From: Candidatus Eiseniibacteriota bacterium
Lineage (GTDB): Bacteria; Eisenbacteria; RBG-16-71-46; CAIMUX01; VGJL01
NCBI GenBank assembly: GCA_041946735.1
Contig: JBHGAY010000022.1
Coordinates: 1-64,000 of the forward strand
Length of the DNA: 64,000 bases
Direction: 5' to 3'
Below, piece after piece: positions 1-64,000 of the stretch (its first letter is position 1; the number at the start of each line of letters is the position of its first letter). The position numbers and the translations under genes were made by a program. The notes beneath the pieces are model-generated. The model saw nothing but the letters and a program-made list of their open reading frames with translations. It was not told the origin of the DNA and ran no database searches.

Positions 1-368
1 GCGCCGATCGCCGCACGCCAGATCTCGCCGAGCGGCGTCGAGGACTCGACGAATCGTCGACGCCCGGACGAGAGCCTCGAAAACAAGGCAACCACATTGC
101 CGGGCGAGCGTGTTCGGTCTCGTTCGGTGGCCCGAACGTCCGCCCGGGGGAGGGTGCGGAGGTCCGGCGGCCCGGCGATGCGGAGGCTCCCAGGCCCCGC
201 GGGCCGGGCTCCCCAGCGCTTTCCGCTCCCAACTGCGCCGTTCACCCGGCCCCTCGTTCCTGTTAGCTTCACGGGTTCTTCGAATCACCCCCGACGGCGT
301 GCGGCGCATGTCCCCGTGCGGTCGCCCCGCGCGGCACTGCGCCCATCCCGATGCCGAGGAGAGGAAAG

Positions 369-974
369 ATGGCCGAAGCGCTCGAATCCGCGCCGCCCGA
401 ATGGCCTGGGAGCCTTCCTCTCGACTCCACGGCGGCGCTCATCCATCGGGTGAAGTCGGGCGACCGGTCGGCGCGCGACGAGCTCGCCGCCCGCTACCAT
501 CCGCTCCTCATGCGGTGGGCGCACGGGCGGCTGCCCGCCGGCTCCCGCGCGCTGTCCGACACGGCCGACCTCGTCCAGATGACGCTCCTTCGCGTCCTCG
601 ACCGCATGGGGGCCTTCGAGCCCCGGCGCGAAGGCGCGTTCCTCGTCTACCTGCGCCGGACGCTCCTGAATCTCTTGCGAAACGAGATCCGCCGCTCGTT
701 CCACGATCCCAAGCAGGCGGTGAACGAGGAGTTCGAGGACGAGCGGGCGTCGCTGCTCGAGGAGATGGTCGGGCGCGAGGTGATGCAGTCCTACGAGGCC
801 GCGCTGGCACAGCTCCCGGGGCAGATGCGAGAGGCGGTCGTGCTGCGGCTCGAGTTCGGCTTCAGCCATCGGGAGATCGCCGACGCGATCGGAAGTCCCT
901 CGCCGAACGCGGCCAGGATGCTCGTCTCGAGGGCGCTCGAGAAGCTTTCGCGCGCGATGGACCGCCACCGGTGA
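369..974 (+). CDS. ECF RNA polymerase sigma-70 factor
   Basis: Region 2 (DTADLVQMTLLR...FLVYLRRTLLNLLRN) and region 4 (LAQLPGQMREAVVLR...SHREIADAIG); GAGGA SD at 361-365 before ATG 369. Confidence 0.92.
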   Translation: MAEALESAPPEWPGSLPLDSTAALIHRVKSGDRSARDELAARYHPLLMRWAHGRLPAGSRALSDTADLVQMTLLRVLDRMGAFEPRREGAFLVYLRRTLLNLLRNEIRRSFHDPKQAVNEEFEDERASLLEEMVGREVMQSYEAALAQLPGQMREAVVLRLEFGFSHREIADAIGSPSPNAARMLVSRALEKLSRAMDRHR

Positions 975-984
975 GAGGGCGGGG

Positions 985-3900
985 GTGCTTGCGCCCGAGG
1001 GCGCGCCGGTGAGCAAGGGCAGGCCGGCGAGAGCGCGCCCGCTGCGGCGGCTGTGCGACGCGATCTCCGACGGGAGCGCCATCGACTGGGACCGGGCGCG
1101 CGAGGAGACGCCGGCGGCCGAGGGGTCGACACTCCAGCGGTTGCGCGAGATCGAGGCGGTCGCGCGCGCCCATGGCGCGATCGCCTCGCTGTTGCAGGAG
1201 CGGCCGCCGGAATCCGGGCAACTCGCCGCCGGGCAACTCGCCGCCGCGGCACCCGTCGCCGGGCAAGTCGCCGCCGCGGCACCGGCCTCCGCGAACTACT
1301 GGGGGCCGTTGCGCCTCTGCGAGCTGGTGGGTCAGGGAAGCTTCGGCGACGTGTATCGCGCGATCGACACCCGGCTGCAGCGCGAAGTGGCCGTCAAGCT
1401 GCGCCGCCTCGGCTTCACCGACTCGGATGCCGGCGCACGCCGCTTCCTCGACGAAGCGCGGAGCCTGGCGCGGGTGCGCCATCCGAACGTGCTCGCCATC
1501 CACGGGGCCGACGTCCACGAGCGGCGCGTCGGGTTCTGGACGGACTTCCTCCACGGCAAGACGCTCGCCGCGCGCCTGCAAGACGAAGGTCCGCTCGGCG
1601 CGGGCGAAGCGATCGTGATCGGCCTGTCGCTCTGCAGCGCGCTCGCGGCCGTGCACGCGGCCGGTTACGTCCATGGAGACGTGAAGGCGGCGAACGTGAT
1701 GCGCGAGCGACACGGCCGGATCGTCCTGATGGACTTCGGCGCGGCGCACTGGCGGAGCGATGCGCCGCCCGGAGCGGGCAGCGCCGGCGCAGGACCGGCT
1801 GCCCCCGCAGGGCCGGCTGCCCCCGCGATGCCGCTTCCTGCGTTCGGCACGCCGCTCGTACTCGCGCCGGAGATCATCCTGCGCGGCGAGGGAGCGCGGC
1901 CGGAATCCGATCTGTACTCGCTCGGCGTCCTCCTCTATCAGCTCGTGACCGGCCGCTATCCGATCGAGGCGAAGGACTGGACCGACTTGCAGGAGAGGCA
2001 CGCGCGCGGCGAGGTGGGGTCCTTGCGCGACGCGCGGCCCGATCTCCCGGCCCCGTTCGTCCAGCTCGTTGAGCGCGCGATCGCGCCCGACCCGGCCGAT
2101 CGCTTCCGGAGCGCGGGAGAGATGGAGCGCGCTCTCTTCCTCGCCCTTTCCTCGGCGGACGGAGTCCGCGACCACGTCCCGACCACGCGGTCGGTCCTGA
2201 GGGAGCTGGGGACGCTGCCCGAGGAGATGTGTCGCCGACTCGCCCTACAGGCGGCCGAGCAGCTCGCGCGCGTCCATGCGGATGGCGACGTGCTTGGAGA
2301 CGGATTCGACCTGGACTCCATGCTGTTGCTCGGGGACGGCAGCTTGCAGCTGTTCCGGTCCGGGCGGCCGGTGGGGATGGTAGCCGCTGCATCGAACTCC
2401 GCCCCGAACGCCACCGACCTTGCCGCCGCCGACCTTGCCACGTCCGACCTTGCCGCCTTGCAGCAGGCCGACGTCCGCCGGCTCGCTCAGCTTCTGCTCG
2501 AAGCGGGGACGCGAGGGGGATCGCGTGCCGCGTTCTCGCCTTTCTTCGACGCGCTCCTGACGGACATCATCGCGGGCGGCGCGCCCGAGGCTGCGCCCTC
2601 GCCGTGCCGCCCGGTCCTCTCGGCCGAGCAGCTCGCGCAGATCCTGAGGGAGGGAGAGAGAAGCGAGTGGTGGCGCGAGCGGGCCGTCGAGACTCCCCAG
2701 GCATCGGTATCCTCCCCGCATCGCAGCCACGCCGCCCGCGAGACGGGCCTTCATGGCCGGGATCGCGACCTCCAGCGCCTCCGCGCCGCCTACGAGCGAG
2801 CGAAGGCCGGCGAGGGGAACGTCGTGCTCCTCGAGGGAGAGGCGGGGATCGGCAAGACGAGGCTCGTCGACGAGCTGGTGAGCGTCCTCGAGCGGGACGG
2901 CGAGGCGTTTCACTTCCTCTTCGGCTCCTATCCGCCCGGCGGAGCGGCGACCGACGCCGGCGCGTTCCTCGCCGCCTATCGGGAGCATCTCGGAGACTGC
3001 GGCCGCGAGCGCAGGCTCGAGCGGGCGGTGGAGCGCGCGCTCGCCTCGTCGTCCCCGAGCCTGGCGGCTCCCTTTGCCGCGCTGCTCCGAGGCGGCGCCG
3101 CTTCGGAGTCCGACCGGCTCACGAAGGAGTCGATCCAGACCGGCTTCGTCCTCGTCACGCGCGCGCTCGCGTCGGAGAGGCCGGCGATCGTCTGCATCGA
3201 CGATCTCCACTTTGCGCCCGACGACGGACGCGCGCTCTTCGCCGCGCTCGCCCTCGGAGTCCCGGGCCACCGGATCCTGCTGATCGGATCGGCCCGCCCG
3301 GAGCTTCCGGATTCCTGGACCGCCGCCATCCTGAGACCGGAGCATGCGACGCGCCTGTCTCTCGAGCGTCTTCGCGATCCCGACTTCACGGCGATCGTCG
3401 CGGACGCTCTCGGCTCGGCGCCGCTGGCCGGCGATCTCGGTCCGATCCTCATGGCGCGCTGCGACGGCAATCCTCTCTTCCTCCTCGAGCATCTGCACGC
3501 GCTCGAGGAGGCCCGCCTCCTCGCTCGCGGAGCGGATGGCGTCTGGACCGGGACGCTCCGCGAGCATCAGATCCCGCGGCCCGACTCGGTGCGGCAGCTC
3601 ATCCGCTCGCGCCTGGAGGGGCTCGACGAGGAGGACCGGCATCTCCTCGAGTTCGCCTCGTGCGATGGATTCGAGTTCGATCCGCTGCTCGTCGCGGAGG
3701 CGTCGGGCGCGCCGGTTCTCGACACGCTCCGCCGCTTCGGCCTGATCGAGAAGCGCCACGGCCTGATCCGAGCGGCTGGCCGGCGCTATGCGTTCGATCA
3801 TCATCAGGTGCAGGAGACCCTCCAGGAGAGCCTCTTCGAGCCGCTCCGGGAGCACTACCACGCGGCGCTCGCAATCGCGCTCGAGGCGCGCGAAGCGCAC

Positions 3901-5454
3901 GAGCATGCGCGGGATCGCGATCCGCGGGAGATGGACGGCGAGATCGCCGTGTCCTTGGCGGAGCATTTCGCGAAGGGAGGACGCGGCGAGGAGTCGTCGC
4001 GCTACCTCGTCGCCGCGCTCGAACATCTCGAGCGGATGCATCGCCACGGCGCGGCCGTGGACCTCGCCATGCGCGCTCTCGAGTCGTCCGGGTTCCCGGC
4101 CGGCGGCGAGCGGATCCCCGCGCTGATGCGGCTCGCCGCGCGCCTGGAGTACCTCGGCCGGAAGGACGAGGAGAACGAGGCTCTCGAGAAGCTCGTCACC
4201 GTCGCGGACGCGCACGGCGAGACGCTCGCGCGGGCGCAGGCGCGCCGCATGCTCGGCTGGCTGCGCACGCGGCAGGCGCGCTACGACGAGGCGCGCTCGT
4301 TGCTCGAGCAGGCGCTCGCGATCGCGCGCGAGTGCGGCGACCCTCGCGAGGAATCGAACGCGACGGGGCATCTCGGCAATCTCTTCTACGAGATGAACAG
4401 GCTGGAGGACGCGGAGGCGTCGTTCACGGAGAGCCTCGAGCTGGCGAGGCGCAGCGGCTACACGCGGCAGGAGGTCAAGATCACCGGCAACCTCGGCGTG
4501 GTCGCGTACGGGCTGGGACGTCCCGCGCAGGCGCACGAGATCTTCGAGCGCCACCTGGAGCTGTCGCGTCGCGAAGGCTACCGGCTGGGCGAGGCGATCG
4601 CCGTCGGCAATCTTGGGGTAATCCTCTCGGAGCTGGGAAGGCGTGAGGAGGCGCGCGAGCACCACGAGCGCCATCTCGCCCTCGCGCGCGAGGTCGGCTT
4701 CCGCCAGGCGGAGGCGATCGCGAGCGGCAACCTCGGAGGCCTCGACTTCCACGCGGGACTTCTCGCGTCGTCGCTCGAGCGACACGAGCGGATGCTGCGC
4801 GTGTCGGCCGAGATCGGCTTCGTCGTCGGAGAGGCGAGCGCCATGCAGGGTCTCGCCCTGACGCTCGCCGCGCTCGGACGTTTCGACGAGGCGCGTGGAT
4901 GGGAGGAGAAGCGGCTCGCGCTCGGCCGTGACGCACAGCGGCCCGCCATCGAAGGGGAGGCGATGCTCGGGCTCGCCGACATCGCCCTCGAGATGGAGGA
5001 CCTCGGGGGGGCGGAGGATCTCTATCGCCGCGCCATCGATCTATGGAACACGAACCCGTACAAGCGGGGGATGGCGCTCGCGCTCGTGCGCCTGGGGAAG
5101 CTGTGCCGCGAGACGTCCCGGGAGGACGAAGCGCGCGATCGCCTGGTCGAGGGGCTCGCGCTGGCGAAGGAGGCGGCGGTTCCGAGCGCGATCGTCACCG
5201 CCTCGGTCGAGCTGGCGTTGCTTCCCTCCGGGGATCGTGACGCGGCCCTCGACGCCTACCGCTCCTACGAAGGGCGGCTGAGCCACACCGAGAAGCTGCG
5301 CGCGCTCCATCGCCTCCATCAAGCGACCGGCGAGGAGGCGCACCTCGTCGCCGCCCGCGCCCTGCTCGAAGATCTGCTGCACGGCGCGCCCGAGTCCGAC
5401 CGGCCGCGCCTGCTCTCCCGCGTCCGCCTCTATCGGGAGATCGCCGCAGGATAA
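985..5454 (+). CDS. Ser/Thr protein kinase fused to AAA/STAND-like P-loop domain and TPR repeats
   Basis: Kinase motifs GQGSFGDVY, VAVK, HGDVKAANV, DFG, GTP..APE, SDLYSLG; Walker A GEAGIGKT, Walker B IVCIDD; C-terminal GNLG-type TPR repeats. Start uncertain (GTG 985 or 1009). Confidence 0.9.
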   Translation: MLAPEGAPVSKGRPARARPLRRLCDAISDGSAIDWDRAREETPAAEGSTLQRLREIEAVARAHGAIASLLQERPPESGQLAAGQLAAAAPVAGQVAAAAPASANYWGPLRLCELVGQGSFGDVYRAIDTRLQREVAVKLRRLGFTDSDAGARRFLDEARSLARVRHPNVLAIHGADVHERRVGFWTDFLHGKTLAARLQDEGPLGAGEAIVIGLSLCSALAAVHAAGYVHGDVKAANVMRERHGRIVLMDFGAAHWRSDAPPGAGSAGAGPAAPAGPAAPAMPLPAFGTPLVLAPEIILRGEGARPESDLYSLGVLLYQLVTGRYPIEAKDWTDLQERHARGEVGSLRDARPDLPAPFVQLVERAIAPDPADRFRSAGEMERALFLALSSADGVRDHVPTTRSVLRELGTLPEEMCRRLALQAAEQLARVHADGDVLGDGFDLDSMLLLGDGSLQLFRSGRPVGMVAAASNSAPNATDLAAADLATSDLAALQQADVRRLAQLLLEAGTRGGSRAAFSPFFDALLTDIIAGGAPEAAPSPCRPVLSAEQLAQILREGERSEWWRERAVETPQASVSSPHRSHAARETGLHGRDRDLQRLRAAYERAKAGEGNVVLLEGEAGIGKTRLVDELVSVLERDGEAFHFLFGSYPPGGAATDAGAFLAAYREHLGDCGRERRLERAVERALASSSPSLAAPFAALLRGGAASESDRLTKESIQTGFVLVTRALASERPAIVCIDDLHFAPDDGRALFAALALGVPGHRILLIGSARPELPDSWTAAILRPEHATRLSLERLRDPDFTAIVADALGSAPLAGDLGPILMARCDGNPLFLLEHLHALEEARLLARGADGVWTGTLREHQIPRPDSVRQLIRSRLEGLDEEDRHLLEFASCDGFEFDPLLVAEASGAPVLDTLRRFGLIEKRHGLIRAAGRRYAFDHHQVQETLQESLFEPLREHYHAALAIALEAREAHEHARDRDPREMDGEIAVSLAEHFAKGGRGEESSRYLVAALEHLERMHRHGAAVDLAMRALESSGFPAGGERIPALMRLAARLEYLGRKDEENEALEKLVTVADAHGETLARAQARRMLGWLRTRQARYDEARSLLEQALAIARECGDPREESNATGHLGNLFYEMNRLEDAEASFTESLELARRSGYTRQEVKITGNLGVVAYGLGRPAQAHEIFERHLELSRREGYRLGEAIAVGNLGVILSELGRREEAREHHERHLALAREVGFRQAEAIASGNLGGLDFHAGLLASSLERHERMLRVSAEIGFVVGEASAMQGLALTLAALGRFDEARGWEEKRLALGRDAQRPAIEGEAMLGLADIALEMEDLGGAEDLYRRAIDLWNTNPYKRGMALALVRLGKLCRETSREDEARDRLVEGLALAKEAAVPSAIVTASVELALLPSGDRDAALDAYRSYEGRLSHTEKLRALHRLHQATGEEAHLVAARALLEDLLHGAPESDRPRLLSRVRLYREIAAG

Positions 5455-5623
5455 GCCCAGCCCCCGGCCCTTTCCTCCCAAGACCCGACAGGCGATCGGC
5501 GCGTCTCCGCCCTTCTCCGCCAGCCTCCGCCGGCCTCCGCCCCAATTTCCTCGTGCGCTTTTGCGATCCCCGCGTGTTTCCCCTGGTCGACGATGCCGCA
5601 CCGGCACGCCCGGCCGTTCCCAA

Positions 5624-5671
5624 GGTCACGGTCACGGTCTCCGGTCACGGTCAGGTCACGGTCACCGGTCA
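5624..5671. repeat. Imperfect GGTCAC tandem repeat (~8 units)
   Basis: ggtcac ggtcac ggtctcc ggtcac ggtca ggtcac ggtcacc ggtca, read directly from the sequence. Confidence 0.85.
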
Positions 5672-5761
5672 GTAGGAAACGGAGTCGCAAGCGAAGGGAT
5701 CGCGAGCGCCCGCCCGCGCGAGCGAGCGAGCGGACGGTCCCGCACTCGTGGAGGTCTCGAA

Positions 5762-8700
5762 ATGAAAAAGGTCTTCTGGATTGCTTCCCGGGCGGCGGTC
5801 GCCCTCGGGTACGCGGCGGTCACCCTCGGCTTCGCGGGGATCGCCCTCGGGCTCGCGGGGATCGCCGCCCGGCCGGCTTCGGCCGAGGTTCTGAGCGACG
5901 CGTACATTACGGTGCGCGAGGGCGGAGCGGACAACGCGCTCGTCGGCTTCTCGGTCGGCACCGCCGGCGACGTCAACGGCGATGGCTACAGCGACGTGTT
6001 GCTGAACGGTTCGGAGAACAACGGGACGGTCTGGTGCTACCACGGCTCGGCCACGGCGTCGTTCGGCCCGCCGTCCTGGTCGGTGAACGGAGGAGCGCAG
6101 AACTGGCTCGGAAGCCAGGTCTCGACCGCCGGCGACGTCAACGGGGATGGTTACGACGACGCGGCGATCGGCGCACCGATCTACGCGAACGGCCAGACCT
6201 CGGAAGGGGCCGTCTACGTCTACCTCGGCTCGCCGGCCGGCCTCGCCGCGACGCCGCAGATCGTCCTCGAGTCGAACGTGGCGAACGCGTCGTTCGGCGG
6301 CTCGGTCGACACGGCGGGCGACGTCAACGGGGACGGATACGACGACATCGTCGTCGGAGCGCACCGCTACGCCAACGGGCAGTCGAGCGAGGGGCGCGCG
6401 TACCTCTTCTACGGCTCGGCCAATGGAATCCTCTCGACTCCGGCCTGGACGTTCGAGAGCAACGTGGCCGACGCCTCGCTGGGCCTGCACGTCTGCGGCA
6501 ACGGCGACGTCAACGGCGACGGCTTCGCCGACGTGCTCGTCGCCGCTCCGGATCTCGCGAACGGACAGTCCCTCGAAGGACGGGTCTACCTGTTCTGCGG
6601 CTCGGCCAACGGGCTTCCGGCTCAGGCGGACTGGACCTACGAGTCCAACGTCGTCGGCGGACGGTGCGGCTGGGGCCTCGGCTTCGCCGGCGACCTGAAC
6701 GGCGACGGCTACAGTGACCTCGCCTTCGACACGGGGAGCAACGCGCCGGCGAACGGCGGGGTGCTCGTCTTCTTCGGCGGCGGCAACGGTCCCGCAGCGG
6801 CGCCCGACCGCTTCTTCGCGAGCAACCACGGCGGTTTCGCCGACAACCTCTACACGGCGGGCGACGTCAACGGCGACGGCTTCTCCGATCTCGTCGCGAC
6901 CGAGGAGACGCTGAACAACAACACCGGCGCGATCACGATCCTGGGCGGCTGGGAGTCGGGGAGCGGCCTGCCGGTCCTCGACTCGCGCAACGGCCAGCAG
7001 GTGGGCGAGCAGTTCGGCGCCGACGCCCGCTCCGCCGGCGACGTCAACGGGGACGGATACGGCGACGTGATCGCCGGCGCGCCCCGCAACGACAACGCGC
7101 ACACCGACGAGGGCGTCGTCCGCCTCTACCTGGGCGGCCCGTCGCTTCCCTCCGGCACCGCCTCCATCACGCGCGACGGCGGTCAGGAGAGCGCTCTCTT
7201 CGGATACTCGGTGGCGCAGGGCGACTGGAACGGCGACGGCTATTCCGACCTGGCCACCGGCGCTCCGTACTGGGACGGCTCCTTCGTCGATGGCGGCGCG
7301 GTCCAGATCTTCTATGGCAGCGAGAACGGGTATCCGGCCACCGCAGACTGGATCTACCTCGGCACTTCGCAGCAGGGATCGTTCGGCTACGCGGTCGCCA
7401 ACGCCGGCGACGTCGACAACGATGGCTACGACGAGCTTCTCGTCGGCGAGCCGTTCTGGAGCGGGGGCAACCTGTCGGTCGCCGGACGGGCCTACCTCTA
7501 TCAGGGCTCCGCGGCCGGTCTCGAGCCTTCCGCATCCTGGATCGGAACGGGAGAGTCGAACGGCGCCTACTACGGCACCTCGCTCGCCGGCGCCGGCGAC
7601 GTCAACGGTGATGGCTATGCGGACGTCCTGGTCGGCGCCCCGATGCAGAACGGCGTTCAGGGCCACGGAGGGAAGGTCTACGTCTACGACGGGACGGCGG
7701 AAGGTCTGAGCCAGCAGGCGAACTGGACGCAGACCACCGGCACGGACTTCGATGAGCTGGGCCGCAGCGTGGCCGGCGCGGGCGACGTCAACGGCGACGG
7801 CTACTCGGACATCGTGATCGGCGCGCCGGGGATGGGCGCGATCGCGGACGAGGGCTACATCTTCGTGCTCTTCGGATCGCCGGCCGGTCCCGAGCCGGGT
7901 GGATGGTTCATCCACGGCAACCAGGTCAACGCGCGGTTCGGCAGCCGGGTCGCGGCGGCCGGCGACGTCGACGGCGACGGCTACAGCGACATCGTCCACG
8001 GCGCGGGCGACTTCGACTACAACGGCATGACGGACTGCGGCATGGCGGAGGTGTATCTCGGCGACCCCGGCGACTGGTTGAACCTCTGCTGGGGGAGGGT
8101 CGGCGAGCACGCGAGCGACCGCTACGGATTCAGCGTGGCCGGCGGCGGCGACCTCAACAACGACGGCTACTCGGACATCGTGATCGGCGCCCCGTGGAGC
8201 GACGGCGCCTCGCCCGACGGCGGCGGCGCGTACCTCTATCTCGGCAGCGGAGTCGGCGGCACGATCCTCGACGCGTCCTGGCTGCGCTTCGACACCGACG
8301 ACTGGTCGAACTTCGCGTGGTCGATCAGCATCGCGGGCGACGTGACGGGCGACGGCGTCTCCGACGCGGTCTTCGGCCAGCCATACGCCGGGTCCCCGAT
8401 CGGCCGCGTCTCCTGCTTCTACGGCCAGCGCGAGGTGTTCCCGCCGAGCGACAACGGGACGCGCCGGCATCCGCGCCAGCTTCGCGGCAACGGAAGCACG
8501 CCGCTCGCGCTGCTCGGCAAGTCCGACGTGTCGGGCTTCGTGATGCGCGCGGTCGGCCGTTCCGCGGCAGGACGCTCGGACGTCGCGCTCGAGTACCAGG
8601 TCGCGCCGTCGGGAAGCGGCTGGAGCGGCGTGTCGCAGATCCTGAGTACGGTCGACACCGGCGCGCCCGTTCCGGGCGATGGCAGCCGGGTCGTCGTCTC

Positions 8701-9178
8701 CACGACGATCGGCGGACTGATCGAGAACACGACCTATCACTGGCGGGCCCGCTTCCGCGGCGGCTCGCCGTACTTCCCGACGACTCCGTGGTGGTCGGTC
8801 CAGGGCAACGGCTCGACGGACGCCGATCTGCGCGCGGGAGCGGGCGGATCGAGCACGGTGGACGACTCCGAGGGCGGAGCGGGCGACCGCGGCGCGCTTC
8901 GCTTCTCGCGCGTCACGCCGAACCCGAGCCGGTTCGAGACGGCGCTCTTCTTCTCGACGGCGGCCTCGGGCGGCGACGTCCACTTGACGGTCCATGACGT
9001 GGCGGGACGGCGAATCGCGACGCTCTTCGACGGCCCCGCGCCCTCCGCCGGCGAGCACGCCGTTGGTTGGGACCTGCGCGACGATGCCGGACGCGACGTG
9101 CCGGCCGGCGTCTACCTCGCTCGGCTGACGCAAGGCGCTTCCATGACGACGACGACGAAACTGATCGTCAACCGGTAG
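5762..9178 (+). CDS. Secreted FG-GAP (integrin-alpha-like beta-propeller) repeat protein with C-terminal FlgD-Ig/T9SS-like domain
   Basis: Signal peptide MKKVFW...PASA; many AGDVNGDGYxD repeats; tail PNPSR...VHDVAGRRIATL...WDLRDDAGRDVPAGVY; GGAGG SD. Confidence 0.9.
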   Translation: MKKVFWIASRAAVALGYAAVTLGFAGIALGLAGIAARPASAEVLSDAYITVREGGADNALVGFSVGTAGDVNGDGYSDVLLNGSENNGTVWCYHGSATASFGPPSWSVNGGAQNWLGSQVSTAGDVNGDGYDDAAIGAPIYANGQTSEGAVYVYLGSPAGLAATPQIVLESNVANASFGGSVDTAGDVNGDGYDDIVVGAHRYANGQSSEGRAYLFYGSANGILSTPAWTFESNVADASLGLHVCGNGDVNGDGFADVLVAAPDLANGQSLEGRVYLFCGSANGLPAQADWTYESNVVGGRCGWGLGFAGDLNGDGYSDLAFDTGSNAPANGGVLVFFGGGNGPAAAPDRFFASNHGGFADNLYTAGDVNGDGFSDLVATEETLNNNTGAITILGGWESGSGLPVLDSRNGQQVGEQFGADARSAGDVNGDGYGDVIAGAPRNDNAHTDEGVVRLYLGGPSLPSGTASITRDGGQESALFGYSVAQGDWNGDGYSDLATGAPYWDGSFVDGGAVQIFYGSENGYPATADWIYLGTSQQGSFGYAVANAGDVDNDGYDELLVGEPFWSGGNLSVAGRAYLYQGSAAGLEPSASWIGTGESNGAYYGTSLAGAGDVNGDGYADVLVGAPMQNGVQGHGGKVYVYDGTAEGLSQQANWTQTTGTDFDELGRSVAGAGDVNGDGYSDIVIGAPGMGAIADEGYIFVLFGSPAGPEPGGWFIHGNQVNARFGSRVAAAGDVDGDGYSDIVHGAGDFDYNGMTDCGMAEVYLGDPGDWLNLCWGRVGEHASDRYGFSVAGGGDLNNDGYSDIVIGAPWSDGASPDGGGAYLYLGSGVGGTILDASWLRFDTDDWSNFAWSISIAGDVTGDGVSDAVFGQPYAGSPIGRVSCFYGQREVFPPSDNGTRRHPRQLRGNGSTPLALLGKSDVSGFVMRAVGRSAAGRSDVALEYQVAPSGSGWSGVSQILSTVDTGAPVPGDGSRVVVSTTIGGLIENTTYHWRARFRGGSPYFPTTPWWSVQGNGSTDADLRAGAGGSSTVDDSEGGAGDRGALRFSRVTPNPSRFETALFFSTAASGGDVHLTVHDVAGRRIATLFDGPAPSAGEHAVGWDLRDDAGRDVPAGVYLARLTQGASMTTTTKLIVNR

Positions 9179-9333
9179 TCGCGAACCGGTAGGCGGGCCG
9201 GCCCGCGCGCTCGCGCGAATCGATGGCTCGACCGGGACTGCGCGTGTCCCGGCGAGCGGACCGGCGGAGGCGATCTTCCTCGATCGAAGGATCGAGGAGG
9301 GTCGCCTCGCCTCGTTGCGCGCGGCGCCCTGCC

Positions 9334-10116
9334 TCAGACCTTCAGCCGGCCGATCAGACGCAGCAGGCCATCCAGGATCGTCAGCGGGTGCGGCGGACAG
9401 CCGGGGATGAACAGGTCGACCGGGACGCAGGAAGCGGCGCCGTTGTGCTGCTCGGGATGGTCGATGTACGGTCCGCCGCTGATCGCGCACGCTCCGACCG
9501 CGACCACGATCTTCGGGCTCGGGACCGCGTCGTAGGTCTTCTGCAGCGCCAAGCGCATGTTCTCCGTCACCGGACCGGTGATCAGCAGGCCGTCGGCATG
9601 CCGGGGGGAAGCGACGAACTGGATGCCGAAGCGGCCGATGTCCCAGCCGATCGTCGTCAGGACGTTCGTGTCCGCCTCGCAGGCGTTGCATCCGCCGGCG
9701 CTGACGACCCGCAGCTTCAGGGATCGACCGAAGACGCTACGCAGGCGGCCGTCCAGGGCGGCGGCGAGCGGCGCCTCCCCCGGGCCGATCACGAGGTCCT
9801 CTCGCCGCCGGGCTGCCAGGCGAGGATCGGTCGTGTAGGCGATCGCTCCCGCGGGGCAGGCCGTCTCACAGTCCGTGCAGAAGAGGCATCGGCCGAGATC
9901 GATCGTGAGCCGCCGATCACCGACCCCGGCCTCCACTCCGAGCGCGATCGCTCCCGTCGGACAGGCAGCCTCGCAGTCGTTGCAGCCGGCCCGGCAGGCG
10001 CCGGCGTCGATCGCCGGCCGGCCGCGGAAGCGATCCGGGAGCTCCGGCGCCGGCCCGTCGGGGTAGGCGATCGTGCGGTGGCCTTGCTGCATCCTGGCGA
10101 GGATCGTGCGAATCAT
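9334..10116 (-). CDS. Hydrogenase-4/Ehr small subunit (NuoB/HyfI-like) fused to N-terminal ferredoxin (HyfH-like)
   Basis: Two ferredoxin-type Cys clusters, then SAGGCNACE, ASPRHAD, AVGACAISGG, IPGCPPHP; start overlaps the upstream stop. Confidence 0.88.
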   Translation of the reverse strand: MIRTILARMQQGHRTIAYPDGPAPELPDRFRGRPAIDAGACRAGCNDCEAACPTGAIALGVEAGVGDRRLTIDLGRCLFCTDCETACPAGAIAYTTDPRLAARRREDLVIGPGEAPLAAALDGRLRSVFGRSLKLRVVSAGGCNACEADTNVLTTIGWDIGRFGIQFVASPRHADGLLITGPVTENMRLALQKTYDAVPSPKIVVAVGACAISGGPYIDHPEQHNGAASCVPVDLFIPGCPPHPLTILDGLLRLIGRLKV

Positions 10117-11633
10117 AGGTCGTGTCCGCAGTAGGAGAGGTTGAAGCTCTTGTTGCAAAGCGGGAAGTCGGAGATCGGCTGCCCGCGCAACGCAAACGCC
10201 AGGCCGAACCAGTTGTGGAACGACGGGTCGACCACCTTGTACGACGCGAAGCGGCCGGCGCCGTCGGTGACCCCCACGTGGCAGATCTCCCCCCGCCATC
10301 CCTCGACCATCGAGACGGCGATCCGATCGGGCGGAAGGATCGCCTCGCCCGAGACGGCCACACGACTCTCGCCGGACGGCAGCGACTGGAGCTGCTCGCG
10401 GACGAAAGAGAACGATCGCTGGATCTCGATCGAGCGGACGTGCGCGCGACCGAAGACGTCCCCGGCGTTCCAGGTGCAGGACGGGATGTGCGCGTAACGA
10501 TAGATGCCGAACGGATGGTCCTTCCGGACGTCCCGATCGATCCCGCACGCCCTCGCCGCCGGCCCAACCAGGCCGATCTCCGCCGCGATGTCCGCGGGAA
10601 CGGTCCCCGTCCCTTCGAAGCGGGCCATCACCGACGGCGTGTCCCAGAGAAGCGCATCGGCGACGGAGAAGTCCTTCGCGGCCGCCTCGAGGCGCTCCAG
10701 GATCCGCGCCGCGCGATCGGCATCGAGGTCGAAGGCGACCCCACCGGGACGCACGAGCGAGCGGCCGAACCGGCTCCCGCAGAGACTCGCCGTCAGGTTC
10801 AGGACGTCCCCGCGGATGCGCCCGCAGTAGGCGGCGGCCGGAAGGAACCCGACGTCCCCCGCCAAGGCTCCCAGGTCGCCGATGTGGTTCGCGATCCGCT
10901 CGAGCTCCAGGGCGACTCCGCGAATCGCCATCGCGCGCGGCGGGACGTGGATTGCCGCGATCGCCTCGATCGCCTGGCAGTAGGCGTGGGCGTGCCCCAC
11001 CGTCGTATCCCCTGCCAAGGTCTCGATCCGGTGGATCGTCCGCTTGTCGGGTCCGCTGCGCAGGGAGCGCTCGACGCCGCGGTGCTGGTAGCCGAGCGAG
11101 ATCTCGAGGTGAAGGACCTCCTCGCCGTAGCACTGAAAGCGGAAGTGGCCCGGCTCGATCACGCCGGCGTGCACCGGCCCGACCGCGACCTCGTGAAGCT
11201 CCTCCCCCTCGATCCGGAAGTAGTCCATCACCCCGCAGGGCGGCCGCTCTCCTTCGGGCGGACCGCCGTGCCCCGCGGAGCCGGCAAACCGGACCGGCTT
11301 CATCCAAGGATGCCCGCGCGGCTCGACACCCCACTGCTCCGCGATCTCCCGCTCGAAGAGGTGCGCCTGCGGACAGTCCGGGGTCAGCGACTCGAAGCTC
11401 CCCGAAACATCCGTCGCGCCGAGGGCCAGGCTTCCCGACTCGTCCTCGGCGAGGACGGCCAGCAGGCGGACCAAGTGAGCCCCGAGCGGCATCCCGAACA
11501 GCGCCGCGATCCGGCTTCCCCTCGTCGTCGCCTCGAGGACCGCGCGCCGGAAGGCGCCCGCATCGAGGACCGGCAGGTCCGCCGTCCGGATCGCCTCCCC
11601 GTTGCCGAGATTGAGAAGCCGCTTGCCCGGCAT
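10113..11633 (-). CDS. Hydrogenase-4-related large subunit (NuoC/D-like, Ehr type, no NiFe cysteine motifs)
   Basis: HLFEREIAEQWG (NuoC-like), VGPVHAGVIEPGHFRF, LELERIANH, EGWRGE, C-terminal DFPLCNKSFNLSYCGHDL. Confidence 0.88.
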   Translation of the reverse strand: MPGKRLLNLGNGEAIRTADLPVLDAGAFRRAVLEATTRGSRIAALFGMPLGAHLVRLLAVLAEDESGSLALGATDVSGSFESLTPDCPQAHLFEREIAEQWGVEPRGHPWMKPVRFAGSAGHGGPPEGERPPCGVMDYFRIEGEELHEVAVGPVHAGVIEPGHFRFQCYGEEVLHLEISLGYQHRGVERSLRSGPDKRTIHRIETLAGDTTVGHAHAYCQAIEAIAAIHVPPRAMAIRGVALELERIANHIGDLGALAGDVGFLPAAAYCGRIRGDVLNLTASLCGSRFGRSLVRPGGVAFDLDADRAARILERLEAAAKDFSVADALLWDTPSVMARFEGTGTVPADIAAEIGLVGPAARACGIDRDVRKDHPFGIYRYAHIPSCTWNAGDVFGRAHVRSIEIQRSFSFVREQLQSLPSGESRVAVSGEAILPPDRIAVSMVEGWRGEICHVGVTDGAGRFASYKVVDPSFHNWFGLAFALRGQPISDFPLCNKSFNLSYCGHDL

Positions 11634-13120
11634 CAGTACATCCTCAGCGTCTTCAGCGCAGAATCGATCGCGTCTCGGAGCGCGCCCGGGACGTAGAGGC
11701 CCAGGACGAGCACGGCGAGCCCGAGCGCCGCCGGCGGCAGGACGGCGGAAAGCCGCTCGCGCACGGGGGGCAGGGGGAGATCGTGCGCGGCGCCCCCGGG
11801 AGGCGCGCCGTGGACCATCCGCAGGAACACCATCGCCATCGCGACGAACACGATCAGGAGCAGCAGGAGGTAGAGCGCGGCCAGAGCGAAGCGACCGGCG
11901 TCGAGCAGCCCTTTCAGGATCGAGAGCTCGCTGACGAACGGGCCGAAGGGAGGGGACCCGGTGATCGCGAAGAAGCCGGCGAGCCAGAGCGCGCCGGTGA
12001 TCGGAAGCCGCCGGAGGGCCCCGGTGACCTGGCTTGCCCCCTTCGTCTTGTACGCCCCGAGCAGGTTGCCGGCGAGCAGGAACAGCATCGCCTTCGTCAA
12101 GGAATGGTTGACCAGGTGGAGCAGCGCGCCGAAGCCGGCGATGCCGCCGACGCCGGCGCCGAACATCGCGATCCCCATATGCTCGACGCTCGAGTAGGCG
12201 AGCATCCGCTTGTAGTCCGTCTGCCCGACGATGAAGACGGCGGCCACGGCCATCGAGACGATCCCGAAGAGGACGAACAGATCCTGGCTGAAGTCCGCGA
12301 GGCCCGCCGCGGCGCAGACCCCGTGGATCCTCAGGATCGCCAGGAAGGCGCAGTTGAGCAGCGCCCCGGAGAGCAGCGCCGAGACGAGCGACGGCGCCTC
12401 GCTGTGGGCATCCGGGAGCCACGCGTGGAGCGGGGCGAGCCCCATCTTCGTCCCGTATCCGACGAACAGCAGGAGGAACGCGGCCTTCAGCCACTTCGAG
12501 TCGAGCTGCCCGGCGTGCGCGGCGAGCTCCGTGACAGTCATCGAAGAGATCCGATCCGTCACGGGGCCGGCCGCGACGACGAGGAAGAAGTTGCCGAGCA
12601 GCGCGACGGCGATCCCGACCGAGCAGAGGACGAGGTACTTCCACGCCGCCTCGAGGGATCGATGGTGGCGGTGATAATGGATCAGGGGGGCGCTCGCGAG
12701 CGTCGTCGCTTCGATCCCGACCCACATCAGACCGACGTGCCGCGCCGTGATGACCAGGCTCATCGTGGAGAGGAAGATCAGCAGGCAGCCGACGAACGTC
12801 GCCTCCGGGGCGTTCGGGAACAGGAAGCCTTCCTCGATGTCGGGACGCTTGCCGACCCCTTCGCGCTTCAAGTACCCGACGGCGTAAACGCCGGTGGCCA
12901 GGAAGAGCGCGCTCGTGATGCTCAGGAAGAGCCTCTCGGGGGCGTCCAGGGCCAACCATCCACCGAAGAGAGGCGCCGGCCGGACGGTCCACGTCGCCGC
13001 CGTCAAGGATGCGTGGATCGCCGCCGCGGCGAGCAGCAGAGCGTGACGCAGCCGGTCGCTGCGCAGGAAGAACGCCAGCGCGCCGGCGAACAGGGGCACT
13101 CCGAGGATCGCGAGGATCAC
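11633..13120 (-). CDS. Proton-translocating membrane subunit (HyfF-like)
   Basis: Hydrophobic; EAAWKY, GYGTKMGLAPLHAWLPDAHSEAP, KRMLAYSSVEHMG. Confidence 0.88.
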   Translation of the reverse strand: MILAILGVPLFAGALAFFLRSDRLRHALLLAAAAIHASLTAATWTVRPAPLFGGWLALDAPERLFLSITSALFLATGVYAVGYLKREGVGKRPDIEEGFLFPNAPEATFVGCLLIFLSTMSLVITARHVGLMWVGIEATTLASAPLIHYHRHHRSLEAAWKYLVLCSVGIAVALLGNFFLVVAAGPVTDRISSMTVTELAAHAGQLDSKWLKAAFLLLFVGYGTKMGLAPLHAWLPDAHSEAPSLVSALLSGALLNCAFLAILRIHGVCAAAGLADFSQDLFVLFGIVSMAVAAVFIVGQTDYKRMLAYSSVEHMGIAMFGAGVGGIAGFGALLHLVNHSLTKAMLFLLAGNLLGAYKTKGASQVTGALRRLPITGALWLAGFFAITGSPPFGPFVSELSILKGLLDAGRFALAALYLLLLLIVFVAMAMVFLRMVHGAPPGGAAHDLPLPPVRERLSAVLPPAALGLAVLVLGLYVPGALRDAIDSALKTLRMY

Positions 13121-13193
13121 CGGGCGCTCCTCGGGAGGCGGAGCCGGCGACGGGGCGCGTGGCGAATCACCCGGCGCAGGCGCGCGAAGCGGC

Positions 13194-13844
13194 TCACCCT
13201 CTCAGCTCCGAGAGCCGGTCGGTGTCGATGTCATGGAACTCCCGATTGATGTGGTAGATCATGATCCCCATCACGAAGACCGCCATGAACGCGTCGAGGA
13301 GGATCCCCATCTCGACGAGCAGCGGCTCCTTCTCCGCGAACGCCAGGCCGAAGGCGTAGATCCCGTTCTCCATCGCCAGGTAGCCGAGCACCTGCGTGAT
13401 CGCCATCCGCCTGGCGATGAGGATGAACAGTCCCACCATGATCGTGAACAGCGAGACGGCGATGAGGAACGTCGATCCGCTCGGGACCGGAAGGGGAAGC
13501 CGCCAGCCGAGCCATAGCGACACGCCGAGAAGCGCTCCTCCGAGGAGGAGCGAGGGGGTGTAGCCGACGATCGGGTCGATCTCCCGCCGCACGTCCGCTC
13601 CGCGCACCGCCCGCGTCAGGAGCCAGGGGAAGACGACGCCTTTGGTGAGGATGCTGGCCGCCGCCTGCAGCGTGACCCGCAGCGTGAGATCCCCGGCGTG
13701 GGAGAGGATCGGCAGCAGCCCGAGCAGGACCCCCTGGATCGTCACGATCCGGATGCAGGCGACCAGCCGGCTCGTCCCGAGAAGGCGCAGGTTGGTGAAG
13801 ACGACCAGCGCGACGGCCGCATCGATCCAGGCGTTCATCGGCAT
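13194..13844 (-). CDS. Hydrogenase-4 membrane subunit (HyfE-like)
   Basis: Hydrophobic ~216 aa; QVLGYLAMENG, PLLVEMGILLD, terminal LSELRG; operon position. Confidence 0.82.
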   Translation of the reverse strand: MPMNAWIDAAVALVVFTNLRLLGTSRLVACIRIVTIQGVLLGLLPILSHAGDLTLRVTLQAAASILTKGVVFPWLLTRAVRGADVRREIDPIVGYTPSLLLGGALLGVSLWLGWRLPLPVPSGSTFLIAVSLFTIMVGLFILIARRMAITQVLGYLAMENGIYAFGLAFAEKEPLLVEMGILLDAFMAVFVMGIMIYHINREFHDIDTDRLSELRG

Positions 13845-13875
13845 GCCTCCTTCGTGTGGATCGCCCGGTCGCGCG

Positions 13876-14799
13876 TCATCGGAGCACCAGCATCAGGGCC
13901 AGAGCGGAGAGGACCGTCGCCGCCACGAGGAGCTGCGGCACCCGATTCAGTCGCAGGCGCGCCATTGTCGACTCGACGCAGCCGGTCGCGACCGCCAGGG
14001 CCCCCATCGCGGCGAGGCCGACGGCGAAGTCGAGCGCAAGGTGGCCGGTGCGGATCGGGAGCAGGATGCCGACGACCAGCGCCCCGAGGATCCACAGCTT
14101 GATCGCGCCGGCGTATTGCACGAGCGCGAGATCCGGCCCGCCGTGGTCGAGCACCATCACCTCGTGGATCATCGTCAGCTCGAGATGGGTGTTCGGATCG
14201 TCGAACGGGATGCGCGCGTTCTCGGCCAGGTAGACGACGAAGAGCGCCGCGCCGATCAGGAGCAGCGGCAGCCCGCCGGTCGGTCCGAAGTCGAACAGGC
14301 GGACCGCGGAGTACCCCTCCGAGAGCGAGAAGCCGCCGCTGCGGCGGGCGAGTGCCGCGAGGCCCAGCAGAAGGGCCGGCTCGGCGAGGGCCGAGAACGT
14401 CACCTCGCGGCTCGCCCCCATCCCCTCGAAGCTCGAGGCGGTATCGAGGGCGGCGAGCACCGTGAAGAAGCGCATCAGGCCGAGCAGGTAGGCGACCAGG
14501 ATCAGGTCGCCCGGGAACGCGGCGATCGCCCGGACCCCCGCGAACGGGACGAGGAGCAGCGCGACGCACGCCGCGGACAGTCCGATGATCGGCCCCGCCC
14601 GGAAGAGCCAGGTCGTGCTCTCGCTGTACACAGCCCCTTTGCGGAGGAGCTTCGCGAGGTCGAAGTAGCCCTGGAGGAGTGGCGGGCCTTGGCGCCCCGC
14701 GAAGATCGCCTTCGTCCGGCTGATGATCCCCGGGAGGAGGGGTGCGAAGACGATCGCGCAGGCCACGTGGAGGACGGCGAGGAGGTGGATCGGGTTCAT
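13876..14799 (-). CDS. NuoH/HyfC/HycD-like membrane subunit
   Basis: GRQGPPLLQGYFDLAKLLRK, SSFEGMGASRE, AENARIPFDDPNTHLELTMIHE. Confidence 0.9.
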   Translation of the reverse strand: MNPIHLLAVLHVACAIVFAPLLPGIISRTKAIFAGRQGPPLLQGYFDLAKLLRKGAVYSESTTWLFRAGPIIGLSAACVALLLVPFAGVRAIAAFPGDLILVAYLLGLMRFFTVLAALDTASSFEGMGASREVTFSALAEPALLLGLAALARRSGGFSLSEGYSAVRLFDFGPTGGLPLLLIGAALFVVYLAENARIPFDDPNTHLELTMIHEVMVLDHGGPDLALVQYAGAIKLWILGALVVGILLPIRTGHLALDFAVGLAAMGALAVATGCVESTMARLRLNRVPQLLVAATVLSALALMLVLR

Positions 14800-14806
14800 C
14801 GCCGTC

Positions 14807-16792
14807 TCAGCCCAGCTTCCAGACGAGGAGGACCAGGAGCGTCAGCGCGACATAGAGGACGTAGAGCTGGATGTGCCCGCTCTGCAGCCACCGCTGCCTC
14901 GAGAGCAGCTCGCCGGCGCGGGAGAAGAGTGGCTCGTACACCCGCCGGTGCAGCGGGTCCGGGGTATGAGTCGACAGGCTCGAGGCTCCCGGGAACAGGC
15001 CGCGGGGCGGCGACAGCTCACGGCGCGTTCCGAGGACGAAGTGGAAGAGGCTCGTCAGCGGCTGCGCGAACCCCGATGCCGTGTACTGCATCCTCGCGGT
15101 CGGCGCCGCATATCCGCAGTCCCACGTCGGTCCCGCGGTGACCGTCCGGCCGGCGAGCAGGCGCTGCCGCAACAGGACGAGCGCGGCGAGGATCGCGAGA
15201 AACGCCGCCGAGGCGAGGACGACGTGGCGCAGCGCCAGAGTCGCCGCTGCCGCGGCCCCCGTGGTCGCCGGCGCAGGAAGCTCGGCCACCCCGGCGACGA
15301 CGCCTCCGATGGCGCGGGCGACGAACGGTGCCGACAGGCCGATCGCCGCGCACCCGGCGGCAAGAGCGAGCATCGGGGCGCGCATCGACCATCCCGCCTC
15401 CCTCACGTGGGCCGCCTCCTCGCTGCGAGGCTCGCCGAGGAAGACGATCCCGAACGCCTTCGCGAAGCAGGCGGCGGCGAGGCCCCCGATCAGGGCGAGG
15501 GCGACGATCGAGATCGCGCTCGCCGCGGCGGCGGCCGGTCCGAGAGTGACGAGACCCTGCCAGGCGCCGAAGTAGATCAGGAACTCGCTCACGAAGCCGT
15601 TCAGCGGGGGCAAGCCGCAGATCGCCGCCGAACCGATCAGGAAGAGGAGGCCGGTCCAGCGCATCGGCTTCAGCAGTCCGCCGAGCCGATCGATCTCGAG
15701 CGAATGGGCGGCGTGCGCGACCGCGCCGGCGCCGAGGAAGAGCAGCGCCTTGAAGAGGGCGTGGTTGACGACGTGAAGCATCGCGCCGGCGAATCCGAGG
15801 TACGCCATCGCCGGGGAGCCGTAGCTCCTTCCCAGGAGCCCCACGCCGAGGCCGATCGCGATGATGCCGATGTTCTCGACGCTGTGGTACGCGAGCAGCC
15901 GTTTCAGGTCGTGCTGGGCGAGGGCGAAGAGGACGCCGAGCACCCCCGAGGTCACGCCGATCGCGAGCAGGGTCCAGCCCCACCAGGCCGGGGGAGGACC
16001 GAGGAGGGTGATCGTCCGGACGAGACCGTAGATGCCGGTCTTGATCATCACGCCGGACATGACGGCCGATACGTGACTCGGCGAGGCGGGGTGCGCCTCG
16101 GGCAGCCATACATGGAACGGCATCAGCCCCGCCTTCGTCCCGAAACCGACCAGGGCGAGCAGGAAGAGGACGCCCGCCGTCCTCCCTGCGCTTCCTTCGA
16201 GACCGAGGCGGCCGAACTCCAGGGATCCCGAGGAGCGGCCGAGGAGCAGGAAGAAGACGAGCAGTCCCGCCGTCCCGAGATGGGTGGCGATCAGGTAGGT
16301 CCTTCCCGCCCGCCGAACGGACTCCTTCTCGTCCTCGAAGACGACGAGGAAGTAGGAGGCGAGCGCCATCCCTTCCCAGGCGATCAGGAAGAGGAGGCCG
16401 TCCCGCGCGATCAACACGAGGCCCATGCATGCGACGAGGGCGTCGAAGAAGAACCAGCATGCGGCCAGGTTCTTCTTCCGGCTCCATGCCCGGAGGTAGG
16501 AAGCGCCGTAGATCGCCGCCAGGCAGGAGACGACGAGGACCGGCAGGAGGAAGAACGCCGAGATCGGATCGAGCCCGACCGAGAAGGAGCCGATCGGCAT
16601 GCTCCACGCGGCGCGGAGGGAGAGCGGCTGCCCGTGCGCGAGAACGCCGACGGCGGGCCAGAGCGCGAGGATCGACCCCGCGAGCAACGATGCGAGGGCG
16701 ATCGAGGAGGCGAGGCGCTCGTGGCGATGGACGAGTATCGCGAGGACGCCTCCCGCGAAGATGAGGCCCAGCCCGGCAAGAACCGCCGTCAT
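14807..16792 (-). CDS. Proton-translocating membrane subunit (HyfB-like)
   Basis: GFGTKAGLMPFHVWLPEAHP, KRLLAYHSVENIG, TWDCGY...RMQYTASGF. Confidence 0.9.
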   Translation of the reverse strand: MTAVLAGLGLIFAGGVLAILVHRHERLASSIALASLLAGSILALWPAVGVLAHGQPLSLRAAWSMPIGSFSVGLDPISAFFLLPVLVVSCLAAIYGASYLRAWSRKKNLAACWFFFDALVACMGLVLIARDGLLFLIAWEGMALASYFLVVFEDEKESVRRAGRTYLIATHLGTAGLLVFFLLLGRSSGSLEFGRLGLEGSAGRTAGVLFLLALVGFGTKAGLMPFHVWLPEAHPASPSHVSAVMSGVMIKTGIYGLVRTITLLGPPPAWWGWTLLAIGVTSGVLGVLFALAQHDLKRLLAYHSVENIGIIAIGLGVGLLGRSYGSPAMAYLGFAGAMLHVVNHALFKALLFLGAGAVAHAAHSLEIDRLGGLLKPMRWTGLLFLIGSAAICGLPPLNGFVSEFLIYFGAWQGLVTLGPAAAAASAISIVALALIGGLAAACFAKAFGIVFLGEPRSEEAAHVREAGWSMRAPMLALAAGCAAIGLSAPFVARAIGGVVAGVAELPAPATTGAAAAATLALRHVVLASAAFLAILAALVLLRQRLLAGRTVTAGPTWDCGYAAPTARMQYTASGFAQPLTSLFHFVLGTRRELSPPRGLFPGASSLSTHTPDPLHRRVYEPLFSRAGELLSRQRWLQSGHIQLYVLYVALTLLVLLVWKLG

Positions 16793-16817
16793 CGTGCGGG
16801 CGAGTCCGTTCGCGGCG

Positions 16818-17534
16818 TCATTCGCCCTGGTTGTCCGGCTCTTGAGGCCGCCGCTTCTGGATCTCCCGCTCGTCGACTCGTCGCACCGCCTGCAAGATCT
16901 CCTCCCGTGATCCCTGGCGCCAGAGGAGGTCGCGGAACGCCTCGTCGCGCAACGCGAAGGCGAGGCGCGACAGCAGGTGCAGATGGGCGCGCACGGCGGG
17001 GCTCACGATCGTGAACAGGACGTTGACCGGCTTGCCGTCGATCGCCTGGAAGTCGATCGCGTTTTCGAGGAAGCAGAGAGTCACGGTCGGCTTCGGGATG
17101 TGCATCACGATCGGATTGCGGACGTGGGGGATCGCGAAGCCGTCGCCGATCCCGGTCGAGCCGAGCGACTCTCGGGCGAGCAGGACCTGATGAAGGAACT
17201 GCCGGTTCACCTCGTCCGGCAGCCGCATCAGATCCACGACCGCCTTCAGCACGGAGGCCTTGTCGGTCCCGCCGACCCGGTAATGAATTCCCCCGGCCTC
17301 GAGCGCTTCCCCGACGGTGGGGAGCGTCGCGCGGGACGCCTCCTCGGGCTCCTCGAAGATCTCGGGAGAGACCTGGAGCCGCCGGGAGGTCGCCCACTCG
17401 AGCAGCTCCGCCCGGTTGAACCGGTGCTGCTCGTTGATCCGGTAGGCGGGCAGCCTGCCTTCCTTGATCCAGCGGTAAACTGTCTTCTCCGAGACTCCCA
17501 GGAGCCGGGCCGCCTCCCTAACGCCGAGCTGCAT
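16818..17534 (-). CDS. Excisionase-type HTH DNA-binding domain fused to PTS EIIA (fructose/Ntr-type) domain
   Basis: N-terminal LGVREAARLLGVSEKTVYRWI; C-terminal RESLGSTGIGDGFAIPH phospho-His motif. Confidence 0.88.
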   Translation of the reverse strand: MQLGVREAARLLGVSEKTVYRWIKEGRLPAYRINEQHRFNRAELLEWATSRRLQVSPEIFEEPEEASRATLPTVGEALEAGGIHYRVGGTDKASVLKAVVDLMRLPDEVNRQFLHQVLLARESLGSTGIGDGFAIPHVRNPIVMHIPKPTVTLCFLENAIDFQAIDGKPVNVLFTIVSPAVRAHLHLLSRLAFALRDEAFRDLLWRQGSREEILQAVRRVDEREIQKRRPQEPDNQGE

Positions 17535-17848
17535 TCCCTGCCCTCTCCGTCAATCCGCCTCGACATAGGACGTTTTGGGACATGGCGGGCATTCTGTCCT
17601 CATACGTCCAGCCGATCAAGCAGATACGGTCGGGGTTGGGGGGCGTCGGTCCGTCGGGATCCTCGGTCCCGGGCGGGGTTGGCCGGTCCGAGGCGGCTGC
17701 GGCGCAGCTCGTGGCCTCTGTGGAGGTTCGTTCGGCCGGGGTGCTACAGTAGTCACGGCCGCGAAGTCTGCGAGAACGCCGCGAACAGAGGCGGCTGCGG
17801 CGGACCGGGGGTCCGCCCTGTCCATGTCAGGGGTGTGGGGAGGGGGAA

Positions 17849-20104
17849 GTGGCAGACTGGCGGATCCGCGAGCATCCGATCCTACCGGTCCCGGAAGCCG
17901 GGACTGTTCCGTTCTTCTGGAAAGGTAACCCGCTCGAAGCCCGAGCCGGCGAGACGATCGCCTCGGCGCTCTTCGCCAACGGCGTGCGCATCTTCGGCCG
18001 CCACCCGAAGGACGGAGCCGCCCAGGGGATCTTTTGCGCGAACGGCCAGTGCGCCCAGTGCACCGTCATGGCCGATGGGCTGCCGGTGAAGTCGTGCATG
18101 GTTTCGGTCGCGGCCGGAATGCGGGTCGAGCCGGTCGAAGGCCGGCCGGCGCTGCCCGAGATCGCGACGCACTCGTCGTCGGGCGACGGGGATCTTGCCT
18201 TCCATCCGATCGAGACGGTCCAGCCGATCGAGACGATCGAGACGATCGAGACGATCGAGGTCGAGTGCCTGATCCTCGGTGGCGGCCCGGCCGGGCTGTC
18301 GGCCGCGATCGAGCTGGGCAAGGCGGGGGTCCGCACGCTCGTCGTCGACGACAAGCACCGGCTCGGCGGCAAGCTCGTCCTCCAGACGCACAAGTTCTTC
18401 GGATCGATCGAGGCGTGCCACGCGGGCACGCGCGGGATCGACATCGCCTCGCGCCTCGAGCGCGAGCTTCAGAGCTTCGAGAACGTGCGCATCTGGCTCA
18501 ACTCGACCGGCCTCGCCGTCTTCTCCGATCGCAGGGTCGGGATCCTGCGGGAAGGCCGCTACGTCATCGTGCAGCCGCAGATCCTGCTCGTGGCGACGGG
18601 CGCGCGCGAGCGCTCGCTCGTCTTCCGCGGCAACACGCTTCCGGGCGTGTACGGCGCCGGCGCGTTCCAGACGCTCGTGAACCGCGACCTCGTCCGTCCC
18701 ACCGAGCGGCTCTTCATCGTGGGCGGCGGCAACGTCGGCCTGATCGCCGGCTACCACGCTTTGCAGGCGGGGATCGCGGTCGTCGGGCTGTGCGAGGCGC
18801 TTCCCGATTGCGGTGGCTACAAGGTCCACAAGGACAAGCTCGTCCGGATGGGCGTGCCGATCTACACCTCGCACACCGTCCTCTCGGCCAACGGGACGGA
18901 CGAGGTGGAGTCGGTCACGATCGCGCGGATCGACGACTCGTGGAAGCCGGTCCCGGGAACCGAGCAGACCTTCGCCTGCGACACGCTGCTCGTCGCCGTC
19001 GGCTTGGATCCGGTCGATGAGTTCCTCCACAAGGCGAAGGAGTTCGGCCTTCCCGTCTACGCCTCGGGCGACGCGGAGGAGATCGCCGAGGCGTCGGCGG
19101 CGATGTTCACCGGACGCATCCGCGGTCTCGAGATCGCGCGCGCCCTCGGGCGCGACGTCGGCGAGGTCCCTCCCGAATGGCATCGGACGGCGGAGGTCCT
19201 GAAGTCGAAACCCGGCGCGACCGTGACCGAGGACATCCCGGAGGGCGAGTCGGGCGTCTTCCCGGTGTTCCACTGCGCGCAGGAGATCCCCTGCAACCCC
19301 TGCACGTCGATCTGTCCGGAGCATTCGATCGTGATCGAAGGCGATGACATCATGGGGCTGCCGGAGTTCCGGGGAGACAAGTGCATCGCGTGCGAGCAGT
19401 GCGTCGCCGTCTGCCCCGGGCTGGCGCTGACGCTCGTCGACTTCCGCGCGGGCAAGGGAGCCGCGGCGGGCAAGGGAGCGGCTGCGGGCGCGGCGGCCGC
19501 CGCTTCGGACGACGCGATCGTGACGATCCCCTACGAGTTCGCGAACACGGAGGTGCGCGCCGGCGAGACGGTGACGGTGCTCGACACGGAGGGCGCGATC
19601 CTCGGCAACGTCGAGGTCGTCAAGGTTCGCGCGCCGAAGTTCGCGGACCGGGCGCGGCTCGTGCGCGTGAAGGCGCCGCGCGAGATCGCGAAGCGGATCG
19701 CGGGGATCCGCGTGCAGGATCCGTGGGTGACGCAGGCGGTGGAGGAGGAAGCGGCGGCCGAGGCCGCCCGTCCGATCGCCGACGACGAGATCGTCTGCCG
19801 CTGCGAGCGGGTGACGGCGGCCGACATCCGGCGGCTGATCCGCGCCGGCGCGCGCGACGTGAACGAGATCAAGGCGGCGACGCGCGCCTGCATGGGGGCG
19901 TGCGGCGGGAAGACCTGCCCCAACCTGATCCTGCGGATCTATCGCGAGGAGGGGATCGCGGCGCGCGAGGTCACCGTGAACACGCACCGGCCGCTCTTCA
20001 TGGAGGTGCCGCTCGGCGCCTTCGCCGGCGTCTCGACGGGCGCCGGCCCCGCGAAGGAAGCCCGAGTCTCGCACGCGACCGACGCGCACGAGGGAGGCCT
20101 CTGA
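17849..20104 (+). CDS. Sarcosine oxidase alpha/proline dehydrogenase-like FAD oxidoreductase with 2Fe-2S, 4Fe-4S and BFD-like domains
   Basis: GETIASAL..GIFCANGQCAQC, GGGPAGLSAA, ATGARER, CNPCTSICP/CIACEQCVAVCP, IVCRCE...CMGACGGKTC. Confidence 0.85.
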   Translation: MADWRIREHPILPVPEAGTVPFFWKGNPLEARAGETIASALFANGVRIFGRHPKDGAAQGIFCANGQCAQCTVMADGLPVKSCMVSVAAGMRVEPVEGRPALPEIATHSSSGDGDLAFHPIETVQPIETIETIETIEVECLILGGGPAGLSAAIELGKAGVRTLVVDDKHRLGGKLVLQTHKFFGSIEACHAGTRGIDIASRLERELQSFENVRIWLNSTGLAVFSDRRVGILREGRYVIVQPQILLVATGARERSLVFRGNTLPGVYGAGAFQTLVNRDLVRPTERLFIVGGGNVGLIAGYHALQAGIAVVGLCEALPDCGGYKVHKDKLVRMGVPIYTSHTVLSANGTDEVESVTIARIDDSWKPVPGTEQTFACDTLLVAVGLDPVDEFLHKAKEFGLPVYASGDAEEIAEASAAMFTGRIRGLEIARALGRDVGEVPPEWHRTAEVLKSKPGATVTEDIPEGESGVFPVFHCAQEIPCNPCTSICPEHSIVIEGDDIMGLPEFRGDKCIACEQCVAVCPGLALTLVDFRAGKGAAAGKGAAAGAAAAASDDAIVTIPYEFANTEVRAGETVTVLDTEGAILGNVEVVKVRAPKFADRARLVRVKAPREIAKRIAGIRVQDPWVTQAVEEEAAAEAARPIADDEIVCRCERVTAADIRRLIRAGARDVNEIKAATRACMGACGGKTCPNLILRIYREEGIAAREVTVNTHRPLFMEVPLGAFAGVSTGAGPAKEARVSHATDAHEGGL

Positions 20105-21261
20105 TGAGCACGCGGGTCTTCGATGCGATCGTCGTGGGTGCGGGGAGCGTCGGGCTGCCGACCGCCCTCGCGCTCGCGAACGCGGGGATGAAGCCGCTCG
20201 TCATCGACCAGTTCCCCGCTCCCGGACAGGGGAGCAACAAGGCGGCGATCGGCGGCATCCGCGCGACGCACTCCTCGCCCGCCAAGATCCGGCTCTCGCT
20301 CGACTCGCTGCGCATCTTCTCGAGCTGGAAGGAGGAGCACGGCGACGAGATCGAGTGGCAGCAGAACGGCTACTGCTTCGTCGCCTACACGCCGCGCGAG
20401 GAGAAGACGCTGAAGGACCTGCTCCAGGTCCAGTTGCGCTACGGCCTGAACATCCGCTGGCTGGACGCGGCGGATCTGCTCGAAGTCGTCCCGGCGCTCC
20501 AGCCGGAGGGGCTGATCGGCGGCACGTTCTCGCCCGAGGACGGGTCGGCCTCGCCGCTTCTCTCCAGCCAGGGGTTCTACCGCGCGGCGCGGCGCTTGGG
20601 CGTCGAGTTCCGTTTCGGCGAGCGCGTGCTCGGCGTGATCCGCAGGCGCGGCCGGATCGCGGGGGTGCGGACGCAGGGGGGCGGCTACGCCTCGGAGACC
20701 GTGATCAACGCGGGAGGCGCGTGGGCGCGCTCGCTCTCGCAGGCGGCGGGGATCGACGTGCCTGTCGTGCCGGACAGCCACGAGGCGGGGATCACCGAGC
20801 CGGTCGCGCCGTTCCTGCGGCCGATGCTCGTCGACATCCGCCCCTGGCCGGGAGCGAAGAACTACTACTTCTACCAGCACAAACCGGGATCGATCGTCTT
20901 CTGCATCACGCCCGATCCGCCGATTGTCGGGACGGACCGGCGCGAGACCTCGAGCTTCCTGCCGACGATCGCGCCGCACATGGTCCGGCTCGTCCCGAAG
21001 CTCGCGAACATCAAGGTCCGGCGGACGTGGCGCGGCCTCTACCCGATGACCCCCGACGGCTCGCCGATCGTCGGCTGGTCGCAGGAGATCGAGGGCTACC
21101 TGCACGCGGTCGGCATGTGCGGACAGGGCTATATGCTCGGGCCGGGCGTCGGCTCGCTGGTCGCGCGGATGGTGACGCGCTCGCTCGAGGCGGAGGACGA
21201 GGAGATCCTGCAGGAGCTGTCGCCGTACCGCCGCTTCGCGGGCGAGGAGGCGCTGAAGTAG
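20104..21261 (+). CDS. FAD-dependent amino-acid oxidoreductase (sarcosine oxidase beta/DAO family)
   Basis: VVGAGSVG, VINAGGAW, RTWRGLYPMTPDGSPIVG; TGATG overlap with the upstream gene. Confidence 0.88.
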   Translation: MSTRVFDAIVVGAGSVGLPTALALANAGMKPLVIDQFPAPGQGSNKAAIGGIRATHSSPAKIRLSLDSLRIFSSWKEEHGDEIEWQQNGYCFVAYTPREEKTLKDLLQVQLRYGLNIRWLDAADLLEVVPALQPEGLIGGTFSPEDGSASPLLSSQGFYRAARRLGVEFRFGERVLGVIRRRGRIAGVRTQGGGYASETVINAGGAWARSLSQAAGIDVPVVPDSHEAGITEPVAPFLRPMLVDIRPWPGAKNYYFYQHKPGSIVFCITPDPPIVGTDRRETSSFLPTIAPHMVRLVPKLANIKVRRTWRGLYPMTPDGSPIVGWSQEIEGYLHAVGMCGQGYMLGPGVGSLVARMVTRSLEAEDEEILQELSPYRRFAGEEALK

Positions 21262-21278
21262 GGAACCCTCTGGTCAGG

Positions 21279-23126
21279 CTATCGAACGAGCGTCACGCGC
21301 CCTGTGCCTTGAAGCCCGCGCCCGTCGATCCGGTAGAGATAGACCCCGTTGGGGAGGCACCGGCCGGCGTCGTCTCTTCCATCCCAGACGATTCGGGACC
21401 CGCCTCTCGTAGCGAGAGACGCGGGCGCGCCCGGCCACAGAGGCAGCGACCGCACCTTCCGTCCGCCGGCGTCAAAGAGGCTCACGGCCGCCGTTCCGAG
21501 CGAGCTTGTGAGGGCCTCCAGCAGCGGTGTCCCGCTGTCGTCTGACGATTCGATGCTGAACTCGGTCGACCAGGCGAACGGGTTTGGCTGCGCGCTGATC
21601 CGCCACGCGGTTCGTAGGATCGGTTCCGGCGCGCTTGTGACATCGAGCAGCGCTGGCACCGCCAGCACGAGGTTCGGGCGCGTGCCGATTTCGCGATCGC
21701 CGGTGTGAGGGGTCCCGGTTTCGTGGAGGACGGAACGCAGTCGATACGGATCGACCGGCGTGCCGAAATACACGCGGGAGATCCCAAGAAGCGAAACGGC
21801 CGCGCCCGCGACCATGCCGGTCGCTCCGGAGGTGTGGCTGAACATCGCCGTATATCTCGTCTCAGGCGAGCCTCCGTTGTACAAGTCGCCGTATCCCGCG
21901 GTCACGATCCTCTCTCCCCAGCCGTTCACGTCGATCCGGCTTCCGTAGTTGGAGTCCTCATCGGCGTCAAGATCCTCGGGATGCCCGGCTGCCACCATGA
22001 TCGCGCCGGAATCGCGGACGTTGCGGTCGAACATCCCCTCGTAGCCCGGGTCGTCCAGGTTGATGTGGCTGTTGCCGGCCGCCTCGACGCACGTGATCCC
22101 GCGTCCCCAGACGCCCGTCCAGATCACGTCGTAGCAGGCCTGGACCCCTTCGAGCGGCAGGAAATTGACGCCGACCTCGATGTACCAGACATCACCGTAG
22201 TCGAGCTGATCGATCGCGCGTTGGCAGTACTCTCCCATCGTGTCGACGTCGAAGTTCTGCACTCCGTAGAGCGCCTCGGGAGCGAATCCCCGGATGCCGA
22301 ACCCGTTGTGCGCGCCGATGACCTCACCGAGAGCGGCCAGCTCATGGTTGCTGTAGTTCGGGCTCACGCCGTCTTCATAGAAGAGCTTCGCCGGGTCGAA
22401 GTCCTCGTGTCGGGCGGGGCCGGCGAAGAGCTCCAGATCGATGACTCGTTCACCAGCGCCGAGGCCGCCGGGGTAGGCCCAGGCGGCGGGCGCGCCGAAC
22501 CCGATCGGCGGATCGTAGAGATACCCCTGGAGGCCGCTGAAGTCGGGCGTCCGGTCGCCCGCCATTCGTTGTTCACGCGACTGCGCGGCGGCCCCCGTCG
22601 CGCTCGCCTCCCTGTCAGCAATGACGACACGGGATCCGGTCATGGTCAGCGATTGAGGAATCGGCGCCGGATGTGCGATCTCGACGCAGGGGAGTTCGTT
22701 CAGGGAATTCACCAGGCGCGCCACCGCCGCCGCACCACCATCGATATGAATGTCGAACCAGAGCGACAGATCCGGACCGACCACCCCGGCGCGCCGCTCG
22801 CCGGCATCCTTCCAGGAGCGGAGGAGCGAGCGGTCATGGCTCAGCATCGGGCGCACGATGCGAACGGCTTCCCGTTGAACCACCTCGTTCAGCTTCGTGA
22901 GATCGAGCCCCGACGGATCGACGAACCGGCCGTCTTCGAGGCGGACCTCGGATCGCTCGACGAACTTCACCTGCAACCAGGCGTCGGAGAAGCCCGCCAT
23001 CTTCCCCGCTTCCCAGAGCTGTACCGGGCCGACCGGTCTCGTGTTTCGATCGATGGCGTGCGCCGAGATCGCGATCGCGGCGATGAGAACGAGCGCGAGT
23101 GCCGTTCCGAGAGCGAGCCGTCTCAT
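21279..23126 (-). CDS. Secreted subtilisin-like (S8) protease with C-terminal FlgD-Ig-like domain
   Basis: Signal peptide; VIDLE, NH, EAAGN, SNYGSRIDVNGWG, FSHTSGAT; tail WDGRDDAGRCLPNGVY. Confidence 0.78.
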   Translation of the reverse strand: MRRLALGTALALVLIAAIAISAHAIDRNTRPVGPVQLWEAGKMAGFSDAWLQVKFVERSEVRLEDGRFVDPSGLDLTKLNEVVQREAVRIVRPMLSHDRSLLRSWKDAGERRAGVVGPDLSLWFDIHIDGGAAAVARLVNSLNELPCVEIAHPAPIPQSLTMTGSRVVIADREASATGAAAQSREQRMAGDRTPDFSGLQGYLYDPPIGFGAPAAWAYPGGLGAGERVIDLELFAGPARHEDFDPAKLFYEDGVSPNYSNHELAALGEVIGAHNGFGIRGFAPEALYGVQNFDVDTMGEYCQRAIDQLDYGDVWYIEVGVNFLPLEGVQACYDVIWTGVWGRGITCVEAAGNSHINLDDPGYEGMFDRNVRDSGAIMVAAGHPEDLDADEDSNYGSRIDVNGWGERIVTAGYGDLYNGGSPETRYTAMFSHTSGATGMVAGAAVSLLGISRVYFGTPVDPYRLRSVLHETGTPHTGDREIGTRPNLVLAVPALLDVTSAPEPILRTAWRISAQPNPFAWSTEFSIESSDDSGTPLLEALTSSLGTAAVSLFDAGGRKVRSLPLWPGAPASLATRGGSRIVWDGRDDAGRCLPNGVYLYRIDGRGLQGTGRVTLVR

Positions 23127-23186
23127 GGTAGCCCTCCTCGAGCCGAGTTCCTGGTGGGAACCGTCAGCCCAACCTCAGCGGAGACA

Positions 23187-23192
23187 ATTATA
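23187..23192 (-). promoter_or_regulatory. Candidate -10 box (TATAAT) for the S8 protease gene
   Basis: Perfect TATAAT on the minus strand ~60 nt upstream of the start in a GC-rich context; no clear -35. Confidence 0.45.
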
Positions 23193-23432
23193 CATCGGGA
23201 ATATCATCGGGCGCCCGGACAGACGCCCCGAGTTGCGATTGAGAAGGTCGTCGGGGTTGGCCATCGGTTCTCGTCGGAGCGCGGCAGTGAACAGCGCTGC
23301 CGCTGTCATTTCCTCTCCTGAGAAATCCGGCTAGCGCCGGCCTCCGACTCCTGCCAGAATTCCCCCGCTCAGTCGAGGACCCGACTCGCCGTCGTTCCGT
23401 CCCAAGGGAGCACTCCCGAGGAGGTCGATCGC

Positions 23433-25370
23433 ATGTCCGTCGAGAAGCGCGCGCGTCCCGAGACGCAGGATCCCTACGAGGAATACGAGCTTCCGGTCGA
23501 GGGTTTCCAGGGAAGCCCGGAGGAGATCGAACGCCAGTGGTATGAGAAGTGCTACCTCGGGCGCGGCGACACCGTGAGGCAGCTCACGTGGCGCGCCGTC
23601 ATCATGGGATGGGCGCTGGGAGGGATCCTCTCGCTCACGAACATCTACGTCGGCCTCAAGGCCGGTTGGGCCTTCGGAGTCGCGATCACCGCCTGCATCC
23701 TCTCCTACGCGATCTGGACCGGCTTCTACCGCCTGAAGCTCGCTCGCACGCAGATGACGATCCTCGAGAACAACTGCATGCAGTCGACGGCGAGCGCGGC
23801 AGGCTACTCGACCGGCGGGACGCTGATCTCGGCGTTCGCCGCCTACATCCTGATCAACAATCAGACGCTGCCCCTCTCCCTGATGCTCGGGTGGGTCTTC
23901 TTCGTCGCGATTCTCGGCGTGACGATGGCCGTCCCGATGAAGCGGCAGATGATCAACGTCGAGCAGCTCCGCTTCCCGAGCGGGATCGCCGCCGCCGAGA
24001 CGCTTCGGGCGCTGCACTCGAAGGGGGAGAAGGGGATCCGCGCCGCGCGCGCTCTCGGAATCAGCGGCATCGTCGCCGCGCTGAGCGCGTTTCTGACCGA
24101 CGGCCTGCGGCTGATCAGCCCGAAGCTCGAGTCGCTGCAGATCTCCTCGCTGGTCACCCGCTTCAACACGGCGACCCTGGGGGCGTCGTGGACCGGCCGG
24201 ACGGTCGCGTTCGCCTGGGACCCGATCTTCATCGCCGCGGGGATGTTCGTCGGCATGCGGGTGGGGCTCAGCATGCTGGTGGGCTCCATCACCTGCTGGA
24301 TGATCTTCGTCCCCTGGCTTCAGGCGAACGTCCCCGAAGCGGCGGGGGTCGTCGGATTCCGCTTGCTGGTCCAGTGGACGCTGTGGGCCGGGACGGCCTG
24401 CATGGTCACCTCGGGAATCCTGGCGGTCGCCTTTCAGTGGAAGAGCGCCCTGCGCGCCTTCCAGGGCCTCGGAGACATGCTGTTGAAGCGGGACGGACCG
24501 AGCGGCAAGCGTGATCGCATGGCGGCGATCGAGACGCCCGGCTCCTGGTTCTTGATGGGGCAGCTCCTGAGCCTGGTCGCGCTAGCGATTCTGGCCCACG
24601 CGAGCTTCGGGATGCCGTACTGGCAGAGCGTGATCGCGGTGCTGCTCTCCTTCGCGCTCGCGCTCGTCGCCTGCCGCGTAACGGGGGAGACGGACACGAC
24701 GCCGGTCGGGGCGATGGGAAAGATCACGCAGCTCACCTTCGGCGCCCTCTCGCCCGCCAACACGACGGTGAACCTGATGAGCGCCAACATCACGGCGGGC
24801 TCGGCGACGTCTTCCGCCGATCTGCTCACCGACCTGAAGAGCGGCTATCTCCTCGGAGCGCATCCGCGCAAGCAGTTCATCGCCCAGTTTGCCGGGATCT
24901 TCATCGGGACGATCGTCACGGTGCTCGCCTTCCGTGTGCTGGTCCCCGACGCCGCCTCGATCGGGACCGAGCAGTTCCCCGCGCCGGCCGCGCAGACCTG
25001 GAAGGGGGTCGCCGAGGCGATGTCGCAGGGCTTGAGCACGATGCATCCGGTGAAGATCTGGTGCATCGTGATCGGCGGGCTCGTGGGAATCCTCCTGCCT
25101 TTGCTTTCCCGGCTGTTCCCGAAGCAGCAGAAGTGGATCCCCTCGCCCGCGGGCGTGGGCCTGGCGTGGGTCTTCCAGTGGTACTACGGGCTGCTCTTCT
25201 TCCTCGGCGCGGTGATCGGGATGATCTGGCAGAAGCGGAACGAGAAGCACTGTGAGGAGTACCTGTTCCCCGTCGCCTCGGGGGTGGTCGCGGGCGGCGC
25301 CCTCATGGGCGTGCTGCTCGTCTTCTGGGAGAACGGCGCGGAGATCGTGAAGCAGCTGCTCGGGAGGTAG
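23433..25370 (+). CDS. OPT family oligopeptide transporter
   Basis: QLTWRAVIMG, NIYVGLKAG, LENNCMQS, LRFPSGIAAA, DLKSGYLLG, FPAPAAQTW; many TM helices. Confidence 0.92.
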   Translation: MSVEKRARPETQDPYEEYELPVEGFQGSPEEIERQWYEKCYLGRGDTVRQLTWRAVIMGWALGGILSLTNIYVGLKAGWAFGVAITACILSYAIWTGFYRLKLARTQMTILENNCMQSTASAAGYSTGGTLISAFAAYILINNQTLPLSLMLGWVFFVAILGVTMAVPMKRQMINVEQLRFPSGIAAAETLRALHSKGEKGIRAARALGISGIVAALSAFLTDGLRLISPKLESLQISSLVTRFNTATLGASWTGRTVAFAWDPIFIAAGMFVGMRVGLSMLVGSITCWMIFVPWLQANVPEAAGVVGFRLLVQWTLWAGTACMVTSGILAVAFQWKSALRAFQGLGDMLLKRDGPSGKRDRMAAIETPGSWFLMGQLLSLVALAILAHASFGMPYWQSVIAVLLSFALALVACRVTGETDTTPVGAMGKITQLTFGALSPANTTVNLMSANITAGSATSSADLLTDLKSGYLLGAHPRKQFIAQFAGIFIGTIVTVLAFRVLVPDAASIGTEQFPAPAAQTWKGVAEAMSQGLSTMHPVKIWCIVIGGLVGILLPLLSRLFPKQQKWIPSPAGVGLAWVFQWYYGLLFFLGAVIGMIWQKRNEKHCEEYLFPVASGVVAGGALMGVLLVFWENGAEIVKQLLGR

Positions 25371-25519
25371 GCGGCTGGGGTTCGCTGGACCGGGGTCGGG
25401 CTAGGTCTCTCTTCTCTCGAAGCGTATGCTGGCACTGCTTCGATTCCGCGGCCGGCGTGGACCTTCCGCGCCGGCGAGCGAAGATGGCCGATGTCTTGGT
25501 TATCAGGGAGGTGGATTCC

Positions 25520-25975
25520 ATGGGATTTCTCGATGGACTGTTGAAGCAAGTGCTGGGGGGGCAAGGCGGTGGCAACGCGATGAGCGGCATGGTCGAAATG
25601 GTGACGAAGAACCCGCAGATCCTCGCGGCTCTGACCAGCCTTCTCAGCACGCGGGATGCCGCAGTCGGCGGCAGCGGGGGGCTCGGGGGCCTTGTCGGCG
25701 CCTTCCAGAAGCAGGGCCTTGGCGACATGATCTCGTCCTGGATCTCGACGGGACCCAATCCGCAGATCTCCACGGCCCAGCTCACGGAGGTCCTGGGCGG
25801 CGACACGATCAACCAGTTTGCGAAGAAGGCGGGGGTGCCGGTCGCCGAAGCGGGATCGCTCCTCGCCGGAATGCTCCCCGCTCTGATCGATCATCTGACA
25901 CCGGATGGAAAGATGCCGGATACGGACTCGCTGGAGGGTTCCCTGAGTTCGCTGCTCGCCGGGCTCGGACGCTAG
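25520..25975 (+). CDS. YidB-like (DUF937) protein
   Basis: GGLGGLVGAFQKQGLGDMISSWISTGPN...LPALIDHLTPDG; GGAGG SD. Confidence 0.85.
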   Translation: MGFLDGLLKQVLGGQGGGNAMSGMVEMVTKNPQILAALTSLLSTRDAAVGGSGGLGGLVGAFQKQGLGDMISSWISTGPNPQISTAQLTEVLGGDTINQFAKKAGVPVAEAGSLLAGMLPALIDHLTPDGKMPDTDSLEGSLSSLLAGLGR

Positions 25976-26002
25976 ATCACCGGGAGGACAGGAGGACCGA
26001 TC

Positions 26003-26410
26003 ATGAGCCTATTGGGGAAGATCCTGGAGAAGCTGGGCTTGAAGCGTGAAGCCGAGCCTGTCGCTCCCGCTCCTCAACCCAAGCCCATGCCCCAGGCCGC
26101 GCCCGCGACGCCCGCGCCGGCCGGGCCGGCAGCTCCAACCCCGATCCCGATGGTGGACGTGGTCAGCAAGCTCGAAGGGCTCGCCGCTGCGCACGGCCAG
26201 AAGCTCAACTGGAAGGTCTCGATCGTCGACCTGCTGAAACTGCTCGGACTGGAGAGCAGCCTTGCGGAGCGTAAGGAGCTTGCGATCGAACTAGGGTGTC
26301 CGGCGGAGAAGATGGGCGATTCGGCGCAAATGAACATGTGGCTGCACAAGACCGTGCTCCGGAAGCTCGCCGAGAATGGCGGCAACATTCCGAAGGAGCT
26401 GCTGGACTAA
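26003..26410 (+). CDS. DUF3597 family protein
   Basis: LNWKVSIVDLLKLLGLESSL...DSAQMNMWLHKTVLRKLAENGG. Confidence 0.85.
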   Translation: MSLLGKILEKLGLKREAEPVAPAPQPKPMPQAAPATPAPAGPAAPTPIPMVDVVSKLEGLAAAHGQKLNWKVSIVDLLKLLGLESSLAERKELAIELGCPAEKMGDSAQMNMWLHKTVLRKLAENGGNIPKELLD

Positions 26411-26550
26411 GGCCGCTTCCACGCTGAAGAGGTTTTCCGCGCTTCGCGCTTCCGCGACCGTCAGCTCGGTTCGCGTGGGCCGAAGCGCTGGAAACCTCGG
26501 CGTGTGGCATCCGCTGGCTGGCCGCCCCGTCCTTCGTCGGACCGGAGCTC

Positions 26551-27906
26551 TCACGAACCCTTTCCAGCGTGCACCTGGACCATCACCCATTGGTCGGGAT
26601 CGTAGAACTCCCGGATGAATCGATTCACCTCGTCGAGCGGGAGCTCTCCGGCCCGCCGTACGAGCTCAGAGCTGAAGTCAGGTGGAAAGCCACAGAGGCG
26701 GTCCCGCAGGGCACGGTCGAGGATCTGCGCGGGCGTCTCGCGAGCGAAGGCCAGCCTGCCGCTGAGCGCGGACACCGCCAGGGATCTCTCCTCCTCCGTG
26801 ATTCCCTCCTCCTGGAATCGGCGGACGATCTCGCGAAGGCGCGCTTCCGTCTGCTCCGCATGATTCGAGCTACATGAGGTCGTAATCGTGACCGGTCCCG
26901 GCTCGACGTAGGAATAGTCCCGAGCGCCCGTCTCGTAGACTTCCCCGAACTCGTGGCGAAGGCCGTTGTACAGCCTGGAATGGAAATGTCCGCCCAGCGC
27001 ATGGCCGGCGATCATCAGGCTGAGATGGCCGGGCTCGGTCCAGCACGGTCCGATGCGCGTCCAGGCGAAGTAGGTCTTCGTCAGTTTCGGGATCTTCCCC
27101 TCCCGCACTTCCGACGGATCCGAGACGGCCGGCAAGGCGAGACCGCGGATCTCCATTCCCTCGGGCGGGGACTGCGTTGCAGGGGGCAGCAGCACCCCGG
27201 CCAATCGGATCGCGTCCTCCAGCCGCAGGTCGCCCCAGAAGCCGATCATCCGTCCCGGGCTCCGTATGATCTCGTCGCGAGCGTCCGCCAGGGTTTTGAC
27301 ATCGGTCGACACGCGGGGTCGCGGGGTGTATGACACACGCCGCGGGTCATCCTCCGTCAGAAGGATCTCGTGGGCCAGCTTGACCGCAACGTACGAGGGT
27401 CTCGTCAGCTGCTGCTTCCACTCCAGGCGATTGTTCTCTTCCATCCGTCGCAGCTCCGCGACGTCGAACGAGCGATTCTTCAGAACATCCCGGACAATCG
27501 CGATCAGCGCCGGCAAGTCCTCGTGCTCGCACTTGCCGGTCAGCTGGTAGGCGCGGCTCCAGATGTCCAGCCTCAAGTCCGCCCCGAGAGAGTCGATCCG
27601 TGCGCGCAGCCGCCCGGCCGGATCATAGATCTGAATGTCAAACGCCTCACGGCCATGGTTGCGCCGCGTCCACTCGCACCAGCTACCGCCGGGGAAGAGG
27701 ATCTCGACCCCCGCAACGGGGGCGCGATGATCCTCGACCAGCACGCAGCGCGTGGAATCCGCGAGCGTCCACCAGACGCCTGAGGAGGGATCGAGAACCG
27801 GTCTGGGGGCTTGCGTCTCGGACCGTGAGGGCTCCGCGCCGGACAATCCTGCAAGCAGGAGGGACGAAAGGACGACCACCGCCTTGACAAGACTCGAGGC
27901 GCTCAT
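26551..27906 (-). CDS. M16 peptidase-like subunit lacking HxxEH (probably non-catalytic partner)
   Basis: Signal-peptide-like N-terminus; LVEDHRAPV, ALGGHFHSRLYNGLR, GITEEE; overlaps the stop of the upstream M16 gene. Confidence 0.75.
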   Translation of the reverse strand: MSASSLVKAVVVLSSLLLAGLSGAEPSRSETQAPRPVLDPSSGVWWTLADSTRCVLVEDHRAPVAGVEILFPGGSWCEWTRRNHGREAFDIQIYDPAGRLRARIDSLGADLRLDIWSRAYQLTGKCEHEDLPALIAIVRDVLKNRSFDVAELRRMEENNRLEWKQQLTRPSYVAVKLAHEILLTEDDPRRVSYTPRPRVSTDVKTLADARDEIIRSPGRMIGFWGDLRLEDAIRLAGVLLPPATQSPPEGMEIRGLALPAVSDPSEVREGKIPKLTKTYFAWTRIGPCWTEPGHLSLMIAGHALGGHFHSRLYNGLRHEFGEVYETGARDYSYVEPGPVTITTSCSSNHAEQTEARLREIVRRFQEEGITEEERSLAVSALSGRLAFARETPAQILDRALRDRLCGFPPDFSSELVRRAGELPLDEVNRFIREFYDPDQWVMVQVHAGKGS

Positions 27907-29369
27907 AGGATCCCCCACCGCCTCGCGACCGGGTAGAGGCGGCCGAATGTCTTGACATACCAGGGGACGTGCTCGGGACGGACGTAGATCCGGACGGCAG
28001 TGGCATCGAGCACGTATCTCCGGAAGACGTCGGCCACCTGGTCGTACGTCACCCGGCGGAACTTCTCTCTTCTGTCGAATGCCAACGCCGGATCTCCGAA
28101 CCACCAGCCCATCCTGGCGATGATCTTGGCGCGCGCCTCCGCGAAGTAGACCGATTCGTCGTCGCTCCTCAGCCGCTTCCGCAACGCCGCATCGAACGAG
28201 GCGGGAGTCAGCCATTCCATGCGCCCCAGCTCGCGGACGCTCTCCTCGAGGTGCCGGAACTGATCGTCCTTCGACACGTACGGGAGAGCGGCGGAACCGA
28301 AAAAGATCGCGCCCCCGCGTCGAGCCTGCTGGACGACGGTCGCCGCATCGACCGCACGCCCCCTTCTGGTGACCAGGTCCTCCTTGAACGGGTCCACCTG
28401 CCCGGCGACGAGCATCATCCGCAAGATCTCGATCGCCCAATAGTCCGGAGACGTGACCGGCGGCAGAAGATACGCAAGGACGGCCAGATTCGCGGGAGGC
28501 ACATTCTCGGTAATGTCCACCTGGGGTTGGAGAGTCCAGGCCATGAGATCCGGAGGGTCCGCCGGAGTCTCGCCAGCCGCCGGGATGGAGCCGAAGAGGC
28601 GAACGACGTCGTCGAAGGTTCGCGCCCCGTCGACCGGGCCGACGATCACGAGGTGCGCGTTCCTCGGACGGTAGTAGCGCTCATAGAAGGAGCGCATGTC
28701 CGCCACCGTCAGGCTACGGAGGTCCTCCTCCAGTCCAGTCGGACGGAGCGCGTAGGGGTGATCGCCCAGAATGGCTCTGCGGCCGGATTCCATCACGCGC
28801 GTCATCGGATCGTCCCGCGTGCTGCCTCGGAGCTCCTCGATCACGATCTTCCTCTCACGATCGAGGTTCTCCTGCCCGATGGAGAGACCAAGCATGCGGT
28901 CCGCCTCGATCGCGAGGACCTCGTCGTGGCCGGCCGGATCGATTTCCGACACGTAGTAGGTCTCGTCCCAGGATGTGTACGCGTTGTTCCGCCCGCCGTA
29001 GCGCTGATGGACCAGGTCGAGCTCGTCGGCTCCGTGGCTCGCCGTCCCGTGGAACATCATGTGCTCGAAGAGATGAGCGATGCCGCGCTGTCCGGCCGGC
29101 TCGTTCGCGGAGCCGATGTGGTACCAGAGATGCGTCGCGACGACGGGGTTCGCGGAATCGGGGAGGATCGTGACGCGCAGGCCGTTGGGAAGGGTTTCGT
29201 CGAGGAATCCCGGGGGTGTCGAAGCATGGGCGAGAGTCGCGAGCGCGACGGACGCGAGCAGGGCGAGCAGGGTTGGAACGGTTGGCAGGGCGGGCAGGGT
29301 AGGCAGGATTGGCAGGGCGGGCGCCCGAAGGCTGCGGCGGATCGTTCCGAGGAGCTTGTAAGGCCTCAT
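27903..29369 (-). CDS. M16 family zinc metallopeptidase (insulinase-like)
   Basis: LPNGLRV, WYHIGS, GIAHLFEHMMF, NAYTSWDET, ERKIVIEE. Confidence 0.9.
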   Translation of the reverse strand: MRPYKLLGTIRRSLRAPALPILPTLPALPTVPTLLALLASVALATLAHASTPPGFLDETLPNGLRVTILPDSANPVVATHLWYHIGSANEPAGQRGIAHLFEHMMFHGTASHGADELDLVHQRYGGRNNAYTSWDETYYVSEIDPAGHDEVLAIEADRMLGLSIGQENLDRERKIVIEELRGSTRDDPMTRVMESGRRAILGDHPYALRPTGLEEDLRSLTVADMRSFYERYYRPRNAHLVIVGPVDGARTFDDVVRLFGSIPAAGETPADPPDLMAWTLQPQVDITENVPPANLAVLAYLLPPVTSPDYWAIEILRMMLVAGQVDPFKEDLVTRRGRAVDAATVVQQARRGGAIFFGSAALPYVSKDDQFRHLEESVRELGRMEWLTPASFDAALRKRLRSDDESVYFAEARAKIIARMGWWFGDPALAFDRREKFRRVTYDQVADVFRRYVLDATAVRIYVRPEHVPWYVKTFGRLYPVARRWGIL

Positions 29370-29417
29370 GGGCGATTCCTTTCGGCTACAGAGGCACGAT
29401 CTTTTTCGCACGAGCGA

Positions 29418-29457
29418 TCATCGCTGCTTTTTTACGGCGACGACTCTAGCACCGCGG
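29418..29457 (-). repeat. Copy 1 of a 40-bp intergenic element containing an extended -10-like motif (TGCTAGAGT)
   Basis: 35/40 identical to 33322-33361 by manual alignment. Confidence 0.8.
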
Positions 29458-29560
29458 CACCGCCAGGGGAATGGAGAACCGACGAGGCGCCGCTGGGCAC
29501 CATGACTGCGTCGTTCTCGACAGGGAGCGGCGCACAGCCATCGTTCCGCGAATTGCGCGA

Positions 29561-29589
29561 TTGAACGGCAAGGGTCGCCAGTATATCCT
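29561..29589 (+). promoter_or_regulatory. Candidate sigma70 promoter TTGAAC-N17-TATCCT
   Basis: 17-nt spacing, ~70 nt upstream of ATG 29658. Confidence 0.5.
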
Positions 29590-29657
29590 TGTTGCCGTCG
29601 CAATCGATGCCCGTGATCCGACCGGGCTCTCGCTCGTGCACCAACAAGGAGGCCGCT

Positions 29658-30887
29658 ATGCGTGTATCCCATGGTCCTTTCCTGCGCCGTGTGCTCCCGC
29701 TCGTCCTCGCAGCAAGTCTCGCTGGCTCCGCCGGTGTCGCGCGTGCGACGACCTGGCATGTTCCCGGCGATGCGGAGACGATCCAGGGCGGCATCGATCT
29801 CGCCGCGCCTGGCGACGATGTGATCGTCGGGCCGGGCACGTACCTCGAGTCCGGCATCCGGATGAAGTCCGGAGTCCTGCTGCACAGCGAAGCGGGACCC
29901 GAGGCGACCATCGTCGACGGCCAGAGGCTGAACGCCATCTTCTACTGCGTCGATTGCGCCGAGCAGGCGGTGATTGACGGCTTCACGATCCGCAATGGCC
30001 AAAGCTCCGATGGCTATTGGGGAGGCTTCCTGTGCGAGCGCTCCCTGGTCGCGATCCGGGACTGCATCATTCGCGACAGCTGGCCCGACGCGATCGTGAT
30101 TCTTGACACGTCGGACGTGGAGGTCGAGGGGTGCCGGATCGAGGGCTGCCACGCCGCTCTCTTCACGGAGTGGTCGATCGTGCGAGTGACGGACTGTGTC
30201 GTTCGCGATAATCGCTACGGTCTGGGCGGCTATGCGTTCGACCTGACAGTCAGCCGATGCGTCATCACCCGCAACGTCCCGGACGACGGCGAGGGGTGGG
30301 GGATCGGAGTGGGCCTCTGCCAGCTCCGCGTCGAGGACACCGAGGTGACGGCGAATCGGGGAAGCGGCATCATGCTCTCCGAATCGACGTCGTCCATCAT
30401 CGGCTGCACCATCGCCCACAACTGGGTGGTGAACGGAGAGTTCAGCGGAGGAATCGTACCGGAGTACAGCACCGTCCACCTGGAGCGGACGATCGTGTAC
30501 GGGAACGAAGGGGCCTACAGCGACAACTGCCCCCCGGGATCTGCCTACTGCTCGCTTATACGGAGCCGATGCGACGATCTGGGAGGCAACTTCTGGGAGG
30601 ATCCCCTCTTCTGCGATGCGGAGGGCGGCGACTACCGCTTGGATGCCCTCTCGCCATGCCTTCCAGGCAACCATCCGGACGGAGACGATTGCGGCTTGAT
30701 CGGCGCCTACGGAATGGGCTGCAGCACGCACGGAGCGTGTTGCGTGGCGGAAACCTGCATCCTCGGGAACCAGCAAGACTGCGATGGCGAGTATCTCGGT
30801 GATGGGGTTGCCTGCGACCCGAATCCCTGTGTCGCCTCGGCGACCCAGTCGACGACGTGGGGACGGCTACGGAGCATGTTCCGCTAG
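29658..30887 (+). CDS. Secreted right-handed parallel beta-helix protein with Cys-rich C-terminus and 'TWGRLRSMFR' tail
   Basis: Signal peptide; TIQGGIDLAAPGDDVIVGPGTYLE; DPLFCD...DYRL..SPCLP; AAGGAGG SD. Confidence 0.82.
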   Translation: MRVSHGPFLRRVLPLVLAASLAGSAGVARATTWHVPGDAETIQGGIDLAAPGDDVIVGPGTYLESGIRMKSGVLLHSEAGPEATIVDGQRLNAIFYCVDCAEQAVIDGFTIRNGQSSDGYWGGFLCERSLVAIRDCIIRDSWPDAIVILDTSDVEVEGCRIEGCHAALFTEWSIVRVTDCVVRDNRYGLGGYAFDLTVSRCVITRNVPDDGEGWGIGVGLCQLRVEDTEVTANRGSGIMLSESTSSIIGCTIAHNWVVNGEFSGGIVPEYSTVHLERTIVYGNEGAYSDNCPPGSAYCSLIRSRCDDLGGNFWEDPLFCDAEGGDYRLDALSPCLPGNHPDGDDCGLIGAYGMGCSTHGACCVAETCILGNQQDCDGEYLGDGVACDPNPCVASATQSTTWGRLRSMFR

Positions 30888-30909
30888 GTCAGGTGCCTGC
30901 GCGGTGAGT

Positions 30910-30959
30910 GCGGGAGGGCGGTATCCACGACCTCCGCCGCGGTCGTGCCGCCCTCCCGC
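30910..30959. terminator. GC-rich hairpin between convergent genes
   Basis: gcgggagggcggta pairs with tgccgccctcccgc, with inner cacgacc/ggtcgtg stem; no clear U-tract. Confidence 0.5.
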
Positions 30960-30966
30960 CGCACCC

Positions 30967-33174
30967 TCACCGAGTCATCACGATCCGCTGGCTGGCCGCC
31001 GCGCCGTCCGTCGTGACGCGAGCGAGATAGATCCCGGGCGCCACTTCCCGGCCCTCACTGTCTCGGCCGTCCCAGGGGACGTAATGGGTACCCGGACCCA
31101 TCGCGCCGCTCGCGAGGCTTCGAACCAGCCTTCCGCTGATGTCCACGATCGTCGCCCGCACTGAGCAGCCCGCGGCGGGAAGCTCGAGGCGCAACACAGC
31201 CGATCCCCGGGCCGGGTTGGGAAGGACGCCGAGTTTCAGCCCGGCGTCCGCGCCGCCGGCGAGATCCGCGACGCCGCTCGGCGCAACCGGGCAGATGTTC
31301 TCGAGGATCACCAGACCACTCGGTCCCGCCAGGTACAGATCGGAGTTGCGGATCAGAATCGTGCTCACATCCGGGACGTGCATCGTCGCGACGATCCGCG
31401 GGTCGGTCGGCTCGGAAATGTCCACCTGGTACACGAGATCGGCGTCCGCGCAGAATGCGTACGAGGCGTTTGCGCCGTCGACTGCGACAACTGCGAGTGA
31501 CGTTCCGGTGTCCGACGTGCCTACGAGTGCCGGGATTGCGGGATTCGAAACGTCGATCACCGCGAGGCCGCCGCTGCCGTCCGCGAGGTAGGCGTAGGAG
31601 CCGGATACCGCGACGCGCTTGGCGTCCGTCGTGTCGAGCTGGCCCACGATCGCCGGATTCCGAGGATCCCGGATGTCGACGACATAGAGGCCCCATGTGG
31701 TGGCAGGGAGATACGCGTAGCCTTCCGATAGCGCCAGCGAGTAGACGTTGTGGCCCTGGATCGAGAGGGAGGCGACGATGGCGGGCCACGCGGGATCCGA
31801 CACGTCGATCACCTGGAGACCCCGGCCGCCGTCTGCGACATAGGCATAGGAACCGGAGATGGCGACCCCGCGAGCGTGCCCCGGCGTGTCCGCGATCCCG
31901 ACGACCTGCGGATCCCTCTCATCCGAGATGTCGAACGTCACGAGGCCAAAGTCGTCGTCGGCGAGGAATGCGTAAATGCCTCGGACCGCGACGTCCCGGG
32001 CGGAACCGATAATCGTGCCGCTTCCTAGGAACTGCGGCTTCACGGGATCCCAGAAGTCGTACAGCGCGATGCCGCCGGGCACCACGAGGCAGCCCAGGAA
32101 GTTGTCGATGACCAGGTCGCCGATGGTTCTGTCCAGCGGCCGTTCGGCAGTGTCGAGCTGACTCACGTCGACCACGACGAGGCCGAACTCCTCGTCGGCC
32201 ACGTATGCGTAGTCCCCCGAGAGCGCGAATCCGGTCACGCCAGAGTGATAGTCGGCGAAGGACACCGCGCCGACGACCCGCGGAGCGAGGGGATCGCTGA
32301 AGTCCGCGGCGACCACACCGCCCAACGTCGTCATCAAGGCGTGCGTTCCCTTCACGGCGAGGGTCCATCCGCTCGTGTAGGTGTCGCTGAGACGCAGGAG
32401 CTGCCCGGGGTCCGAGATGTCGATCACCTCGAGACCCATCCCGCAGCCCGCGTAGGCATAGGTGCCCTCGGTCACGACGTCGAAGTACTGGTAGTAGTCG
32501 GTCCCGAGGGAGTCGAGGACTCGCGGATGCAGCGGATCGCGGACGTCGACCGAAGTGAACACGCCCTCGCCGGCGACATACGCGATGGTGCCGGCGACCG
32601 TCACTCCGAAGTCATATTGAGAGGTCTTGATGCTCGAGACGATCTGCGGATGGGCAGGATCGTCGACGTCGATGAAGATCAAGCCCGCAAAGCCCCCCGC
32701 GACGCAGGCCAGGAATCCCGGATGCGACGAGTCTTGACAGATCGCGATCCCGTTGCCCTGCTTCGGCAGCTGGACGCTCCCTTGGAGGCGGGGGTTCCTG
32801 GGATCTTTGAGATCGATGACGCGGAATACCGCGGAGTCGCTGGCGCCGGTGACGTAGGCATGCCTGCCGGAGATCGTGATGCAGCCGGCGGGCGGCATGT
32901 CGAGATGGCCGACCGGGGTCGGCTTCTCGGGGCTCGAGATGTCGAGCACGTCGAGCCCCCCGGGATCGCGTGTGACGACGTACGCATAGTGGCTCGAGAT
33001 GGCGACGTCCTGCGGCCGACCCGGGATGGCAGTAGTCGCGACGACGTGGAGGTAGTCGCCGTACTCGACGCAGGGGGCGGACGAGGACGAAGGCGCCTGT
33101 AGCAGCGCCGCGATCAGTCCGAGGGTCAGCGCTAGGGTCAGCCGCAGGGTCAGGCGAGGGATGCGCGCATTCAT
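30967..33174 (-). CDS. Secreted LVIVD-repeat beta-propeller protein with C-terminal FlgD-Ig-like domain
   Basis: Repeated VAVSGSYAYVAD..GLxVIDVSDP; tail PNPARG...WDGRDSEGREVAPGIY. Confidence 0.88.
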   Translation of the reverse strand: MNARIPRLTLRLTLALTLGLIAALLQAPSSSSAPCVEYGDYLHVVATTAIPGRPQDVAISSHYAYVVTRDPGGLDVLDISSPEKPTPVGHLDMPPAGCITISGRHAYVTGASDSAVFRVIDLKDPRNPRLQGSVQLPKQGNGIAICQDSSHPGFLACVAGGFAGLIFIDVDDPAHPQIVSSIKTSQYDFGVTVAGTIAYVAGEGVFTSVDVRDPLHPRVLDSLGTDYYQYFDVVTEGTYAYAGCGMGLEVIDISDPGQLLRLSDTYTSGWTLAVKGTHALMTTLGGVVAADFSDPLAPRVVGAVSFADYHSGVTGFALSGDYAYVADEEFGLVVVDVSQLDTAERPLDRTIGDLVIDNFLGCLVVPGGIALYDFWDPVKPQFLGSGTIIGSARDVAVRGIYAFLADDDFGLVTFDISDERDPQVVGIADTPGHARGVAISGSYAYVADGGRGLQVIDVSDPAWPAIVASLSIQGHNVYSLALSEGYAYLPATTWGLYVVDIRDPRNPAIVGQLDTTDAKRVAVSGSYAYLADGSGGLAVIDVSNPAIPALVGTSDTGTSLAVVAVDGANASYAFCADADLVYQVDISEPTDPRIVATMHVPDVSTILIRNSDLYLAGPSGLVILENICPVAPSGVADLAGGADAGLKLGVLPNPARGSAVLRLELPAAGCSVRATIVDISGRLVRSLASGAMGPGTHYVPWDGRDSEGREVAPGIYLARVTTDGAAASQRIVMTR

Positions 33175-33321
33175 GGTCGGGCACTCCTTTCGAGCCGCGC
33201 GAAGCTCACGGTAGCGGGAACGACAAACGCCGGCACGAGGAGCAGGCCGCGGCGAAGGGGGAGTGTCAGGGGTCGAAGGAACGCAACGGCACAGCGCGCG
33301 AGGGCGCGGCCGCCTCTTCGC

Positions 33322-33361
33322 TCATCGCTGCTCTTTCACCGCGACGATACTAGCACCGCGG
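33322..33361 (-). repeat. Copy 2 of the 40-bp intergenic element (extended -10-like TGCTAGTAT)
   Basis: 35/40 identical to 29418-29457; TTGCTC lies 16 nt upstream on the minus strand. Confidence 0.8.
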
Positions 33362-33562
33362 GGGCATCGAGCAAACGAACGACTGTGAGGGCGGGGGGCG
33401 GCTGTCCGCATCGGCAGGATTGTCGTGATTCCGCTAGGCGGATCGCCGGGAGGCGGATAGGATCCCCGGTTCCGAAAGAGCCCCGCGAGGGGCGAGAGCT
33501 CGCTGACGTCGTAGGCCGCGCACCCGTGGCAACCAACACGACCGCGAAGAAAGGTCCTCACG

Positions 33563-34789
33563 ATGTTCCCAGAGCCTTCCAATCGAGATCGGTCTATGGC
33601 CCGCGCTCTCCGGCGCCTCACAGGTGTTCTCGGGTTCGCGCTCGCGTGCGTCCTGTCGCTCGTCGGCGCGGCCTTCGCGCCCGCCCCCGCGATTGCCTCC
33701 CTCCCGCCGTACGCAGAGCAATGGTTCACGCCGGGTCAGCCGGAGGACGTCGACGTCGACGTCTACGGCCGCGTCTGGGTTGCGTGCTCGGACGATTCGG
33801 TCCGTGTCTACTCGTCGCGCGGCGGCCAGCTCCTGTTCTCCTTCGGCGGCAGCGGCGAGGGGGACGGCCAGTTCCACGATCCCTTCGGGATCCAGTTCGC
33901 CCCGGACGGGACGGTGTACATCTGCGACTACGCCGGGACGCGCGTCGAGCGATTCACGAGCGAAGGAGACTTTCTTCTCTCGTGGCCGATCCCGAGCGAC
34001 CGCGCCGACCACGTCGCGATCGACGACCTGGGCGATGTCTACGTGACCGGCTTCTCGAACGGCTTCATCCATAAGTACGACGCCGTCGGGAACCCGGTCG
34101 TGGAGTGGCCGAGCGTGAGCGGCGGCCGTCCCTCGGGTGTCCTGGTGATGGGAGGGATCCTCTACGTCGTCCCGTGGGATGTCTACGAGATCGAGCAATA
34201 CGCGCTCGACGGGACCTATCTCGGCTCCTTCCCGATCGAGACCGCATTCGGCGTCGATCTCGAGCAGGACGCGCTCGGTCAGCTCTGGCTCGCCGACTGG
34301 ATCAACGGCGTGCTCCGCGTCTACACGGCGGATGGCCAGCCGGTCGAGGTCCTGGGAGAGTTCGGCAGCGACCCGGGCCAGTTCAACGGCCCGGCCGGGA
34401 TCGCGTTCGGGACGGAGGGCTCGGTCTACGTCGCGGACCAGTTGAACGGCCGCATCCAGCGCTTCGGAGACGTCTCGGCCGACGTGCCCGCTTCGGGTGG
34501 CCGGATCCTCGCCTCGCTCGCGCTCCGCGCAATCACGCCGAACCCGAGCCGCGGCGAGGTCGCTCTCGTCTATTCCGTCCCGCGCTCCGAACGGGTCGTC
34601 GTGACCGTGGCCGACTTGTCGGGACGTCGGGTCGCCACGCTCGCCGATGCACCGGTGAGCGCCGGGCAGCACCAGCTCTCCTGGGTCCCGCGCGGAGAAG
34701 ACGGGCGCCGGCTTCCCACGGGCACCTACTTCGTCCGGGTGCAGGGGGAGAGCGGGGCGAGCGTGGGACGGCTGATTCTCCTGCAGTGA
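33563..34789 (+). CDS. Secreted NHL-repeat protein with C-terminal FlgD-Ig-like domain
   Basis: GEGDGQFHDPFGI, GQFNGPAGIAF..VYVADQLNGRIQRF; tail PNPSRG...GRRLPTGTYF. Start may be ATG 33596. Confidence 0.85.
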   Translation: MFPEPSNRDRSMARALRRLTGVLGFALACVLSLVGAAFAPAPAIASLPPYAEQWFTPGQPEDVDVDVYGRVWVACSDDSVRVYSSRGGQLLFSFGGSGEGDGQFHDPFGIQFAPDGTVYICDYAGTRVERFTSEGDFLLSWPIPSDRADHVAIDDLGDVYVTGFSNGFIHKYDAVGNPVVEWPSVSGGRPSGVLVMGGILYVVPWDVYEIEQYALDGTYLGSFPIETAFGVDLEQDALGQLWLADWINGVLRVYTADGQPVEVLGEFGSDPGQFNGPAGIAFGTEGSVYVADQLNGRIQRFGDVSADVPASGGRILASLALRAITPNPSRGEVALVYSVPRSERVVVTVADLSGRRVATLADAPVSAGQHQLSWVPRGEDGRRLPTGTYFVRVQGESGASVGRLILLQ

Positions 34790-34936
34790 TAGGAGCGACC
34801 CTGAACCAGGCTTGGGTCGTTGACGGTGACCGTCCTCTCGGTGCAGGGGCGGGTCGCCGATCGGCCGGAGCCTCGATCCGCCAGTGGTTCGTCACCCGTT
34901 GGGGCCCTGCCGCTCCCCTGCAGGAGGGTTATCGCC

Positions 34937-37900
34937 ATGTCCACGAGATCCAGCGCGCGTCCAGTGAACGTTCCTGCCGCGACCGGCACGATTCGACCTC
35001 TCCGCGCACCGGCCGCCCTCCTGAGTATGTTGGGCATCCTGCTCATCGTGCCTATCGTTCAGCCGGCCCGCTCCGAGGCCGACCCCGCCCGCAACTCGGA
35101 GTCACCGCTGCCGCCGAGCCTTCTGCAGGCGGGAGGCGACGCGACCTGGTGGCATACGATCATCACGGATCTCGCGCGCCGGGAATACGACGTTACGGCG
35201 ACTTCCACGGGAGACCTGCAGGCGCCCAACCGGAGCCAGAACCTGCGCGCGACATTTCGGCCGACAGGGATCGCGGTCGTGCCGCGCGCGGACGAGAACG
35301 CTGCGCCCGCTTGGCGGTTCGCTTGGGAGACGCGCGGCATCGGGCGCGAAGGTGAGATCGAGACGACCGGTCCTGTCACCCCCGAGGCCGTCGGTGCGCG
35401 CGTGACATACACCCACGGCGGGTGGAGCGAGTGGTATGAAAACACGGCGAATGGACTCGAGCAGGGGTTCACCGTGGCGCAACGGCCGCCGGGCGATCGT
35501 CCGCTTCGGATCGAGGGAAAGGTCTCGGGCGGCGGCACGCTCGAAGCGCAGCAGAACGAGAACGGCGCGATCGACTTCCTCGATGCTCACGGCGCGTGCG
35601 TGATCCGCTACGGAGAACTGCACGCGCGGGACGCCCGAGGAAGCGAGCTGCCGTCGAAGCTGATCGCTTCGGGAGAACAGCTCGCAATCGAGGTGGACGA
35701 TTCCCGTGCCGTCTATCCCCTCGCCGTCGATCCGTTGCTCTCATCTCCTGCCTGGACCGCCGAGAGCAATCAGGCGAGCTCCAACTTCGGCGTGTCGGTG
35801 GCGACGGCCGGCGACGTGAACGGCGACGGCTACTCCGATGTCATCGTCGGCGCCTCCAACTATGACAATGGCCAGACCAATGAGGGAGAGGTATTCGTCT
35901 ACCAGGGCTCGCCCGCCGGCCCGAGCAGCGTTCCCTCCTGGACCGCGGAGAGCGATCAGGCGGGGGCTCTGTTCGGCTCTTCGGTGGCATGCGCGGGTGA
36001 TGTCGACGGCGACGGCTACTCGGACATCATCGTCGGCGCCTATGACTACGATAACGGGCAGGACAACGAGGGACGGGCCTTCGTTTTTCTCGGCTCGGCC
36101 TCGGGACTCGGCGCGTCCGCCGCCTGGACCGCCGAGAGCGATCAAGCGGGCGCTCTCTTCGGCTATTCGGTGGCCTCCGCGGGTGATGTGAATGGCGACG
36201 GATTCTCCGACGTCGTCATCGGGGCCTACAGCTATGACAACGGCCAGTCCAATGAGGGGCGCGCGTATCTGTACAACGGCTCGAACGCGGGGCTGCAAGC
36301 CTCACCCGCCTGGACGGCAGAGAGCGATCAGGCGAATGCCAACTTCGGCTTCTCCGTGGCCACTGCCGGGGACATCAACGGGGACGGCGACTCGGATGTC
36401 ATCGTGGGCTCCATCACGTTCAGCAACGACCAGTCGGGCGAGGGCAGGGCCTTCGTGTATCACGGCTCTCCTGGTGGATTGAGCGCGGCCGCCGCCTGGA
36501 CAGCGGAGAGCGACCAGGCCCAGGCGTTCTTCGGGTGGTCCGTATCGACGGCCGGGGATGTGAACGGCGACGGATACTCCGACGTGATCGTGGGCGCAGT
36601 CAGCTTCGACGACGGGCAGGAGAACGAAGGACGAGCCTATGTCTACGAGGGCTCTGCAGCCGGTCTCGGCACGGTCGACTGGATCGCGGAGAGCGACCAG
36701 GCCTTCGCCGAGTTCGGCTGCTCCGTGGCCACGGCGGGGGACGTGAACGGTGACGGATACGCGGACGTCCTGGTCGGCGCCGACTCGTACGACAACGGGC
36801 AGACCAACGAGGGGCGGGTCTTTGTCTATCAGGGTTCCGCAGCGGGCTTGCCCAACTCACCGACCTGGACGGCAGAGTCCGACCAGGGGGGAGGTCTTTT
36901 CGGAACTTCCGTGGCATCCGCGGGGGACGTGAATGGTGACGGATACTCCGATGTCATCATCGGCGCGACGGGATTTGACAACGGGCAGACCGATGAGGGC
37001 CGCGCCTTCGTGTACCTGGGCGCGCCGAGCGGGCTTTCTCTCACCTCCGGATGGTTCGCCGACGGCGGCCAGGACGATGACCGATTCGGCTATATGATCG
37101 CGGCAGCGGGCGATGTGAATGGCGACGGCTACGGTGACGTGATTGTGGGGGCCCCGTTGTTCGACCATGGCCAAACCGGTGAGGGGATGGCGCTCGTCTT
37201 CCATGGCTCGCCCGACGGGCTATCGTCCTTCCCCGCATGGACGGTGGAGGGAAACCAGGAGGACTGCACCCTCGGCATCGCGGTGGGGACGGCCGGCGAC
37301 GTCAACGGCGACGGCTTCGCGGACGTCATCGTGGGCGCCGACGGCTATGACCATGGCCAGTCCCGCGAAGGCGGCGCCTTCGTCTATCTCGGTTCCGCGG
37401 CCGGGCTGTCGACCACGCCGGCGTGGACGTTCGAGAGCGACCAGGTGGACGCGCTCATGGGGACGGCGGCCGGATGCGCCGGCGATGTGAACGGCGACGG
37501 CTACTCGGACGTTCTCGTCGGTTCGGAGATCTACGACAACGGCGAGCAGGATGAGGGACGGGCCTACCTCTTCGAGGGATCGAGCACGGGCCTCTCCGCG
37601 GCCCCGGCCTGGATCGCGGAGGGTGACCAGGCGGGAGCCCGATTCGGTTCCGCCACGCGGACGGCGGGGGATGTGAATGGCGACGGTTTCTCGGATGTGA
37701 TCATCGGGGCGCCGTACTACGACAACGGCCAGACGGACGAGGGACGCGTCTACGTATACGAGGGTTCCAGCACGGGCCTGTCCGCGACCCCCGCCTGGAT
37801 GGTGGAAGGCGACCAAAGCGAGGCCACGTTTGGAGCCTCGCTCGGCACGGCAGGCGACGTGAACGGCGACGGCTACTCCGATGTCATCGTGGGCGCCGTG

Positions 37901-39055
37901 CAATACGACAACGGGCAGTCGCAGGAAGGCGCGGCCTGGATCTACATGGGCTCGGCCGGAGGCCTCGCGACCTCGCCGGCCTGGGTGCAAGAGGGGAATC
38001 AGGCCGGCGCCTTCTTCGGCTGCTCGGTCGGGACCGCCGGGGACGTGAATGGCGACGGCTACTCCGACATCATCGTCGGAGCCATGCTGTACGACAACGG
38101 ACAGAGCGAGGAGGGCCGGGCGTTCGTGTACCACGGCTCGGCCAGCGGTGTCGCGACGGCGGCCGCCTGGGCAGCGGAGGGGGATCAGACGAACGCGTTC
38201 TTCGGTTACTCGGTCGCTGCCGCCGGCGACGTGAACGGCGACGGCTTCTCCGATGTGATCGTCAGCGCGATCTACTACAACAACGGACAGGCCGCCGGTG
38301 GGCGGACCTTCGCCTACTACGGCAATGGAGGCGATGGGCTCGATCGCCTCCCGCTCCAGGCGACGACGGACGACTCGAAGCTCATCGCGCTCCTCGGCGC
38401 TTCCGATTCGGATACGGCGTTCCGTCTCCGGGCGCTCGGTCGCACGTGCACGGGGCGCGGCCACGTGCGGCTGCAATACGAGGTGAAGCCGGCCGGGATG
38501 CCGCTGGATGGAACTGCGCTCGGAGACGGCCCGCTGGTTGACACCGGCGCTCCCGGCCCGGCTGGCAGCGTCGTTGGTTTGAGTGAGCTCGCGAGCGGGC
38601 TCACCTCCGCGACCCTCTACCACTGGCGCCTGCGGACCGTCAGCGACTCGCCGTTCGCTCCGCTCTCGCCGTGGTTCGGGATGACCGGCAACGCGCTGAG
38701 CGAGGCCGACCTCCGAACCCAGGAGCCGCTGACCGGCGTCGACGAAGACGGGGCCGCCGCTCCGCAGCGAGCTGGTGATCGGCTCGGCGCTCCCGTTCCG
38801 AACCCGCTCGTCTCGTTGACGCGGTTCGCGTACACGCTGTCGGAAGGCGGTCGGAGCCGACTGGCGGTCTACGACATCGCTGGCCGGGAGGTCGCGGTTC
38901 TGAGGAACGGAGTCCTCGCGGCAGGACGGTACGAGGAGTCGTGGGACGGACGCGATGAGCGAGGCAAGGAGGTGCGGAGCGGTGTCTACTTCCTCCGCCT
39001 CGATCGTGGCGGTCGTGGGCAGGTCGACGTCCGGAAGCTCATCAAGGTGCGATAA
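34937..39055 (+). CDS. Large secreted FG-GAP repeat protein with N-terminal extension and C-terminal FlgD-Ig-like domain
   Basis: Regular WTAESDQ...AGDVNGDGYSDVIVGA..YDNGQTxEG repeats; N-terminal EWYENTANGLEQGF; tail WDGRDERGKEVRSGVY; GGAGG SD. Confidence 0.9.
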   Translation: MSTRSSARPVNVPAATGTIRPLRAPAALLSMLGILLIVPIVQPARSEADPARNSESPLPPSLLQAGGDATWWHTIITDLARREYDVTATSTGDLQAPNRSQNLRATFRPTGIAVVPRADENAAPAWRFAWETRGIGREGEIETTGPVTPEAVGARVTYTHGGWSEWYENTANGLEQGFTVAQRPPGDRPLRIEGKVSGGGTLEAQQNENGAIDFLDAHGACVIRYGELHARDARGSELPSKLIASGEQLAIEVDDSRAVYPLAVDPLLSSPAWTAESNQASSNFGVSVATAGDVNGDGYSDVIVGASNYDNGQTNEGEVFVYQGSPAGPSSVPSWTAESDQAGALFGSSVACAGDVDGDGYSDIIVGAYDYDNGQDNEGRAFVFLGSASGLGASAAWTAESDQAGALFGYSVASAGDVNGDGFSDVVIGAYSYDNGQSNEGRAYLYNGSNAGLQASPAWTAESDQANANFGFSVATAGDINGDGDSDVIVGSITFSNDQSGEGRAFVYHGSPGGLSAAAAWTAESDQAQAFFGWSVSTAGDVNGDGYSDVIVGAVSFDDGQENEGRAYVYEGSAAGLGTVDWIAESDQAFAEFGCSVATAGDVNGDGYADVLVGADSYDNGQTNEGRVFVYQGSAAGLPNSPTWTAESDQGGGLFGTSVASAGDVNGDGYSDVIIGATGFDNGQTDEGRAFVYLGAPSGLSLTSGWFADGGQDDDRFGYMIAAAGDVNGDGYGDVIVGAPLFDHGQTGEGMALVFHGSPDGLSSFPAWTVEGNQEDCTLGIAVGTAGDVNGDGFADVIVGADGYDHGQSREGGAFVYLGSAAGLSTTPAWTFESDQVDALMGTAAGCAGDVNGDGYSDVLVGSEIYDNGEQDEGRAYLFEGSSTGLSAAPAWIAEGDQAGARFGSATRTAGDVNGDGFSDVIIGAPYYDNGQTDEGRVYVYEGSSTGLSATPAWMVEGDQSEATFGASLGTAGDVNGDGYSDVIVGAVQYDNGQSQEGAAWIYMGSAGGLATSPAWVQEGNQAGAFFGCSVGTAGDVNGDGYSDIIVGAMLYDNGQSEEGRAFVYHGSASGVATAAAWAAEGDQTNAFFGYSVAAAGDVNGDGFSDVIVSAIYYNNGQAAGGRTFAYYGNGGDGLDRLPLQATTDDSKLIALLGASDSDTAFRLRALGRTCTGRGHVRLQYEVKPAGMPLDGTALGDGPLVDTGAPGPAGSVVGLSELASGLTSATLYHWRLRTVSDSPFAPLSPWFGMTGNALSEADLRTQEPLTGVDEDGAAAPQRAGDRLGAPVPNPLVSLTRFAYTLSEGGRSRLAVYDIAGREVAVLRNGVLAAGRYEESWDGRDERGKEVRSGVYFLRLDRGGRGQVDVRKLIKVR

Positions 39056-39304
39056 TGTCTTCACCTTCTGACTTCAGCCTTCCAGTGACGGGAGGGCGGA
39101 GGAGGCATGGGCCTCTCTCGCTCTCCCGTTCTTCTTTGCTTCTTGTTCGGGATTGCTCGCACTACGGGGGAGAGAATGGGCAGGCCTGAGGGCCGGGCCG
39201 GACGGAGCGGGACCCACCATGCGGCCATGGTGCTGTCAACAGGACGGGGGCCTTGTTGGGCCGGTCCCTTCACCCGGGCGCCGGAAACCGGGCGAACGCA
39301 GCGG

Positions 39305-39600
39305 CGACGCGTGAACTGCTGATTCGGACCGCGTCGAATCGGGAGTCGACGCGTCGATGTTGCACTCGCCCGGCGCCGGTCGTCGCTTCGACGCGTCGAT
39401 GCTCCCCCCGCCCCGTCGCCGGTGTCGCCCCGTGTCGCCTTGTGTCGCCGATTGTGTCGCCGGAGACGTTTCGGACGCTTCGATGTCGTCTGCGACCGCC
39501 GCCGGAAGCCGCTCCGACGCGTCGATGCCGCATTCGCCCGGCGCAAGTTCTTCTTCTGACGCGTTGTCGGAATTCGGACGATCGCCGGCGGCGAGCCGCG
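39305..39600. repeat. Degenerate 42-bp-period repeat array with palindromic core CGACGCGTCG(ATG)
   Basis: Core starts at 39305, 39347, 39389, 39473, 39515 and 39557 (multiples of 42); a second motif CGCCGG recurs at offset 26-28 in most units. Confidence 0.72.
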
Positions 39601-39972
39601 CGAACGTCGAACGCTCGACGATAAAAACGCGTCGCCATGCCATTCCGCAGCCGTCGGATGCAGCACCGGCGCTTCCGCGGGCCGTCCGACGACCGTCGAA
39701 AGCGGACACAAGAAGTTCTTCTCGTATCCACCCACCGTCGCGCGCAGCACTGACGCATCCGTCCCGCCCTCGACGCGCTCCCGTCGCAGCTCCGACGCGT
39801 CTCGGCATCGTTCTGGCGATGGCGTGTCCAGCGGGGGTGGGTGGATGCGGCGTTCGACCGTCGCAGGACGATGATTCCGAACGTCGATGCTGCGTCCTCC
39901 CGGATTCGGAAGCCCAGAGGACCGAAACAGGACCGGCTCGCCCGGTCCCCAGGAGGAAAGGAGGAGCAGGGG

Positions 39973-40740
39973 ATGCGATTCCCCGATCCCACGATCAGTC
40001 CCGAACGGATGCTGTACGTCTTCGGGGGCTACCACCTGAACCGGCTGCGCGCGGACGAGGAGACCGTCGATCTCGCCAACGCGTTCGGCCAGGCCCAGGA
40101 TGCGCTCCGCATCCGTCTCGATGAGCACCGGGAGGCCGAGGCCGCGACGATGACCGCCCTGGCGGTCCGCGACTCGAAGGACGACAAGCTCGACGATGCC
40201 GTCCGGGTCTGCTGCTTCAAGGTGCTCGAGAAGGTGCTCAACAACCGCAAGGACGCGCGCTTCCTGAACCTCTTCCCCGGCGGCATGACGCCGATGATCA
40301 CCGAGGCGCCGGAGGACGAGGTCCGCGAGGTGTTGCTCCTGGCGGCGAAGCTCGACAAGGAGACCGACGTCGAGCTTCACGCCCAGGCGGCCCCTCTGCG
40401 GGCGGGAGCCGAGGCGCTCCGCCAGGCGATCTCGGACTACAACGGGATCGCCGACCGGGAGGCGCTCGCCCTGAGCGCCCTCCAGGACGAGAAGCGCAAG
40501 TGGATCGACGCTTACGCCTACAGCTACCGCCAGCTCCAACTCCGCTTCTACCAGGACCCGAAGAAGGCCGAGCGCTACTTCCGCCCGGCGCGGAAGGTCA
40601 GCAGGGGCGGGGCGGAGGAGGAGGGGGAGTCGGTGACGGAGGTGCCGGAGCAGGAAGCGGCGGTGAAGGCGGTAGCGGGTGCGGCGAGCGCGAGCGCTAG
40701 CGCTGCTGCAACGCAGGCGCTGAATGTGGAGGAGGTGTAG
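39973..40740 (+). CDS. Hypothetical all-alpha-helical protein
   Basis: Strong SD (GGAGGAG), codon usage like host genes, amphipathic helical sequence, no recognisable catalytic motif. Confidence 0.8.
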   Translation: MRFPDPTISPERMLYVFGGYHLNRLRADEETVDLANAFGQAQDALRIRLDEHREAEAATMTALAVRDSKDDKLDDAVRVCCFKVLEKVLNNRKDARFLNLFPGGMTPMITEAPEDEVREVLLLAAKLDKETDVELHAQAAPLRAGAEALRQAISDYNGIADREALALSALQDEKRKWIDAYAYSYRQLQLRFYQDPKKAERYFRPARKVSRGGAEEEGESVTEVPEQEAAVKAVAGAASASASAAATQALNVEEV

Positions 40741-40997
40741 GCGCGCGAGGCCGGACTGCCCAGCGCGGAAAGACCTGAGTCCAGGAGTCCAGGAACCAAG
40801 GCGCGGCCGGGCTGACCCCCACCCGGCCACGCCGCTGTTCTGCCTGCTAACGGGCACGCGATTGCCCCGCACGTCGGCAGTTCCCCGTCTCCGACCGTTG
40901 GGTGGCGTCGAGCGAGGAAGCGGAGAAGGGTCGGAGGTGCGATCGAGGAGATCCATCCATGTTAGGATCGCTCTATGCCAACCACGGGAGAGAGAGC

Positions 40998-41222
40998 ATG
41001 ACCCTATCTCGTATCACAACAGACGCGGATGTCTGCGGCGGGAAGCCGTGCATACGCGGTCTTCGGTTCCCGGTCTCTCGTCTTCTCGGTCTCCTCGCTG
41101 CCGGGGAAAGCGAGGAGTCAATCCTCCGTGACTACCCGTATCTGGAGAGGGAGGACATTCGCGAGGCATTGAACTACGCCTCGCTCCTCGCAGACGACCG
41201 GGTGATCGATCTAGCTACGTGA
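40998..41222 (+). CDS. DUF433 family antitoxin
   Basis: RITTDADVCGGKPCIRGLRFPV...ILRDYPYLEREDIREALNYA. Confidence 0.9.
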   Translation: MTLSRITTDADVCGGKPCIRGLRFPVSRLLGLLAAGESEESILRDYPYLEREDIREALNYASLLADDRVIDLAT

Positions 41223-41576
41223 GATTCCGCCTCGACATGCCGGTGTCGCCCGGACTGGCCCGATCGCGGTCATGATGTAGTCCACGCGGGGGATATCGGG
41301 CTCGACCGAGCCCCGGATCGCATGATTCTGCAGCGGGCTCACGACGAGCACCGAATCGTAATCACGGCGGACCTCGATTATCCGCGACTTCTGGTCCTGA
41401 GCCTCGCGGTAGGCCCCGGCCTCATCTTGTTCCGAGGTGGGAACTATTCCGAGCGAGAGATGGAGAGCCTCCTGGAGCGAGTGCTCGAATCCGTGACGTC
41501 GAAGGAGCTCACAGAATCCGTCTGCGTTGTGGACAAGCATCGGATCCGCATCACAAAGCTACCGGTGCAGCCCTAG
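41219..41576 (+). pseudogene. DUF5615/VapC45-like PIN toxin, frameshifted
   Basis: GTG 41219 (overlapping the antitoxin stop) reads VRFRLDMPVSPGLA then TGA at 41273; GHDVVHAGDIGL...IVITADLDY continues in another frame. Confidence 0.75.
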
Positions 41577-42076
41577 GCATCGGCATCCGGGGAACTGTCT
41601 CCTCCGGGTGAATCCGCTGGACGCCGCAGGTCGGCGAGTGCGATTCCCGACGAACTGGCACTGCCCCAGACCGGGTGACGTTTGACCCCCGAGCCGCTCG
41701 TCGTCATAGAGGAGGACGACGGCGTCGAGCGTCGAGTGGCGGCGCGTGTCGCGGATCGCGATTCCGGCGCGGTCGATGTGGGCGAGGTGGTGCGGCGGCC
41801 GGGCGAGGCCCGTCCAGCATACCCAGTCGGGGGGTGACAGGCGTTGACGCCCCTTGCACAGGGCAAGTATGTGCGGCGGGCGAGGATAAGTGCTTGAGCC
41901 ACGTCGCGCGGTCCGATACTCTGGTCCCGCCCATCTGAGCGAAAGCGGACGAATCGGGCCGATGTCGGAACCGAGGGGCAGTGCCAGGTCGATCCGTCCG
42001 CGAGTACGGAGACCGATGACCGCGATCGGAACGAGCATCACGCGATCGAATGGTGGCGGCGGGAAGGGAACGGACT

Positions 42077-43015
42077 ATGGCGCTGGCGACTGACAGCCCG
42101 TCGGCCGCCGATGCCCGAGTTCGAATCGAGGCCTTCCGGTGGCTGCGCGAGCAGGTTGCCGCGCTTGGCGATGTTCTCCCGCTCGACCTCCTACGGAGGG
42201 GCTTCACGCTCGACGGCGCCCGGGTCCCGCTCGTCGGTCCCCAGGGCATCTTCAAGCCCGCCGTTCTGCCCGAGCTTCCGTTGTCCATCACGACCGTCTT
42301 GAACGGGCCTTACGCCGACAGCTTCACGCCGGAGGGTCTCATCCGCTACCGCTATCGGGGAACGGATCCTAGTCATCACGAGAACGTGGGGCTTCGCAAA
42401 GCGATGGCCCGCCGCACACCGTTGATCTACTTCCACGGGGTCGCCACCGGAAGGTACTTGGCCGTTTGGCCCGTGTTCATCGTCGGCGACGATCCTGCAG
42501 CTCTGTCGTTCACGGTCGCCGTCGACGACGAGCAGATCGCCGAGGAGTCGGCCAGGGACGCCGATGGGCTCGCCGCGTCCGTGCAGGAGACGGAGGGGCG
42601 CCGGCTTTACATCACCACCTCAGTCAAGGTCCGCCTGCATCAGCGCGGCTTCCGGGAACGCGTGTTGCGCGCCTACCGGGAGCAGTGCGCTCTGTGCCGG
42701 CTCCGGCATCGCGAACTGCTCGACGCCGCCCACATTATCGGGGACTCGGAAGCCTCGGGCGATCCGGTCGTGCCCAACGGGCTGTCATTGTGCAAGATCC
42801 ATCACGCGGCATTCGATGGCCTGTTCATCGGAATCCGGCCGGACTACGTGGTCGAGGTGCATCCCAGGATTCTGGGCGAATCCGATGGCCCGATGCTGCG
42901 GCATGGCCTGCAGGGATTGCACGGGTCGAAGATCCTCCTGCCGTCCCAGCGCGCGAACTACCCGGACCGCGACCGGCTGGAGGAACGACATAGACGATTC
43001 CGAAGCGCCGCGTGA
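42077..43015 (+). CDS. HNH endonuclease with putative SRA/PUA-like N-terminal domain
   Basis: RLHQRGFRERVLRAY..QCALC..LLDAAHI..NGLSLCKIHHAAFD; N-terminal QGIFKP..LSITT..YADSF..IRYRYRG. Confidence 0.85.
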   Translation: MALATDSPSAADARVRIEAFRWLREQVAALGDVLPLDLLRRGFTLDGARVPLVGPQGIFKPAVLPELPLSITTVLNGPYADSFTPEGLIRYRYRGTDPSHHENVGLRKAMARRTPLIYFHGVATGRYLAVWPVFIVGDDPAALSFTVAVDDEQIAEESARDADGLAASVQETEGRRLYITTSVKVRLHQRGFRERVLRAYREQCALCRLRHRELLDAAHIIGDSEASGDPVVPNGLSLCKIHHAAFDGLFIGIRPDYVVEVHPRILGESDGPMLRHGLQGLHGSKILLPSQRANYPDRDRLEERHRRFRSAA

Positions 43016-43119
43016 TCGCAAGGGCGTCGAGGTGAGGAGGGGCGCATGAAGTACGAGGTCGCCTATCGGAAGCCGAGGCAGCGGTTGGGGCGAGCGGATT
43101 GGCCTTCAAGGTGAAGCAG

Positions 43120-43316
43120 AGCAACTGGCGTCATGCCAATCCGTGAAGGTGCTACCAGTGAACCCGGAGTTCGAGCCGATGGAATTCTCTAGCGAAGACG
43201 AGGGCCGGCTGGAAGTTGTCGCCGAATGCGTGGAGGTGTTGAGAGGCACGCCGGGCATAAGGATCGCCCAGCATCGGGAGGCACGTACGGGCATTCGAAG
43301 CATGGGACTCGACTGA
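43120..43316 (+). pseudogene. Possible degenerate S24/LexA-like C-terminal domain fragment
   Basis: WRH in one frame, VKVLPVNPEFEPMEF...LEVVAECVEVL in another; recognised by eye only. Confidence 0.35.
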
Positions 43317-44260
43317 TGAGAGCCTTTCTCGCCGTCACCGACAACGACTGGTTCCGCTTTCTGCGTGCCCAGCCAGGGATTGACGAGGTCAACTTCTGGC
43401 AGCCGAGCGGCGGCACAGCGTTCCGGGCACTCCAGACCGGGCAGCCGTTTCTCTTCAAGCTGCACCACCCCGAGAACTTTGTTGTTGGTGGCGGATTCTT
43501 CGCCCACTTCTCGCTTCTGCCCGCAAGACTGGCGTGGGAAGCGTTCGGGATCAAGAACGGCGCGGCGGAGCTCGGGGAGATGTGGCGACGGATCGCCAAG
43601 TACCGGCACCGCGTGCTGGACGAGCGGGACCAGCAGATCGTCGGCTGCATCATTCTCGTGGATCCATTCTTCCTCGACGATCGGGACTGGATCCCGGTGC
43701 CCAAGGACTTCAGTCCGAACATCGTCCGCGGGAAAGGCTATGACCTGTCCCGTTCTCCGGGCCGCGAACTTTGGAGTCAGGTCCTCGCCGCACGCGCAGC
43801 CTCGATGTCCGTTCAGCGGTCGCGGGTGGCTGACAAACAGCTGCTGCTTTCCGACAGCCCTATGTTCAGCGAGCCGGTTCCGGTTCGCCGTCGGCTCGGC
43901 CAAGGATCGTTCCGCGTCGTGATCACCGACCTCTACCGCCGCAAGTGCGCGGTGACGGGGGAGAGGGCTCTCCCAACCCTTGAGGCGGCGCACATCCGCC
44001 CGGTCACGCGGGACGGCCGTCACTTGACGAGCAACGGGCTGCTACTTCGCTCCGACGTCCACCGGCTGTTCGACGACGGCTACGTCACGGTCGACCGTGA
44101 CCTCCGCTTCCGCGTCAGCTCCCGGCTCAAGAAGGACTTCGACAACGGGGAGGAGTACCGCCGATATGCCGGTCAGCTGCTCTGGGTGCCGACCTCGGCC
44201 GAGGACCGGCCGGACCCAATGCTGCTGGAGTGGCACGCAGACACAGTGTTTCGGAAGTAA
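43316..44260 (+). CDS. HNH endonuclease with putative PUA/EVE-like N-terminal domain
   Basis: AVTDNDWFRFL..EVNFWQP..PFLFKLH..IVGC; RRLGQGSFR..CAVTG..LEAAHIRP..NGLLLRSDVHRLFD. Confidence 0.85.
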   Translation: MRAFLAVTDNDWFRFLRAQPGIDEVNFWQPSGGTAFRALQTGQPFLFKLHHPENFVVGGGFFAHFSLLPARLAWEAFGIKNGAAELGEMWRRIAKYRHRVLDERDQQIVGCIILVDPFFLDDRDWIPVPKDFSPNIVRGKGYDLSRSPGRELWSQVLAARAASMSVQRSRVADKQLLLSDSPMFSEPVPVRRRLGQGSFRVVITDLYRRKCAVTGERALPTLEAAHIRPVTRDGRHLTSNGLLLRSDVHRLFDDGYVTVDRDLRFRVSSRLKKDFDNGEEYRRYAGQLLWVPTSAEDRPDPMLLEWHADTVFRK

Positions 44261-44297
44261 CCAGCCAGCGCCGGGAATCTCCGTGGGGGGACCCGAG

Positions 44298-44940
44298 ATG
44301 ATCGATCAAAGGGTAGCAGACCGCATCGGGAAGGTCGGCGACGAGCTCTCCGCGAAAGGCGAACTCCTCGCTTCGGCTCAGCTGGTGCGATATTGCGTAA
44401 CTTTTCGATCCCGATTTGGTCCCGAGGTTCTCGCGGGTCTCGACGGCGAGAAGCTCCTCGAGACGATGCACGACAACCTCAACCGGGACAGCTTGGTCTA
44501 CTGGCTAGAGTTCAAGAACGGCGATGAGTTCCCTGCCCGCTCATTCCGCGGCATTGCGGGCGGCAGCGCCCTCGAGTTCGGGATCTATGGGCGCAGGAAG
44601 TCGGGCGCCTGGATGACGGGGAGCCCGCAGAAACAGGAGGAGATCCCGCTCGACCAGGCGATCGAGATCGCGCGCCAGCATCCACACGAGTTCCGGCAGG
44701 GTGCGGAGCTGCTGGCGGCCTTGCCGCGTCACGCGTCGGACGGGGACTATCGCGAGCTCCAGAAGAAAGATGGACAGAGTAGCGCCCTCCGTGAGCGACT
44801 CGGCGTGGGGGCACAAGTTTCGGCGTCCTCTTCCCCGACAAACTCGACGACCATCATGCCCCGAGCACCAGAGGTTCCACCTCATCGAGCTTTTGCAGGT
44901 ACCGCCTGGTCAGGGACGGTACTTGGCCGGAGGCCGCCCC
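44298..44940 (+). pseudogene. Truncated, frameshifted N-terminal part of a McrB-like protein
   Basis: FGPEVLAGLDGEKLL..SLVYWLEFKN..GGSALEFGIY, then AWGHK, LFPDKLDD and QRFHLIELLQ spread over different frames; no NTPase domain follows. Confidence 0.55.
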
Positions 44941-44956
44941 GAAGCAGGATCTCTGA

Positions 44957-46057
44957 ATGAGCCGCGTGCACCTGAAACGCTTGGAGCGTAGGAAGATCGG
45001 AGGCTTCGGTGACGAGATGAAGCTCTCGGTCCCGTTACCGAAGACCCCAAAGGGCATGATCCATCAGCGGTGTCCCTCGGAGTCGTGCAGACCGCGGCTT
45101 TTCGAGTTGGGGAACGGGGCGCCTGACCGATGCATCGCGCACGGGAATCAGCATCTCGTTCGACGACAGATCGGTACGCCAGGTATCACCTGCCCTTACT
45201 GCGGTGGGGACGCTCCCGATGACGAGTACATCTGCGAAGAGGATGTTCGCTACGCCCGGGAGCTCATCGGCTGGGAAGCTGGCAGGGACATGCAGGACTT
45301 CATGGCCGAGGAGGCCAGGAGGTTCAACCAAGAAGGAGACTTCGGTCTCTTCAAGGTTCGCATGGAGGTCAAGGGCAACAACCGTCGCCGCCCGGTTGCC
45401 TGGCGTGAGGATTTGCTGCGCGATCTGACGTGCGACATCTGCGGACGACGATACGGTGTCTTTGCGATCGGTCTCTTCTGCCCCGATTGCGGAGCCCGCA
45501 ACGTCCACGTCCATTTCGCGCGGGAGATCGAGCTGGTTGAGCGGCAACTTGCTCTCGCGCAGGAGAAGAGGCAGACGGACGAGGAGCTTGCCTACCGGCT
45601 GCTGGCCAACGCCCATGAGGATGTGTTGACTGCATTCGAGACCCACCTCAAGACGATCTACCGGTTCCTTTGTCCCCGTCGGCTTGCTACTGACGTCGCC
45701 GCCGAGAAGTGCCGCAATCTGCGGAACAGGTTCCAGAATGAGAAGAAGGCCGAGAACCGGTTCAAGGATCTGAGCATCGATCTCTTTGCGGCATTGAGCG
45801 AGGACGAGCGCGGGAAACTCTCGGCGAACATTCGGAAGCGCCACATCGTCGGACACAACCTCGGAATCGAGGACGATGAGGACGTCGAAACGAGGAACGC
45901 CGGCACGGTCGTCTCCCTCCTTGTGGAGGACGTCCGAGGATTCGTCGCGATCTGCAAAAAGGTCATCATCTCGCTTGAGGAGCAGCTTCCCGAGTTGCTC
46001 CCTCCGTCAAATCAGGAACCTGAACCACCACAGGAAGGTGAGTCGATCGGGAGGTGA
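44957..46057 (+). CDS. Hypothetical multi-Zn-ribbon protein with C-terminal HEPN-like RxxxxH motif
   Basis: CPSESC, CPYC, CDIC and CPDC motifs; helical C-terminus with RFQN and KRHIVGHNLG. Confidence 0.7.
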   Translation: MSRVHLKRLERRKIGGFGDEMKLSVPLPKTPKGMIHQRCPSESCRPRLFELGNGAPDRCIAHGNQHLVRRQIGTPGITCPYCGGDAPDDEYICEEDVRYARELIGWEAGRDMQDFMAEEARRFNQEGDFGLFKVRMEVKGNNRRRPVAWREDLLRDLTCDICGRRYGVFAIGLFCPDCGARNVHVHFAREIELVERQLALAQEKRQTDEELAYRLLANAHEDVLTAFETHLKTIYRFLCPRRLATDVAAEKCRNLRNRFQNEKKAENRFKDLSIDLFAALSEDERGKLSANIRKRHIVGHNLGIEDDEDVETRNAGTVVSLLVEDVRGFVAICKKVIISLEEQLPELLPPSNQEPEPPQEGESIGR

Positions 46058-46060
46058 CTC

Positions 46061-46741
46061 TTGGCCCGCGTCCGGAAGATCCAGCGCAACCCTTCCTCGG
46101 GGATGAACCACTTCGTCGTCGATGCAAACTTCTTGGCGAACAAGTTCGTCCCGGGATCATCGGCCCCGGACGCCCATCAAAAGATACGCATCGAGCGGTG
46201 TTGCGAATGGTGGGAGGAAATCGACGCGCAGGTCGGACATAAGCGGGCGCGGGTCTATGCTCCTGACATCTGCGTAGCCGAAGCTTTCAAGGTCCTTGCC
46301 AAGAAGTACTACGAGGAGCAGTGGTTCAAGACGGCGGTCACGTTCAACAACGCTCGCCTTCGTCTCCGTAAGTTCATCACTACTCCGACGAGGACGCTCC
46401 GAGCCGCGCGGCGGCATATCAAGTTCCACGACATCTCGACCACGAGAGACATCATCATCTCCGTCGATCGTTTCTATGAAGCGTTCCACAAGCACAAGAA
46501 GAAGGTCCAACTCCCCGATTTGATTGTCGTCGCGACGGCGAAGTACCTGCTCGACTTCTACGACGTCCCGAAGCAGCAGCTCCATATCGTCACGCTCGAT
46601 CGTGCGCTCCGGGAGGGATCCAAGTTCATCCAGGAACTCCCCAACGCCTACGATCCGACGGAGCCGTCGGACTCCAAGGACATAGTGTTCACCGGGGACG
46701 TCTTCAGACCGCGACGGCGGAAGCGTCGCAAGAAGCCATAG
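46061..46741 (+). CDS. PIN-fold domain protein
   Basis: FVVDANFL, PDICVAEA, LPDLIVVATA, IVTLDRAL give PIN-like acidic spacing; SD GGAGGT before TTG (alternative ATG 46103). Confidence 0.7.
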   Translation: MARVRKIQRNPSSGMNHFVVDANFLANKFVPGSSAPDAHQKIRIERCCEWWEEIDAQVGHKRARVYAPDICVAEAFKVLAKKYYEEQWFKTAVTFNNARLRLRKFITTPTRTLRAARRHIKFHDISTTRDIIISVDRFYEAFHKHKKKVQLPDLIVVATAKYLLDFYDVPKQQLHIVTLDRALREGSKFIQELPNAYDPTEPSDSKDIVFTGDVFRPRRRKRRKKP

Positions 46742-47140
46742 TACAGATCCTGAACCAAGCAACGACAGGCGCGCGTTTCTGAATCGGCGGAGTAGCGAGG
46801 TGGGTTGCCACCGACTTGTGGATAGCTCGTCACCCCAGCGGGTAAGGTGCGTGGAACGCCTTTCCTCAAGAAGGGATGCGTCCAGCCGCCTAGCGGGCCT
46901 GCACCTCGCTCACGCCAGCCCACCCTGCTTTCCCCCTGTACCAGTGGGTTGACGACCTACCGGCGAAACCGGGGTGGGCTGCCGTTCGCACCTCACGGGC
47001 GGCAGCCGACCAAGAGCGTGCGCAACCTAAGTCAGTAGCCGTGACAGCGGAACACCCCTAGGCAATCCCCGGGTAGGTTCCGGTTGACACTCCCCGCAGC
47101 CGTATGGAAGCCTTCGGTTTCGACCAGTTGTCGGGTGCGC

Positions 47141-47230
47141 GGAGAGATGGCCGAGTGGTTGAAGGCGGCGGTCTCGAAAACCGCTGTGGGGGTAACCCCA
47201 CCGGGGGTTCGAATCCCTCTCTCTCCGCCA
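47141..47230 (+). tRNA. tRNA-Ser (CGA)
   Basis: GGAGAGA/TCTCTCC acceptor stem, gcggt-ctCGAaa-accgc anticodon arm, long variable arm, GTTCGAATC, CCA. Confidence 0.96.
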
Positions 47231-47486
47231 GTTCCTATGCGGCGGGCGCTCGAGCCCGCCGAATTGCGTCCGGCCGTGTAGTCCGAGTCCGTGGGCAATG
47301 AGGGGCATCATTCGCGCCGCGAGCCCGTCCCGATCACCGGGGCCGGCGGTCCCATAGAAGACCAGAGGTCCGGGCCGAGCATCTGCGCCCCCCGAACCAC
47401 CCCGAAAAAGATGCGGTTGAGGCAGGATGGGGCGGCCCCTATACTCGCGATTCGATCGCGGTTCGACCGCGGTTGGCAGCCACGGC

Positions 47487-47577
47487 GGAGAGATGTCCGA
47501 GTGGTTGAAGGAGCACGCCTGGAGAGCGTGTAGGCGTGAATAACGCCTCCAGGGTTCGAATCCCTGTCTCTCCGCCA
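47487..47577 (+). tRNA. tRNA-Ser (GGA)
   Basis: cacgc-ctGGAga-gcgtg anticodon arm, long variable arm, GTTCGAATC, CCA. Confidence 0.96.
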
Positions 47578-47642
47578 GAAAATCAAGAGGGAGCGGGTCG
47601 GCGCGACCACGAACGCGCGATCAGCGGACCTCAGGTCCATTT

Positions 47643-47715
47643 GGGGATGTAGCTCAGCTGGGAGAGCACCTCGTTCGCAACGAGGGGGTCGGCGGTTCGA
47701 ATCCGCTCATCTCCA
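47643..47715 (+). tRNA. tRNA-Ala (CGC)
   Basis: GGGGATG/CATCTCC stem with G3:U70, cctcg-ttCGCaa-cgagg; CCA not encoded. Confidence 0.96.
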
Positions 47716-47743
47716 CATTTTTTTCGTCCTTCTTTCTGTCCTT

Positions 47744-48025
<282 letters not shown>

Positions 48026-48133
48026 GAGGGCAGAGACTTAGGGCGGACGGAGTGCGGACTGAGTTATTGAGGAGTCGAGGGAGACGCGGGGCGGACGAGC
48101 AAGAGACGAGCAAGAAGGGACCGATCCTCGATC

Positions 48134-49864
<1,731 letters not shown>

Positions 49865-49926
49865 AGGCCGCCGAGAGGCTGGCGGGCAGGCAGCGAGCAG
49901 GGCAGCACCAGGGACAGGGAGGATCG

Positions 49927-50238
49927 ATGCAGGACTTCCGCAAGCTGATGAAGCAGGCGAAGGAGATGCAGGAGCGGATGGCGCAGATGCAGGAGCAGCT
50001 CTCCCGCGAGGAGGTCGACGGCTCCGCCGGCGGAGGCATGGTCACCGTCCGGATGAATGGGCGCCACGAGATCGTGAAGGTGACGATCGACAAGCAGGTG
50101 GTCGACCCGGAGGACGTCGAGATGCTCGAGGACTTGATCGCCGCCGCGGTGAACGACGCCCGCACGAAGGTCGAGGAGAAGATGCAGGGGGAGATGGGGA
50201 AGCTGACCGGCGGCCTCGGGATGCCGGGGCTCTTCTAG
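49927..50238 (+). CDS. ybaB: YbaB/EbfC nucleoid-associated protein
   Basis: LMKQAKEMQ..GSAGGGMVTV..DVEMLEDLIAAAVNDA; dnaX-ybaB-recR synteny. Confidence 0.95.
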   Translation: MQDFRKLMKQAKEMQERMAQMQEQLSREEVDGSAGGGMVTVRMNGRHEIVKVTIDKQVVDPEDVEMLEDLIAAAVNDARTKVEEKMQGEMGKLTGGLGMPGLF

Positions 50239-50272
50239 CCGGGCCGGCGACTCTCGCACGGGCGCGCGCCGC

Positions 50273-50875
50273 ATGCAGTACAGCTCTCGCTATCTGGAAG
50301 ACCTGGTCGATCAACTGTCCCGCCTGCCGGGGATCGGCAAGAAGACCGCGCAACGCCTCGCCTTCCATCTCCTGCGCGTCGAGACCGAGGAGGCGCTTGC
50401 GCTCTCGCACGCGATCGAGCGGGTGCGGCTCGAGGTCGCGACCTGCGAGCGATGCCACAACGTCGCCGAGACCCAGCCCTGCTACCTCTGCTCCGACGAC
50501 CGGCGCGACGGGTCGGTCCTGTGCGTCGTCGAGCAGCCGGGCGACGTCGTCGCGATCGAGCGCTCCGGCGCCTATCACGGCCGCTATCACGTCCTGCGCG
50601 GGGCCCTCTCGCCGCTCGACGGGATCACCCCCGCCGATCTCCGCCTGCACGAGCTGGCCGACCGCGTCCGCAACGAGGGGATCGTCGAGGTGATCGTCGC
50701 GACGAATCCGACGAACCAGGGGGAGGCGACCTCCCACTACCTGGCCGAGATGCTCTCCGGCCTCGGCGTCACGATCACGCGGATCGCGCGCGGCGTGCCG
50801 ATGGGGTCGGACATCGAGCTGTCCGATCAGGCGACGCTCGCCCGTGCGATCGAGGGGCGCAAACGCCTCGCCTAG
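50273..50875 (+). CDS. recR: Recombination protein RecR
   Basis: LPGIGKKTAQRLAFH, C4 Zn finger, Toprim EVIVATNP..GEAT. Confidence 0.97.
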   Translation: MQYSSRYLEDLVDQLSRLPGIGKKTAQRLAFHLLRVETEEALALSHAIERVRLEVATCERCHNVAETQPCYLCSDDRRDGSVLCVVEQPGDVVAIERSGAYHGRYHVLRGALSPLDGITPADLRLHELADRVRNEGIVEVIVATNPTNQGEATSHYLAEMLSGLGVTITRIARGVPMGSDIELSDQATLARAIEGRKRLA

Positions 50876-50889
50876 CCGCCGGCTCAGGG

Positions 50890-51387
50890 ATGCCGCTCCG
50901 CGCCACCGGCGCCACCGGCTCCACCCGCTTCGCCGGCCTCGCCCGCTTCGTCGCCACCTTCGCCTACATCGGACACCTTCCGCTGGCGCCCGGCACCTGG
51001 GCCGCGGCCGTGACGCTCGCCGCGTGGCTGCTCCTGCCTCCGGTCGCGTGGCCGCTCCAGATCGCCATCGCGATCGCCGGGATCGTGATCGGCACGAGCG
51101 CATCGGGAGCGGTGGAGTCGTACTATGGACACGACAGCCGTCACGTGGTGATCGATGAGGTGGCGGGGGCCGCCCTCGCGGTGGCCGGCTTCGAGCCGCG
51201 GATCGGGATCGCGATCGCCGGCTTCCTGCTCTTCCGCCTCTTCGACATCGCGAAGCCGCCGCCGATCTACCAGCTCCAGGCGCTGCGCGGCGGCGTCGGC
51301 GTGATGGCCGACGACGTGGCGGCCGGGATCCTCGCGAACGTGCTGATCCGGATCGGGATGGCGGCAATGGGCGTCGGCGCAGCGTGA
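50890..51387 (+). CDS. pgpA: Phosphatidylglycerophosphatase A
   Basis: APGTW, VVIDEVAG, FRLFDIAKP, GVMADDVAAG. Confidence 0.92.
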   Translation: MPLRATGATGSTRFAGLARFVATFAYIGHLPLAPGTWAAAVTLAAWLLLPPVAWPLQIAIAIAGIVIGTSASGAVESYYGHDSRHVVIDEVAGAALAVAGFEPRIGIAIAGFLLFRLFDIAKPPPIYQLQALRGGVGVMADDVAAGILANVLIRIGMAAMGVGAA

Positions 51388-51432
51388 TGGAGGACGGGCA
51401 GGCGTGAGGCCGCGGGGAGGACGAGCAAGACG

Positions 51433-52692
51433 ATGATCTGGATCGAGGTGATCACGATCGGCGGAGAGATCCTCTCCGGACGCACCCGCGACTCGAACTT
51501 CGCCTTCCTCGCCAATGGGCTCGCCGCCGCCGGACTCGCCTGCCGCCGCCACACGACGGTCGGCGACGATCGCGAGCCGCTCGCGCAAGCGATCGAGGAG
51601 GCGCTCGCGCGAGCCGACGTCGTCCTGACGACGGGCGGGCTCGGGCCCACCCCCGATGACATCACGCGGAAGGTCCTCGCGACGGTGCTCAAGCGCCAGC
51701 TCGTCCTGCGCGAGGACGTGGTGGCGACGCTCGAGGAGCGCTACGCGCGCATGGGACGGATCCCGCCGGCGAACTTCCAGGCGCAGGCGCTGATCCCGCT
51801 CGGCGCCGACCTGATCGAGAACGAGATCGGCACCGCCCCCGGCATCCGGATCGGGACGCAGGACGGCCGCTTCCTCTACGCGATGCCGGGCGTGCCGCAC
51901 GAGATGGAGCGGATGGCGGCCCGGTTCGTGCTTCCCGAGATCGCGCGCGCCGCGCCGGGCCCGCGCCGCGCTTCGCGGACGGTGCGGACCGTCGGCCTGG
52001 TCGAGATGAAGCTGGTCGAGATCCTGCGGCCGATCGTCCCGCCAGAGGTGTCGGTCGCCTACCTTCCGAATCTCGGGAAGGTCGATCTGCGGTTCGATCT
52101 CGAAGGGGAGACCGCCGAGGCGGAGGCGATCCTCGAGCGCCTGGTCGGGACGGTGCGCGAGCGGCTCGGGCCGGCCGTCTACGCGGAAGGGGAGGAGGAT
52201 CTCGAGGAGGTCGTCGGGCGGGCGCTCGTCGATCGCGGGTGGAAGCTCGCCGTCGCGGAGTCGCTGACCGGCGGGGGCATCGGCCGGCGGCTCGTGCGCG
52301 TGGCGGGCGCCTCGCGCTACCTGCTCGGGGATCTCGTCGCGTACGACAACGGCGCGAAGGTTGCGCTGCTCGGGGTGCCGGAGGCGTGGATCCGCGAGCA
52401 TGGGGCGGTGAGCGGGCCGGTCGCGGAGGCGATGGCGTCGGGCGCACGCGAGCGCTTCGGCGCCGATCTCGCCGTCGCGACGACCGGGATCGCGGGGCCC
52501 GAGGGCGGAACGGTCGAGAAGCCGGTGGGGCTGGTCTATTTCGGGCTCGCGTGGGCGGGCGGACGCGTGTCGATCCGGCGGCATCTCGCCGGGGGCGGCG
52601 GACGTGAGCCGGTCCTCGAGAGGACGACCACCGTCGCGCTCGACCTCGTCCGGCGCGCGGCGCTCGACCTGCCGATCGGCGCGAGCGACTGA
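51433..52692 (+). CDS. cinA: Competence/damage-inducible CinA (MoCF + PncC domains)
   Basis: TGGLGPTPDDIT, PGVPHEM, AVAESLTGG, TTGIAGPEGGT. Confidence 0.94.
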   Translation: MIWIEVITIGGEILSGRTRDSNFAFLANGLAAAGLACRRHTTVGDDREPLAQAIEEALARADVVLTTGGLGPTPDDITRKVLATVLKRQLVLREDVVATLEERYARMGRIPPANFQAQALIPLGADLIENEIGTAPGIRIGTQDGRFLYAMPGVPHEMERMAARFVLPEIARAAPGPRRASRTVRTVGLVEMKLVEILRPIVPPEVSVAYLPNLGKVDLRFDLEGETAEAEAILERLVGTVRERLGPAVYAEGEEDLEEVVGRALVDRGWKLAVAESLTGGGIGRRLVRVAGASRYLLGDLVAYDNGAKVALLGVPEAWIREHGAVSGPVAEAMASGARERFGADLAVATTGIAGPEGGTVEKPVGLVYFGLAWAGGRVSIRRHLAGGGGREPVLERTTTVALDLVRRAALDLPIGASD

Positions 52693-52798
52693 GACGCGCG
52701 CCGACGCGCGCGATGGAGCGACGAAGAGCCGACGAGCGAGCGACCGACCGGGCGAAGAAGGGCCAAGGAGCGACGAGCCAAGGAGCGAAGGAGCCACG

Positions 52799-53434
52799 AT
52801 GGAGAAGCCGACGCGGACGTTTGCGGCGTTCACGATCGATCCGTCCGTGAAGGAGGAGATCGGCAGGCTCTCGCGCGAGGCGGCCGCGACCCCGGAGGGC
52901 CGGGAGCTGCGCTGGGTGAAGCCGGAGGTGATGCATCTGACCGTCCGCTTCTTCGGCGACCTCGATCGCAAGCAGGTGGCGCGCGCGCGCACGGCGATCT
53001 CGGGGCTCGATGGCGCGTGGGAGGCGCCGTCCCTCCGGCTCGGGCACATCGGCGCGTTCCCCTCGCTGCGCCGCGCGCAGGTCGTCTGGCTTGGCCTCGA
53101 GGACGAGAAGGAAGGGGCGCTCGCGGCGCTCGCCGCGCAGGCGGACCATGCGATCCGCGTCTCGGGATTCGGCCCGGCGGACAAGCCGTTCGTCGGCCAC
53201 ATCACGCTCGCGCGCACCCCGCGGGGCGGGGGACGGGCGCCGGAGCTGACGGCGTGGGCGGCCCGTTTGACAGTCCCTCAAACCGCCTTTACGATTCGCA
53301 CCATTACGCTTTTCGAGAGCGATCTGCGCCCGGAGGGGCCGGTCTACACGCCCCTCGCGATCGCTCATCCCCGCGTCCCGGGAGAGGGGACGGCGGGGGA
53401 CCGCGACCGGAGCGATCCGGCGAACGAGCCATAG
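52799..53434 (+). CDS. thpR: RNA 2',3'-cyclic phosphodiesterase (2H family)
   Basis: Two HxT motifs (HLTVRF, HITLAR), GPVYTPL; cinA-thpR-recA synteny. Confidence 0.92.
   Translation: MEKPTRTFAAFTIDPSVKEEIGRLSREAAATPEGRELRWVKPEVMHLTVRFFGDLDRKQVARARTAISGLDGAWEAPSLRLGHIGAFPSLRRAQVVWLGLEDEKEGALAALAAQADHAIRVSGFGPADKPFVGHITLARTPRGGGRAPELTAWAARLTVPQTAFTIRTITLFESDLRPEGPVYTPLAIAHPRVPGEGTAGDRDRSDPANEP
53267..53295 (+). promoter_or_regulatory. Sigma70-type promoter inside thpR, likely for recA
   Basis: TTGACA-N17-TACGAT in a local AT-rich patch. Confidence 0.7.
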
Positions 53435-53509
53435 TCACAATCCGTGCCTCCACGCGCCCGGCGGACCGGGCAGGGTCCGGAGCTCTGCTTAAGGAAGGAG
53501 AACCCTCGG

Positions 53510-54712
53510 ATGGGTGAGGACAAGGGGCAGGAGAGGAAGAAGGCGCTGGAGCTGGCGATCAGCGGGATCGAGAAGTCGTTCGGGAAGGGCTCGATCATCC
53601 GCCTGGGCGACCAGCAGGCGGTCGTCGAGACCGAGGTGATCCCCAGCGGATCGCTCGGGCTCGACCTCGCGCTCGGCGTCGGAGGGCTCCCGCGCGGGCG
53701 CGTGCTCGAGATCTTCGGGCCGGAGTCTTCGGGGAAGACGACGCTCACGCTCGCGATGATCGCGAGCGCGCAGCGGCTCGGCGGCACCGCGGTCTTCATC
53801 GACGCGGAGCACGCCCTCCAGCCGTCCTACGCGAAGCAGCTCGGGGTCGACATCGACAACCTGCACGTGAGCCAGCCCGACACGGGAGAGGAGGCGCTCG
53901 AGATCGCCGACCAGCTCGTGCGCAGCGGCGCGGTCGACATGATCGTCATCGACTCGGTCGCGGCGCTCGTGCCGCGCGCCGAGATCGAGGGGGAGATGGG
54001 CGACGCTCACGTGGGACTCCAGGCGCGGCTGATGTCGCAGGCGCTGCGCAAGCTCTCCGGCTCGATCAGCCGCAGCAAGGCGATCGTCGTCTTCATCAAC
54101 CAGATCCGGATGAAGATCGGCGTCCTCTTCGGCAACCCCGAGACGACGCCGGGCGGCAACGCGCTGAAGTTCTTCTCGTCGGTGCGGCTCGACATCCGCA
54201 AGATCGCCTCGATCAAGGAGAAGGAGGTCGTGATCGGCAACCGGACGAAGGTCCGCGTGGTGAAGAACAAGGTGGCGGCGCCGTTCCGCGCGGCCGAGTT
54301 CGACATCATGTTCGACGAGGGGATTTCGCGGACCGGCGAGCTGATCGACCTGGGCGTCGAGGCGGGAATCCTGCAGAAAACCGGCACGTGGATCTCCTAC
54401 GGGGACGAGCGGCTCGGCCAGGGTCGCGAGAACTCGCGCCAGACGCTGCGCGAGAACCCGCAGATGTCCGCGAAGATCGAGCGGCAGATCCGCGACGCGC
54501 TGGGACTGCCTACGCCGGGCGAGACGGCCGGGACGAAGGCGAAGGGCGACGCTGCGAAGGGCGAGGCGGCGAAGGGCGAGGGCGGCAAGCCGGAAGGTGC
54601 CGGGAAGCCGAAGGCCGCCGAGGCGGCGGCCGTCAAGGGCGTCGCCGACAAGACGGCGGCTGCGGCGGACGCGAAGGGCAACGGCTCGCGCGAGCGGAAG
54701 GGACGCGCCTGA
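53510..54712 (+). CDS. recA: Recombinase RecA with Ala/Lys/Glu-rich C-terminal tail
   Basis: [42 protein letters not shown]. Confidence 0.99.
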
Positions 54713-55383
54713 GAAGGGGCTTTCGTTCCTCGGGCGGGGAGAAACCGGGGCAACCGGAGAGGCCGGGGAGGCCGGATAAGAAGTCCCCGCAGACGGCGCT
54801 CGCCGTCGCGTGCCGCTACGTGGCCACGCGCGAGCGGTGCGCCGCGCAGGTGCGGGAGTACCTCGCGCGCAAGCGGTTCGCGAAGGAGGAGATCGAGGCG
54901 GCGATCGAGACTATGGTCTCGCGCCGCCTGATCGACGATGCGCGCTTCGCCCGGGTCTGGGTCGAGGCGCGCGCCCGTAGCTCCCCGAGGGCGGGGCGCC
55001 TGCTCATCGCCGAGCTACGGGCGAAGGGGATCGACGGCGAGACGGCGCGCGAGGCGGTCGCGCGCTTCCTCGAGGAGGTGCCGGAGGAGGAGCTGGCCGA
55101 GCGGGTCCTTGCGCGGCGGCGCGGGCGCGCGGCGGGAGCGGCGGCCGGGACGCCGGGCGGAGAGCGCGAGGATCGGGAGCGGACGGCGCGCGCGCTGACC
55201 TCCCGAGGCTTCCGCTCCTCGTTCGCGCTGTCGAAGGCGAAGGCGAAGGCGGCGCGGCACTCCGAAGGTCAGACGGACGACGACGACCACGCTGATGAGG
55301 ACGAGACGCCGCGCGACAAGCAGCGGCGCCCCACGCATCACGAGGAACCACGGGAAGGAGACGATGGAACGACTGTCGCGTGA
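54709..55383 (+). CDS. recX: Regulatory protein RecX (start codon uncertain, possibly CTG)
   Basis: [38 protein letters not shown]; follows recA. Confidence 0.82.
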
Positions 55384-57976
55384 GATCCGATCGAAGTTCG
55401 TGGAGTTCTGGCGGGCGAAGGACCACCGGATCGTGAAGAGCGCTCCACTCGTCCCTCGCGAGGATCCCACGCTGCTGTTCACCTCCGCGGGGATGGTGCA
55501 GTTCAAGAAGTACTACGCCTCGAAGGAGCCGCTCGAGTTCCGGCGCGCCGTCACGGTGCAGAAATGCCTGCGCGCGTCCGATCTGGAGAGCGTCGGCTAC
55601 ACGCCGCGCCACTGCACCTTCTTCGAGATGCTCGGCCACTTCAGCTTCGGCGACTACTTCAAGCGCGAGGCGATCGCCTGGAACTGGGAGTTCTTCACGA
55701 AGGTGATCCCGCTCCCGGTCGAGAAGCTGCGCCCGTCGGTCTTCGAGCGCGACGAGGAGGCGTTCGCGATCTGGCGCGACGAGATCGGGATCCGTCCCGA
55801 ATGGATCTTCCGGCTGACGGCGAAGGACAACTTCTGGGGGCCGGCCGGGGACACGGGCGCGTGCGGCCCCTCGAGCGAGCTGTACTACGATCTCGGCCCG
55901 GAGCTGGGATGCGGCCGGCCGGGCTGCGGCCCGGGATGCGACTGCGACCGGTGGATCGAGGTCGGCAACTTCGTCTTTCCGCAGTTCGACCGCCAGCCGG
56001 ACGGCAGCGACTTGCCGCTCGCGAATCGCGGCATCGACACCGGGATCGGGCTCGAGCGGCTCACGATGGTCTACGCCGGCAAGAAGACGATCTACGAGAC
56101 GGACCTCTTCGTCCCGCTGATTGAGAAGATCGCCTCGCTCGGCGCCGCTCCCTACGAGGGGGATCACAAGCCGGCGTATCACATCATCGCCGACCACGCC
56201 CGCGCGCTCACCTTCGCGCTGACCGAGGGGGTGCTGCCGGGCAACGAGGGGCGCGGCTACGTCATCCGCCGCCTGCTGCGCCGCGCCGCCGTGCAGGGGC
56301 ATCGCCTCGGGATCCGCGAGCCGTTCCTGACGAAGCTCGCCGCCGTCGTCGCCGAGGAGATGGGGCCGGTCTATCCCGAGCTGTCCGAGGCGCGCGAGGC
56401 GGTGCGTGTCGCGCTGCAAGGCGAGGAGGAGCGGTTCCAGGGGACCCTCGAGCAGGGGCTCGCCCGTTTCGAGGAGATCGCCTCGCGCTCTCCCGAGACG
56501 ATCGATGGCCGGGACGCGTTCGTCCTCTACGACACCTACGGCTTCCCGATCGACCTGACCGAGGCGCTGGCGCGCGAACGCGGCCTCGCCGTCGACACCG
56601 GCGGCTTCGAGCGGGAGATGGAGGGGCAGCGCGAGCGCTCGCGCGCGACCGCGACCTTCTACAAGTCCCAGGGCGAGGATCTGGAGTGGCAGGTCCTCTC
56701 GGACGGTCCGCACTCCCGCTTCGTCGGTTACGAGACGCTGGAGGTCGCCGCGACGCCCGTGCGCCGGGTCGCGCCGGTTCCGGGCGCGGAAGGCGAGTGG
56801 TGGGTCGTCGTCGAGACGACGCCGTTCTACGCCGAGTCGGGCGGGCAGGTCGGCGACGTCGGCACGATCGAGGGCGCCGGCCTCGCGGGGGAGGTGCTCG
56901 ACACGAAGTCCGTCGAGAAAGAGACGCGCCACCGCGTCCGGCTTTCGACGGGATCGTGGGGCCCCGGGATGCAGGTGGCGCTCCGAGTCGATCGCGAGGC
57001 GCGGAACGCGACGCGCCGCAACCACACGGCGACGCACCTGCTGCACGCCGCGCTACGCGGCCTCCTCGGCAAGCACGTTACGCAGGCCGGCTCGCTCGTC
57101 GCGCCCCACCGGCTGCGGTTCGACTTCACGCACACGCGGCCGATGACGCCGGAGGAGATCGAGGCGGTCGAGCGCGCGGTGAACGAGCAGGTGATGGCCG
57201 ACACCGCGGTCGTCGTCCGCGAGTCGAGCTACGAGGAGGCGATCCGCGAAGGCGTGATGGCGCTCTTCGGCGAGAAGTACGAGGACCGGGTGCGGCGCAT
57301 CGGCGTCCCGGGCTACAGCGAGGAGCTGTGCGGCGGGACGCACGTGGCGCGGACCGGCGAGATCGGGCCGTTCGTGATCCTCTCCGAGACAGGGATCGCG
57401 GCCGGCGTCCGGCGCATCGAGGCGCAGACCGGCGCCGGGGCGTTGGAGGTCCGACAGCGCGAGCGTCACGTGATCGACGCGCTGCGACACCAGCTCCAGG
57501 GATCGAGGGAGGAGCTGCCGCAGCGGGTGCAGGCGCTCTTCGAGGAGATGCAGAAGCTGCGCAAGGAGAACCAGCAGCTCCGCACGCGCGGCGCGCAGGA
57601 CGAGCTGGCGGGAATCTGGGAGCGCGTGCGCCAGCATCCGGGCGGGCGCTCGCTCGTCGCGGAGATCGAGGTCGAGTCGACCGAGGGACTGCGGGAGCTG
57701 GGGGACCGCGTCCGCCAGAAGCTCGGCAGCGGCGCGGCGCTCCTCGCCGCGCGCGCGGGTGCGAAGACGACGCTCCTCGCCGTCGTCACGGAGGATCTCG
57801 TCGCCGCAGGCAAGGCGCGCGCCGACCAGATCGTGCGCGAGGCGGCGCAGCTCGCCGGGGGCAACGGGGGAGGCCGCCCGCAGATGGCGATGGCCGGGCT
57901 CGCCGATCCGGAGAAGCTTCCGCTCGTGATCGAGGCGATGACGGGCCGCCTCGAGGCGCTTCTGAGCGGCGCATGA
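55364..57976 (+). CDS. alaS: Alanine--tRNA ligase
   Basis: DPTLLFTSAGMVQFK, HCTFFEMLG, IDTGIGLER, NHTATHLLH, ELCGGTH, GGGRP. Confidence 0.99.
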   Translation: MERLSREIRSKFVEFWRAKDHRIVKSAPLVPREDPTLLFTSAGMVQFKKYYASKEPLEFRRAVTVQKCLRASDLESVGYTPRHCTFFEMLGHFSFGDYFKREAIAWNWEFFTKVIPLPVEKLRPSVFERDEEAFAIWRDEIGIRPEWIFRLTAKDNFWGPAGDTGACGPSSELYYDLGPELGCGRPGCGPGCDCDRWIEVGNFVFPQFDRQPDGSDLPLANRGIDTGIGLERLTMVYAGKKTIYETDLFVPLIEKIASLGAAPYEGDHKPAYHIIADHARALTFALTEGVLPGNEGRGYVIRRLLRRAAVQGHRLGIREPFLTKLAAVVAEEMGPVYPELSEAREAVRVALQGEEERFQGTLEQGLARFEEIASRSPETIDGRDAFVLYDTYGFPIDLTEALARERGLAVDTGGFEREMEGQRERSRATATFYKSQGEDLEWQVLSDGPHSRFVGYETLEVAATPVRRVAPVPGAEGEWWVVVETTPFYAESGGQVGDVGTIEGAGLAGEVLDTKSVEKETRHRVRLSTGSWGPGMQVALRVDREARNATRRNHTATHLLHAALRGLLGKHVTQAGSLVAPHRLRFDFTHTRPMTPEEIEAVERAVNEQVMADTAVVVRESSYEEAIREGVMALFGEKYEDRVRRIGVPGYSEELCGGTHVARTGEIGPFVILSETGIAAGVRRIEAQTGAGALEVRQRERHVIDALRHQLQGSREELPQRVQALFEEMQKLRKENQQLRTRGAQDELAGIWERVRQHPGGRSLVAEIEVESTEGLRELGDRVRQKLGSGAALLAARAGAKTTLLAVVTEDLVAAGKARADQIVREAAQLAGGNGGGRPQMAMAGLADPEKLPLVIEAMTGRLEALLSGA

Positions 57977-58839
57977 GCGGCTCTCCGCGGAGAGTCCTGC
58001 TGACCGGCGCCTCGGGCCTCCTCGGGAGCGCCGTCGCGCCGTTGCTTCGCTCCATCCCCGGGATCGAGGTCGAGGCGCCGGGGATGGCGCAGTTCGACCT
58101 CACGCTCCCCGAGACGATCGAGGCGGCGCTCGAGCGCGCGCGCCCCGATGTCGTCCTGCACCTGGCCGCCGAGACGCGGGTCGACTGGTGCGAGGAGCAC
58201 GCCGAGGAGGCGTTCCGCGTGAACACGGCCGGGACGGCGCTCGTGGCGCGCGCGGCCGAGGCGCGCGGGGCGCGTCTCGTGTTCGTCTCGACCGACTACG
58301 TGTTCGACGGCGCCGCGCGCTCCCCCTACTCCGAGGACCATGCGACCCGGGCGCTGAACGTCTATGGCAGAAGCAAGGAAGAGGCCGAGAAGGCGGTCGC
58401 CTCGACCGCCGGCGACCGGCTGATCGTCCGCTCGTCGGGGCTCTACGGCGCCGGCGGCAAGAACTTCGTCGACACGATCCGGGCGAAGGCGCACCGCGGC
58501 GAGCGGCTCGCCGTCGTCGACGACCAGGTGCAGTCGCCCACCTGGGTCGGCGATCTCGCGCCGGCGCTCGTGCGCGCCGCGCTCTCCGGCGCCCAGGGGA
58601 TCCTGCATCTCGCCTCCGACGGAGGGGGCTGCTCCTGGTTCGACTTCGCGCGCGAGATCCTCGCGCAGATCGGATCGCGCATCGCGTGCGACCCGATCCC
58701 GGCGTCTCGCGCAGGGCGGCCGGCTCCCCGGCCCGCCTATTCGGTCCTCGACGTCAGCCGCGCTCGCGACACGCTCTCGATCCGCATGCCGCACTGGCGG
58801 GACGGTCTAACGCGCTACCTTTCGGGAGGGGAGAGATGA
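57973..58839 (+). CDS. rfbD: dTDP-4-dehydrorhamnose reductase
   Basis: TGASGLLG, STDYVFDG, YGRSK, VVDDQVQSPT, RPAYSVLD. Confidence 0.92.
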   Translation: MSGSPRRVLLTGASGLLGSAVAPLLRSIPGIEVEAPGMAQFDLTLPETIEAALERARPDVVLHLAAETRVDWCEEHAEEAFRVNTAGTALVARAAEARGARLVFVSTDYVFDGAARSPYSEDHATRALNVYGRSKEEAEKAVASTAGDRLIVRSSGLYGAGGKNFVDTIRAKAHRGERLAVVDDQVQSPTWVGDLAPALVRAALSGAQGILHLASDGGGCSWFDFAREILAQIGSRIACDPIPASRAGRPAPRPAYSVLDVSRARDTLSIRMPHWRDGLTRYLSGGER

Positions 58840-59717
58840 TCCAGGCCGTCCTCCAGCAAATCCGCGTCAAGCAGTGGACGAAGAACCTGATCCTCTTCGC
58901 GGGAGTGATCTTCTCGCACCAGTTCCTTGTCGGGCAGGAGATGGCGCGGGCGGCGATGGGGTTCGTCGCTTTCTGTCTCCTCTCCTCGGCGATCTACATC
59001 CTGAACGACCTGATCGACATCGAGTCCGACCGCGTGCATCCGCGCAAGCGGTTCCGGCCGCTGCCCTCCGGGCGCCTGCCGATCGCGACCGCCTGGTCGC
59101 TGATGCTCCTGCTCGTCCTGACCGGCGGGACGATGTCGCTCCTGCTCGGCAGGAACTTCGCGCTCACCGCGGGCGGCTACCTGGCGCTGAACATCCTCTA
59201 CACGCTGATCCTGAAGCGGGTGGTGATGCTCGACGTCCTGTCGATCTCGATCGGCTTCGTGCTGCGCGCGGCCGCCGGGGTGGCCGTCCTGTCGCACCCG
59301 GTCGAGCTGTCCCCGTGGCTGCTGCTCTGCACCTTCTTCCTGGCGCTGTTTCTCGCCGTGTCGAAGCGGCGGCACGAGCGGTTCCTGCTGGCCGAGCAGG
59401 CGGAGCAGCACCGCCGCACCCTGGCGGAGTACCCGCAGGAGCTTGTCGATCAGATGATCCCGGTCGTCACGGCGGCGACCGTCATCTCCTACGCGATCTA
59501 TACCGTCTCGCCGGGGACGGTCGCGCGCGTCGGCGGCTCGGGGCTCGTCTACACGGTGCCGTTCGTCGTCTTCGGCGTCTTCCGCTACCTCTACCTCGTC
59601 TTCCGCAGGATGCAGGGAGGCTCCCCCTCCGACACGCTCCTCACCGATCCGCCGACCCTGGTCAACATCGTCCTCTGGCTCGGCGTCGTCCTCGCGATCC
59701 TCTATGGGCGGGGGTGA
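58836..59717 (+). CDS. UbiA-family decaprenyl-phosphate phosphoribosyltransferase-like membrane protein
   Basis: RVKQWTKNL, YILNDLIDIESDRVHPRKRFRP, GFVLRA, KRRHE. Confidence 0.88.
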   Translation: MIQAVLQQIRVKQWTKNLILFAGVIFSHQFLVGQEMARAAMGFVAFCLLSSAIYILNDLIDIESDRVHPRKRFRPLPSGRLPIATAWSLMLLLVLTGGTMSLLLGRNFALTAGGYLALNILYTLILKRVVMLDVLSISIGFVLRAAAGVAVLSHPVELSPWLLLCTFFLALFLAVSKRRHERFLLAEQAEQHRRTLAEYPQELVDQMIPVVTAATVISYAIYTVSPGTVARVGGSGLVYTVPFVVFGVFRYLYLVFRRMQGGSPSDTLLTDPPTLVNIVLWLGVVLAILYGRG

Positions 59718-60663
59718 GAGCCGGGCGGAGCCGGAAGCCCCCGCCCCCACGCCCGACCCCGCTCTGCGCATCCGCGCGCGCGCCAAGCTGAACCTCGGCC
59801 TCGAGGTGCTCGGCCGCCGCCCCGACGGCTACCACGAGATCCGCTCGATCGTTCAATCGGTCCGCCTCGCCGACGAGCTGGAGATCCGAGCGCGGCGGGA
59901 CGGACGGCTGCGCCTGCGATGTCCCGGCTCCGACCTGCCCGAGGACGAGGAGAACCTCGTCCTCCGCGCCGCTCGTCTGTTGCAGGAGCGGCACGCGCCG
60001 CCCGGGGCCGGCGCGAGCTTCACGCTCCGCAAGCGGATCCCGATCGGGGCCGGCCTCGGTGGGGGATCGAGCGACGCGGCTGCCGCACTCGCCGGGCTCT
60101 CGCGCGTGTGGGGCCTCCGACTCCCGCTCCGGCGTCTCGAGGAGCTTGCCGCGGAGGTCGGCTCCGACGTCCCGTTCTTCCTCCGCGGCGGGACGCAACT
60201 CGTGCGCGGGCGCGGAGAAAGGCTCCGTCCCCTGCCGTCCGCCCTCGCCCTTCCGGTCCTGATCGCCTATCCAAGTCTTTTCATTTCCACGGCTTCGATC
60301 TATTCGTCGGGAAATTTCGCGTTGACAGCCGAACGACCGCTACCTAGACTCCGTACTTGCGACTTGACAACCCTTTCCGGGGCATACCGTTGCCTCCGCG
60401 GTCTCCGGAACGATCTGGAGCCTGTGGTGACAGCGAGGCACGGAAGGGTCGCACGTCTGCTGGCGGAATTGAGGGCGTTCCACCCAGCGGTCGTCAGGGT
60501 CACGGGAAGCGGATCGAGCGTCTTCGTCATGGACGAGGACGAACGGTTGCTGTCCCGAATCCTGAGGGAAGCTTCGGTCGGGGACTGCCGGGTGTATGCA
60601 ACCCGGTTCGCAAGGAGGGGGTTGGTCTCCGTCGTTCCTCGACCTGCCGGGAACGACATCTGA
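59704..60663 (+). CDS. ispE: 4-diphosphocytidyl-2-C-methyl-D-erythritol kinase
   Basis: AKLNLGLEV..RPDGYHEI, KRIPIGAGLGGGSSDAAA, GSDVPFF, NDLE, TGSGS. Confidence 0.95.
   Translation: MGGGESRAEPEAPAPTPDPALRIRARAKLNLGLEVLGRRPDGYHEIRSIVQSVRLADELEIRARRDGRLRLRCPGSDLPEDEENLVLRAARLLQERHAPPGAGASFTLRKRIPIGAGLGGGSSDAAAALAGLSRVWGLRLPLRRLEELAAEVGSDVPFFLRGGTQLVRGRGERLRPLPSALALPVLIAYPSLFISTASIYSSGNFALTAERPLPRLRTCDLTTLSGAYRCLRGLRNDLEPVVTARHGRVARLLAELRAFHPAVVRVTGSGSSVFVMDEDERLLSRILREASVGDCRVYATRFARRGLVSVVPRPAGNDI
60322..60350 (+). promoter_or_regulatory. Sigma70-type promoter inside ispE, likely for spoVG-tRNA-prs-rplY
   Basis: TTGACA-N17-TAGACT; a second TTGACA at 60364. Confidence 0.7.
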
Positions 60664-60771
60664 AGCAAGACATCTTGGGTCACGGCAGATCGTGGTGCGT
60701 CGCCGATGCTCCGAGCACGTGGTTTCTGGCGCCAAGGAGGCACCGGGCCTCACGAGGGGTGGGTGACCAGC

Positions 60772-61044
60772 ATGAAGATCACAGAGGTCAGGATCTCGCT
60801 GCGGGACGACGAAAAGCTGAAGGCCTTCGTCAGCATCACGCTCGACAGTTGTTTCGTAATCCGAGGGTTGAAGATCATCCACGGGAACAAGGGTCTTTTC
60901 GTCGCCATGCCCAGCCGGCGCAAGCCGGACGGGACGTTTCAAGACCTGGCCCACCCGATCAACAATGCGACGCGTAGCTGGATCGAGGGAGAGATCCTCG
61001 AGGCCTACCGGCTCGAGCTGGAAAGGAGCGCTCTCGTCCAGTAG
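60772..61044 (+). CDS. spoVG: SpoVG family protein
   Basis: [36 protein letters not shown]. Confidence 0.95.
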
Positions 61045-61195
61045 CAAGATTCTTCTGGAACCGAAAGGACGTCTTCTGATCCAATAGACCCGTCCTTGCC
61101 GCGGGGCTTCCACCTCGGGCCTCCGAGGTGGCCCCGAGAGGACGCAGGGTTTCCCTGTCCCTCGCGGGCCGCATCCGGCCGAAGGCAAGCCGGCT

Positions 61196-61266
61196 TGGGG
61201 CGTCGTCCAGTGGCAGGACCCGGGATTTTGGTTCCCGTTACGGAGGTTCGAGTCCTCCCGCCCCAG
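61196..61266 (+). tRNA. tRNA-Gln (TTG)
   Basis: TGGGGCG/CGCCCCA stem, cggga-ttTTGgt-tcccg, GTTCGAGTC; usual position before prs. Confidence 0.94.
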
Positions 61267-61349
61267 CAATTCTTTCAGAGGCCCCCATCCATGGGTCCGG
61301 AGTTGCATGGGCGGCCGCCCGAGGGCGGTTCGACCAAGCGGAGGAGAAC

Positions 61350-62288
61350 GTGCTCGATACGTTGCGCGTCTTTGCGGGCAACGCGAATGCGAAGCTCGCG
61401 AAAGACATTGCCGCCTACCTCGGCGTGGAGCTGGGGGAGGCGGAAGTCAGCCATTTCAGCGATGGCGAGATCAACGTCCGGATCAAGGAGAACATCCGCG
61501 GCTGCGACATCTTCATCGTCCAGCCCACGTACGCCCCCGCTGACAACCTCCTCGAGCTGCTGATCATGATGGACGCCGCCCGGCGCGCCAGCGCGCACCG
61601 GGTGACGGCGGTCCTTCCGTATTTCGGGTATGCCCGGCAGGACAGGAAGGACCAGCCTCGCGTCCCGATCACCGCGAAGCTCGTCGCGAACCTCATCACG
61701 GTCGCAGGAGCGAACCGGGTCCTGACGATGGACCTGCACTCCTCGCAGATCCAGGGGTTCTTCGACATTCCGTTCGATCACCTCTTCGCCGCGCCGGTCT
61801 TGATTCAGTACTTCCGGGACCTGGCGATCCCCGATCTGATCGTGGTCGCCCCGGACGTCGGGAGCATCAAGATGGCCCGGGCCTACGCGAAGCGGCTCGG
61901 CGCCTCCCTCGCGCTCGTCGACAAGCGCAGGGTGCGGCAGGACGAGATGGAGGTGATGAACGTGATCGGCGACGTCCGGGATCGCAACGTCGTCATCTTC
62001 GACGACGTCATCTCGACCGGAAAGACAGTGGCGCGCGCCGCGGCCGCCCTGCGCTCGCAGGGGGCTCGCGAGATCTTCATCGGCGCGAGCCATGCCGCCT
62101 TCTCGGACGAGACGATTCCGATCCTCGAGGACTCGCCCGTCCGGGAGATCGTCATCACCGACTCGATCGCGCAGCCGCCCGAGCGGCTCGCCTCCCCCAA
62201 GATCCGCGTGCTCAGCGTGAGCGGACTTCTGGGCGAGGCGATCCGCCGGATCCACGAGGAGCGCTCTCTCAGCTCGCTCTTCGTCTAG
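61350..62288 (+). CDS. prs: Ribose-phosphate pyrophosphokinase
   Basis: FSDGE, PYFGYARQDRK, DLHSSQIQGFF, DDVISTGKT; GAGGAG SD before GTG. Confidence 0.98.
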   Translation: MLDTLRVFAGNANAKLAKDIAAYLGVELGEAEVSHFSDGEINVRIKENIRGCDIFIVQPTYAPADNLLELLIMMDAARRASAHRVTAVLPYFGYARQDRKDQPRVPITAKLVANLITVAGANRVLTMDLHSSQIQGFFDIPFDHLFAAPVLIQYFRDLAIPDLIVVAPDVGSIKMARAYAKRLGASLALVDKRRVRQDEMEVMNVIGDVRDRNVVIFDDVISTGKTVARAAAALRSQGAREIFIGASHAAFSDETIPILEDSPVREIVITDSIAQPPERLASPKIRVLSVSGLLGEAIRRIHEERSLSSLFV

Positions 62289-62290
62289 AA

Positions 62291-62315
62291 GGAACGGAAC
62301 GGAACGGAACGGATC
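62291..62315. repeat. (GGAAC)4 plus GGATC microsatellite
   Basis: Read directly after the prs stop. Confidence 0.85.
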
Positions 62316-62483
62316 GGAGCGGGGGCGGATCGATCGCGATCCGCGCCCAGGAGTGTCCCCGATAGCCTAAGTGGCTCTTCGGGACGTTTGGCCCCCGGTT
62401 CCCATAGGGGGCGGAGGCCCTCGGGGAATCGCCCCGAGCGGGGTAGGCCCCTCTCGGGGGCAGCAGGAGGATAGGGAGAAAGA

Positions 62484-63134
62484 ATGGAAACGGTAGAGCT
62501 GCATGGCGAACTTCGAAGCGGGACCGGCAAGGGGAGCGCCCGCCGCACCCGGATGGCCGGCCGCACTCCGGGCGTGATCTATGGCGCCGGGGAGCAGGCG
62601 ATCCCGATCACGCTGCTCGAGAGCGATCTCACGCGCGTGCTGCGCCAGCACCGCGGCGGCACCGTCGTCCTCGACCTGAAGATCGCGGGGATCCAGGACC
62701 GGGACCTGACGGCGATCATCAAGGAAGTGCAGCGGGAGCCGGTTTCGCGCCGGGTGCTGCACATCGATCTGCAGCATGTCTCACTGACGCAGCTCGTCCA
62801 CGTCTCCGTCCCGGTGCATCTGACCGGAACGGCCGCCGGCGTGAAGGAAGGCGGCATCCTGGAGCAGCTGATCCGCGATCTCGAGATCAGCTGCGAGGCG
62901 GGCCGGATCCCCGAGAAGATCGACCTGGACGTCACCGCTCTCGTGAAGGGCCACTCCCTCCATGTGAGCGACTTGCCGCTTCCCGAGGGTGTCACGTCGT
63001 TGACGCCGGCCGACCGGGTCGTGGCGACGATCATCACGAAGGCGGTGGAGGTGGCCGAGGCGGCTGCGGCGCCCGAGGCGGCTGCCGCGACGCCCGAAGG
63101 CGGGGCGGCGCCCGAGAAGGCTGCTGCCGAGTAG
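62484..63134 (+). CDS. rplY: 50S ribosomal protein L25/Ctc
   Basis: GKGSARR..PGVIYG, KEVQREPV..LHIDL, GVKEGG, IPEKIDLDV. Confidence 0.95.
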   Translation: METVELHGELRSGTGKGSARRTRMAGRTPGVIYGAGEQAIPITLLESDLTRVLRQHRGGTVVLDLKIAGIQDRDLTAIIKEVQREPVSRRVLHIDLQHVSLTQLVHVSVPVHLTGTAAGVKEGGILEQLIRDLEISCEAGRIPEKIDLDVTALVKGHSLHVSDLPLPEGVTSLTPADRVVATIITKAVEVAEAAAAPEAAAATPEGGAAPEKAAAE

Positions 63135-63176
63135 GGCCGGGAGATCTCCGAGGATCGGGATCCAGACGCGCCGGAG

Positions 63177-63779
63177 ATCCGGTGCGTCGCCGGGCTGGGG
63201 AACCCCGGGCGTCGCTACGCGGAGACGCGGCACAACGCCGGGTTCCATCTGGTCGACCGGATCGCGAGAGAAGCGGGAGCGGCCTGGATGGAGAAGCCGG
63301 GAAGAGCGGAGGCGATCGTGCCGATCGGCGGCCGGGACACCGTCCTGGTGAAGCCGCTCGCCTACATGAATCGGAGCGGTCCTCCGGTGCTCGCCTGCCT
63401 GGAGGAGCACCGGCTCGACGCGGGACAGCTCCTCGTCGCCGTGGACGACGTCGCCCTTCCGGCCGGGCGGCTGCGCCTTCGCGCGGCGGGCTCCTCGGGC
63501 GGACATCGAGGGCTCGCGTCGATCGAGCAGGCGCTCGCGACCGACCGCTACGCGAGGCTGCGTCTCGGAGTCGGCGGGGCCGAGCCGGGAGAGGATCTGG
63601 CCGAGTACGTGCTCCGTCCGCTCTCGCCGGAGGAGCGGGAGGAGTTCGACAGGATGATCGAACGGGGAGCGGAGGCGGTGCGCGTGGCGCTGCTCGAAGG
63701 CTTCCCGGCTGCGATGAACCGGTTCAACCCGTCCCCTCCGTCCAACGGAGAGAACGGGTCGCAGGGACGAGAAGGATGA
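63177..63779 (+). CDS. pth: Peptidyl-tRNA hydrolase (no canonical start found)
   Basis: AGLGNPG, TRHNAGF, KPLAYMNRSG, GSSGGHRGL, AMNRFN. Confidence 0.9.
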   Translation: MRCVAGLGNPGRRYAETRHNAGFHLVDRIAREAGAAWMEKPGRAEAIVPIGGRDTVLVKPLAYMNRSGPPVLACLEEHRLDAGQLLVAVDDVALPAGRLRLRAAGSSGGHRGLASIEQALATDRYARLRLGVGGAEPGEDLAEYVLRPLSPEEREEFDRMIERGAEAVRVALLEGFPAAMNRFNPSPPSNGENGSQGREG

Positions 63780-63856
63780 GAGAGGGCCGGATGAGAACCG
63801 CGCGGATCGCCCAGCGGGGGGGCTCTGCGAAACCGGATGGCCCCGCAGGACGAGCG

Positions 63857-63915
63857 CCTTGGAAGAGGCCCGAACGGTGGGCTCCTTGGAAGAGGCCCGA
63901 AAGGTGGGTTCCTTG
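63857..63915 (+). repeat. 27-bp tandem duplication at the rpsF start
   Basis: ccttggaagaggcccgaa(c/a)ggtggg(c/t)t at 63857 and 63884, partial third copy at 63911. Confidence 0.9.
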
Positions 63916-64000
63916 AGAGAGTACGAAACGGTCTTCGTGCTCCATCCCTCCCTCGAGGAGGCGAAGGTGGAGGAGGAGATCGAGGGGGTTCGACAGACGC
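63913..64000 (+). CDS. rpsF: 30S ribosomal protein S6, 5' part only
   Basis: TTG start gives MREYETVFVLHPSLEE; follows pth. Confidence 0.88.
   Translation, partial: MREYETVFVLHPSLEEAKVEEEIEGVRQT

Follow-up and report, generated by a model that had tools for sequence, protein, structure and literature searches.

A 42-nt repeat array precedes the gene for an all-helical protein of an unnamed bacterial family and may be a phased array of DNA binding sites

The stretch of DNA analysed here (the window, 64,000 nucleotides of a contig from a Candidatus Eiseniibacteriota bacterium) contains, in a non-coding gap upstream of a gene for an all-helical protein, a real array of near-palindromic units repeated every 42 nt. 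An array of the same exact period precedes a homologue of this gene in both of the further loci in which at least about 400 nt of upstream sequence are visible, and we regard the two parts, the array followed by the helical-protein gene, as one conserved two-part module. The account of this module that we prefer, tentatively and with less than even confidence, is that the array is a helically phased, dyad-symmetric set of DNA binding sites coupled to a dimeric protein, in a layout like that of the F-plasmid sopC locus.

The repetition is clearest in the exact 13-mer CGACGCGTCGATG, consisting of the core and a following ATG, which occurs at 39347, 39389 and 39515 and has no further copy on either strand of the window (three copies vs 0.02 expected by chance, a count reached in none of 100 shuffles). 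All three copies share one 42-nt phase, with spacings of 42 and 126 nt, and autocorrelation across 39290-39600 peaks at lags of 42 (0.457), 126 (0.454) and 84 (0.405). Further, among the 23 TRF rows scoring at least 60 in the 64-kb window a period of 42 is seen only once, at the array, and the unit PWM run over both strands of the same 64 kb yields nine matches, all of them inside the gap, four of the nine being the training units. The 10-mer core with at most one mismatch shows no enrichment in the window (17 observed vs 26.6 expected). The original prediction had placed six cores in exact 42-nt phase; those at 39347, 39389 and 39515 are indeed exact, whereas those at 39305 (CGACGCGTGA), 39473 (GGACGCTTCG) and 39557 (TGACGCGTTG) are degenerate, with two mismatches each, and the one at 39305 is inverted.

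Upstream of the array, a terminator-like hairpin on the plus strand at 39088..39150 (19-nt arms at 39088-39106 and 39111-39129, then a T-rich run), which is not called by a consensus terminator scan, ends the preceding FG-GAP gene and separates the array from its transcript. The left edge of the array is formed by an imperfect inverted repeat of about 100 nt at 39275..39380, recovered by inverted-repeat search and folding with 39-nt arms that are 77% complementary; it comprises an inverted unit copy on the minus strand (39282..39314, PWM 15.4), earlier read as the 39305 core, and the direct unit at 39347. Six units in exact register on the plus strand then occupy 39347..39598, starting at 39347, 39389, 39431, 39473, 39515 and 39557. 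Within them conservation is concentrated in the palindromic cores: a perfect 12-bp palindrome, TCGACGCGTCGA, lies at 39346 and 39388, and a second dyad is found about 21 nt from each core, as in CCGGCGCCGG at 39370-39379. In agreement with what had been described at the outset, the unit at 39431 keeps the phase with its core replaced by 10-12-nt TGTCGCC repeats, and a second motif, CGCCGG, recurs at offset 26-28 in five of the seven units.

Between 39599 and 39910 lie degenerate unit copies off the strict register, at 39644 on the minus strand and at 39751 and 39835 on the plus strand (direct-repeat copies are also placed at 39752 and 39836), with PWM scores of 12-14 that are not reached anywhere outside the gap. 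The same stretch holds the weaker GACGC cores at 39752, 39771 and 39793, much as they had been reported, around which a long-range inverted repeat extends over 39723..39849 (19-nt arms at 39723-39741 and 39831-39849, 84% complementary; fold z = -1.9). Closer to the gene are a 7-bp hairpin without a U tract, GGACCGG-ctcgc-CCGGTCC, at 39930..39948 on the plus strand, and then a double Shine-Dalgarno motif, AGGAGG ... GGAGGAG, at 39951..39966, which bears out the strong ribosome-binding site that had been claimed. The plus-strand gene itself (39973..40740, 255 aa) has a GC3 of 0.91 and a start that is conserved among its relatives. A search of Rfam over the gap gives no family at the gathering score and, under an E-value threshold, chance-level miRNA-type matches only.

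The encoded protein had been called an orphan, which does not hold: word-indexed protein searches returned the protein itself alone or a single relative, whereas an exhaustive HMMER search recovered 228 related cluster representatives, none of them named, so that at 50% identity the family comprises no fewer than 228 clusters. The similarity is full-length, with a conserved N-terminus and conserved residues F101, G104, W177, L188 and F203, and named sources of relatives include Acidobacteriota, Eisenbacteria, Latescibacterota, Gemmatimonadota and Myxococcota. Across the members of 30 clusters the only name is 'hypothetical protein', and one read-through form, P0165, is present. Neither Pfam, NCBIfam, PADLOC nor PHROGs matches the protein or its family, no DNA-binding domain is recognisable, Pfam finds no fused domain in 16 longer members, and no paper on the family was found in the literature. 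In one member, P0053, only the C-terminal half of the domain is present, preceded by 333 aa that are unrelated and non-repetitive. Among plasmids, tblastn gave no match to P0001, P0012 or P0050, and among phages none to P0001.

The predicted structure upholds the earlier description of the protein as all-helical (pLDDT 90.4), with some 210 residues forming a helical domain ahead of an acidic tail that is disordered. The protein is further predicted to form a symmetric homodimer (ipSAE 0.50 vs 0.00 for the best control; at least 81% of contacts shared among three runs; partner pLDDT at least 88). The mark it reaches was attained in calibration by 20 of 30 same-chain pairs and 1 of 23 single-chain proteins of solved structure, counts that apply here only approximately because we used our own alignment. 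The predicted interface involves the helices at residues 15-28 and 53-71, which are the best conserved. The window protein is acidic (domain pI 5.75, tail net charge -7) relative to a family median pI of 8.85 (range 5.2-11.1). Foldseek searches of PDB and BFVD gave no match at E <= 0.001, the best PDB fold match being the McpS sensor domain (E 8e-3, TM 0.5), and a profile search of PDB sequences returned coiled-coil noise only. DUF6261 (PF19775) appears to be a weak, uncharacterised relative: two of 68 family members match it at E = 0.017, below any cut-off, and it provides one Atlas structural neighbour of the protein (TM 0.52); the listing of DUF6261 literature contains nothing evidently related.

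The original prediction had proposed that homologues be examined for periodic flanks, and such flanks are present in two of two further loci, one seen as DNA and one as translation only. First, a pattern search of genome contigs with a four-sequence alignment confirmed one locus, L001, among 429 pattern matches. It derives from an Acidobacteria MAG, its homologue is 39% identical to the window protein, and a TRF array of period 42 at 3758-3915, the sole one in the 6.3-kb locus, ends about 80 nt before the homologue's ATG (autocorrelation at lag 42 of 0.615). Second, P0165, a 507-aa read-through gene call in the P0007 cluster, has an in-frame upstream extension of seven 14-aa units in exact register, which end 56 aa before the family's Met. 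The unit sequences are unrelated between loci, and blastn of the window and L001 upstream regions finds no similarity; the period is exactly 42 in three of three loci, while identity among units is about 93% in P0165, 75% in L001 and 60-80% in the window. The 73-aa upstream extension of another member, P0143, lacks periodicity and covers only about 220 nt. A mobile cassette bracketed by inverted repeats was considered and rejected as a general feature, being present in L001 and absent in the window.

Under the reading as DNA binding sites, the 42 bp are four turns of B-DNA and the two dyad axes of each unit are separated by about 21 bp, which would place all sites on one face of the helix. This phasing could allow cooperative loading of a symmetric dimer and thus the assembly of a nucleoprotein platform controlling the downstream gene. 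The binder would most economically be the product of 39973-40740 itself, because no other gene accompanies the array in both loci read as DNA, because it is predicted to be a symmetric dimer, and because the unit sequence changes between loci, a turnover that a co-evolving partner would require. The array with its 42-nt period, dyad symmetry and non-coding nature, the protein family and the repeated pairing of the two are observed; action of the array as DNA, its binding by the helical protein and a resulting regulation of the gene are what we infer. In the window the symmetry consists of a 12-bp perfect palindrome without a spacer and a second palindrome 23 nt away; in L001 it consists of a 9+4+9 inverted repeat with GGGCCC 21 nt away. 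Further, G-T and A-C mispairs are balanced in both (8 vs 7 in the window, 6 vs 7 in L001), as predicted by symmetry at the DNA level but not by selection for a stem in one RNA strand. The original prediction had offered two options, an array from which small RNAs are processed, or phased sites for protein binding that work together with the downstream protein; dyad symmetry without a strand-specific G-U bias, together with the exactly conserved 42-bp period, tilts the choice towards DNA.

The closest known layout is that of F-plasmid sopC, in which the direct repeats number 12 and measure 43 bp, and SopB binds a 16-bp inverted repeat within each (PMC3177203). This type Ia partition site shares with the window array the tandem direct repeats of 42-43 bp, an inverted-repeat motif in each, a position adjacent to the gene for the putative binder and a phasing of sites on one helix face. 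The window array differs in standing upstream rather than downstream of the gene, in its chromosomal context (the tblastn searches of three family members found no plasmid match) and in its protein, an unrelated helical bundle. No homologue of ParA or ParB/SopB was found by Pfam among 17 ORFs of the window (30967-52689) and 12 of L001. Iteron arrays by plasmid rep genes are likewise phased direct repeats beside the gene of their binder, with a repeat sequence that co-varies with the protein and a usual period of about 22 bp. The window array resembles them in its phased repeats beside a putative binder gene, and differs in its 42-bp period and in having neither a Rep-family domain nor a replicon context.

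Several observations weigh against the DNA reading. The protein lacks a recognisable DNA-binding domain and, in the window, is acidic; a promoter and terminator scan, together with our own scan for sigma-70- and sigma-54-like sites, found no usable site for the array to control; and in the window the units are decayed and the start codon is 370-700 nt away. The recurrence comprises only two further loci, one of them as translation only, the P0143 extension is non-periodic and P0053 has its half-domain behind an unrelated region. In addition, shuffled sequences fold somewhat less well than the plus strand of the window array (z = -2.3), and a role as RNA would account for this too.

The main rival to the DNA reading, which we consider rather unlikely, is an RNA array like those found in type III toxin-antitoxin loci, which would be transcribed and cut into 42-nt units that bind and restrain the helical protein, with the hairpin before the gene determining the ratio of RNA to protein; such a module would found a new family, its toxin being unrelated to those known. 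Tandem repeats followed by a short palindrome and then an ORF are the locus criteria of Blower et al. 2012 (PMC3401426), whose Table 2 gives unit lengths of 40-48 for cptIN, 39-57 for tenpIN and 31-62 for toxIN, ranges that include 42 nt, and who consider that further families probably are still to be found. The likeness to toxIN, cptIN and tenpIN, as these are presented in that source, extends over the repeat array, a candidate short palindrome, the single ORF, the unit length and the toxin-antitoxin- and restriction-like neighbours. In the window these neighbours are a DUF433/DUF5615 pair, two HNH genes resembling PT-DNA restriction enzymes and some weak PDC candidates, which sustain only in part the defence-like island that had been proposed. 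Additionally, a hairpin precedes the ribosome-binding site in both DNA loci, the plus strand of the window array folds as stated above, and a unit length kept while the sequence differs is what an RNA-protein pair co-evolving in a fixed geometry would show.

However, the window protein has an all-helical fold and bears no relation to the endoribonucleases ToxN, CptN and TenpN, PADLOC and Pfam finding no match to ToxN/AbiQ, CptN or TenpN, and its acidity also counts against this rival. The hairpins have 7 bp in the window and 5 bp in L001, lack a U tract and do not stand out from shuffles (z = 0.05 and 0.85), and a terminator scan found none between array and gene. There is no strand-specific G-U bias, the loci differ in which strand folds better (in the window the plus strand alone, in L001 the two about equally), a perfect palindrome without a spacer makes a poor RNA hairpin, and the symmetry is DNA-like. 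Further, unit length is variable in the known families as opposed to exactly 42 in all three loci here, at least 6-7 units are present compared with the published 1.9-5.6, and most of the window units are too decayed for active antitoxins. A wider proposition, which we hold to be possible with considerable doubt, is that the locus represents a nucleic-acid/protein module, widespread in soil and sediment phyla and unrecognised so far, in which repeat RNA or phased DNA and a new helical dimer are specific partners that co-evolve. A fourth family of type III-like RNA-antitoxin or abortive-infection systems, with a toxin fold unrelated to ToxN, would be one form of it. No description of the module was found in the literature on DUF6261, type III toxin-antitoxin families, sopC and 42-bp palindromic tandem repeats.

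Improbably, the array could be a minisatellite without sequence-specific function, a 42-bp slippage or copy-number (contingency) tract upstream of the gene whose palindromes are by-products of GC-rich sequence. The unit identities of the three loci might then be read as stages of expansion and decay, and neither a binder nor a promoter nor an RNA family was found. Many family members also lie on 1-3-kb contigs, as if repeats broke assemblies, a weak point as short contigs are common anyway. Yet a neutral array would not survive divergence of the protein to 35-39% identity across phyla, nor hit exactly 42 nt three times on the same side of the same gene; the single period-42 row among the 23 of the window and the concentration of unit conservation in the palindromic cores argue in the same direction.

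A decayed or real coding sequence of 14-aa repeats, the main alternative in the original prediction, would be either the plus-strand ORF 39357-40124 or a divergent minus-strand gene (39236-39808; 3227-3943 in L001). It draws on the divisibility of 42 by 3, on both strands being open over the arrays in both DNA loci, on a loose I-x-x-S-E/K-R-R look common to the minus-strand translations of the window and L001, and on the P0165 array being open in its gene's own frame. This reading is nevertheless very improbable, and the gap lacks a credible gene, as first described. Codon-position GC is flat across it, with GC1/2/3 of about 0.64-0.75 in every ORF over the arrays of the window and L001, and of about 0.65-0.71 in those over the window array, as opposed to a GC3 of 0.81-0.91 and a GC2 of 0.42-0.53 in three of the four window genes checked (34820-39055, 39973-40740 and 42050-43015); in the fourth, the short DUF433 gene, the asymmetry is weaker (GC3 0.66). 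Unit mismatches fall on the three codon phases as 29/26/26 in the window and 18/17/24 in L001, without third-position bias, and Pfam finds no match in the array ORFs. At 67-74% GC long open frames are expected by chance, the plus-strand ORF enters the real gene (39973-40740) out of frame, and the P0165 contig is also called as a 230-aa protein, P0163.

It is just as hard to see the array as a local cluster of REP/BIME-type extragenic palindromes: its units are imperfect palindromes of 20-40 nt, some inverted, it lies between two co-directional genes, a site described as frequent for REPs (PMC3733652), and unrelated REP-like 120-nt hairpins occur near the array in L001, but REPs are high-copy and dispersed, whereas the unit PWM has no match outside the gap in the 64 kb and none in L001, and a strict 42-nt register linked to one gene family in three loci is not a property of REPs. 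A CRISPR is rejected, as it was from the start, since with a period of 42 and a conserved part of 13-33 nt the remainder is a degenerate copy of the unit rather than a unique spacer, and Rfam places no CRISPR family in the gap.

For a family of at least 228 clusters (50% identity) without a name or a Pfam or NCBIfam model, the array provides a first testable handle, and the persistence of an exact period across phyla, despite turnover of the sequence, strongly marks a specific partnership between nucleic acid and protein. Searches for the family could use an upstream period-42 array as their key, and such an array may explain the fragmentation of its loci in assemblies. If the array acts as RNA, type III toxin-antitoxin systems would no longer be limited to the three known toxin families and would reach phyla from which hardly any are known. 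If it acts as DNA, as we tentatively prefer, it would be a chromosomal analogue of plasmid centromere and iteron arrays, with a new kind of binder.

The 917-nt gap between the FG-GAP gene, which ends at 39055, and the gene for the helical protein, which starts at 39973, contains a 42-nt-period array whose units align in register from 39305 to 39598, with degenerate copies running on to about 39910 without strict register. Across both strands of the 64 kb, the only exact copies of the 13-mer CGACGCGTCGATG lie at 39347, 39389 and 39515; these three copies compare with 0.02 expected by chance, and none of 100 shuffles reached three. Over 39290-39600, autocorrelation has its peaks at lags 42, 126 and 84, and TRF reports period 42 nowhere else in the whole window (23 rows). 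The original prediction had placed six palindromic cores in an exact 42-nt phase: three of them are the exact copies, those at 39305, 39473 and 39557 are degenerate, and the first of the degenerate ones is an inverted unit that forms a ~100-nt imperfect inverted repeat with the 39347 unit. At 39431-39472, 2.8 copies of a 10-12-nt repeat, TTGTGTCGCCG, stand in phase in the place of one unit, and the 42-nt register is maintained across them. All matches to the unit PWMs fall inside the gaps, both in the window (9/9) and in the homologous locus L001 (7/7), four training units being included in each count, which marks the unit as a local rather than a dispersed element. When one mismatch is allowed, the 10-mer is no commoner in the window than chance would predict (17 copies, with 26.6 expected).

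Homologous DNA was compared at one locus, L001, from an Acidobacteria MAG whose protein is 39% identical. Here, an array to which TRF assigns period 42 spans 3758-3915, is extended back to 3674 by two weaker units and lies directly upstream of the family gene (ATG at 4004), with an autocorrelation of 0.615 at lag 42 and no second period-42 array in the locus. The upstream DNA of the window and L001 shows no similarity; the period is conserved but the unit sequence is not. A further instance is seen as translation in P0165, a 507-aa read-through gene call in the 90%-identity cluster of the relative P0007, whose in-frame upstream extension carries seven 14-aa units in exact register (residues 111-208), ending 56 aa before the family's methionine. 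Since a 58,442-nt longest contig is listed for both P0165 and the 230-aa P0163, these are probably alternative gene calls of one locus. The array is found in all three loci with at least ~400 nt visible upstream, bearing out the periodicity for which the original prediction had proposed looking in the flanks of homologues; the recurrence claim rests on two extra loci. Two relatives do not fit the recurrence: the 73-aa upstream extension of P0143 (about 220 nt) shows no periodicity, and P0053 has no more of the domain than its C-terminal half, behind an unrelated 333-aa region. As period 42 belongs to one of the roughly nine TRF arrays with periods of 20-60 in the 64-kb window, we roughly put the chance that a given ~1-kb flank has such an array by coincidence at below about 1%.

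Imperfect inverted repeats of 50-60 nt (3172-3260 and 4912-5032; 86% over 50 nt), containing (CCTCATCA)n 8-mers, enclose the L001 array and gene, and no bracket of this kind is present in the window. At 4770-5330, a ~280-nt unit with GGTGAGG-type 8-mers is present as a tandem pair; each copy includes a hairpin with arms of 44-45 nt (4786-4901 and 5065-5182), and the unit has the look of a REP or MITE element. DNA of 45-53% GC borders the GC-rich block of L001 (1500-5500).

At both loci each unit is a near-palindrome. The window unit has a perfect 12-bp palindrome, TCGACGCGTCGA, with partial symmetry to about +/-17 nt, and a second palindrome, CCGGCGCCGG, centred 23 nt from the first; the L001 unit has a 9+4+9 inverted repeat, CCGTCCCGG-cgtt-CCGAGACGG, and a GGGCCC centred exactly 21 nt from it. 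At symmetric positions that are not Watson-Crick pairs, G-T and A-C mispairs number 8 versus 7 in the window and 6 versus 7 in L001, with no strand bias at either. We tentatively read the array as phased, dyad-symmetric DNA sites that, once bound by a symmetric dimer, would form a nucleoprotein platform in front of the gene. The main rival, which merits weighing though we think it unlikely, is a type III toxin-antitoxin-like RNA array. According to a published account of such loci (PMC3401426), they present repeats followed by a short palindrome and then an ORF, the order seen here, and the 42-nt unit length agrees with theirs; additionally, a hairpin precedes the ribosome-binding site in the window and L001. 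However, the protein matches no type III toxin family, neither of the weak hairpins is followed by a U tract, and the symmetry looks DNA-like. RNA folding of the arrays is modestly better than that of shuffles but strand-inconsistent between the loci (z-scores of -2.3 for the plus strand of the window and +0.4 for its minus strand; -2.3 and -2.0 for the two strands of L001).

That the array is a neutral or contingency minisatellite strikes us as decidedly improbable. The alternative raised in the original prediction, a decayed 14-aa-repeat coding sequence, can point to a period that is a multiple of 3, to open frames covering the arrays and to a loose motif common to the minus-strand translations of the window and L001. 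It is disfavoured, to the point of being barely credible, by flat GC1/2/3 (~0.64-0.71) in every ORF over the array on either strand, as against three of the four window genes checked (GC2 0.42-0.53, GC3 0.81-0.91; the short DUF433 gene has a GC3 of only 0.66), by the absence of any Pfam family matching the array ORFs, and by mismatches spread evenly over the codon phases (29/26/26 in the window; 18/17/24 among six L001 units and 10/9/13 among the four best) rather than favouring third positions. The gap as a whole has no codon-phase GC signal, compared with a GC3 of 0.91 in gene 39973-40740, and variation among units is blocked into conserved cores and free linkers. A REP/BIME cluster is most improbable, and what likelihood is left falls to some explanation beyond those listed.

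The protein had been taken for an orphan, and a word-indexed search indeed finds nothing beyond the protein itself; exhaustive HMMER searching, however, recovers 228 cluster representatives at E <= 1e-3, 80 of them at E <= 1e-10. Most relatives are 210-250 aa long, align from residue 1 and, where named, are called 'hypothetical protein'; a source, where one is named, is a MAG of Acidobacteriota, Candidatus Eisenbacteria or Latescibacterota, and further clusters in the Atlas are commonest in Gemmatimonadota, Bacteroidota and Myxococcota. Two members, P0013 and P0178, come from a single Eisenbacteria MAG (locus tags ACE15D_), and the contigs of many members are just 1-3 kb long. The protein has no matching model in Pfam, NCBIfam, PADLOC or PHROGs, the sole family hint being DUF6261 (2/68 members at E = 0.017). 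Its all-helical nature, as originally proposed, is upheld by an AlphaFold2 model (68-row alignment; pLDDT 90.4) with two helices of >50 residues each (29-87 and 139-191), a short-helix cluster between them and a disordered tail. Foldseek gave no match at E <= 0.001, the best being the McpS sensor domain (E 8e-3, TM 0.5). A predicted homodimer passes its controls (ipSAE 0.50 against 0.00 for the best control), with at least 81% of contacts common to three runs, a partner pLDDT of at least 88 and a symmetric interface built from the most conserved helices; the modelling supports dimerisation of the protein. In calibration, the dimer mark was reached by 20/30 solved homo-pairs and 1/23 proteins solved as single chains, counts that are only rough because our own alignment was used. 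The domain pI varies across the family (median 8.85), the window copy being acidic (5.75).

The window, with ~67-72% GC, looks chromosomal. Three large secreted-type repeat proteins stand in a row at 30967-39055 (LVIVD, NHL and the 1411-aa FG-GAP protein, whose gene holds 186-nt coding repeats), each with a FlgD_ig / Por_Secre_tail-like C-terminal domain. On the other side of the helical-protein gene, a DUF433 antitoxin-like gene (40998-41222) comes before a DUF5615 toxin-like ORF (41322-41576) that matches only profile positions 40-109 of 110; its N-terminal part apparently lies in another frame, from near 41222, which suggests a frameshift or truncation of the toxin gene. The HNH_2 genes at 42050-43015 and 43226-44260 are paralogues whose resemblance to phosphorothioated-DNA-binding restriction endonucleases scores below cut-off. 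Across 42050-46741, where two further ORFs are weak PADLOC candidate matches (PDC-M14A, PDC-M07B), GC falls to 0.60-0.65. Directly after this lower-GC stretch, three tRNA genes and the large SRP RNA (47141-48017) precede dnaX (48134) and recR (50273), and insertion of an island next to the tRNA genes may account for the 40.9-47 kb stretch.

If the array is indeed a set of phased DNA sites, dyads would recur every two helical turns along it, 42 bp being four turns; the exact conservation of the period fits such helical phasing, and a 1-bp change per unit would be expected to rotate successive sites out of phase. Because the helical-protein gene is the only one common to the window locus and L001, the linked helical dimer would be the most economical candidate binder. 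Among solved systems, the F-plasmid sopC has the most similar layout, described in PMC3177203 as 12 x 43-bp repeats with a 16-bp inverted repeat in each; here, the 17 window ORFs scanned between 30967 and 52689 include no homologue of ParA or ParB, and a plasmid context is absent. Literature listings and abstracts yielded no paper on the protein or the array-gene pairing. Arrangements in which a repeat array accompanies the gene of its partner are known; here the protein is an unrelated one and the nucleic-acid partner may be DNA or RNA. On the DNA reading, a symmetric dimer would form the platform upstream of its own gene by occupying the candidate sites.
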